Assembly: GCA_965198105.1 (NCBI GenBank)
Contig: OZ240240.1
Span: forward strand, 2,803,103 to 2,867,102
Direction: 5' to 3'
Source: Dehalococcoidia bacterium
GTDB taxonomy: Bacteria; Chloroflexota; Dehalococcoidia; Lucifugimonadales; CBDBON01
DNA: 64,000 nt
Part shown: positions 1-64,000 of the stretch, piece by piece
Layout of the letters: each line of letters opens with the position of its first letter
How positions within the stretch are numbered: position 1 is the stretch's first letter
Made by a program: the position numbers and the translations under genes
Notes under the pieces: model-generated
What the model was told of the DNA's origin: nothing
The model's input: only the letters and a program-made list of their open reading frames with translations
Databases searched by the model: none

Positions 1-9376: not shown

Positions 9377-9402
9377 TTGACTCTTGCGACCCTGGGGTGT
9401 CT
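9377..9402 (+). promoter_or_regulatory. -35 half of the IS110 circle-junction promoter
   Basis: TTGACT (9377-9382) + 17 nt + TCTAAT, the last formed only when 9402 is joined to 7837. Confidence 0.7.
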
Positions 9403-10402
9403 ACCCCGCAGAGACGACCGAGGCGTTCTGCGACGGTCACGTCTCGGCCTTCTCGTTCCTGGGCGGCGTGCCCCGGAGCATCGTCTACGACAACACGAGA
9501 CTGGCCAGGATCCTGGGAGACGGTCGAAGGAAGCGTACCCGCGTCTTCTCGGAGCTGGTATCCCACTACCTGTTCGAGGACCGATTCGGCCGTCCAGGGA
9601 AGGGCAACGACAAGGGCAAGGTCGAGGGGCTGGTGGGATACGCACGCCGGAACTTCCTGGTGCCCATACCGTCGTTCGCGAGCTTCGATGCTCTCAACGC
9701 ATATCTGGAGGAGAAGTGCCTGGAGCGTCTGGGGAGACGGTTGCGTGGGCACGATGAGACGATAGGCCGTCGTATGGAGCGTGACCTGGAGGCCCTGCTG
9801 CCTCTCCCGGCCACACCCTACGACGCCAGCGACAAGCATGTGAGCCGCGTCAGCTCCCTGTCGCTGGTGCGGTACCGGACCAACGACTACTCGGTGCCCG
9901 TGGCCTACGGACACATGGAGGTGGTGGTGCGAGGCTACGTGGGAGAGGTGGTGATCAGCTGCGGGGCGGAGGTGATAGCCAGGCATCCGCGGTCCTACGG
10001 ACGCGACGACTTCGTCTTCGACCCCATCCACTACCTGCCGCTGCTGGAGCGCAAGACGGGAGCCCTTGACCAGGCCGCACCGCTGGCCGGGTGGGAGTTG
10101 CCGGAGGAGTTCGGGGTGCTGAGGAGGCTGCTGGAGTCCCGGATGGGCAGGCGCGGCAAGAGGGAGTTCGTCCAGGTGCTGCGTCTGATGGAGAGCTTCA
10201 GCAGGGAGGAGGTGTACGGGGGTGTGCGCGATGCCCTCAGGCTCGGCGCCGTGAGCTTCGACGCCATAAAGCACCTGGTGCTGTGCAGGATCGAGGGTAG
10301 ACCTCAGAGACTCGACCTACAGCTGTATCCCTATCTGCCGAAGGTCAGCGTGACGAAGACATCTGCCGGCGACTACATGGCGCTCATGTCGGGGAGCAGG
10401 CG

Positions 10403-11173
10403 GTGAGCGAGAGGTCGACGGTGCTGCTGGAGCACCACCTGAAGGAGCTGAAGCTGCCGACCTTCCTGAGGGAGTACGGCAAGGTGGCCGGACAGTGCGC
10501 CGCCGAGGACGTCGACCATCCGGGCTACCTGCTGAGGCTGGCTGAGCTCGAGCTGATAGACCGCCATCACCGCATGGTGGACCGCAGGATCAAGGCGGCG
10601 CGCTTCCCCGCAGTCAAGAGCCTCGACACCTTCGACTTCCTGGCCATGCCGTCGGTGAACAAGCATCTGGTCATGCAGCTGGCGCGCTGCGAGTACGTCG
10701 ACCGTCGTGAGAACGTCATCGCCGTCGGCAACAGCGGGACCGGCAAGACCCACGTGGCCCTCGGCCTGGGGCTCGCCGCCTGCCAGAGGGGGCTGCCGGT
10801 CGGCTTCACCACCGCCGCCTCCCTGGTGCATGAGCTGATCGAGGCCAGGGACGAGCGGCGTCTGCTCAACCTCCAGAAGAGGCTTGCCCGGCTCAAGCTG
10901 CTGATCATCGACGAGCTGGGCTTCGTCCCGCTCTCCAAGACCGGGGCTGAGCTCCTCTTCGAGGTCTTCAGCCAGAGATACGAGAGAGGGTCCATCCTGG
11001 TCACCACCAACCTGCCGTTCGACGAGTGGACGGAGGTCTTCGGCTCGGAGAGGCTGACCGGCGCCCTGCTGGACCGGCTCACCCACCGCGTTCACATACT
11101 GGAGATGAACGGGGAGAGCTACCGCCTCAGGCAGAGCAGGACAGGTGCCGCGGTCCGCTCTGCCGACGCCTAG
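10403..11173 (+). CDS. istB: IS21 helper ATPase IstB
   Basis: GNSGTGKTH, LLIIDELG, TTNLPF, LLDRLTH motifs. Confidence 0.95.
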   Translation: MSERSTVLLEHHLKELKLPTFLREYGKVAGQCAAEDVDHPGYLLRLAELELIDRHHRMVDRRIKAARFPAVKSLDTFDFLAMPSVNKHLVMQLARCEYVDRRENVIAVGNSGTGKTHVALGLGLAACQRGLPVGFTTAASLVHELIEARDERRLLNLQKRLARLKLLIIDELGFVPLSKTGAELLFEVFSQRYERGSILVTTNLPFDEWTEVFGSERLTGALLDRLTHRVHILEMNGESYRLRQSRTGAAVRSADA

Positions 11174-11329
11174 GCCGCAACGCTCCGCTCCCACTTACGG
11201 CTCCTGCGACACCCATAGACGGGTGACATCTATGCTGCCCAGTTGGGGAGGACAGAATCGCTGAACACCTATGCCCGACTGGTACGCTTTTGCTCCGCCC
11301 CGTGGCTTAATATCTCGCCGCCATTGACA

Positions 11330-12229
11330 GCCTGACAGTTGTACGCTTGCAGGAAGTCCTTTCCTCCAGGTGCGGGGATGATGCGCGACTCGGCATCGGT
11401 GAAGTTACGCTGGGCCTTGTCGCCGGGCACCCCCGGGTGCTTACCACCTTCGGCCTCGGCCTGTTCGGCAGCCGCCTGCGCCTCGGCTTCCAGCGCCGCC
11501 ATGGCTTCCCGTATCTTCTCCAACCGACCCTCTCGAAAGGCCAACTCCTCAGCCAACTCATCTCCACGCTTGTCTTTGCCGTACCGCCGGTCTTCCTCAT
11601 CATCCGCTGCCTGGGCCTGTCGCAACAACTCCGCTACCTCCGCCGCCAACTGCGCTGCCTTCTCCTTCATCCGTTGGTAACTCATCGCCTTATGCTTCGA
11701 TGCGTTGGCCTTGACCTTCGTGCCGTCCAGCGCCACGTGCCCCAGCTTCACCAGCCCCGCCTGCTGGCACAACGCCAGTACCTGTACGAACAGGCCCGAC
11801 AGCGCATCCACATTATTCTTGCGAAAGTCGGAGATGGTCCGGAAGTCCGGTGTGTTGTTCGCCGCCAACACCCTGAAGGCGATGTCCTCGTGGAGACGCT
11901 GGGCGATGCGGCGTGAGGACGCCACCCCCACGCAGTAGCCGTAGAGCAACACCTTGACCATCATCCGTGGATGATACGGCGGCCCGCCACGCCGTTCCCG
12001 CTCGTAGCGAGCGGTGACCTCCGACATGTCCAACTGGTCCACCACGTCGGATATGAAGTAGGCCAGATGGTCGTCGGGCAGCCACTCCTGCAACGCCGCT
12101 GGCAACAGCAACTGCTGGTCGGGCTCGTAGGGAAGGTAGGTCTTGCTCATCAACGACTCCCCGCTACTGGACTGGGCCCATCATACCCCCAACACTCACC
12201 AACCGTGTTTCTCGGACAGGCTGCTAGCG
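11330..12229 (-). mobile_element. IS1182-family element, 3'-truncated by the IS21 right end
   Basis: DQQLLLP...WLP..HLA, GGPPYHPRMM, PDFRTISDFR, VALDGTK..ANAS motifs; end CTAGCAGCCTGTCCGAGAAAC. Confidence 0.85.
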
Positions 12230-12450
12230 TGCAACGTCAAGCGGATGGTCGGGGCACGACTGATCGAGATGGACGAGACGTTGGCCCGACCGGCTGCCCT
12301 GACCACTGCTCCCTGCGCTGCATGAGCCTGCGGGTGACGCTGCCAACCCGCTAATCCCTACCAGGACGGGGTAGGGCGCACCACAACGACCTCATCGGCC
12401 ACTACACAAGCCCCAACCGGAATATCCAACCCACGCACACCTAACCGCCT

Positions 12451-14226
12451 TCACTCCCCAGTACCAATCCGAAAGCCCCTTGTTACGAGGGAATCAACTC
12501 TTGGATCCTGACTCGAAGGTTCGCGGAGACGGTCGATCAACACCGATAGGAAAGCCGCGATCTGATCGGTTGTACATTTGTTGACCACCCGTCGAAGTGC
12601 TTGGCCGACAATCTTGTCTTCGTACCCATGCCGTTCTAGATGGTCAATCATGATTTCTAGGTCTGCCCCAGGCTTTGCCGATCCAGATCTGCTCTTCGAT
12701 GAGGTCGGGGAAGTCAGCCGAGCGTTTCCCGCAATCGATGCATTATCGGAAACTCCTTTGGGACCGACTGCGGAGTGCAAAGGTGGATGAGGAGAATGAA
12801 TCCGCGTGAGACCTCTATCTTCTTCAACAACCTTTGGAAGTCTGCTGCGCCGCTTGATGAGCAGAGTTTGTCCTATCCCTAGCTTTGTCCACTGCCAGCT
12901 GAACGCCCCTTGCGACGCTGGCATTGGCTCACCTTGTGCCTCAACTGGACCAAAGCCGCGTACGTATAGCCCCGTGCCGTCCAAGTCGACCAATGTATCG
13001 GCACGTCCCTTGGGTGCGGACCAGTGGAGCAGATCTGGGTAACGATGACCGGGAGGCTTCCCTCCGCAAGCAATCTCGGCCAACCGACTTGCCTCAGATC
13101 GGAATAGCTCCCCATCAAGAACTTCAACTGGCGGATCCTCTTCAGCAACGACTCCAAGAATGGCGCCAGCCATCGTTGCAATCGTGTCTGTGTCAGTGCC
13201 AATCGCATTCGCGGCGACGCTCATCGCTCGTTCGGGTTCCGTTTCACACCAAATCAGCCCCATCGCCGCGATGGCCGTCAGCGTGCCATCGCCACGCCTT
13301 GCTTGGTCGCGCATCCTAAGACGGTCTACGACAGCAATGTAACTGCCGGTGCCGTCTGGGCTCGATGCATCGGCAGCCACTTGGATAGCCTCCCGGCACT
13401 CTTCTATCGCTTGCGCCCAACCCACATCAAAGGAGCCCGTCTCCCGTTCAAGCGTTGAACGCCAGTAGTTCCCAACCTCGACATCGGCCCGGATGAGATC
13501 CGGGACACCGGAAGCGACATCGGCAGCAGCGATCATTTCGTCGGGAGACGGATATTGGCCTTCAGCCATCGTGTGCGCCAACGCAAGGGCGTGGAGGATA
13601 GCTCCCAGCAGGCCTTTGGGGTGAGAGTGTGTGCAGATAGAGTTCTGGATCACATCCGGGAGAAAGGTAATTGGGTCGGATGGATCAGCAGCTGCCCATA
13701 CGTGAGGCTGGATTCGCATCGCGGCTCCATTCCCCCCAGAGTCCGTCCAGCCCTTGAATGTATTGGCGAACCACTGAACTTGTCGTCTAGCTAGATTGGT
13801 AGCCGCGGCGCTTGTGCCCCTACCTGCCCCAAGCGCATAGCTCAACCAAACGGGAAGCTCCACCTTGGCAAACGATTCCACGTCGAAGCCATGTGGTCCA
13901 ATGGCTCGGCCCGTCGCGAGACGCAGTTGTGAGTCGTCGGAATAGCACCCCCTTGGGAGTGCTACGGTGACACCTGCGCGGCCGCCAATACGACGCTCCC
14001 ATTCCACCGGCCTCTCTAGTGGGGCATTAGCCGTCCGCCTCTTGAGACCCGTTTCGTCAGTCAACTCACTAATCCAGCCAAGTGCGTCTCCATATGCAGA
14101 CCAGAGAGCTGAACGTCGGACGATTCCGGCGCGCTCAGCGGCAGCTGTTTGGGAGCGCCTTGACGAGTGAGGGCCAACGCCGGAGTGTAGTAAGTCGGCG
14201 TCGTTGAACAGAGGTAGTTTGGTCAT
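12451..14226 (-). CDS. ADP-ribosylglycohydrolase (ARH/DraG family) with ~190-aa C-terminal extension
   Basis: AYGDALG, YSDDSQL, GNGAAMR, THSHP and GTDTDTIATMAGAILG motifs; ATGA overlap with the upstream gene. Confidence 0.9.
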   Translation of the reverse strand: MTKLPLFNDADLLHSGVGPHSSRRSQTAAAERAGIVRRSALWSAYGDALGWISELTDETGLKRRTANAPLERPVEWERRIGGRAGVTVALPRGCYSDDSQLRLATGRAIGPHGFDVESFAKVELPVWLSYALGAGRGTSAAATNLARRQVQWFANTFKGWTDSGGNGAAMRIQPHVWAAADPSDPITFLPDVIQNSICTHSHPKGLLGAILHALALAHTMAEGQYPSPDEMIAAADVASGVPDLIRADVEVGNYWRSTLERETGSFDVGWAQAIEECREAIQVAADASSPDGTGSYIAVVDRLRMRDQARRGDGTLTAIAAMGLIWCETEPERAMSVAANAIGTDTDTIATMAGAILGVVAEEDPPVEVLDGELFRSEASRLAEIACGGKPPGHRYPDLLHWSAPKGRADTLVDLDGTGLYVRGFGPVEAQGEPMPASQGAFSWQWTKLGIGQTLLIKRRSRLPKVVEEDRGLTRIHSPHPPLHSAVGPKGVSDNASIAGNARLTSPTSSKSRSGSAKPGADLEIMIDHLERHGYEDKIVGQALRRVVNKCTTDQIAAFLSVLIDRLREPSSQDPRVDSLVTRGFRIGTGE

Positions 14227-14912
14227 TCAAAGGCCTCCGGTGCGTGCCGAACTGAGATTTCTCTGCCGAGTCCACTTAGGATTCCGTGTATCGTATCCAA
14301 TGACTCTTCCACCTGGACATCGATTCGCTGTAAGTGGACACACGGTAGCTCGCCCGGATACAGAACCTCCGCTTGTCGGTCAGTGGGCCACGCATCCAGC
14401 TTGTTTGTCCGATCATGCCATGTGCCGTAACGGCCTTTAATCCCATTTGAGAAGATTCGAGTGAAGCCGGCCAAACCTCCCGCTCGCATACAGGCGGGGT
14501 AGATATTGTTGGTCGTAGTGAAGACGACTCCAGGATGGGCAAGGATGCAGGGGTGGAATGAGAGAACCACCCAGGGATTGCCCTCAGCTGTGTGCCACCT
14601 CTCCGAGCGCTCGAACATCCAGTCATTGATTCGTTCAATCGACAGATTCACATAGTCCAGCCAGAGTCCGTCCTTGCGGATTGATGCGTTTGGCCTGTAG
14701 ACGTGCTCAAGGTACCTGTCCTGGGGCAGTCGTAAGCGGCTCTTGACTGCGTTTGAGGCCAAAATGCCAATTGCCCCACTGACGGTGGTGAAGTGAACCA
14801 CTTGGGTGATGCCGCGACACTCCGCGGCCATCGCGACGTCTGGGCAGGCTGGCAGAGACTTGATCTCCTCCTCCGTTCTGGCCGAAGCCTCAACGGGTTC
14901 TCCTCCATTCAC
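14223..14912 (-). CDS. DarT-like (DUF4433-type) ADP-ribosyltransferase
   Basis: VVHFT...GIL, DYVNLSI and C-terminal QAEVL with the putative catalytic Glu; size fits DarT-family toxins. Confidence 0.75.
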   Translation of the reverse strand: MNGGEPVEASARTEEEIKSLPACPDVAMAAECRGITQVVHFTTVSGAIGILASNAVKSRLRLPQDRYLEHVYRPNASIRKDGLWLDYVNLSIERINDWMFERSERWHTAEGNPWVVLSFHPCILAHPGVVFTTTNNIYPACMRAGGLAGFTRIFSNGIKGRYGTWHDRTNKLDAWPTDRQAEVLYPGELPCVHLQRIDVQVEESLDTIHGILSGLGREISVRHAPEAFE

Positions 14913-14916
14913 TGCT

Positions 14917-16320
14917 TCAAACCTCCACGAGACGATAGGTCTCAGGATCGATGTGACGGAACACGGTAGAGCGCTCCCCTAGCTTATACCCTAACGTAAC
15001 GGTCTTTCTGGCACGGCCAACTCCCATTGCTATCAGACGACGCAGTGAATCGAGTGTGCCGTCCCCATCTTCCTCGCCGTGCGGTGTTACCTCGTCACTC
15101 AGCCCTGGCATAAGCACATGATCGAATTCAAGACCCTTTGCCGAATGAATCGTGGACAGTGCGAGCAGTTCCGGACCCGTGGGCCACTCCCGCTCTTGGG
15201 TGAGTTCGCAATAGTCGATTCCCCGGCGCATCAGCACATCTCGCGTGTAATCGAACCACCCTCCACCCTTTGGATGGAGTATGGCAACGGTATCGCCGGT
15301 TGAGAGGTGGGAACGGACATGATCTAGCATGTAGCCGATCTGCGCACTGTACTTCCCCGCCACTACTTCGGGAAGTATACTGGACTCTTCGCAAGCCTCT
15401 TCATCGGGCGGCATACCATCCTCATCGGGTGGTAGGTCGCGGACAAGGGAAGAGGCGAGTCTCACGATCTCCGCTGTGTTGCGGTGGTTGCGTGCTAGTG
15501 TGAAGACCATCTCCGGTCTCATCGTGATGTCAAGCTCCCTCCATAGGAAACCCTGGGGGTAGATCCGTTGCGTGGTATCAATAATGAATGTCGTCGCATG
15601 GTCTTTGCTCAGATGTTTGAGAATAGCGCGCATCTGGTTGGCTGAGAAGTCTTGGGATTCGTCGACGATTACGATATCGTACTTTTGGCTGGGCGCCATG
15701 GAGGTTTTAAGGGCGACGTCGTTCCAGTCCACCAGTCCTCTTTCTGACTTCCTCTCTTCATACGGACGAATCACCTCCGTTAAGAGTCGCCTGCGCAGTC
15801 GTCGTGGAACCGCCGGTGCCCTCCCGCGTCCAGACCTCGTTGCTTCCAAGTACTCCTCTCGTTGGTCCGGCGGGAATCTTCCGAGCGCATAAGTGACCTC
15901 GCCGACAAAGTAGTCGTGATCTTCAGCAGCGACACCCATTCCTGAAAGGAGGGAGCGTATCCACCGATCTCTGCGATCCTCCAGGATGTTCTGGTGTCCA
16001 ACGAGACTCAGTGCCCACCGGCCAAAGGTCTCGACAGTGAGGACGAGGTCATCTTCAGGGTTGATCTGTTCTTCCGCAAGCTGGTTGATGTAGCCTCGCA
16101 GCGTCCGGTTGAAGGTCAACACGAGTACGCGCACAGGATCGACCAGATCTAACCTCATCCGCCGATTTCTTCGCGAACCGCACAACTGACGGAGACGAAA
16201 CAGCGCGGAAGTAGTCTTGCCGCTACCGGCAGCACCTCGAATTAGCCGGAACCCCGGACCGTCATCCTCTAGGATCGACAGCTGCTCAGGTGAGGGTACG
16301 ACATCCTGCAACGTGCGCAT
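14917..16320 (-). CDS. Compact UvrD-like SF1 helicase
   Basis: GAAGSGKT, IVIVDESQDF, LARNHRNT, STIHSAKGLEFD and GRAR motifs. Confidence 0.9.
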   Translation of the reverse strand: MRTLQDVVPSPEQLSILEDDGPGFRLIRGAAGSGKTTSALFRLRQLCGSRRNRRMRLDLVDPVRVLVLTFNRTLRGYINQLAEEQINPEDDLVLTVETFGRWALSLVGHQNILEDRRDRWIRSLLSGMGVAAEDHDYFVGEVTYALGRFPPDQREEYLEATRSGRGRAPAVPRRLRRRLLTEVIRPYEERKSERGLVDWNDVALKTSMAPSQKYDIVIVDESQDFSANQMRAILKHLSKDHATTFIIDTTQRIYPQGFLWRELDITMRPEMVFTLARNHRNTAEIVRLASSLVRDLPPDEDGMPPDEEACEESSILPEVVAGKYSAQIGYMLDHVRSHLSTGDTVAILHPKGGGWFDYTRDVLMRRGIDYCELTQEREWPTGPELLALSTIHSAKGLEFDHVLMPGLSDEVTPHGEEDGDGTLDSLRRLIAMGVGRARKTVTLGYKLGERSTVFRHIDPETYRLVEV

Positions 16321-16378
16321 CCCAAACCTCCGTACAGGCTACGAAGTGCTAATGGCTATCTGCCAAAGCTTACTCTAG

Positions 16379-16406
16379 ATTCTAGTGTCCTCCAACAGAG
16401 TGTCAA
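16379..16406 (-). promoter_or_regulatory. Sigma70-type promoter for the helicase-DarT-ARH operon
   Basis: TTGACA-N16-TAGAAT on the minus strand, ~60 bp upstream of the ATG at 16320. Confidence 0.65.
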
Positions 16407-16862
16407 CAGCGGACGCCCTGCGAATACTGCCAAACAACGAGCGTCTGCGATTTTCCCTCAAAGAGCCCAGGGTCGGAGGCCGCAAGCCTCAGCCCGCATG
16501 TACCCCCTACATAGGCTGCGAAGCCGGGATTGCATGACAATGCCGCAGCGTCACCCCACTGGCAATTGGGCTGCCCGCCGTGTCAGGTCCTCGTCTCAGC
16601 ATGGCCACTGGCAGCAGGGTGACACCGTGGAGGGAGGCTCATGAGAGGCACCAAGCCGCCGCCGGTGGCTCCTGCTAATTCGTTGCCGGAGGGTTTCACC
16701 GCGCCGCTTGTTCTCGCGATGGCGCAGAGCCGATAATGGAGGCAGGGCCACCTTGAGCGTCCGCTTTCGAGGCGCGGAACGCCCTCGACAGAATCGACGA
16801 GCCCCCGGTCCCTAGTAGGCCGGAGGCTCGTGAGGCTAGCCGGAGGTCGTTTACCGGACTCC

Positions 16863-18497
16863 TTAAATGAGAACCTCCAAGCGAAAAGTTCGCAAATCGG
16901 TACGCCTTGGCCCACCATTTTTGACGGTAGACAGAACTGAGCTGTTTAGCGCCATGTCCTCGGCGTTCCCACCGGATATCCGGCTGTCCTCTGGCATCGG
17001 AATCGTGTAGCGCATGAGGGCGTTGCCGGGCACCACCACGATCTCCTTGACGAAGGTCTCGATGAAACCCCTGCGCTCGGTCAGCTCGCTCGTCTTCAGG
17101 AACTCTCTCATGTCCTGGGCGTAGGCTGCGATGGTGTCCACGTCGTCCAGGGCGGCCCTGCGCTGCGAGAGGATGGCCCTGGCGTCCCGCGCCAAGTCCT
17201 CCAGTCGCTCCTGCCGGTCCCTATGCTCCCTGATGCGGGCTGAAGCGTCGGCCATGTCGATGTCGTCGGCAGTCTCTATGAAGTGCCAAATGCGCCCCAG
17301 CTTCCGCTTCACCTCTTCGAGCTCATCCTCGATGGTCTCCAGCCTCTCACGCTGCTCGGCGGCCACGCCGTCCATCTGCTCGTCCACGACCTTCACGAGG
17401 GCGCGGATGTTGCCGTCGGTGAGGACGTTGGTGCGAATCTTGCCGACGACCATCTCCTCAAAGCGACGAGCGTTGAGCCTGGGAGTCTCGCAGGCGTCCT
17501 TGCCGTGCTTCATGATGGACTGGCAGACGTAGTAGGAGAACTGTCCGCTCTTGGCGTCCTGACCGCTGAGCGCTCGGTTGCACGCCTTGCACTTGACCAG
17601 CCCGCTGAGCAGGTAGGTGCTCCCCACCCTTCGAGGGTGAACGACCTTGGGAGCTCGGGTTTGCATCAGCCTCATGACGCGCCGGAACTTGGTCTTGGAG
17701 ACGATGGCGGCGAACGCCTTCTCCACCCGGACCGGGTCGTCCTTGCTCTTACCCGCAACGCCCCACACCAGGGTGCCCGTGTAGACCTCGTTGCGGAGTA
17801 TGCAGTGGACGGTGTTCTTGGACCAGCGCTTGCCCGCAGGGCTGGCTATGCCCTCGCCATTGAGGGTCTTGGAGATTTGCAGCATACCCGTACCGGCCTC
17901 GGCCATGTCGAAGATGCGCTTGACGACATCGGAGGCATCGGGGTCGGGTTCGAGGATGGGGCGCTTCTTGGCGCCGTCCTGGACCATCACCCTGTTGTAG
18001 CCGTAGGGGGTCCTGCTGGCGACCCAGAAGCCGCGAGAGGCGGCCTCCCGCATACCGCGGGTCACCTCCTGGGCCAGATTCTCCGAGTAGAACTCATCGA
18101 CGCTCTCGATGATGCCCTCCAGCAGCTTGCCGGTGGGGGTGTCGTCGGCCTGTTCGGTGATGGAGACCACCCGGACGCCCTTGCGCCGGAGCATTGACTT
18201 GAAGGCGACGGCGTGCTCCCGCTTGCGGGTGAAGCGGGAGAATTTCCAGACCAATATCTCACGGAAGGGGGCATTGGTTTGGCTGGCGGCGTCGATCATC
18301 TTGCGGAACTCGGGCCGGTCGGCGATGCGTCCGCTCTCCGCCTCGTCCACGTACTCGCGGGCCACCATGTAGCCGTTCTTGCTGGCATAATCTCTGAGCG
18401 CCCGCATCTGCGCTGCCACGGACAGGTCCACGTCCTGGCGGTCGCTGGACACCCTGGCGTAGAGGGCAGCCGGTGTGTAGCCGGTGATCTGGTTCAT
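16863..18497 (-). CDS. Large serine recombinase (integrase type)
   Basis: ALYARVSS, DEAESG...DRPEF, SRFTR, recombinase domain PYGY, Zn-ribbon C..C...YVC..C and coiled coil; AAGGAGG RBS before MNQ. Confidence 0.95.
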   Translation of the reverse strand: MNQITGYTPAALYARVSSDRQDVDLSVAAQMRALRDYASKNGYMVAREYVDEAESGRIADRPEFRKMIDAASQTNAPFREILVWKFSRFTRKREHAVAFKSMLRRKGVRVVSITEQADDTPTGKLLEGIIESVDEFYSENLAQEVTRGMREAASRGFWVASRTPYGYNRVMVQDGAKKRPILEPDPDASDVVKRIFDMAEAGTGMLQISKTLNGEGIASPAGKRWSKNTVHCILRNEVYTGTLVWGVAGKSKDDPVRVEKAFAAIVSKTKFRRVMRLMQTRAPKVVHPRRVGSTYLLSGLVKCKACNRALSGQDAKSGQFSYYVCQSIMKHGKDACETPRLNARRFEEMVVGKIRTNVLTDGNIRALVKVVDEQMDGVAAEQRERLETIEDELEEVKRKLGRIWHFIETADDIDMADASARIREHRDRQERLEDLARDARAILSQRRAALDDVDTIAAYAQDMREFLKTSELTERRGFIETFVKEIVVVPGNALMRYTIPMPEDSRISGGNAEDMALNSSVLSTVKNGGPRRTDLRTFRLEVLI

Positions 18498-18514
18498 CGT
18501 TGCGTCCTCCTTGG

Positions 18515-18712
18515 TCATTCCTGTTCTCTCCTGCGGGCATTCGCCCGTTGGCGGCGCTGCCGCCGCAGCCACTCCTGCTCGTCCATATAGAAGCGGATTG
18601 CCTCTCGCAGGAACTCGCTCATGGTGCGGTCTTCCTCTTGAATGAACTGCCTTACCTGTTCGTCCATCTCAGGGGGCAGCGACAACGTAATGGTTCGTCT
18701 CTTCCGCGGCAT
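18515..18712 (-). CDS. CopG/ribbon-helix-helix regulator
   Basis: MPRKRRTITLSLPPEM...MSEFLREAIRFY; directly upstream of the recombinase. Confidence 0.75.
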   Translation of the reverse strand: MPRKRRTITLSLPPEMDEQVRQFIQEEDRTMSEFLREAIRFYMDEQEWLRRQRRQRANARRREQE

Positions 18713-18863
18713 CTCTTCCTTGCCTTCATGGTAACACCAGGTCTTACCCTTATCATGGACGTTCCAGCCCGTCGTTGTCAAGGGCCGGGCTTCTGTGAGA
18801 GGGGCTGTAAATCGGGTAAAATGGGGCCCGCAGACGTTGCGATGGAGGGGTGTAAACGGTGTC

Positions 18864-18910
18864 GACGCTCACCCCCGCCTCGCCGGTACATTATTACTCC
18901 GCCCTTTACA
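18864..18910 (-). repeat. Isolated IS21 left end; perfect 47-bp inverted copy of 7224-7270
   Basis: GACGCTCACCCCCGCCTCGCCGGTACATTATTACTCCGCCCTTTACA. Confidence 0.9.
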
Positions 18911-19102
18911 GAGGGGACTCTTCCGAGAGAACTCTCGAGATTCGATTGGTTGAAGCGGGCGACATATAGCCGGTCATTTCGGGACCCCGAGCGGGCGGCT
19001 AGGCCAACTAGCGACCGACCCTTGAGCGGGACGTCGAAGTTGCCGGGTATGGCTGCCAGTGTTAGCATCTCGAAACACCCACAGAGAACCAGGAGCACCA
19101 CG

Positions 19103-19216
19103 ATGTCCAGCCATGTTCCGAGCACGTCCGGCTATGCTCCAGCGCCCAACGGCATCCAGGACTCGCTGGAGCGCGACTGGTGGCGCGTCGACTTCAGGCC
19201 ATCCGGGAGGACCTAG
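19103..19216 (+). CDS. 37-aa small peptide B (MSSHVPSTSGYAPAPNGIQDSLERDWWRVDFRPSGRT)
   Basis: AGGAG at 19091-19095; 18/37 identical to peptide A, with six synonymous codon changes. Confidence 0.7.
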   Translation: MSSHVPSTSGYAPAPNGIQDSLERDWWRVDFRPSGRT

Positions 19217-19244
19217 CGATCTGGATTCACAGCGTGAGTCATCG

Positions 19245-19271
19245 AGACCTCCCTGACCCGGAGGTCTTTTT
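19245..19271 (+). terminator. Intrinsic terminator/attenuator after peptide B
   Basis: AGACCTCC-CTGACCC-GGAGGTCT perfect 8-bp stem plus T run. Confidence 0.75.
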
Positions 19272-19298
19272 GGTTGGTCAAGAAAGAGCCCGCATGAC

Positions 19299-20129
19299 AT
19301 GAACCCACCGAATCGTCTGCTCAGGACCGGGGCCACAGCCGCCGGGAGATTCCTTACGGTCGGACGTCCGATGGCCGGCGCCGTTCGGGCGCAGTTCAGC
19401 ATGTGCCGGCGGGACGTTGAGGACCTCCTGCCCGTCATCACCCAGCCGGTCTACTCCCTCATCCTCATGGCTGTCTTCGTATACGTCGGGCGTGAAGACC
19501 TGGCAGCCTACTCACTGGTCGCTCCTCTGCTCATGAGCGTCGGTGTGATGGCCGTCTTTGTCGCAAGCGAACTGATGACCCGTGAGCAGGACTCTCAGAC
19601 GCTGGAACTGACCGTGGCCTGTCCAACGCCGTTTCCGCTGGTCCTATTTTCACGGATTCTGGTCGTCACGTTCTTTTCGCTGATTGGGATCGCTGAGAGC
19701 TGGCTGATAGTCCGGTTGGTGTTCGGAGTGGGTGTGGCGATACACTATCCTTGGCTGTTCGTGGGAACGATGCTGCTGACCGCGCTCGCGTCGGCGGGCA
19801 CCGCCCTGATCACCGCGGCCCTTTTCTGCTTTGCGGAAGCGGCGCGGACTTTTCAGAACTCGATCACCTATCCGGTCCTTCTGTTGTCGGGCGCCCTAGT
19901 GCCAATCGCGGTGTTCCCAGACTGGCTGGAACCGCTGAGCCGCTTCGTCTTCCTCTACTGGTCGGCGAACCTGATCAGGGACTCCATGCAGCCGACGGCG
20001 ACCGAGGGAGTCCTGATTGGGCTGGGAGCGATCTCGGTCCTGGGCGTGGCTGCGGGACTGTTGGGAGGAGCGCTGACGGTCAGGATGCTCACCTACCTCA
20101 GACGGGAGGGGAGGCTCGGGGTTATATGA
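19299..20129 (+). CDS. ABC-2 type permease 1 (module B)
   Basis: Paralog of 2696-3526, same length. Confidence 0.85.
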   Translation: MNPPNRLLRTGATAAGRFLTVGRPMAGAVRAQFSMCRRDVEDLLPVITQPVYSLILMAVFVYVGREDLAAYSLVAPLLMSVGVMAVFVASELMTREQDSQTLELTVACPTPFPLVLFSRILVVTFFSLIGIAESWLIVRLVFGVGVAIHYPWLFVGTMLLTALASAGTALITAALFCFAEAARTFQNSITYPVLLLSGALVPIAVFPDWLEPLSRFVFLYWSANLIRDSMQPTATEGVLIGLGAISVLGVAAGLLGGALTVRMLTYLRREGRLGVI

Positions 20130-20914
20130 ACTCTCTCCGTCTTTTCAGCTACGGCCTGTTCGTAGGAACGAGGGACTTTGCAGGGGTTTGGAGCTGGAAG
20201 ACCTGGTTCGGTGGCTGGATGCTTCAGATGCTTGCCCAGGCGGTCTTCTTCTCCCTCTTCGCCAGACTGTTCGACTCACCTGAACAGGAGCGGTTCATGC
20301 TGATCGGCAATGCCGTCGCCGTAGGCGCGATAGCCGTAGCTTGGACGATCCCGTCCACCACGTGGGACCGACGAACCGGCACCTATCCGCTTCTCGTGAT
20401 CGCACCGTCCAGCATGCTGCCCGCGGTCATGGGCCGGACCTCCGTATGGTTGGCCTCCGGCGTGGCGACGACGCTCCTGACCTTCCTCGTCCTTGGAGTC
20501 CTGTTCGATCTCGCGCTGCCGTGGCCGGACACGCTGCTCATCGTTCCCCTGGTGGCCCTCACCTGCGCGAGCACATACTGCCTGTCGCTCTTCCTGGGCT
20601 CGCTCGTGATACGTCAGCCTCGCATCCGCAACCTGTTCCTCAACTTCCTGATCATAGTCGCGAGAGCCTTCTGCGGGGTCAGCGTCCCCGTCGCCTTCTG
20701 GCCCGACGCCGTACAGATCCTCGTCCAGTTCATGCCGATAACCCACGGCCTCCAAGCGATCCGGCTGGTGCTCGACGAGGCGTCCGTCGGTCCGATTCTC
20801 CAGACGGCCGGGCTCGAAGCTGCGGTGGGGCTGGGCTGGGTCGTTCTCGCCGCTTTGGTGATGGACCGGATGGCGAACGCCGGTCGCGCGGACGGCTCGA
20901 TAGAGTTCGTATGA
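20126..20914 (+). CDS. ABC-2 type permease 2 (module B)
   Basis: Paralog of 3523-4314; ATG at 20126 overlaps the upstream stop. Confidence 0.85.
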   Translation: MNSLRLFSYGLFVGTRDFAGVWSWKTWFGGWMLQMLAQAVFFSLFARLFDSPEQERFMLIGNAVAVGAIAVAWTIPSTTWDRRTGTYPLLVIAPSSMLPAVMGRTSVWLASGVATTLLTFLVLGVLFDLALPWPDTLLIVPLVALTCASTYCLSLFLGSLVIRQPRIRNLFLNFLIIVARAFCGVSVPVAFWPDAVQILVQFMPITHGLQAIRLVLDEASVGPILQTAGLEAAVGLGWVVLAALVMDRMANAGRADGSIEFV

Positions 20915-20939
20915 GCCGTAGAGCACGGAGAAGAGTACC

Positions 20940-21902
20940 GTGAACGCAATAAGGACCGTGGAGCTGCGCAGAATGTACAAGACCCGGGACGCCAACCCCG
21001 ACGTGGTCGCTCTCGACGGCGTCTCGATGGATATCGACGAGGGCGAGATACACGGCCTCCTGGGGCCGAACGGCGCCGGAAAGACCACGCTCGTGAAGGT
21101 GCTGTCCACCGTGCTCCTCCCGACGAGCGGGTCGGCCTCGGTGCTCGGACACGATGTCGTCCGGGAGACGAAGGCGGTCCGCCGGATCATCGGCGTCGTC
21201 CTGGGAGGAGACCGTGGGCTGTACTGGAGGCTGACCGGCCGCCAGAACCTGGAGTACTGGGCGGCGCTCTACAACGTCCCGGCCTCCACGGCCAGGCGAC
21301 GGGTGTCGGATCTGCTGGAAAGTGTGGGACTCTCCGACCGGGCCGACCACCTGGTCGAGGGCTACTCGCGGGGAATGAAGCAGCGCCTCCACCTGGCCAG
21401 GGGTCTGGTCGCGGACCCGCGTGTGATCTTTCTGGACGAGCCGACCGCCGGGATGGACCCGATAGCGTCACGGGAGTTCCGCCGACTGGTCGAGACTCTG
21501 CGGTCGGAGGGCCGGACGGTCCTTCTGACGACGCACGACATGGCGGAGGCCGAGGCGGTGTGCGATCGAGTCACGCTCATCGACCGCGGGAGGGTGCTTG
21601 CGGTCGAGACACCCCGGTCGCTGGGCGGACTGGTCGCCCGGTACGAGCGGATCGACTTCGAGGGAGGGCCCGACGGGCTGAGCGTGGTCCCCGGCGTAGC
21701 CTCGGTCGGACAGCTACCCGACGGCGGTTTCCGCGTGGAGCTCGACAGCGATGCTGCGACGCAGCGCGTGCTGAAGCTCCTCGTGGACGCCGGTGTCACA
21801 TCCATCACCACGTCTCGGCCGAGCCTGGAGGAGGTCTACATCCGCGTGATCGGAGACCGGGACTCCTCGTCCCCGGCGGATAGGGCCGTGGCCATCGACT
21901 GA
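20940..21902 (+). CDS. ABC transporter ATP-binding protein (module B)
   Basis: Walker A/B and signature motifs; paralog of 4341-5315. Confidence 0.95.
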   Translation: MNAIRTVELRRMYKTRDANPDVVALDGVSMDIDEGEIHGLLGPNGAGKTTLVKVLSTVLLPTSGSASVLGHDVVRETKAVRRIIGVVLGGDRGLYWRLTGRQNLEYWAALYNVPASTARRRVSDLLESVGLSDRADHLVEGYSRGMKQRLHLARGLVADPRVIFLDEPTAGMDPIASREFRRLVETLRSEGRTVLLTTHDMAEAEAVCDRVTLIDRGRVLAVETPRSLGGLVARYERIDFEGGPDGLSVVPGVASVGQLPDGGFRVELDSDAATQRVLKLLVDAGVTSITTSRPSLEEVYIRVIGDRDSSSPADRAVAID

Positions 21903-21918
21903 GAATAGGTGCTACTCA

Positions 21919-22698
21919 ATGGGGTACGCGTTCGGAGACACTTCGCTTGCCGCCAAGAGGCTCCGGTTACTTGCCGAGACCTTTGCCGAGCCGTCACGGG
22001 TGTTCATGCGCGAGGCCGCCGACAGGCATCTGGGGTTGGCGGCGGATCTCGGTTGCGGACCGGGCTACACAACGCATCTGTTGGCGGATACTCTGTTTCC
22101 TCGCCACACGGTTGGATTGGACAACTCTGAGAGTTTTGTGGGCCTCGCCCGGTCGACGGCGTCGGAGACGGTGTCGTTCCGCCTGCACGACATCAAGACG
22201 GAACCGTTCCCCTCAGCGCCGTACGACCTGCTCTTCAGCCGATTCGTACTGACTCATCTGCCCAGCCCTGAGACGATAGTCGACCTATGGGGCAGGCAAC
22301 TCAACGTGCACGGACTCCTGTTGTTGGAGGAGGTCGAGCATATCGACACCTCCAACTTTGTGTTCGACTCGTACATCAACATCCAGCAGGCAATGCTGGC
22401 GGAACAGGACAACATCCTCTACATAGGGTCCAGACTCGACCAGATCGCTGACTCGGTCTCATTGAAGCGACAGTTCAGCGAAGTGCGAACCGTGACCGTC
22501 CCTGCCGGCATGGCAGCTGTGCTGTTCCTTATGAATCTGGGTGTGTGGAGAGACAACGACTACGTCAGAGGCACCTGTAAACCGGCAGAGTTGGACGAGC
22601 TCGAAAGCGGGCTCGCTGCCATCGCTTCTGGGCATGGCGACACTGGTCCAGTAGAGTGGAGACTTCGCCACATCGTGATGGAACAGGTTTGTCACTAG
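21919..22698 (+). CDS. Class I SAM-dependent methyltransferase (module B)
   Basis: ADLGCGPG; paralog of 5332-6111. Confidence 0.9.
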   Translation: MGYAFGDTSLAAKRLRLLAETFAEPSRVFMREAADRHLGLAADLGCGPGYTTHLLADTLFPRHTVGLDNSESFVGLARSTASETVSFRLHDIKTEPFPSAPYDLLFSRFVLTHLPSPETIVDLWGRQLNVHGLLLLEEVEHIDTSNFVFDSYINIQQAMLAEQDNILYIGSRLDQIADSVSLKRQFSEVRTVTVPAGMAAVLFLMNLGVWRDNDYVRGTCKPAELDELESGLAAIASGHGDTGPVEWRLRHIVMEQVCH

Positions 22699-22764
22699 AT
22701 GCCGGTGATCCTGATTTCCACCGCCTTTTGCAACTTCCTCATAGCTAATCTGCACAGGCGTTAG

Positions 22765-24573
22765 TCATCCAGTGTCGACAGTGTATGACTGGAGGCGGGA
22801 GTAGAGGCCGCCGGACGCGACGAGCTTGTCGTGCGTGCCCTGCTCCACGATACTGCCCTGGTCCATGACGACTATGCGGTCGGCGTTTCGTACCGTCGAC
22901 AGCCGGTGGGCGATGACCAGCGCCGTCCGGTCCTTCAGCAGCTCTGCGAGGGCCTGCTGGATCAGCACCTCGGTGTAGGTGTCTATGTTTGCGGTGGCCT
23001 CGTCGAGGATCAGTATGCGGGGGTCTCCGGCGAGGGCTCGTGCGAAGCTGATCAGCTGACGCTGTCCGACGCTCAGGTTGGCTCCCCGTTCCAGAAGAGG
23101 GGTGTCGTAGCCCATTTCGAGTTCGAGGATGAACTGGTGGGCCCTGACCGCCCTTGCCGCGCGCTCGATCTGCTCGTCGGAGACCTCGGTGCGGTTGTAT
23201 CTGATGTTCTCCCTGACGGTTCCTGAGAATAGGTAAGGCTCCTGGAGGACGACGCCGACCTGTCGAGAGAGTGAGCGGAGCTCGACGTCCCGTATGTCGC
23301 GTCCGTCGAGAGTGATGCGCCCCTGGACGACGTCGTAGTATCTGAGCAGTAGCGAGACGAGTGTGGTCTTGCCGGCCCCAGTGGGCCCGACGATGGCGAT
23401 GGTCTCCCCGGCCTGGACCCGCAGGTCGATGTCGCGCAGGACGGGCGTTCCGGGCGAGTAGTGGAAGCTGACGTTCCCGAACCCCACATCTCCCCGCACG
23501 CGCGACAGCGAGGCGGCGTCGGGCCGGTCGGCGATGTCCGGCGGTATGTCCAGCAGCTCGAAGATGCGGTCTGCGGAGACCATGGCTTGCTGAAGCGTCT
23601 CGAACTGGCGGGTCAGCCGGCGTACCGGGTCGAAGAGACGCTCGATGTAGAGTGCGAAGGCGAGGACCACCCCGACCTCCAACGCGCCGCCCAACACCAT
23701 GTTCCCGCCGACAACGACGACTAGTGCGAGTCCAATCGCAGTGAGCATCTGCACTGACGGGTAGACCCCTATGCCGTAACGCGCCGCCCTGACGTTGGCG
23801 GACAGGACGGCCTGATTGGCATGGTCGAAGCGGCCGATGTTAGTCCGCTGGCGGTTAAGACTCTGGATCACCCGAATGCCCGAGACGTTTTCGTGGACCA
23901 GCGAGTTAACGTCGGCCAGCGTCTGCCGGGCGTGCTGGTAGGGCGCGCGTGAGAGCCTCTGCCACACGTTGAGGACCGGCAACAGGGCGAGGACAACGGC
24001 TAAGGAGACCAGCGCCAGCGGTAGATTGAGCAGAAGCATGGCCACCACCACCCCCGCGACCGCGACCGAGTTGGCGGCGCCTGCGACGAAGACGGTGATC
24101 AGCTCCCTGATCTGCTGGACGTCGTTCTGCACCCGTGACATTATCCTGCCCGCCCGGTTCTGATCGAAGAACCTCACCGAGAGCGACTGGATGTGGTCGA
24201 AGAGCTCCGCGCGCATGGCGTATAGCATCCGCTCGCCCACGGTGACCAGGATGCGCCGGTGCAGATAGCCGACGGCAAACTGTACGATCGCCACGGCCAG
24301 CAACAGCGCCGCCACTCTCGTCAGGCCCGGAAGGTCGCCCGAACCGGACGCTATGTAGCGGTCCACCGCCTCCTTGACAATCAGAGGTATGGCGACGACC
24401 GTACCGCTGTAGATGAGCATGGCGACAGTCGCCGCGGCAGCCTGTCCCCTGTACGGGCCGATGTATCCCAGCAGCCTGAGGAACAGCCGGCGATAGCGAA
24501 GTTCGCGCTGCTCCGAGTCGTTCAGCCTCATCGCGTTGCTGGCATCCTGGTGGGTGCTCTCACGAATGTTCAT
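22765..24573 (-). CDS. MdlB-type ABC exporter (TMD+NBD), subunit 2
   Basis: Six TM segments followed by GPTGAGKTT, LSVGQRQ, ILDEAT, IAHRLST. Confidence 0.95.
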   Translation of the reverse strand: MNIRESTHQDASNAMRLNDSEQRELRYRRLFLRLLGYIGPYRGQAAAATVAMLIYSGTVVAIPLIVKEAVDRYIASGSGDLPGLTRVAALLLAVAIVQFAVGYLHRRILVTVGERMLYAMRAELFDHIQSLSVRFFDQNRAGRIMSRVQNDVQQIRELITVFVAGAANSVAVAGVVVAMLLLNLPLALVSLAVVLALLPVLNVWQRLSRAPYQHARQTLADVNSLVHENVSGIRVIQSLNRQRTNIGRFDHANQAVLSANVRAARYGIGVYPSVQMLTAIGLALVVVVGGNMVLGGALEVGVVLAFALYIERLFDPVRRLTRQFETLQQAMVSADRIFELLDIPPDIADRPDAASLSRVRGDVGFGNVSFHYSPGTPVLRDIDLRVQAGETIAIVGPTGAGKTTLVSLLLRYYDVVQGRITLDGRDIRDVELRSLSRQVGVVLQEPYLFSGTVRENIRYNRTEVSDEQIERAARAVRAHQFILELEMGYDTPLLERGANLSVGQRQLISFARALAGDPRILILDEATANIDTYTEVLIQQALAELLKDRTALVIAHRLSTVRNADRIVVMDQGSIVEQGTHDKLVASGGLYSRLQSYTVDTG

Positions 24574-26393
24574 TGCGGTTCAGCGAATGGCCGGTCGGCG
24601 ATAAGGCGGATATCCTCCTGCGGCTTAAGCTGGAGATCGTGTATACGGCGGTACATGCCGCCGTATGCGAGCAGATCTTCGTGAGTGCCGCGTTCTACGA
24701 TCTCGCCATGGTCGAGGACAAGTATCAGGTCGGCGTTGCGCACGGTGGAGAGCCGGTGGGCGATCACGAACGTGGTCCTGTCTCTCATAACGTCGGCCAG
24801 GGCCCGCTGGATGAGCGCCTCCGTGCCGACATCCACGCTGGAGGTGGAGTCGTCCAGGATGAGAATGGGAGGGTCCATCAGGAGGGTCCTGGCGATGGCG
24901 AGACGTTGACGCTGACCGCCGGAGAGGGTGATGCCCCGCTCGCCGACCCAGGTGTCGTAGCCGTCGGGAAGGGCATCGACGAAGTCGTGCAGCTGCGCGA
25001 TCCTGGCGGCCCGCACCACATCGTCCAGCTGTGCGCCGGAGACGCCGTAGGCTATGTTGTCCCTGATCGTCGCGGAGAACGCGTATGCGTCCTGCTGGAC
25101 GATTCCGACGTTTCTGCGGAGCGACTCGAGGGTGACGTCGCGTACGTCGATGCCGTCGATGGACACACTGCCGTCTGTCACATCGTAGAAACGGGGGAGC
25201 AGATGGACCACGGTGCTCTTGCCGGACCCCGGCCCGCCCAGCAGCGCCACCATCTGCCCCGGCTGCACCTCGAAGTCGACATCGCGCAGCGCCTCGTCCG
25301 ACTCGCGGTAGCTCAGGGAGATGTGATCGAACCTCACGCGCCCCCGCACAACACCAAGGGCACGGGCCGACGGTCTCTCCTTGACCGGCGACTCGAAATC
25401 GAGGACCTCGAAGATGCGGCGACCAGCAGCGAGTGCCCTCGCCACATTCCGGATACGCCATCCTACGAAGAGCACCGCCGGGCCGAGGAGTCCCATGTAC
25501 AGGATGAATGACGTGAGCTCACCCGTAGTCAGACGGGCCGCGAACACCTCTCTGCCACCGAAGTAGAGGATGGCAGCGGTCGCGGCGGTGAACACCAGGG
25601 CAACGACGGCTTGCCAGGAGACCTCCATATGGCCAGCCCTACGGTAGTCGGCGGCCACCGAGAGGGCTCGATCGTTGAATTTGGCCGCCTCGTAGTGCTG
25701 TCCACCGAAAGCCTTGACCGCCCTGGTCCCGGACAGGTTCTCCTCGACGACCGCGTTCATCCTGCCCGTTGCCGTGAGCGCGCTCGCAAAGAGCGGGGAC
25801 ATTGCGGCGGTCATGCGGATGCTTATCCAGACGATGACCGGGGTGAAGGCTAACGCGATCAACCCCAGGCGCCAGTCGATGAGCAGCATGATGGCGGGAG
25901 CAGCTGTGAAGATGACGATACCGCTGAAGGTTCCGATGAACCCGTATGTGGTGTATTCCGCGATAGCCTCAACGTCGGCTGTTGCCCGTGACATGAGGTC
26001 CCCGGTCTGCCGACGGTCGTAGAAGCCTGCGCTGAGGAGTTGCAGCTTACTGAAGTACTCTTTGCGCAGGTCATACGAGACGTAATGACCTATCATCTCT
26101 CCCATGTAGATGGACGAGTAGACTAGGCCCAGACGGACTGCGCCTGTCAAGAGAATCAGTCCGCCGACCAGGAGCAGCTCGATGCGGTCGCCGCCCGTCA
26201 GGGCCTGGTCTATGGCGGTGCCGAGGAGCCGTGGAATAGCGACGTGCGGCAGGCTCGACAGCGCATATGTCAGCGCGGCGATGGCGAATAGCCATTTGCG
26301 CCTCCAGCTGTAGGCCGTCACGCGAAGGACTACTTGCATGGGACTCAACATGCCCGCGGTCGCCTCAGGGTCTTCATCGCGTGGTCGACGCAC
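24570..26393 (-). CDS. MdlB-type ABC exporter (TMD+NBD), subunit 1
   Basis: GGPGSGKST, LSGGQRQR and a degenerate Walker B ILDDST typical of heterodimeric exporters; overlaps the partner gene. Confidence 0.95.
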   Translation of the reverse strand: MRRPRDEDPEATAGMLSPMQVVLRVTAYSWRRKWLFAIAALTYALSSLPHVAIPRLLGTAIDQALTGGDRIELLLVGGLILLTGAVRLGLVYSSIYMGEMIGHYVSYDLRKEYFSKLQLLSAGFYDRRQTGDLMSRATADVEAIAEYTTYGFIGTFSGIVIFTAAPAIMLLIDWRLGLIALAFTPVIVWISIRMTAAMSPLFASALTATGRMNAVVEENLSGTRAVKAFGGQHYEAAKFNDRALSVAADYRRAGHMEVSWQAVVALVFTAATAAILYFGGREVFAARLTTGELTSFILYMGLLGPAVLFVGWRIRNVARALAAGRRIFEVLDFESPVKERPSARALGVVRGRVRFDHISLSYRESDEALRDVDFEVQPGQMVALLGGPGSGKSTVVHLLPRFYDVTDGSVSIDGIDVRDVTLESLRRNVGIVQQDAYAFSATIRDNIAYGVSGAQLDDVVRAARIAQLHDFVDALPDGYDTWVGERGITLSGGQRQRLAIARTLLMDPPILILDDSTSSVDVGTEALIQRALADVMRDRTTFVIAHRLSTVRNADLILVLDHGEIVERGTHEDLLAYGGMYRRIHDLQLKPQEDIRLIADRPFAEPQ

Positions 26394-26472
26394 CTGTGGC
26401 AGCGGAGAGAACTCAGAGACTCTCCGCCGTCTCCAACCAACTTCAGATTGACCGGCATTGGGTCAGACACCA

Positions 26473-27483
26473 TCAGTGCTGCCTTACGACCGTGTCTCGC
26501 CGCCCGATCCCAAGAATGCTGAGGTAGGCCTCCTCCAGGGTGGGGTCTCGTGAGACCCGGCTCTCTATGTTGTCCTCGCCGATCACCTGCACGATCCGGC
26601 TGTCGGAGCCCTGACTGGCGTCTATCTGCACCATCAGGCGCGGCAGACCGCTCTCGAAATCGGTGTCGACCCGCTCGACACCCTCCAGGGCGGACAGCTC
26701 CTCGACCATGCCGGGCCGCATCGCCCTGATCTCGACATCAATCACCCTGTTGCCCCTGAATCCCCTCTTGATCTCGGTCGGTGTCCCCAGGGTCACGAGC
26801 CTCCCATGGTTGATCATCGCGATGGTCCGGCACAGCTGGTCGGCCTCGAACATGTAGTGCGTCGTCAACAGGACGGTGCGTCCGTCCTCCACTAGCCCGG
26901 GGATGAGCTGTCGCAGCTCCTGAGCCCCTATCGGGTCCAGGCCCATCGTCGGCTCGTCCATGAACAGGACGGTCGGATCGGTGAGCAGCCCGCGGGCGAT
27001 GTGGAGCCTCTGCTTCATGCCCCTCGAGTACTCCTCCACCTTCCTGTCGGCGTCCTCGGACAGTCCCACCTGCTCCAGGTGAAACTCGGTGCGGCGCCGG
27101 GCCTCCCGTGGGCTCACGTGGTTGAGCGCCGCGAAGTAGCGCAGGTTCTCCCTGCCGGACAGGCGGCCGTAGAGGCCACGGTCTCCACCGAGGACGAACC
27201 CGATCCGTTTTCGGACCTCCGCCGCCTGCCTGACCACGTCGTACCCCATCACCCGGGCATATCCTGTGGTCGGAGTCAGGAGCGTCGACAGGATGCGGAT
27301 CGTGGTCGTCTTCCCGGCGCCGTTGGGGCCCAGCAGACCGAAGACTACTCCCGTGGGGACCCGGAGCGTCAGGTCGGCCAGGGCCACGGTCTCCCTCTTC
27401 CTCCCCAGCAGACTGCGGGAGGAGTAGACCCTGCCCAGACCGTCGCACTCGATGGCGAACTCGTGGCCGTCGTCCAATGGCAT
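26473..27483 (-). CDS. ABC transporter ATP-binding protein (third trio)
   Basis: GPNGAGKTT, YSRGMKQR, FMDEPT. Confidence 0.95.
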   Translation of the reverse strand: MPLDDGHEFAIECDGLGRVYSSRSLLGRKRETVALADLTLRVPTGVVFGLLGPNGAGKTTTIRILSTLLTPTTGYARVMGYDVVRQAAEVRKRIGFVLGGDRGLYGRLSGRENLRYFAALNHVSPREARRRTEFHLEQVGLSEDADRKVEEYSRGMKQRLHIARGLLTDPTVLFMDEPTMGLDPIGAQELRQLIPGLVEDGRTVLLTTHYMFEADQLCRTIAMINHGRLVTLGTPTEIKRGFRGNRVIDVEIRAMRPGMVEELSALEGVERVDTDFESGLPRLMVQIDASQGSDSRIVQVIGEDNIESRVSRDPTLEEAYLSILGIGRRDTVVRQH

Positions 27484-27524
27484 CTCCCCTCCGCTATCCG
27501 GACTCTCTGCTGGAAGCTCTCGCG

Positions 27525-28301
27525 TCAGAACGTCTCGAAGGCTCCCCGCCGCTTCGCCTCCCTCTCCAACAGCCTGAACGTGAGGTACCCCAGGACCCCA
27601 TAGACCAGTCCCACCGACAGCTCCAACAGAAGGTCGTCGGCGACCGCTGCGAGCCCCGCCCCGTCGAAGGCCGCGCGAAAGGCGACGAGGCCGTTGGTGA
27701 GCGGCAGGATGTGGCCGATGTCAGCGAGAGGGCCGGGGAGTCTCTCGGTCGGGATGATGGCCCCTGTCAGCGCGAGGTACAGGGTATTGACCCCCAACAG
27801 AATGTTGCTGAACTCCCTGGTCACGATGCAGAAGCTACCTACGAACATCACGAAGGTTGTACTGGCCACCGTTATGGCCGCCACCGACGCCACCAGGGTA
27901 GTGTAGTCCAGGTTCGAGAGGTCGAGACCGAAGAGAAGATGACCGAAGATGAGGCATAGGGAGACGGTTATTACCGCGTTTGGCAGATATAGGACGCACT
28001 TGCTCCAGTAGATGGAGAGCCGGCTCCCGCGCGCGGTGAAGAGGACGGAGAGCGTCCCGAAGAACCTCTCGAAGAAGAAGGAGTGGAGAATGCTCTGGAG
28101 GAGGGCGGAGGGAATGGAGTACGCTGCCAGGCCGAGGATGTACCTATCCGCAGACTCGGGGGCGGCGAATCTGCCGACCAGGAAGTACATCGCCAGGACC
28201 AGGACCGGCCTGAGGAGGACTACCGACGCAAAGGCATGCCAGTTGAGATAGGTGTAGAGGCCCTTGTAGCCCAGGTAGGCCTGTATCGCGAAGTTCGTCA
28301 A
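27525..28301 (-). CDS. ABC-2 type permease (third trio)
   Basis: Multi-TM protein, LTGAIIP..RLP motif. Confidence 0.85.
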   Translation of the reverse strand: MTNFAIQAYLGYKGLYTYLNWHAFASVVLLRPVLVLAMYFLVGRFAAPESADRYILGLAAYSIPSALLQSILHSFFFERFFGTLSVLFTARGSRLSIYWSKCVLYLPNAVITVSLCLIFGHLLFGLDLSNLDYTTLVASVAAITVASTTFVMFVGSFCIVTREFSNILLGVNTLYLALTGAIIPTERLPGPLADIGHILPLTNGLVAFRAAFDGAGLAAVADDLLLELSVGLVYGVLGYLTFRLLEREAKRRGAFETF

Positions 28302-28313
28302 GGTGCGCTCGCT

Positions 28314-29186
28314 CTAGAAGACTCCCAGGGAGCCCTCCACTCTGATCCGCCTTTCGACCACTCTGAACATCAGATGGGTCAGCCCCATGAACAGAAGCGT
28401 GAGTGCCAGTGTGGCGGCCCAGTCGCCCGCCATCCTCATGCTCAGAGATCCCGTCTGCATCGAACGCATGACGCTCTCCATAGCCCACGAGGTGGGGATG
28501 AACCTCGCGATAGGCTCGACCGGGTCCGGCAGCAGCCTCACCGGGTAGAGCATCCCGGTGAAGACTATGCCGAACGGGATCAGGGCCTGGTAGAATCCCC
28601 CGCGCCCTTGGAGCAGCACCATCGCCGGGGCGAATATGAACCCGGTGGCGAACAGGGCCAGCGTCACAAACCCGACGGAAACGATCAGCAGCGGAATGCT
28701 GGCGATATCGATCCAGTGCTGGAGGACGCCTAGGACCACGACCATCACGAGCGTCGAGGCGATGAAGCTCAGCACCATTACGGCTGCCGCCTTGCCCAGG
28801 ATGATCAGCATCAGGGGAGTCCTGGAGGTCAGACCCGCCTCCAGGGTCCCCTCGTAGAACTCGTGGGTGAGCGAAGAGCCTATCCTGAAGACCGTCATGG
28901 TCCAGAGCACCCAGAACAGGGAGCCGACCGCAACGTAGTCGAACACCGTCCGGTCGTCGCCCTGACCGGCCATCCACAGGACTATGAATATCTGTGGGAG
29001 GATGCCCAGCAGCCAGTCCAGGTGCTGCTGCGAAGAGAGGCTCACCTTCCACTGCTGGCGGAACGAGCCGGCCAGCGCGTACAGGGTTCCCATGAGGTCT
29101 AGAGGTCCGCCTGTGCGTTCATGGATGTCCTTCGACTGTCCCGTGGTGCGGGTTCTTTCCTGCTCCCGCATCTGCATGGCCTTCAT
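28314..29186 (-). CDS. ABC-2 type permease (third trio; start uncertain)
   Basis: Multi-TM protein, EFYEGTLE and FTGMLYPV..LP motifs. Confidence 0.85.
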   Translation of the reverse strand: MKAMQMREQERTRTTGQSKDIHERTGGPLDLMGTLYALAGSFRQQWKVSLSSQQHLDWLLGILPQIFIVLWMAGQGDDRTVFDYVAVGSLFWVLWTMTVFRIGSSLTHEFYEGTLEAGLTSRTPLMLIILGKAAAVMVLSFIASTLVMVVVLGVLQHWIDIASIPLLIVSVGFVTLALFATGFIFAPAMVLLQGRGGFYQALIPFGIVFTGMLYPVRLLPDPVEPIARFIPTSWAMESVMRSMQTGSLSMRMAGDWAATLALTLLFMGLTHLMFRVVERRIRVEGSLGVF

Positions 29187-29355
29187 TGTTCATCTCATTT
29201 CCAATCCTCGACTAACAAGAAAGGCCTACTGTCGTTCTTGTGGAGAGTAGGCTCAGGACCTGAATCACAGAGCCCCCAGCCACCCTAGATCTACTGCGTT
29301 GTATCTGTTGGGGGGTGAATGGCGTCAGCTCGCTACTCACCACTCTTCGACAGTC

Positions 29356-30480
29356 CTACGACAACACCTTTATCACACCGGCCCGGGCCTCTTCGATGTC
29401 GATCCCGGCTTCTCTCAGGACCTCCCAGGCTAGGCCGTCTCCAGCGAGAACAATCCCCAGCAGGAGGTGCGCCGTATTCGCCGGCCCATGAGAGAGCAGG
29501 TCGGACTCCGCTCTCGCCAGGCTCAGCACACGATGCCCTGCCTCGCTAAGCTCCACTGGCGCCTCGTGACGCTTCCCAGACTGATCCTTCAGGCTCGACC
29601 GCATAGTCTGCAGGTCCGCGCCGAGGTGTGAGAGGGCCCTAGCCCCTACGCATCCGGCCTCACCTATCAGCGCGAGGAGCATATCCTCCGGCTCCACCGT
29701 TGCGCGTCCCAGGCGCCTCGCCTCCACAACGGCCTGTGTCAACAGGCTCTTGGTATCGTCCGAAAGTGTGTCGTCCTGCCTGGGAATGGAGAAAGCCGGC
29801 TCTCCCGTTTCGGGGTCCAGATCCACTCCGGCCCGTTCAAGTACGTTCTCATCTGCAAATATGGGCGCGCCGCAGCGGACGGCCAGCGCGATGGCATCGC
29901 TTGGCCTCGAGTCGCGCTCAATGGTAGTGCCGTTTCGCTGCAGCACGACTCTCGCCAGGAAGGTGTCTTCCCTCAGATCACTCACGATGACCTGCACTAC
30001 CTTCGCCCCCAGGTCACTGATCATCACGTCCATCAGGTCGTGCGTCATCGGGCGGGGCAACTCCCTGTCCTCGAGCTTCAGGGCGATGGAGTCGGCCTCG
30101 GCCGAGCCAATCCAGATCGGCAGACACCTCTTCACCCCCTTCGCCTTGAGGAGGACGACACGCTGGTTGCTGGCGGGGTTCGCCACTATCCGGTCGACGG
30201 TCACCTCAATCATCTGAATACTCTCCTTTCGTTCGATGTGTGTCCGCAGAAGCGACCAGCCCGCGAATCCATACTCAGCGGCGATAACTCTTTGAGCGTC
30301 GCGGAGAGATAGGGGCGGTTTTGCAGCCTGGTCGGTAGATACGGCGGACAGTTGGGGTAGCGCCTCCCGAAAACGCACCAGGGCCTCAGGATGTCCGGCT
30401 CGGTATGTCTTCAGGAGATCCTTGGCCTGGTTCTTGAGATGCTCAAGATTCGGCCGCGTGGGCAGTCGGCGGGTGGGCAT
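29356..30480 (-). CDS. Bifunctional nuclease (DUF151-type) fused to an N-terminal helical domain and a C-terminal Clp-N repeat
   Basis: LPIWIG..EA..I, RP.THDL, DSRPSDAIALA; N-term LP.RPNLEHLK.QAK...DAQ..IA.EYGF..W; C-term EARRLG...VEPED.LLAL; AAGGAG RBS. Confidence 0.85.
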   Translation of the reverse strand: MPTRRLPTRPNLEHLKNQAKDLLKTYRAGHPEALVRFREALPQLSAVSTDQAAKPPLSLRDAQRVIAAEYGFAGWSLLRTHIERKESIQMIEVTVDRIVANPASNQRVVLLKAKGVKRCLPIWIGSAEADSIALKLEDRELPRPMTHDLMDVMISDLGAKVVQVIVSDLREDTFLARVVLQRNGTTIERDSRPSDAIALAVRCGAPIFADENVLERAGVDLDPETGEPAFSIPRQDDTLSDDTKSLLTQAVVEARRLGRATVEPEDMLLALIGEAGCVGARALSHLGADLQTMRSSLKDQSGKRHEAPVELSEAGHRVLSLARAESDLLSHGPANTAHLLLGIVLAGDGLAWEVLREAGIDIEEARAGVIKVLS

Positions 30481-30699
30481 AGGCACTCCTTTCCGAGCGC
30501 CTGGCGTCCGCGTGGTCAGGCAGAAAAGAGTGTTCGCTATGTCGCAATGTGGAGAGGTAGGCTCAGCCCTTGCGCGGACTCGGAGGCTTCCCCCGAAGCA
30601 CAATTCCCATCATAGCGAGCGCGTCAACAGTCGTCAATGGGTTCCGTTTACCGGTTGCGTTTCCTTGGTATTGATGGGCCTAGGCAAATCGACCCGTCC

Positions 30700-30743
30700 G
30701 GTCTGTCCCTGAAGGCCTCTGTCATCTGGACAACTCGTGTAGG
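30700..30743. repeat. ~45-bp imperfect direct repeat, copy 2
   Basis: See 2179-2224. Confidence 0.75.
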
Positions 30744-30752
30744 TTCCGTTAC

Positions 30753-31538
30753 TCATGGGGTTTCCCAGTAATCCTCCGGCAGCAGCTCCCCTTCCTCTGG
30801 GGTCAAGACGGGGTACTGTTCGTTGTAGCCGAAAAACGTAACTCTGATCAGTTCGTGACCGCTGGGGTCCATCACGAAGAACTCCTGTAGCAGATACTCA
30901 GTGTTGTAGGCAGCCGTTGTCGACCCCCACGAGTCTTCAACTTTCCAGACGTATCCCCCTTGAACTGGCTTTAGGTCTTCAAGGCTAGGCGCAGCCGCGA
31001 ACGAGTGGGCCACAAGAACCGCTGAGAGGATGTCTCCCAGCGGCCCTGCATCTGAGTTTTCAGGGATAAAGTACCACTGGTCTTCTTGGACGTCTCTCAA
31101 ATACACAGCGAAGCTGTTGAAGAGCAGAATCTCGATAGACCTGTCCACAGGTCGGCTCAAGTCTATCTGCATAAATATCTGGCTGTCCCCGTTGGTAGTC
31201 AGCCATCCCGTCAAGGACGCCGAGACTGGCCCATCGCTCTCGGTGAACAGATCGCTTATGTCAAGATTAGCGGTGTATGCAATGCTCTTGACGTCCTTGA
31301 TGGCGACAACTACTTCGCTCGGAGGCGTGGGCGTCGGCAACGGGGGCGGGGTCGGAGTAGCCGTTGGCTCCAGCGTGGGAGTGATGGTTGGTAACGGGAC
31401 CGGAGTAGGTGTTGGGGACGACAAGGACCGGATTACGGGCGTGCCATGAGTCTCTTGAGGGTCGCTGTTCGTCCACCAGCAGGCGGAAGTGCCCGCGACG
31501 AAGACGAGCAGAACACAGATGGACGTACAATTCATCAT
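30753..31538 (-). CDS. Putative lipoprotein with Pro/Thr linker
   Basis: Hydrophobic signal ending TSAC, PTPTP-rich stretch, then a beta-rich domain. Confidence 0.7.
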   Translation of the reverse strand: MMNCTSICVLLVFVAGTSACWWTNSDPQETHGTPVIRSLSSPTPTPVPLPTITPTLEPTATPTPPPLPTPTPPSEVVVAIKDVKSIAYTANLDISDLFTESDGPVSASLTGWLTTNGDSQIFMQIDLSRPVDRSIEILLFNSFAVYLRDVQEDQWYFIPENSDAGPLGDILSAVLVAHSFAAAPSLEDLKPVQGGYVWKVEDSWGSTTAAYNTEYLLQEFFVMDPSGHELIRVTFFGYNEQYPVLTPEEGELLPEDYWETP

Positions 31539-31690
31539 CGCCCTTCATCTCTCCACAGATGCCCATCAATACGAAGGAAACGCAACCCGTTTACCCCAAA
31601 TCCACCGGCTAACGTGTGTTTGAGTTGTTCTGTCATCGCCGGTGTAAGAATGACCCATTAGCGCCGATATGGGATTGACCCACCCCTTAG

Positions 31691-33401
31691 CCCGAATCCA
31701 CCGAAGGAGTGGGGATTGATGGTGTACTGAAAGCGTGAAAGGGTGCTCCTCTGAATCTGGGATAATGGTTTTTGATGACAAAACCGACCCCAGAGAAGGA
31801 GCACCTTTTGGATGCTACCACTTAAGTCTCCTGATCGCATCCATGTCGCCTTCGACGATCACCGCCTGGTGGCCAATGCCGGACTGATGCTGCCCGTCAC
31901 CCTGGCCCGGCGTCTGGGTCTGGGTGAACTGGTCAACCGACACCTGGACTTGGGCGACGCTTCGGGGCGGGCCAACACTGGCGACAAGCTCCTGACCCTG
32001 GTGGCCTCCGCCCTGGCCGGCGGCGACTGTATCGACGACGCCGACGCGTGTGCGTTCCGGCAGTACCGGGCGGGTGCTGGGCTGTGTGGTCAAGGCGCCG
32101 TCCACTCTGGGCACCTTCCTGCGCAGCTTCCGGTGGGGACACGTGCGGCAGCTGGACCGGGTGAGCCGGGAACTGTTGGCCCGGGCCTGGGCCGCCGGGG
32201 CCGGTCCCGGCGACGGGTCCTTGACCATCGACCTGGACTCCACCATCTGCGAGACCTACGGCTTGGACAAGGAGGGGGCCCGCCGCCACGGCTACACCGG
32301 CCAGCGGGGCTATCACCCGCTCCTCGCCGTGGCCGCCGGCACCGGCGAGGTGCTGATGGCCAGGCTGCGTGAGGGCCGGGCCAACACCGCCCGGGGCGCG
32401 GACCACTTCCTGCGGGAGACCCTGGGCCGGGTGCGCTACGCCGGGGCCACCGGACAGCTCACGGTGCGGGCCGACAGCGGCTTCTACACCCACGCCATCG
32501 TCGCCGTCTGCCGCAAGATGAAGGTCCGCTTCTCCATCACCGTCCGCCAGCACGTCCGGTTGCGCCAGCTCATCGAGGCCATACCCGAGTCGGACTGGAG
32601 GTCCATCCCTTACTGGATGGAAGGCGCCGCCGATGTGGCCGAGATTGAATACACGCCATTCCAGAATCAGGCCGACGCCGCGCCGGTGCGGCTCATCGTC
32701 CGCCGGGTGAGGCCCACCCCCGGTTCTCAACTGGCCCTGTTCGCCAAATACAGCTATCACGCCTGCATCACCGACCGGCAGGGAGACATCCTGGAACTGG
32801 AGGCCGACCATCGCCGCCACGCCGAGATCGAGAACGCCATCCGGGACCTGAAGTATGGTGTCGGCCTCAACCATCTCCCCTCGGGACGCTTCGCCGCCAA
32901 CGGGGCCTGGCTGGCGATACAGGCGATGGCTCACAACCTCTCTCGCTGGACCGCGGGCATCGCTCTGGGAGAGACGATGGCAACCACCAAGACCCTGCGC
33001 CGGCGCTTCTTCTCCCTGGCCGGACGCATTACCCGCAAGGCCCGACGCCTCACCCTGCATCTGCCCCAAGGCTGGCCCTGGGAAAACCAGTTCAACAGCG
33101 CCCTGGCCCGATTGCGTGCCCTGCCACTCCCCTCCTGACGACGCTATGGGTCTCTGACCCTTCCAGCAGACCACCCAACCGTCTGGCGTATACCCGCCGG
33201 ATCGGCCTTCTGTGTCTCTCGCTGCTCTTTGCCCTGCTCTCCTCGCCCTTCGCCGCCACCTCGGCCCGCCAACATCCCCCTCAGTGGCCGTCAAACCCCG
33301 CACTTGCACAAATCCATCGGCATCAACACCCAACAGCCCTGACCCCTCGCCTCTCATCCCTAATCTGACCGGCCATCCCGCATCCCTTCGGTGGATTCGG
33401 G
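31691..33401 (+). mobile_element. IS1380-family element
   Basis: Terminal IRs CCCGAATCCACCGAAGG / CCTTCGGTGGATTCGGG. Confidence 0.9.
31812..33138 (+). pseudogene. IS1380 transposase, frameshift near 32050
   Basis: IDLDST, GYHPLLA, VRADSGF, HAEIENAIRDLK, LPSGRFAANGAW motifs split over two frames. Confidence 0.85.
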
Positions 33402-34060
33402 CTAAGCCGCAGTTGGTTGTGCGAGTATCGTCTCCGGCAGAGCTTCGTCAGGCACGTGGGGTGCAGGCGTAAGGTATCGACGTCCGACCGCCCACTCATC
33501 GTGCTGTTCGGCGAGCACGGCGCCCACCAGGCGACGCGCGGCCGGCCTGTTCGGAAAGATGCCGACCACATCGGTCCGGCGTCTTATCTCCTTGTTGAGC
33601 CGTTCCAGCGGGTTGTTCGACCAGACCTGCTTCCAGTGTGCGACCGGGAAGGCAGTGAAGGCCAGGATGTCGGGACCGGCCTCAGACAGCACCGAGGCAG
33701 CCTGGGGGAACCGGTTCTCGAGCTGGTCGATCACCCTGTCGAGTTGGGCATGCACCTCCTCGGGGGAAGGCTGCTGGTAGACGATGCGGACCATGGTCGC
33801 CACCCAGGGCTGGGCCCGCCTGGGCACCCTGGTCAGCAGATTGGTCATGAAGTGGGTCCGGCATCGCTGCCAGCTCGCACCGCCGAAGACCGTGGCGATC
33901 GCATCCCTGAGCCCACGGTGAGCGTCGGAGGTCACCAACTCGACTCCACTCAGTCCACGTTCTGCCACAGAGCGCAGGAACGCCAACCAGAAGGCTCCGT
34001 CCTCACTGGTGCCCACCTCCATGCCGACGATCTCCCGCCTGCCATCGGCGTTGACAGCCG
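33402..34060 (-). pseudogene. IS256-family transposase, C-terminal half only
   Basis: VTSDAH.GL, WQRCRTHF, SNNPLERLNKEIRRRT, IFPN motifs. Confidence 0.9.
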
Positions 34061-34424
34061 TTCACACGCAAGTCCGTTCTCAATGTTTCCATCCTCCATG
34101 GGCGGTGTATCTCCTCTCTCGGGCCTCCAAGCCCGTCATGTTCAGAGAGAGGGTACACCGCCTGATCGTTTACACACTTTTTGAGGGTACCTCGCCCCTG
34201 GATTTTGAACATCTAGCGTCCTGAGTCAGAGATGGACTAGAATGCCGGATTTGCAAGGTTTAGGCCGATACAGAACCTTGATGTCTGACAGACAAGCATG
34301 TAGAGTTAGACAAGCAAGCATCGCTGCGTGGTGGAATCCGACGCCCTGCCTAGCGCAAAGTCGGGATCGGCTTCGTCAGCACTTCGTGTCTGGCAGACCG
34401 GCACGAACCGCGCAACTCGCCTCG

Positions 34425-34473
34425 CTGTCTTCCAAGCAGGCTGTCGCCGGTTCGAATCCGGTCTCCCGCTCCA
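34425..34473 (+). tRNA. 3' fragment of tRNA-Gly(TCC), probable att site; not an intact tRNA
   Basis: CTGT-CTTCCAA-GCAG anticodon arm, GCCGG-TTCGAAT-CCGG T arm, TCTCCCGC-TCCA end; no complementary 5' acceptor strand upstream. Confidence 0.8.
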
Positions 34474-34519
34474 CCCACTCCATCTTCACAGGCGCGGAAT
34501 CAATCAGAACCGGCGGCTG

Positions 34520-34636
34520 GCCGACCTGACCGACGAGCTCGTCGAACGCAGCTTGTCGGTCAACCCCAAGGGCGCGCTGTTCATGGCGAAGCACGCCTCC
34601 ATGGCCATGGCGAAGTCCGGCACGCCGCTCCACTAG
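34520..34636 (+). pseudogene. Short-chain dehydrogenase fragment
   Basis: DELVERSLSVNPKGALFMAKHA resembles the SDR alpha-4 N..G segment. Confidence 0.4.
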
Positions 34637-34668
34637 TCAGTCGTAGGAGCGGCGTGCCGGAGAGGAGA

Positions 34669-36696
34669 CTACGGACTGTAGCCCGACGGCTTGGACGGAG
34701 GCGCCTTCGCTTCGACGCTTCGGACCATGTGGTCGAGCAGGAAGTAGAAGTCGTGATAGGCGTCCAGGTGGTACAGGTACCCGTCCAGGTCCGCCATGAG
34801 CGCCTTTAGATCGGCCAGCTCGCCCAGAAGGTAGGAGTAGTCCTCCGAACCGACGTGCGGCAGTGCGCCGTACCGGTCCGCAGCAAGCCCGACTATCGCG
34901 GCCAGCCGGAAGAGCGGGTCCCCCACGCCGAAACGGCTGTCCGGCCTGCCCGATACGACCGCCCGCTGACCCCGGGACTGCCCGGTGTCCGGCATGACCC
35001 ATCTGAGCTCGACACTGCCCAGCTCCACCTCGTCCACGCCGCCTCTCAGCGCCTGGTCGTGCAGCTCCAGCTCGTAGAAGACCGTGGTGGCCGCTCCCGA
35101 GTGTATCTCGGCGAACTCCTTCCGGTCCTCGACGAACGTCTGGTCCGGGGTGACCCTGTTCTCGTATCCGACGATCCGCCACGATCTCACGATGCGCGGG
35201 TCCCAGGTCACCTGCGCCCGCGTCTGATCTGCGAACGGAGTGGACAGGGCGACCCAGTTGTCCCGGCTGAAGGTCGCTCTCGCCTGGTCGACGGTGCTCA
35301 GATACCGGTACCAGCCGTTGCCGTGCTGGGCAAGCTGCTCCAGCAGGTAGTCGTTATAGTTCTCGATGCCGACCCCGACGGTGATGAGCCGCAACGGATT
35401 TCCACTGTCGCGGTCGTAGGCGGACTCGAGAATGCCGAAGGGGCTGGTCGCGTCCACGTTGGCTACGCCGTCCGACATCAGGACGATGTAGTTGTAGACC
35501 TCCGGACGCTCTCGGCGGACCCGGTCGGCAAGGCTCACGCCCAGGTCCAGCCCGGCCTGCACATTGGTGCTGTTGTTGGGAGTGAGGCTGCCGATCGACC
35601 ACTCGACCGACGGGTCGTCCGGGTCCGTATGCTCGACCGTCAGATGCTCGATCACGTCGGTGGTGAAGTGCACGACCGCGATCCTGTCCTGGGCGCGCAG
35701 GCTCCGCCTGATCGCCTCCGCCGCGGCTCGGGCAATAGCCACCCGATCACCCCCCGCCATCGATCCCGACGCGTCCAGCACGAGAGTCACGTTCAACGGT
35801 GTGTCGTCGGCGACCAGCGGGGCCTGGAACGCGATCCGCGCTAGATGCTTCCGACTGTCCAGCGGATGGCCCGAAACGTCGCTGGTGATCGCGAACCCCC
35901 AGTCGTCCGACGGCTGCTCGTAGCCGTAGTCGAAGGCGTTGACCCACTCCTCCGCTCTGACCGAGTCGGGCTCCACCTCGTACCCCGAGCGCGCCCAGTT
36001 GAGCGCCAGGTAGTAAGACGTGCGGTCGGTGTCGAGACTGAAGGTCGAGACGGCGTCCTCCGACGTGGAGACCGCCGGCTGGCGTCCGAAGTCCCTGAAG
36101 GTAGTGGCCCCGGGGGCAGCGCGTGTAGAACTCCACGGTGCCGGACCCGGGGTGGGTGCTGCCATTGGCGGAGCCGATCGAACCGGAGGTGCCTGGGGAA
36201 CCGCCGTCGGCGCGGGCGCGGCGGACTGTGCCACCGGCGCTGGAGCCGCCCTGGGAGCCATCATTATGCCGTAGGTTTGTGCCGTCGGCGCCGGGGCCGC
36301 GGGCATGGCCGTTGCGGCGGGGATTGGAGTCGCCGCAAGCTCCGGCTGTGCCTGCGCGACGGCCAGCGGCTCAGTGGTAGGCGCCGCCACCGGAGGCAGC
36401 GGCTCGGCGTCATCTCCCAGGATGGCGACGGCCGGGTCGCCATCGGCGCCCCGGCCCATCGCAAAGACGACTACCAAGACAACCGCGGCCGACGCCACCG
36501 CAGTCCCGGCGGCTGCCGTCAACACCCTCCACATCCCCGCCGTCCCTCCGCCAAACCACCCGGGCCGAGGCTGCCCCAGACGGCGCTCCAGTCGGACCCA
36601 CGTATCCGCCGGGGCCCGAAGACGGCCGGACTCCGCGGCAAAATAGTCTCGAAGCGTGCGTTCCATCTCATGGTCGAGCGAATCGTTACTGCCCAT
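34669..36696 (-). CDS. Membrane-anchored YfbK-like vWA protein with anti-sigma-like N-terminus
   Basis: N-term helical region, one TM, Ala/Pro linker, STFSLDTD..SY, MIDAS LVLDASGSM, LMSDG; overlaps the ECF stop. Confidence 0.85.
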   Translation of the reverse strand: MGSNDSLDHEMERTLRDYFAAESGRLRAPADTWVRLERRLGQPRPGWFGGGTAGMWRVLTAAAGTAVASAAVVLVVVFAMGRGADGDPAVAILGDDAEPLPPVAAPTTEPLAVAQAQPELAATPIPAATAMPAAPAPTAQTYGIMMAPRAAPAPVAQSAAPAPTAVPQAPPVRSAPPMAAPTPGPAPWSSTRAAPGATTFRDFGRQPAVSTSEDAVSTFSLDTDRTSYYLALNWARSGYEVEPDSVRAEEWVNAFDYGYEQPSDDWGFAITSDVSGHPLDSRKHLARIAFQAPLVADDTPLNVTLVLDASGSMAGGDRVAIARAAAEAIRRSLRAQDRIAVVHFTTDVIEHLTVEHTDPDDPSVEWSIGSLTPNNSTNVQAGLDLGVSLADRVRRERPEVYNYIVLMSDGVANVDATSPFGILESAYDRDSGNPLRLITVGVGIENYNDYLLEQLAQHGNGWYRYLSTVDQARATFSRDNWVALSTPFADQTRAQVTWDPRIVRSWRIVGYENRVTPDQTFVEDRKEFAEIHSGAATTVFYELELHDQALRGGVDEVELGSVELRWVMPDTGQSRGQRAVVSGRPDSRFGVGDPLFRLAAIVGLAADRYGALPHVGSEDYSYLLGELADLKALMADLDGYLYHLDAYHDFYFLLDHMVRSVEAKAPPSKPSGYSP

Positions 36697-37240
36697 CACC
36701 ACCCCTCCTCTCGCAAGACTCAGCCAGCTCTTCCCGCAGACGGCCAAGCGCCCGGTGAAGCCGGGACTTGACGGTCCCCTCCCTCACCCCGACCGATAGG
36801 GCTACCTCCCGCACCGTCATGTCCGCAAAGTAGCGCATGACCACCACCTGTCGGTACTCCGGGCTGAGACGGCGCAGCGCGCCGCGCACAATCTCGTGTC
36901 TCGTACTGGCCATCACCGACTCGACGACGTCGGAGGGGTCTTTCGTCTGTTCCGCCTCCTTGAGTGGCGCGGTCGAAGGGGACCTCCTCCTCCGGTGGGA
37001 GACGACCCCGTTGACGAGGACGCGAACGACCCACGGCTTGAACGGACGGCCTCGCTGGAACCTGCGGATGCCCCGCCAGGCCGACAGGAAGGCCTCCTGC
37101 ACGAGGTCCTCTGCTACGGCCCTGTCGCCGGTCATCAGGAACGCCGTACCGTAGAGCGTGTCCTTGTACCGTTCCACCAGGTGCCGGAAGGCGTCGCGGT
37201 CGCCGTCTTGGCACAGTCGTATGGCCTGCTCGTCGGTCAT
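36686..37240 (-). CDS. ECF sigma factor
   Basis: AF..LVERY, AEDLVQEAFL.AW, F..W (region 2); EVA..VGV.EGTVKSRLHRA (region 4). Confidence 0.95.
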   Translation of the reverse strand: MTDEQAIRLCQDGDRDAFRHLVERYKDTLYGTAFLMTGDRAVAEDLVQEAFLSAWRGIRRFQRGRPFKPWVVRVLVNGVVSHRRRRSPSTAPLKEAEQTKDPSDVVESVMASTRHEIVRGALRRLSPEYRQVVVMRYFADMTVREVALSVGVREGTVKSRLHRALGRLREELAESCERRGGDGQ

Positions 37241-37290
37241 CTGCTGCCCTCTCCCCGGCTCAAGTCCGTAAGCGGCCCTTCAATGAATAG

Positions 37291-37316
37291 TACGCTTCCG
37301 GCGCCCGATTCGTTCC
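37291..37316 (-). promoter_or_regulatory. Candidate autoregulatory ECF promoter
   Basis: GGAAC-N17-CGTA, ~50 bp upstream of the ECF start. Confidence 0.5.
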
Positions 37317-37470
37317 ACGCAGGTATGGAGAGGACAAGGCGGCAGACTGGAGGGGCGACCGACGGACCCTAAGATCCGGACTGAGGGACGTGAGAGGGAC
37401 GAGCCCGGATCGAAACGGATGGTGAGCTCAGACGTCCGTCATCGGTGCGGAGTCTACGCCGCTCGCGTGC

Positions 37471-37790
37471 CTATCCGCCCTTGTTGCGGATGATCGCCTC
37501 GGTAAGGGGACTCGGCGACGGCCTAATGCGGACGTTTACGACAGCGGGCCGGTTGGAGTCGAGGGACCGGCGCAATGCCGGTGTCAGCCCGGCCTCATCT
37601 TCGACGTGCTCCGAGTGTGCGCCAAGCGCCTCTCCGATCCTGTCGTAGCGGCTGGGAAGCAGCTCGGTCGCGACCACTCGGCCGTAGAGCTGGTCCTGCT
37701 GGTGGTAGTCGATGCCCCAGATGGAGTCGGTGCCGACTACGATCAGGACGGGCAGCTCAACTGCTGGGCAAGAGCCCCGTCGTGAACCGC
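37471..37790 (-). pseudogene. C-terminal fragment of a thiamine-diphosphate enzyme (acetolactate synthase-like)
   Basis: LIVVG.D..WG, RYD.I.EALGA, L..AL..S....RPAVVNV. Confidence 0.7.
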
Positions 37791-37922
37791 CAGGGAGACG
37801 TGGTCTACTTCTGGGAGGAGGGCAGCGGCCCTGCTCCGCGCCGGCGAGGTCGGCGCAGAAAGACAACCGCCGAAACCGAATAGTATCGGGGTCGAAGAGA
37901 TACTGGCTCTGCCTCCGGCACC

Positions 37923-38005
37923 GCGGTTCCGTTTGCTTGCGGAGTACGTCGCTTGAAAGTCCCTATGACTATTGGGGGCGATACACCCAAAGGAAACGGA
38001 ACCCC
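37923..38005. mobile_element. 83-bp MITE-like element, copy 1
   Basis: Ends (G)CGGTTCCGTTT...AAACGGAACCCC; near-identical to 38840-38922. Confidence 0.7.
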
Positions 38006-38219
38006 ATCAGGGAAGGTGAAGGCAGGCGGCTCAGCCCCCGCGACCATCACGCCCAGGGCAAACAGAAGGCCGACCACGACGGCGAGCGAAAACCGAACAG
38101 ACGTGCGGAGTGAGGGCCGGATGCCTGAAACCGGGCTAGCCCCCTTAGCTTTTGAAGGAGACTTACCCTTATATAAAATAATATATTCACGGCGTTCAGT
38201 TTTTTTAAACACTAGATCC

Positions 38220-38489
38220 TCACCCCTCGGAGCCCTCTGTCGGCCTCTGTGTTGGCCGGAACTGGGCCAGTAGCTTTTCCCGCCTCACGCGGTACTGGGA
38301 GTTGACCAGATCGAGCATCTTGAAGACCTCTAGGGTCTCTTTGTCCTCCCCAACCCAACCGTACTGACGGGCGACGTTCGTGACCGCTTTCCACTTGATG
38401 GTGGTGACCTCCTCGAACTTATATCCCGCGTTCAGGGCTTTGGCGATCGCCGAGAACAGCCGCATCACCTTCGCGTGCTGCTCATCCAT
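38220..38489 (-). CDS. Hypothetical 89-aa protein (frameshifted homolog at ~41313-41578)
   Basis: VMRLF.A.AK.LNAGYKFEE...VARQYGWVG.DKE.L.V.KMLDL shared between the two copies. Confidence 0.55.
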   Translation of the reverse strand: MDEQHAKVMRLFSAIAKALNAGYKFEEVTTIKWKAVTNVARQYGWVGEDKETLEVFKMLDLVNSQYRVRREKLLAQFRPTQRPTEGSEG

Positions 38490-38839
38490 TTGGGCCTGCT
38501 GCTTTTCCTCCGGCGACGCAAAAGTTTTTGCCCTTCCTTGATCTCGGCGGCGGACGTCATGATGCCGGCCAGGATGTTGAGTTTTTCAAAGCTGTCCATC
38601 AGTTGAGCAGCCTGGTAAATCATCAGGGGAGGGAGAGGACTCAGCTCGCGCCGGCGCGGCTTGCCCCATCTGGCGGGGCACGTCGTACTCATCCCCCAGC
38701 CTGCCGTGTGAACGGCGGAGTAATAATGGGCCGTGCCGGCGGGGACGAGTGCTGATCAGGGGTGTCGATGTCCAGCGATTCTGTCAGGCGAGTTGTTCAG
38801 GGAAAAGCAACTGTCTTGAAAGTCAAGTGGGAAGCCTGG

Positions 38840-38922
38840 GGGGTTCCGTTTGCTTGCGGAGTATGTCGCTTGAAAGTCCTATGACTATTGGGGAGCGATA
38901 CACCCAAAGGAAACGGAACCCC
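38840..38922. mobile_element. 83-bp MITE-like element, copy 2
   Basis: GGGGTTCCGTTT...AAACGGAACCCC; 25-bp IR with 4 mismatches; flanks CCTGG/CGTGG. Confidence 0.75.
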
Positions 38923-40575
38923 CGTGGCCTCCGGGTCGCCAGCCACTGAGCTCTATACCTTTGAGGAGATGGGTATCTACCCCGATACCCACGGCCGGTT
39001 CTGGTTCGAGGGCACTGACAGTGACTACTTCATGCACAGCTTTGGCCCGAAGAGGGCCACCAGCACCAGCGCTGACCGACCGCACTTCTGGTTTGAACTA
39101 AAGACCGAAACCGCTCGGCCACTGCCTGCCGGTGACTACACGGTGCGGCCGCGGAAGGTCGATGCGTTCATGGCCCACTGCACCTCCACGCTTCCTGTCC
39201 TGGGAGACGTGACCACCGAACTCACAGTGACTGCACCGACCGGCACCGTCTACGAGGCGATGTTCGATACTGCCACGGTCGGCAACGCCGTCCAGGCCTC
39301 CATCATGCTGAAGCCGTACACTGCGGCCGGAGCTGACACCTCGACAATCACCTCTGTGTCGTGGAGATCCGGGACGTTGAAGATCGAGATGGACCCTGTG
39401 ACGGCTCACGTGGGGAAGTACATCGACTTCATCGACGTAGACGGTGAGTTGGCCCTGCCGTTGAAGCTGGTTGACGCCACGGTGGACGCCACGGCCAAGA
39501 CGCTGTCGTGGTCGGTCGCTGACGCTCCTTGGGAAGCGGGCGACAAGATGATGCTGCGCATCTACGAGAAGGTCGCGAGCACCTGCACGGTCGCGGAGGG
39601 CGCGATGATGCCCGGGGCCTGCTATGGGGACCTCGCGTTCGCCAGCTCGTCCTACGGTTTCACGGTATACGACGTCGCCGCGGGCTCCAGCGTGGGCTCG
39701 GTGAGCGTCAACTTCCCCGATCCCGACCTGGTGACCCTGTCGATCATCTCCGGCGACGACAACGGCCACTTCGCGATCTCGGCGACGGGGGAGATCACGA
39801 CCGCGAAGCGGCTCGACCACGGGACGACCTCGTCCTACACCCTGACGGTCCAGGCGGACGCGGGGAGTTGGAGCAGGGCCACCGCCGAGGTTGCGGTGAC
39901 GGTCTCGCCCGTCACGGTGACGCTCAGCCCGCGCGAGGATGAGTTCTCTACCGGGACCGAGATCACCATCGAGTGGAGCGCCCCGGACGACTGCGCCGCC
40001 AGCCAGTACTTCGTGGGCGTGTACAACAACGAGGAGCTCTATCGAGCTGAGAGACCGCTGGGGCTCCATCCTGCCCCAGCCACAACCACGATCAGCGCAG
40101 ATCTGGGCTTGTCCTGGGACAGAGTTCCCGACTACGACTGGTGGGTGGGGGTAACCTGCGCCTCGAGCTCGGGGTGGACGGTGTTCGGAAAGGCCCCGCT
40201 CCAGTCGGGCCTGCCCAGGCCTGAGGTCGCGATCGCCGACCTCGGCGGCACGCTGGCGAACGGGTCGAGCGACGGTTTCACGGCCGACGCATCGAACCTG
40301 GACGCGGACACGAGCTACACGATCCGGGTGACGACGGACGACGCCGACCTGGGCTTCGACACTGGCTGCACGGACCGGCAGGAGGAGGTGACCGTGGCGG
40401 CGTCGAGCACATCGCACACGGCGTCGCTGACTCTATATGGTTGCGGGGCGCCGGGCGGGACGGTGACAGTGACGCTGCTCTCCGGCAAGACGACGGTCCA
40501 CACGGCCACCCAGGACGTGACGGTGCCCAACACGGCTGCGATGGGCGCGCCGACGGTCGGCGGGACGGTGCAGGC
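38923..40575 (+). pseudogene. Internal fragment of a large cadherin-domain surface protein
   Basis: F.I....GEITTAKRLDH....SYTLTVQA cadherin repeat; Thr/Ser-rich beta domains; no signal peptide, begins at the MITE. Confidence 0.7.
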
Positions 40576-41093
40576 GGGCCAGGGAGGGACTGCTGCCCGT
40601 CCCGGATCTTGTCCACACGCTTCGCGCCGTTCTTGCCTACGCTCATCATATCGTCTCCCAAGCCAAAGTAGGGGTGTGGCCGGAGGGAGTCGCTCACAGC
40701 GGACAATCTACTGAACGGGAGCGCCCTGCCGGAGCGTCACCAATGATGCAGCCGCAGGACTCCCGGGTCATGCTGAAACACGGGCAACATGCACCAATGC
40801 GCTGACGGCCTTTTGCCCGGACATCACGCCTCGCCACCAGCATATACTCTCGTGGCGCATCCACGTCAGTTAGTCCCATATGCACTGCCCGGATACGGGC
40901 TTGACCTGCTGATACGCAAGAAGGGGATCATCCTGGTGCTGGCGGCGGTCCATGATAGCCGCGTGGCCATGAGCCTGAAAGCTCCCATCGACACTCTGCT
41001 CTACCCCCGGCCCTATCGCCCCCGGGGGTGCCTGAGATTTCCGCCCTGGTGCTACGTCAGGTGCTCGCTCATAGGTCCGCAGCCCTTTCAGAC

Positions 41094-41633
41094 AGGCAGG
41101 CTAGGGGATGAGTACGACGTGCCCCGGCAGTTGGGCAGGCCGCGCCGGCGCGAGATGCCGCCGATCCCCCCCTAAAACTTTACGAAGCGGCCAAGCTGAT
41201 GGATAGCTTCGAGAAGCCAAACATTTTGGCGGGCATACAGACGACCGCCGACCAGATAAAGTCGGGGCAAAAGGAGTAAGGGAGCGCGGAGGAGCGTCAG
41301 GAGGCGCAACAGCCGGATGAGCACAAGGCGGTGATGCGGCTGTTCGGGGCGCTGGCAAAAAGCCTTGAACGCTGGATACAAGTTCGAGGAGAGGGGGGCG
41401 TTGGCGTGGAGGCTGTTCGTCGGGGTGGCCCGTCAGTACGGCTGGGTGGGGGATGACAAAGAGGCTCTCCAGGTGTTGAAGATGCTCGACCTGCTCAGCT
41501 CGTCCTACCGCGTCCGCAGGGAGAAGTTGCTCGCCCAATTCCGTCCCAGGCAGCGTCCGCCCGAGGGGGGCCACATGACCGACACAGGCGTGTCTAAAAA
41601 AACGCGAAGCCGTGAATATATTATTTTTTATAA
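41094..41633 (+). pseudogene. Degraded two-gene segment, inverted homolog of 38169-38706
   Basis: DEYDVPRQ.G.PRRRE..P.PP...Y.AA.LMDSFEK.NILAGI in both copies, with frameshifts at different positions. Confidence 0.65.
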
Positions 41634-42619
41634 CGGTCCCAGATACGGACCAGGCCATGAAACTGGGGAGTCCGGGCCGACCCGGTCCGCCGCTCCGAAT
41701 CGTCCTGCCGGCCGGCCTTCTGGCGTCAGGACGGCCGCCCTCCGGCCCTCTCCCGTCTCCCGCCGGGAATGGGGTTGAGCAGGGGTTCCTCCGGTCTCCT
41801 CCAGCTCTCGGGTCTGCAACCCGTCCGGCTTCTCGGAGATCGAGGTACGGGCTGGGGGACCGGCGCAGGGGGCGCAGCCGGGTGCTCTGGAGATGTCGCC
41901 CGTCGTACCCCGGCACCCATGTGTGACGAGTGACAGTGAGGGTCATGGTCCGCTCCGCCGGGCGGTGGTAGGACCTGTATGCCCGTGACGACCGGGGGAT
42001 CGCAGCCGGGCCCTCCACATGGAACGTCGCCCTGCGGCCAGGCGTTCACCGGCAGTTGCCGGCTCAAATGACGGCCCGGTGCCCGGCGGCGGGCGAGCTC
42101 GCCCGATGGCCGTTGCCCGTTACGGAGCCGCTGAAGAGGCCGGGCCGCCTGTCGACCGCCACCGCCGGAGATGGTGACGAGGCCGGCGATGCGGCGCCAG
42201 AGATGATCAGATCGTGGCGATCGCTGTACAGCTGGCGGCTCAACCACGGTGAGGACCGGGAACGTCCAGGATGAGCAGGGAGGTGCGGACGGGAATCATC
42301 CTGTCTGTGGAGTGAACGACCCCGGACATGGGCCAGGTCCTGAGGAAGCCGTCGGCACGTGCCGAGGGTACGGTGTCTCCGGGTCTGGCGGCACCAATCA
42401 CCAAGCCTGGGAATGAAGGCTCCCACACTGACGGTCTGACGAGCAGGATGCACATGAGACAACCATCTGAGTGCCAGACGGATGATCAGTCTCGTGTCGT
42501 GATCTCCACCACTCGGCACGGCGGGGAGATCAGAACGAAGCGGAGACATGGGAAACGGTTGCCATCGCAAGGTAAGGGGACTACATTTCCAGGGTCGTAG
42601 GTGTTATTGCTCAGCGATT

Positions 42620-42810
42620 CTGTCCTCAACGCTACACCGGACCTGTTGGCGACTGACATGGTGCTTCTGGCGCGGACCCGATACGCCGGAGTCAATCACA
42701 CACACCTCAGCGAGCTTCTCAGGGATCGGGAAGGCATCGATATCAGGCGCAACACGTTGCGCAAGATACTGACTGACGCCGGTGTGAACAGTCCTCGCCG
42801 TCGCAGGCAC
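42620..42810 (+). pseudogene. Fragment of an ISNCY-type transposase
   Basis: NHTHLSELL..REGI.I.R.TLR.IL..AG..SPR matches 58281-59768. Confidence 0.7.
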
Positions 42811-42941
42811 GTGCAACCACCATCGATGACGCTAACCGCGTGCTCGATGACTACCTTCCCCGATCCAATGAACGCTTCGGTGTGCCGGCGCGGCAGAGGC
42901 CATTATGACGGTAACCGTGGTATACCACACGTCTAGAGGGC

Positions 42942-42969
42942 TTGATAACACGTGTAAACGTGGTATAAT
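42942..42969 (+). promoter_or_regulatory. Sigma70-type promoter of the DGQHR gene
   Basis: TTGATA-N16-TATAAT with TGn extension; GGAGG at 42989-42993 before TTG 43001. Confidence 0.65.
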
Positions 42970-43000
42970 ATCTTCTGACGACTATTGTGGAGGACGAACA

Positions 43001-44317
43001 TTGACTACATTTCTTGACTCGATTGCGGCGGAGCCGAAAGCCGAGACTTCGCCCCTAAGCGCTGGTGCCGTACTGACCGAAGTCTCGGGGACATCGGAAG
43101 ATGCACGAGCTAGAGCTGCAGCTCTAGCTATGGACTCACAACGCGAGGTGGTTCCCGTTCGGGTCTTTGAGCAAGGGCGGCGTACCATGCTGGACGGCGT
43201 GCTCCCCATCCGAGTCTTGGTGCGAGTTCTCGAGCACAACGCTGTACCCAAGGGCGCTACGGCAGGGAAAGCACTGACGGCATTGAATCGTCCAGTGGTT
43301 CCGCAGCATGTCAGGGCCATCGTGACCTACTTGAGACAGGCCTTGGAGAGCGGCAGCCCGTACATCATCCCGGCCCTCACGTTGAACTCCACTGACAGGA
43401 TCGAGGTAGTCATACCGAGCGGAAACTACAGGCCCATCACGGGGTATGCGGTCTTTCCGGACGAGGCAGCGGTCCATATCACAGACGGCCAACATCGGTT
43501 TCTTGCTATCCGGGAAGTCGTGGGCGAGCTCCGGGGAACTCATGCCGGAGCCCAATTCATGCGCGCCGGTGTCCCTGTGATGATCACTATCGAGAGCGAA
43601 CTTGCCCAAGTGCATCAAGACTTTGCCGACGCCGGAAAAACGAAGCCGCTGCCTCTGTCGCTATTGGCGGTCTACGACGTTCGCCAGCCAGCCAACGCTG
43701 CCGTCATGAAGATAGCCGAGCGCGTCCCGTTGCTCAAAGATAGAATCGATGCTACGTCGACGACCCTGAGCGTGAACTCCCCCTTCATCTTCCTTGTCAA
43801 CCAAATCCGTCAGTTTGTGAAGTCCAGTTTAACGGGCAACCCATCCATGCAAGAGCCTACTTTCGCCACTCATGCGAGGAATGCGCTGAGTCATGATGAG
43901 GCTCGCGAGCGCTGGACGAGTTCTCGGGTGGCATTCCTAAAGGTCATGACCGAGATTATTGAGGATTGGCGAGAACTCGCAGCGTTACCTGCGCCAGGCG
44001 GGGCAGATGCGGCGGAAGTTCTGGCTCGCACGAAGGCGATTCGTGGGCGTCGGCGAGTATCGATGTCAGCAGCGTGTCTCACTACATTGGGCCTCGTGTC
44101 CTGCGATGTCCTGATGAACGTAACGAGCTCGCCGGTTGACCAAGCCAAGCTCGAAAGCGAACTGAGGACCACCCTAAAGCCATTGGAGAAGGTCGACTGG
44201 AATAGGTCGGCGGATATCTGGGCTGGCAATCTGGTCGTCGATGGAACAATCTTGAATCGGACGGCAGTGGTTAAAGGGGCTCATAAAGCGCTCATGAGTG
44301 TCCTCGATTCGGCGTAG
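43001..44317 (+). CDS. DGQHR-domain (DndB-like) protein
   Basis: LNRP, YI.PALTLN, ITDGQHRFLAI, Q.HQDFAD..K.KP motifs. Confidence 0.85.
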   Translation: MTTFLDSIAAEPKAETSPLSAGAVLTEVSGTSEDARARAAALAMDSQREVVPVRVFEQGRRTMLDGVLPIRVLVRVLEHNAVPKGATAGKALTALNRPVVPQHVRAIVTYLRQALESGSPYIIPALTLNSTDRIEVVIPSGNYRPITGYAVFPDEAAVHITDGQHRFLAIREVVGELRGTHAGAQFMRAGVPVMITIESELAQVHQDFADAGKTKPLPLSLLAVYDVRQPANAAVMKIAERVPLLKDRIDATSTTLSVNSPFIFLVNQIRQFVKSSLTGNPSMQEPTFATHARNALSHDEARERWTSSRVAFLKVMTEIIEDWRELAALPAPGGADAAEVLARTKAIRGRRRVSMSAACLTTLGLVSCDVLMNVTSSPVDQAKLESELRTTLKPLEKVDWNRSADIWAGNLVVDGTILNRTAVVKGAHKALMSVLDSA

Positions 44318-44657
44318 CCAACGGGTGCCATCGGTCTTGGCCAGACCCGTCATCGAGGTCAACCGTCCGGACTGGTTCACACGTCGTAAGATGGGCAAGA
44401 GCGATTCTGTGGATGCCGAGATGGCACATCGGCACTGTCCACTGTCGCCGCTGCGGGTTTGACTTGGAGGCCAGCACCGCCGCCACCTGCTTCGTCAGGA
44501 GTTTCAACATCGGTGAGATTGTCGACGCCCCGCCATGGAGACCCTGAAAGCCTATGCCTGCACACCAGAAGCAAACAGGACCTACTGACAGGTACAGTAT
44601 CCGGTCGTCCAGCCGGGCCCACGGTGGACGAGACGGGGAGGAGAGAGGTTGAGGCAT

Positions 44658-45107
44658 ATGAGTGACAGACTGATGCGCCGACGGGATGTTGAGGAGATTA
44701 CGGGCCTGAGCCGTTCGTCGATCTACCGGAAGATGGAAGAGGGGACATTCCCGCGGTCTGTGAGAGTCACGCCCGGGTCGGTCCGGTGGAGGAGGAGCGA
44801 GATCATGGACTGGATGGAGTCCCTGCCTGTCACAGGAGGAGAACTCGCGCACCGCGTGACTTCGGGCGTGGACGTACAGAGACTCTGGAGCTGGAGTGGA
44901 CGGTCCGGGACGCAGCGTGGTGTGAGATATGCTCGGGACGCATACCGCGGGCTCTCCGCTTATCTGAAGCGGAGACTGCGACGTGGGATCTCCCCTGCCG
45001 ACGTGCTGACCGCCATGCTCAGGAGACGGCGCGTGGGCCGCAGCTGGCGAGTTCGGAGACGCCCGCGTCCGATTCCGGTACCGGACCGATCGGAGGCGTC
45101 GGCATAG
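44658..45107 (+). CDS. AlpA-family regulator/excisionase with long C-terminal extension
   Basis: RLMRRRDVEEITGLSRSSIYRKM..GTFP..V......VRW...EI..W. Confidence 0.8.
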   Translation: MSDRLMRRRDVEEITGLSRSSIYRKMEEGTFPRSVRVTPGSVRWRRSEIMDWMESLPVTGGELAHRVTSGVDVQRLWSWSGRSGTQRGVRYARDAYRGLSAYLKRRLRRGISPADVLTAMLRRRRVGRSWRVRRRPRPIPVPDRSEASA

Positions 45108-45119
45108 CGAGCGACCGGA

Positions 45120-45600
45120 TCAGACATCGTCCTTGTACGGCTCCATGAGGTAGTCCACCCACCGCTGCATCAGCGTGCGACGCTGCTCGGACAGGTCGGA
45201 GCGGGCATAGGCCTGGGCCACGGCGCCTCCGAGCCGGTGAGCCAGGGCCGCCTCGGCGACCTCCCAGGACGTGTCCGTCCGCTCCATCGTCCACGTCCTG
45301 AACGACGTCCTGAACCCGTGCACCGTGGTCCGTTCCGCGAGTCCGGTCTTTCGGAGCACATTCGTGAGGGTCACGTCGCTCAGCATATGGCCCCGGCCGA
45401 AGCGGCGACGGGAAGCAGAGCGGCGAGCCGTCTCGCAGGCGATGGGCTGCCTCCAGCACCTCCATCGCCTGCGAGCTGAGGGGCACCCTGTGCTCCTCGC
45501 CCGCCTTCATGCGCGATGCGGGCACGGTCCACACGGCTCCGTCGGTGTCGATCTCCTCCCATGAGGCGCCCCTGGCCTCACCGGAGCGCGCCGCGGTGAT
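45120..45600 (-). pseudogene. P4-like tyrosine integrase, C-terminal remnant with frameshift
   Basis: TAARSGEARGA.W.EID, MKAG.EHRVPLS, TVHGFRTSFRTW, AALAH, AY.RSD. Confidence 0.9.
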
Positions 45601-45729
45601 AGAGGGTATCGCCGTCGACAATGGGATGCCACGCTGTGGCCCCTCGTCTTTGCGGGATTCCCCAAGACCGAGGAGTGCCAAAGGCTGGCTTAGCTTCCCG
45701 GGCAGGTCGTTCAGATGTAGTAGCGGCGA

Positions 45730-46060
45730 GACGGTAGACGGAGGCCACGGCGCCCATCCGGCGGATGAGTAGCGCCAGCCACTCCCTGTGCATGGGGTCA
45801 GGCCCGTACGAAGTCAGAGGGCGTGTCGAAGTCGAGGACCTGGGCGGTTTCGCGGATGCCATTGGCTGTCAAGTGGTATCTCTGGCTCGAAGGCAGGTGG
45901 GCGGTGCCGTGGCTGGCCCGCCCCACGATGCCGTCGGTCAGCAGCCCGGTCAGGGCGCGGTGGATGGTCAAGTGTGGCTCAGCTCACCCAGGGTGAGTGC
46001 CAGTTCCACCGAGTCGATGAACGGCATCCGACTGAGGGCGTCGAGCGGCTGTCGGTCAGA
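45730..46060 (-). pseudogene. Remnant of a winged-helix-type gene of an integrative element
   Basis: Minus-strand reading DALSRMPFIDSVELA...IHRALTGLL..GIV...RYHLT.NG with an internal stop. Confidence 0.4.
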
Positions 46061-46157
46061 TAGGGCCATGTATCGAACTCATCGAAGGTTTAGAAGTGCC
46101 CAGCTTGGCGATGCCGAGAGCGAGTTCGTTGAGGTCCGATGACAGGGAACGTGGGGA

Positions 46158-46449
46158 TTAAGAGCCCGGCTCGAACACCAACTCCGGCACCACCACTTCC
46201 CAGGCATCGCACTGAAGACCGCTCAGGTACTGCGGTTCAGAGCGCTCCCTGTCCCAAGTGACGACGGCCAAGACCGTGGCAAACGTGCAACGCACACCGT
46301 CGGGGGCCTCGAAACCACGAGCGAGTTGCCCAACGACCATCCCTTTGCAATCAAGAAGCTCCCAACGATTTGAGCCGTTTCGCACCTCCAGCCTATCGCC
46401 GGGCGAGAGAGAGGCAATGGCGCGATGCACTGGATGACCATGTTGCTTG
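46158..46449 (-). pseudogene. C-terminal remnant of a large RecQ-type helicase, cut by IS1595
   Basis: VHRAIA.L.PGD.L...RWEL......VG.LA, WEVVVPELVF. Confidence 0.55.
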
Positions 46450-46500
46450 GGGGATTATGCACTTGACGCGGAATAGAAAGGGCCTTACCATGCGCCCGAT

Positions 46501-47064
46501 ATGGCATGGCTCCGAAGGATCGGGGGTGCGCTTTTCTCGGCAGGGGTATGGCTCTCCCTCGCTTTTGAGCTGTTCGGACTGCCTGGGCATATCGACGATG
46601 CGGTTCAGTGGGTTCGGTGGGTTCGCTTAGCAATGGATTCCCCGTTCTTCTGGCCCACGTTGTTTGCGGCGGCTGTCGGCGGCCCTGTCCTGCTAACGTG
46701 GGACTGGTGGATGCCACGCGCAAGACGTTGGAGCGAGATTGAAGACGAGGCTGGCGACGACGTCCTGATGGCTCGATTCAAGGACCTTGCCCATCTCATT
46801 CAACGCCATATGGCCGATGTTCGGCTACTGATTGAAGACCCTGAAGGGGCTGAATTGAGTCCCCGGTTCGATGCTGATTACGACGAACTGATAGGCGTGC
46901 TGGAGGGTCTTGGCGTCGGATATATTCCAGAGAAGCGTAACTCTAGGCGCTGGCTTCAGTTTCTGGTCTTTATGAACACGTTGGCCGAGACCGGACAACT
47001 TGATCGAGCTCAGCAGCTTGATTTCTCTGGTCTTTGGGAACGGGAGGCGATGAGAGATGGCTAG
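46501..47064 (+). CDS. Hypothetical membrane protein (IS1595 passenger)
   Basis: Two N-terminal hydrophobic segments; 187 aa. Confidence 0.6.
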   Translation: MAWLRRIGGALFSAGVWLSLAFELFGLPGHIDDAVQWVRWVRLAMDSPFFWPTLFAAAVGGPVLLTWDWWMPRARRWSEIEDEAGDDVLMARFKDLAHLIQRHMADVRLLIEDPEGAELSPRFDADYDELIGVLEGLGVGYIPEKRNSRRWLQFLVFMNTLAETGQLDRAQQLDFSGLWEREAMRDG

Positions 47065-47177
47065 GCCGAACTTCCGCAACCGGACACTCTGGACGGGCGA
47101 TAACCTAGTACGGCCGCCCGCGACTGCGGAGAGGCTGGAGCCGAGAATGCCAGGGATTCCCGCCGTAGGGTCTAGCC

Positions 47178-47582
47178 ATGCGTGAATGGTGGGAGAGGAA
47201 TCGAGAATGGTTGACGCGTGGGTCACTGACCGCAGAAGACCGAGAGGCATGGAGGAATGACAGGACGGTGGAGGGGTGGGTGGCTTCGTTGGATGCCTTC
47301 TGGCGTAGGCGTAGGCGCTCGATCATCGTAGGAGTTGTGGCGATGTTGGCCCTGATGATGATATGCAGCTACTGGTACGGCAACTCCTGCGACCGCTTCC
47401 TAGACCGGCTAGAAGACGACCCGTGGAAACAGGCGGCACTCATCCAATGGCATAACTTCAGGGACGAGGATGACAGCACCTACCTGACGGGCACAGAGAA
47501 GCGTTGCTACCGAACGGACAGCCGTGTGGCCGATTTCATTCGTGCTACTTGGCCGACCACGGCGGCCCCATTCTCAAACTAA
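47178..47582 (+). CDS. Hypothetical single-TM protein (IS1595 passenger)
   Basis: RRRRR followed by a 20-aa hydrophobic stretch. Confidence 0.55.
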   Translation: MREWWERNREWLTRGSLTAEDREAWRNDRTVEGWVASLDAFWRRRRRSIIVGVVAMLALMMICSYWYGNSCDRFLDRLEDDPWKQAALIQWHNFRDEDDSTYLTGTEKRCYRTDSRVADFIRATWPTTAAPFSN

Positions 47583-47661
47583 GAACTAAGCCCCTAACTA
47601 CTACTGATTTCGCTGCAGAGAGTGCCCAACGCGATCCACCGTAAAAGGAGTTGAGTAAGCA

Positions 47662-47982
47662 ATGGAACTGATACCGATTGCCAGCCTACTCATGAGCGCG
47701 CCGCGAGCCGTCAGCGCCGCAATGGACCTGACCAAGAGGATTCGGGAACGCCATCAGGACAAGACCGACTCTAAGGACGAGCCCGACTTGACCACGCGCG
47801 TCCAAGACCTTGAGCAGAGTGTTCAAGCAACAGCCGATCTTGTAGCTCAGAATGCCCAGACGATCAACGCGCTGACGGTTCAGCTTGATGCCATCTCCCG
47901 CAGGCACAGGATGCTCACTGCGACCATTGTTGGCTTGGGTGTGGTATCGATAGGGGCACTCGTGGTGGCAGTCGTCCTATGA
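47662..47982 (+). CDS. Hypothetical coiled-coil protein with C-terminal TM (IS1595 passenger)
   Basis: AAGGAG RBS; heptad-like segment; C-terminal hydrophobic helix. Confidence 0.65.
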   Translation: MELIPIASLLMSAPRAVSAAMDLTKRIRERHQDKTDSKDEPDLTTRVQDLEQSVQATADLVAQNAQTINALTVQLDAISRRHRMLTATIVGLGVVSIGALVVAVVL

Positions 47983-48026
47983 AGAACCGCGACCCGAGGA
48001 AGGCAGCGGGAGGGAATGCGGTGACG

Positions 48027-48923
48027 TTAGGCCACCAGTTCCTTGTACTCGACGTGCTTCGCGTCCAGCAGCCGGAGCAGCGTGTCCCTAAACAGGAAGG
48101 GGTTGTCGCGGTTGTTGAACCGCCATTCGAGCTCGTCGAGATAGGCGTCCAGATGCTTGACGCTGACCTTGTGGTATGCCCCGATGATGCTGCGCTTCAG
48201 GAGGCTCCAGACGTTCTCGACGGTGTTGGTGTGAACGTCGCCCCGAACCCATTCCTCGGCGCGGTGATTGACCGTCTCGTGGATGGTGTTGTCGTCCTCG
48301 ATGCCGGCGTAGGGCGCCCATTCGTCCGTGAAGTAGGCGACCGTCTCATCGGCAGTGGTCTGCCGGATGAACTCATGGAGCGTGTCGCGGTCGCGGGCCT
48401 GAATGACCTTCAGGATGATCTTGCCCTGCCGCTGGACGGCTCCGATAACGGCGGTCTTGTTGTCTTTGAATCCGCGCCCCTTGCCCCTGACCTTGCCGCC
48501 GATAAAGGTCTCGTCAACCTCGACGATGCCTTTGAGCGGCATTGGGTAGGCGTCTTCCATTGCGGCCCTGATGCGGTGACAGAGATACCAGGACGTGCGG
48601 TAGGCCACGTCGATGGTCCGCTGCAACTGAAGAGCGCTGATGCCCTTCTTGGACTCGGTCATGAGGTAGACCGCCAGGAACCACTTCTTGAGCGGCAGAT
48701 GGGTGTCGTGGAGCATCGTGTCGGCCGTGACACTGAACTGGTATCCACAGTCGGCGCAGTCGTACTGATTACGGCTCACGGTGTTGCGGATATGCAGGGA
48801 GCCGCAACGTATGCAGGTGACGCCGTTGGGCCAGCGCAGTTGTTCGAGTACCTCGCGGCACTTTTCATCGCTGTGGTAGTCGTCCATCAGCTTCATCAGA
48901 TTCATCTTCCGAAGGGTTGCCAT
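48027..48923 (-). CDS. IS1595-family transposase
   Basis: Zn ribbon C..C...C..C, VEVDETFIGG, FTDEW..Y, HTNTVEN.WS.LKR, YLDE..WRFN; AGGAG RBS before MATLRK. Confidence 0.95.
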   Translation of the reverse strand: MATLRKMNLMKLMDDYHSDEKCREVLEQLRWPNGVTCIRCGSLHIRNTVSRNQYDCADCGYQFSVTADTMLHDTHLPLKKWFLAVYLMTESKKGISALQLQRTIDVAYRTSWYLCHRIRAAMEDAYPMPLKGIVEVDETFIGGKVRGKGRGFKDNKTAVIGAVQRQGKIILKVIQARDRDTLHEFIRQTTADETVAYFTDEWAPYAGIEDDNTIHETVNHRAEEWVRGDVHTNTVENVWSLLKRSIIGAYHKVSVKHLDAYLDELEWRFNNRDNPFLFRDTLLRLLDAKHVEYKELVA

Positions 48924-48936
48924 CAGGGGGTCTCCT

Positions 48937-49083
48937 ATGCCTAAGCCGAAGAAGCCGGCCATCGAGTTGACTCGTGACGAGCTGGCCGAGCGGGTGTTTC
49001 CAAAGCGAGTTGTTCAAGAGGCCAAGAAGATAGCTCAAACTGCTCGAAAAGGTGGTCGGCAACCTGCTCGCAAATCGTCATAA
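48937..49083 (+). CDS. 48-aa basic small ORF divergent from the IS1595 transposase
   Basis: MPKPKKPAIELTRDELAERVFPKRVVQEAKKIAQTARKGGRQPARKSS; open ATG to TAA inside the TIRs. Confidence 0.5.
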   Translation: MPKPKKPAIELTRDELAERVFPKRVVQEAKKIAQTARKGGRQPARKSS

Positions 49084-49129
49084 CACGAGTATATCAGCTA
49101 TGAATATCCGTGTCAAGTGCATAATCCCC

Positions 49130-64000: not shown

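Follow-up and report, generated by a model that had tools for sequence, protein, structure and literature searches.

A Compact Three-Gene Operon

The analyzed window, a 64,000-nucleotide stretch from a Dehalococcoidia bacterium (contig OZ240240.1), contains three open reading frames on the minus strand, at positions 14917-16320 (467 aa), 14223-14912 (229 aa, with a GTG start) and 12451-14226 (591 aa), here named darH, darT and darG3, respectively. A first-pass annotation of this DNA had described them as coupled genes behind a promoter of their own and lower in GC content than their flanks, and all three points were borne out. Direct reading of the junctions showed that the TGA of the helicase gene darH is followed by agca and then by the GTG of darT, leaving a gap of 4 nt, and that darT and darG3 overlap by ATGA, with GAATGACC as their common sequence. 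An internal GGAGG precedes both gene junctions, and the three genes are translationally coupled. GC content between positions 12500 and 16500 is 54-60%, as compared to 61-70% in the flanks.

Upstream of the operon, a sigma-70-type promoter is predicted on the minus strand at positions 16379..16406, with a -35 element TTGACA (16406-16401), a 16-nt spacer and a -10 element TAGAAT (16384-16379). By consensus match alone, it agrees with the consensus in 11 of 12 positions, and it lies approximately 58 nt 5' of the darH ATG. It is the only promoter-like site between positions 12000 and 17000, where shuffled sequences would give 1.6; since this count is not above chance, the putative promoter is notable by its quality and position rather than by number. 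In addition, a Shine-Dalgarno sequence GGAGG (16327..16331, minus strand) was read directly 6 nt before the darH ATG.

The UvrD-Like Helicase DarH

DarH is a UvrD-like SF1 helicase/ATPase, with the N- and C-terminal UvrD domains of Pfam (PF00580 and PF13361) and the motifs Walker A GAAGSGKT (K35), Walker B VDESQD (D220), SAKGLEFD and RRL; K35 and D220 are kept in 64/64 relatives. When aligned to UvrD from D. radiodurans, residues 296 to 352 of DarH face residues 307 to 532 of UvrD, and, as some 55 DarH residues thus span UvrD ~307-532, the approximately 170 residues of the 2B domain appear to be missing. Over its full length, DarH is 40% identical to a protein from E. coli/Salmonella (E=4e-123), which belongs to the E. 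coli trio used for comparison throughout this work (WP_000699006, WP_000151475 and WP_001087212). The best PADLOC match was GajB (E=6e-20), a partial match covering the motor motifs alone. Both DarH and GajB from the Gabija system are SF1 UvrD-like ATPases encoded within a defence operon, but DarH is shorter and without 2B, and its partner is an ADP-ribosyltransferase (ART) toxin, not the GajA nuclease. Membership in Gabija was therefore rejected, given the partial matches to the GajB model and the lack of a GajA-like (OLD-family nuclease) gene in the operon.

DarT Has the DarT Fold and a DarT1-Like Active Site

The 229-aa DarT protein, for which an ART fold had been proposed from the sequence alone and is confirmed here, is a DarT-fold ADP-ribosyltransferase and the putative toxin of the operon. 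It matches Pfam PF14487 with 77.9 bits (cutoff 22.5, E=1e-21), and a Foldseek search with its AF2 model (pLDDT 82, pTM 0.84) returned DarT structures as all of the top PDB matches, led by E. coli C7 DarT1 (8BAQ, TM 0.69/0.76) and followed by the DarT2 proteins from Thermus and M. tuberculosis (TM ~0.6-0.7). In turn, a profile of the DarT family searched against PDB sequences recovered DarT1 only (E=1.8e-11), and DarT2 was not reached at E<=1. The E. coli counterpart is 41% identical over the full length (E=9e-48). The PADLOC v2 DarT model matches weakly (E=5e-6).

Key residues of DarT are H40, F41, R79, D81, M99, F100, N135 and E182, of which N135 and E182 are present in 71/71 relatives, and H40 in all but one (70/71). 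The four residues essential for DarT1 activity, R52, M71, N104 and E152 (PMC11543638), correspond to R79, M99, N135 and E182 and are all kept, although the M99 position varies in the wider family (M/F/Y/L). At the base-coordinating position, DarT carries Asn135, where thymidine-specific DarT2 carries His119. The guanine-contacting residues K74/Y75 of DarT1 face R102/W106 across a 3-residue insertion, and R102 is not conserved among relatives. DarT is closer to guanine-specific DarT1 than to thymidine-specific DarT2, and, because its active site resembles that of DarT1, with Asn at the base-coordinating position, guanine rather than thymine is the most likely target base by analogy.

DarG3, an ARH-Fold Protein with a Remodelled 3' End

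The predicted antitoxin, DarG3, is an ARH-fold ADP-ribosylglycohydrolase with additional C-terminal modules (AF2 model, pLDDT 80). It matches PF03747 (ADP_ribosyl_GH) with 101 bits (cutoff 26.2, E=1e-28) and is 37% identical to the E. coli protein over 559 aa, C-terminal modules included (E=7e-113). The ARH catalytic domain comprises residues 22-386 (13069..14163, minus strand) and contains the metal/ADP-ribose motifs GDALG (46-50), SDDSQ (96-100), GGNGAAMRI (164-172) and GTDTDT (343-348), with D47, D97, D98, D345 and D347 kept in 73/73 relatives; the full set of ARH/DraG motifs reported by the first-pass annotation is thus intact. Equally, its statement that neither a macrodomain nor a NADAR antitoxin is present agrees with Pfam, which detected neither in DarH, DarT or DarG3. 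Foldseek placed the domain next to archaeal MJ1187 (best match, TM 0.79, target-normalised), vertebrate ARH3 and DraG, and the immunity ARHs of ART toxins 8ZA7 and 6DRE are also among its structural neighbours. The ARH protein is not represented by any model in PADLOC v2.

A small all-beta domain follows at residues ~405-465 (12832..13014, minus strand), with five predicted strands (AF2, pLDDT 80-91). It is conserved across the family, in and around it Y396, P397, D398, W402, P405, W444, W446, G452, Q453 and K458 are invariant in A2, and no Pfam match was found at E<=1; we regard this domain as a candidate DarT-, DarH- or ssDNA-binding module. Residues 474-518 (12673..12807, minus strand) form a variable linker of low conservation, predicted to be disordered (pLDDT <50), after which a predicted three-helix bundle at residues 519-568 (12523..12672, minus strand; helices 519-532, 537-550 and 553-568, AF2 pLDDT ~80) aligns with the C-terminus of E. 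coli DarG3.

Downstream of this bundle, homology to the 713-aa relative P0121 stops at window position 12493, and darG3 ends in a non-homologous tail of 13 codons and a stop (12451..12492, minus strand) after a breakpoint at codon 578. The closest relatives (98-82% identical) run on for 135 more residues, and this missing, clade-specific 3' piece was not found elsewhere in the window. A DUF772 transposase gene, itself cut by IS21, adjoins the breakpoint, and the sequence indicates that the adjacent IS cut the 3' end of darG3; loss of the extension could affect regulation. The window copy might even be a decaying remnant, inactivated or deregulated by this insertion, as the absent extension and the homology ending beside the disrupted transposase gene would suggest. 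We consider this unlikely, since the three ORFs are open and reach the lengths usual in the family (~467, 229 and 579 aa), all catalytic residues are intact, and most proteins of the family, that of the validated E. coli system among them, do without the 135-aa extension and end at the codon-578 position anyway (~579 aa). Moreover, an intact toxin beside a dead antitoxin would kill, and therefore the window DarG3 must still neutralise DarT.

Relation to Known ADP-Ribosylation Systems and Nature of the Substrate

By sequence and structure of the toxin, the closest of the systems compared in this section is DarTG1 (DarT1 plus NADAR, E. coli C7, 8BAQ; PMC11543638), with which the window system has the DarT fold and an anti-phage toxin-antitoxin logic in common. 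However, its antitoxin has an ARH fold instead of NADAR, a helicase is obligatory, DarT is 18% identical to DarT1 in the structural alignment, and the guanine-contacting loop is not the same; DarTG1 membership was rejected, since Pfam recognises PF03747 alone in DarG3 and UvrD domains in DarH. With DarTG2 (Thermus, M. tuberculosis, EPEC), the locus shares the DarT fold and an antitoxin made of a hydrolase domain and a non-catalytic C-terminal part, but the absence of a macrodomain, Asn135 in place of His and a score of 19 bits for the NCBIfam toxin_DarT equivalog against a cutoff of 150 led us to reject this assignment as well. Tre1-Tri1 (6DRE), the Listeria ART-ARH pair (8ZA7) and DraT-DraG resemble the window system in pairing an ADP-ribosyltransferase with a reversing ARH-fold enzyme. 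In contrast, the transferases of these three pairs are not DarT-fold and modify proteins (FtsZ, dinitrogenase reductase), none of the pairs includes a helicase, and the extra C-terminal domains are found in DarG3.

Reversal of a base adduct by DarG3, as assumed here, is without precedent, because the ARH-fold enzymes tested so far did not reverse ADP-ribosylation of the guanosine base or act on thymidine-ADPr in DNA: ARH1, ARH3 and SCO5809 were inactive towards guanosine-ADPr, as was ARH3 towards T-ADPr DNA (PMC11833690, PMC12879935). These failures would fit a DarT substrate other than a DNA base, namely ADP-ribosyl-arginine or -serine on protein, or DNA/RNA phosphate ends, with the helicase as target or delivery vehicle; the substrates of all characterised ARH enzymes are protein-ADPr, O-acetyl-ADPr or phosphate-end ADPr, and two structural neighbours of DarG3, 8ZA7 and 6DRE, are ARHs that give immunity to ART toxins acting on protein. 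Such a substrate is nevertheless improbable, as the DarT model superposes best on the DNA-base-modifying DarT1 and DarT2, and the residues needed to ADP-ribosylate a base are kept in DarT, among them the Asn that coordinates the base and the Arg that abstracts a proton. Furthermore, to our knowledge no member of the DarT family targets protein. Modification of a DNA base is accordingly the reading that we retain.

Conservation and Horizontal Spread of the Trio

We then surveyed 80 species-representative genomes from at least 8 phyla with a matching DarT subfamily, a neighbourhood check that the first-pass annotation had itself put forward. The hosts belong to Chloroflexota, Acidobacteriota, Alpha- and Gammaproteobacteria, Actinomycetota, Spirochaetia, Planctomycetota, Desulfobacterota, Binatia and Saccharimonadales, and the nearest relatives of the window trio are Chloroflexota/Dehalococcoidia MAGs. 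The trio is co-conserved: an ARH gene lies 3' of DarT in 80/80 loci, a NADAR antitoxin gene in none of them, and the helicase 5' in 79/80, with junctions that are mostly 4-nt overlaps and with correlated divergence of the three proteins (Spearman rho 0.62-0.72). As the same genes occur in the same order in 79-80 of 80 independent genomes, the trio is more than a chance arrangement, and the proposal of a third DarT-antitoxin pairing stands, with an ARH-fold protein replacing macrodomain or NADAR and an SF1 helicase obligatorily linked to it. Around the trio, no fourth conserved gene was detected among 81 loci. The gene at 16863-18572 does encode a large serine recombinase (Resolvase, Recombinase and Zn_ribbon_recom; Pfam), so that the serine integrase previously noticed beside the operon is confirmed here, but it adjoins the trio in 3/81 loci only and was rejected as a component of the module.

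The window trio lies in a low-GC patch beside this integrase and nested IS elements. In the locus L085, whose DarT is 86% identical, a CBASS operon flanks the trio on one side and an SNF2/Eco57I-type system on the other, and the E. coli trio is found in an integrase/IS island, adjoining a large P-loop NTPase. Trios are also present on plasmids, but the majority reside on chromosomes, in contexts that are unrelated and share no conserved mobility gene. Identity reaches 60-72% across unrelated phyla, and the E. coli trio occurs in 21 of 5,426 complete genomes, all at least 99.8% identical. The cassette spreads horizontally as a self-contained unit, and the trio, a module of the toxin-antitoxin/abortive-infection type, has the features typical of mobile defence.

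A different role would be the endogenous control of growth or replication: DNA would be ADP-ribosylated reversibly to adjust replication and transcription, and the trio would not serve immunity. DarTG from M. tuberculosis does govern replication and gene expression (PMC12170906), and the window host is an uncultured, IS-rich bacterium. Still, the patchy, horizontally transferred distribution, the GC content of the trio, atypical for its host, and the presence of defence-island neighbours make this role very unlikely, as they do not agree with a core regulatory function.

The Window Trio as a Member of DarHTG

The first-pass annotation had taken the composition of the operon to be undescribed. 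This does not hold, and novelty was rejected, as the same composition has been published as DarHTG, made of DarH (UvrD-like, without 2B), DarT and DarG3 (ARH-like) (Nucleic Acids Res, April 2026; PMC13069673). [quoted passage not shown] We infer that Liu-DS3 (DarHTG) is the E. coli locus compared here, because annotation and protein sizes of the latter fit the published description and no other helicase-DarT-ARH variant was detectable in the 5,426 complete E. coli genomes.

In gene content and gene order the window agrees with DarHTG, as it does in the C-terminal modules of DarG3; full-length identity to the E. coli trio is 37-41%, and enterobacterial members (L083 and L084) were recovered by the same genome survey. 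Differences are the phylum-level background, approximately 30 extra N-terminal residues in the window DarT with respect to the enterobacterial proteins, and the IS-remodelled 3' end of darG3. On these grounds, the window trio is very probably a defence cassette of the DarHTG type, distantly orthologous to the E. coli system.

It could be argued that the trio is rather an addiction module, stabilising its mobile element by post-segregational killing, with DarT as the killer and a less stable DarG3 as the antidote. This would be in agreement with trios being carried by plasmids or by islands rich in IS elements and integrases, with the serine integrase next to the window copy, with the toxin-antitoxin architecture and translational coupling, and with the DarG3 mutant being unobtainable (PMC13069673). 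However, E. coli cells with the ortholog under its native promoter are protected against four phages (PMC13069673), the required ATP-dependent helicase has no obvious part in simple addiction, and the mostly chromosomal copies lack a shared mobility gene, so that addiction as the explanation is quite improbable. Addiction and phage-defence roles are not mutually exclusive.

For a phage-defence cassette, we propose that DarH, DarT and DarG3 would be co-translated from the single promoter, and that DarT would act as an NAD+-dependent ADP-ribosyltransferase modifying a base in single-stranded DNA. In resting cells, the di-metal ARH site of DarG3 would hydrolyse the ADP-ribose adduct and keep DarT harmless, and DarG3 probably also binds DarT or DarH via its conserved beta-domain and helical C-terminus. 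Upon infection, DarH would act positively, either by sensing phage DNA or replication intermediates or by unwinding DNA into ssDNA for DarT, and phage and host DNA may then become ADP-ribosylated, stopping replication. An identity of 37-41% leaves room for functional divergence, and what the window holds is a new, divergent member of the already published DarHTG system.

Organization of the darH-darT-darG3 locus

Open reading frame calls and Pfam searches placed three genes on the minus strand: darH (14917-16320), whose 467-aa product is a UvrD-like helicase with the UvrD N- and C-terminal domains; darT (14223-14912), which starts with GTG and encodes a 229-aa protein matching PF14487 (DarT) with 77.9 bits against a cutoff of 22.5; and darG3 (12451-14226), encoding 591 aa, of which residues 43-359 match PF03747 (ADP-ribosylglycohydrolase, ARH) with 101 bits. 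Neither a macrodomain nor a NADAR domain was found by Pfam in the three proteins. Direct reading of the sequence showed that agca separates the helicase TGA from the darT GTG, that darT and darG3 overlap in an ATGA, the common letters being GAATGACC, and that GGAGG stands a few bases upstream of each of the two junctions. The GC content of the trio is 54-60%, against 61-70% on both sides, and its upstream neighbour (16863-18572) encodes a large serine recombinase with the Pfam domains Resolvase, Recombinase and Zn-ribbon. These results are in agreement with the first-pass annotation, which had recognized three tightly coupled genes of low GC beside a serine integrase, with a DUF4433 toxin, an ARH partner and neither known antitoxin type. 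It had also given the genes a promoter of their own, and a TTGACA-16 nt-TAGAAT site (11/12 consensus match) is indeed located at 16406-16379 on the minus strand, approximately 58 nt upstream of the darH ATG, which is itself preceded by GGAGG at 6 nt. It is the sole such site in 12-17 kb; as the number of sites counted (1 against 1.6 expected) is not above chance, the promoter stays a well-placed consensus match.

An 88-aa ribbon-helix-helix (CopG-like) gene (18515-18781, minus strand) lies directly upstream of the integrase gene, overlapping its start by 58 nt, and its product is possibly an integrase excisionase or a regulator.

Assignment to the DarHTG defence system

The composition of the trio, which the first-pass annotation had put forward as a candidate undescribed system, has already been named: DarHTG (Liu-DS3), mined from E. 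coli genomes and published in April 2026, consists of DarH, a UvrD-like helicase without the 2B domain, DarT, and the antitoxin DarG3, which resembles archaeal and eukaryotic ADP-ribosylglycohydrolases and is unlike either known DarG (Nucleic Acids Res; PMC13069673). It has been demonstrated that DarHTG protects E. coli against T4, T5, T7 and SSL_2009a, and that this defence depends on DarT catalysis and on ATP binding by DarH, while no DarG3 mutant could be obtained; the target, the reversal chemistry and the role of the helicase were not addressed, and neither an accession nor the numbers of the mutated residues are in the main text (PMC13069673).

Among plasmids, tblastn detected trios with the same gene order (helicase-DarT-ARH) and protein sizes in Salmonella and Cereibacter, together with a degraded copy in Streptomyces. 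The DNA of the Salmonella plasmid trio is 99.8-100% identical to a chromosomal locus present in 21 of 5,426 complete E. coli genomes, among which sensitive blastn detected no other variant of the trio. This locus (WP_000699006, WP_000151475, WP_001087212) is found in an integrase/IS island, adjoining a large P-loop NTPase gene. All three window proteins align with its products end to end: the helicase with 40% identity (E=4e-123), DarT with 41% (E=9e-48), and DarG3 with 37% over 559 residues, including the beta-domain and the helical bundle (E=7e-113). Moreover, two enterobacterial loci (L083 and L084) were recovered by the same family survey as the other relatives of the trio. Based on the end-to-end homology and the common survey, the window trio is assigned to DarHTG, with Liu-DS3 equated with the E. 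coli locus on the basis of its published description and the lack of an alternative; as the system is already published, the window adds only a divergent member to it.

Other known systems were also considered. DarTG1 was ruled out, as there is no NADAR, and so was DarTG2, as there is no macrodomain and Asn instead of His occupies the base-coordinating site of DarT; the antitoxins of these systems are NADAR and macrodomain proteins, respectively, whereas DarG3 has the ARH fold. Also against DarTG2, the NCBIfam model toxin_DarT gave the window DarT 19 bits against a cutoff of 150. A literature search returned no paper joining 'DUF4433' with 'ADP-ribosylglycohydrolase', the NADAR specificity paper makes no mention of ARH, and the apparent names 'DarT3/DarG3' in a Vibrio cholerae DarTG preprint proved to be superscript citation numbers. 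Finally, in the PADLOC check that the first-pass annotation had proposed, the best match of the helicase was a partial one to Gabija GajB. PADLOC-DB v2.0.0 (2023) has no model matching DarG3, and its DarT model matched weakly (E=5e-6); automated annotation with that release would thus miss DarHTG. Gabija itself was ruled out, as GajA is absent.

Conservation and spread of the trio

DarT gene neighbourhoods were reportedly first analysed by De Souza and Aravind in 2012. Here, one genome per GTDB species was scanned with patterns from the DarT alignment, which yielded 80 loci. Within the DarT subfamily of the window, from which the patterns were built and to which the counts apply rather than to all DarT proteins, an ARH homolog lies directly downstream of DarT in 80/80 loci and a helicase homolog upstream, on the same strand, in 79/80, the exceptions being one loss, two insertions of approximately 1 kb, and helicase genes that are split in a few loci. 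Gene junctions across the family are mostly 4-nt overlaps, and the three proteins diverge in step, with a Spearman rho of 0.62-0.72 between their pairwise divergences in 1,326 locus pairs. Co-conservation of the trio is therefore well supported, and the third DarT-antitoxin pairing put forward in the first-pass annotation holds in substance as biology, the ARH partner being linked throughout and its motifs intact.

The surveyed hosts comprise Chloroflexota/Dehalococcoidia, Acidobacteriota, Alpha- and Gammaproteobacteria, Actinomycetota, Spirochaetia, Planctomycetota, Desulfobacterota, Binatia and Saccharimonadales; among 50,697 phage records, no phage-borne copy was found. A fourth conserved gene was ruled out by clustering of all flanking ORFs, the best cluster occurring in 6/81 loci, and a serine integrase neighbours the trio in only 3/81. 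Given the strict linkage, the lack of a fourth gene and the rarity of the integrase, the three genes make up a cassette that travels among unrelated genomic settings, the integrase being a chance neighbour. Overall, the cassette is far more widespread (at least eight phyla) and cohesive (strict linkage, no accessory gene) than a study restricted to E. coli can show.

The nearest relatives (L005-L041, DarT 48-72% identical) are long-read MAGs of very different phyla with uniformly named records (Chloroflexota, Acidobacteriota, Paracoccaceae, Spirochaetia, Binatia, 'Ca. Poriferisodalis' and others), a pattern that hints at a recent horizontal spread among bacteria sharing a type of habitat, possibly that of host-associated marine communities. 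One contig of a Spirochaetia MAG (OZ253572.1) carries two complete trios approximately 180 kb apart (L017 and L033), whose DarT proteins share 63% and 62% identity with that of the window. In the nearest long contig (L085, 1-16690), the trio lies inside a defence island, flanked on one side by a CBASS operon (SMODS and TIR-SAVED) plus a pair of ATP-grasp (MvdD-like) genes, and on the other by a SNF2 helicase with an Eco57I-type methylase. The ATP-grasp pair, directly upstream of that trio, also occurs in two further loci (L086 and L087).

Features of the toxin, the antitoxin and the helicase

The AF2 model of DarT, obtained with 48 homologs (pLDDT 82, pTM 0.84), had eight significant PDB matches, all of them DarT structures, which agrees with the ART fold expected of the 229-aa protein in the first-pass annotation. 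The top match was E. coli C7 DarT1 (TM 0.69/0.76, rmsd 3.2 A), followed by the Thermus, M. tuberculosis and Thermosipho DarT2 structures; among PDB sequences, the family profile reached DarT1 alone (E=1.8e-11), DarT2 giving no match at E<=1. In DarT1, R52, M71, N104 and E152 are essential, N104 being the base-coordinating residue, in place of which the thymidine-specific DarT2 has His119 (Schuller et al. 2023, PMC11543638). Profile alignment placed these four residues at R79, M99, N135 and E182 of the window enzyme, and DarT1 H17/F18/D54/F72 at H40/F41/D81/F100. N135 and E182 are kept in 71/71 relatives, H40 in 70/71 and R79 in 68/71; position 99 varies across the family (M/F/Y/L), and the guanine-contacting K74/Y75 of DarT1 align, across an insertion of three residues, with a position that is not conserved and with W106. 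Based on the matches in fold, profile and active site, the window enzyme is DarT1-like, and guanine is the best guess for its target base. The NCBI pipeline names the DarT proteins of three related loci (L002, L003 and the E. coli locus L004, NZ_CP021722) 'ssDNA thymidine ADP-ribosyltransferase family protein', a specificity that is presumed and unsupported by the active site.

Regarding DarG3, the motifs GDALG, SDDSQLRL, GGNGAAMRI and GTDTDTIA are invariant, and all relatives (73/73) keep the metal-site residues D47, D97, D98, D345 and D347, so the full ARH/DraG motifs described in the first-pass annotation are intact. Four parts follow one another in the AF2 model (pLDDT 80): the ARH domain (residues 22-386), a small five-stranded beta-domain (approximately 405-465, pLDDT 80-91) in which Trp, Gly, Gln and Lys residues are invariant, a linker that is disordered and variable (474-518), and a bundle of three helices (519-568). 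The structures nearest to the ARH domain are archaeal MJ1187 (TM 0.79 normalised to target), ARH3 and DraG, with 8ZA7 and 6DRE, both ARH immunity proteins of ART toxins, as further neighbours; the C-terminal modules had no Pfam match at E<=1. The C-terminal domain of DarG binds DarT and, by analogy, the architecture of DarG3 suggests that a second, binding-based layer of toxin control may operate.

In DarH, Walker A (GSGKT, K35) and Walker B (VDExQD, D220) show no variation among the relatives (64/64), and the SAKGLEFD and RRL motifs are likewise conserved. As residues 296-352 stand opposite residues 307-532 in an alignment to D. radiodurans UvrD, DarH is predicted to lack the 2B domain and to keep the 1A, 1B and 2A regions. 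The name '3'-5' exonuclease' given by the NCBI pipeline to the helicases of L002, L003 and L004 is probably wrong.

State of the window copy and its surroundings

The closest ARH homologs (98-82% identical) have approximately 713 aa, and the window darG3 matches them up to codon 578 (position 12493), followed by 13 unrelated codons (12451-12492, with the stop). No other part of the window encodes the missing 135 residues, and directly next to the breakpoint is a DUF772 (IS5-like) transposase gene (11269-12153): the extension was deleted by an IS insertion. A length of approximately 560-580 aa, with the end at the breakpoint position, is usual in the family and applies to the E. coli protein as well; as the toxin gene is also intact, the window trio is most likely still functional. 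The extension itself is clade-specific (P0121-P0123, P0125 and P0126, the nearest DarG3 relatives), absent from most of the family, and without a Pfam match at E<=1.

IS elements, some of them nested, are very numerous in the window (7230-11173, 11269-12490, 51168-53826 and 59822-62601). An IS21 element (istA/istB, 9384-11173) truncates the DUF772 gene of the IS5-like element and adjoins an IS110-family transposase, the IS110-family element lying inside the IS21 element; further inverted IS copies are found at 51-54 kb (98% identical) and 60-62.6 kb (87-92% identical). An 11.7-kb block (7224-18910) is bounded by a 47-nt inverted repeat, TGTAAAGGGCGGAGTAATAATGTACCGGCGAGGCGGGGGTGAGCGTC, whose two copies (7224-7270 and 18864-18910) match perfectly. 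Transposition of this block as a unit is unsupported, since no target-site duplication was found at its ends; the repeat is a solo IS21-type end, and the element to which this end belongs also occurs at 61740-62353. In addition, direct repeats of 4.9 kb (2303-7223 and 18910-23797, 87% identical) bracket the whole IS/DarHTG/integrase block, the repeated segment encoding two ABC-2 permeases, a DrrA-like ATPase, a SAM methyltransferase and part of an ABC exporter; the pair is either an old tandem duplication with mobile DNA at the junction or a recombination product. Near the right end, a 382-nt repeat (63057-63438 and 63501-63882, 99.7%) has starts 444 nt apart. Neither tRNA genes, by tRNA scan, nor Rfam families at the gathering threshold were found in the 64-kb window.

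Proposed mechanism and reversal chemistry

The three catalytic centres are conserved family-wide, the genes are co-inherited, and relatives are located in defence islands. DarT would ADP-ribosylate a base, probably guanine, in ssDNA, and DarG3 would remove the adduct, probably also holding DarT or DarH through its conserved C-terminal modules, like the DarT-binding domain of DarG. DarH would act positively, as a sensor of phage DNA or a motor exposing ssDNA, because the DarH ATPase mutant loses defence rather than turning toxic. As a whole, the reading in which DarT modifies guanine or another non-thymine base and DarG3 reverses this, with the 2B-less DarH licensing the toxin as an infection sensor or a substrate-generating motor, is possible rather than probable; the DarT1-like active site, the fully conserved ARH di-metal site and the conserved beta-domain are compatible with it, and do not prove it.

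To our knowledge, ADP-ribose has so far been removed from nucleobases only by macrodomains (thymine) and NADARs (guanine, cytosine). In published tests, every ARH-fold enzyme failed on base-linked ADP-ribose: ARH1, ARH3 and SCO5809 on guanosine-ADPr, and ARH3 also on T-ADPr within DNA, with trace activity on the T-ADPr nucleoside (PMC11833690, PMC12879935). A DarT1-like toxin is here paired with an antitoxin of that very fold, which leaves two readings, a new activity of DarG3 or a different substrate for DarT. The residual interest of the locus lies in the target and its reversal chemistry, and in the role of the helicase; if reversal at guanine or another non-thymine base is true, DarG3 would be the first known case of an ARH-fold enzyme that takes ADP-ribose off a nucleobase.
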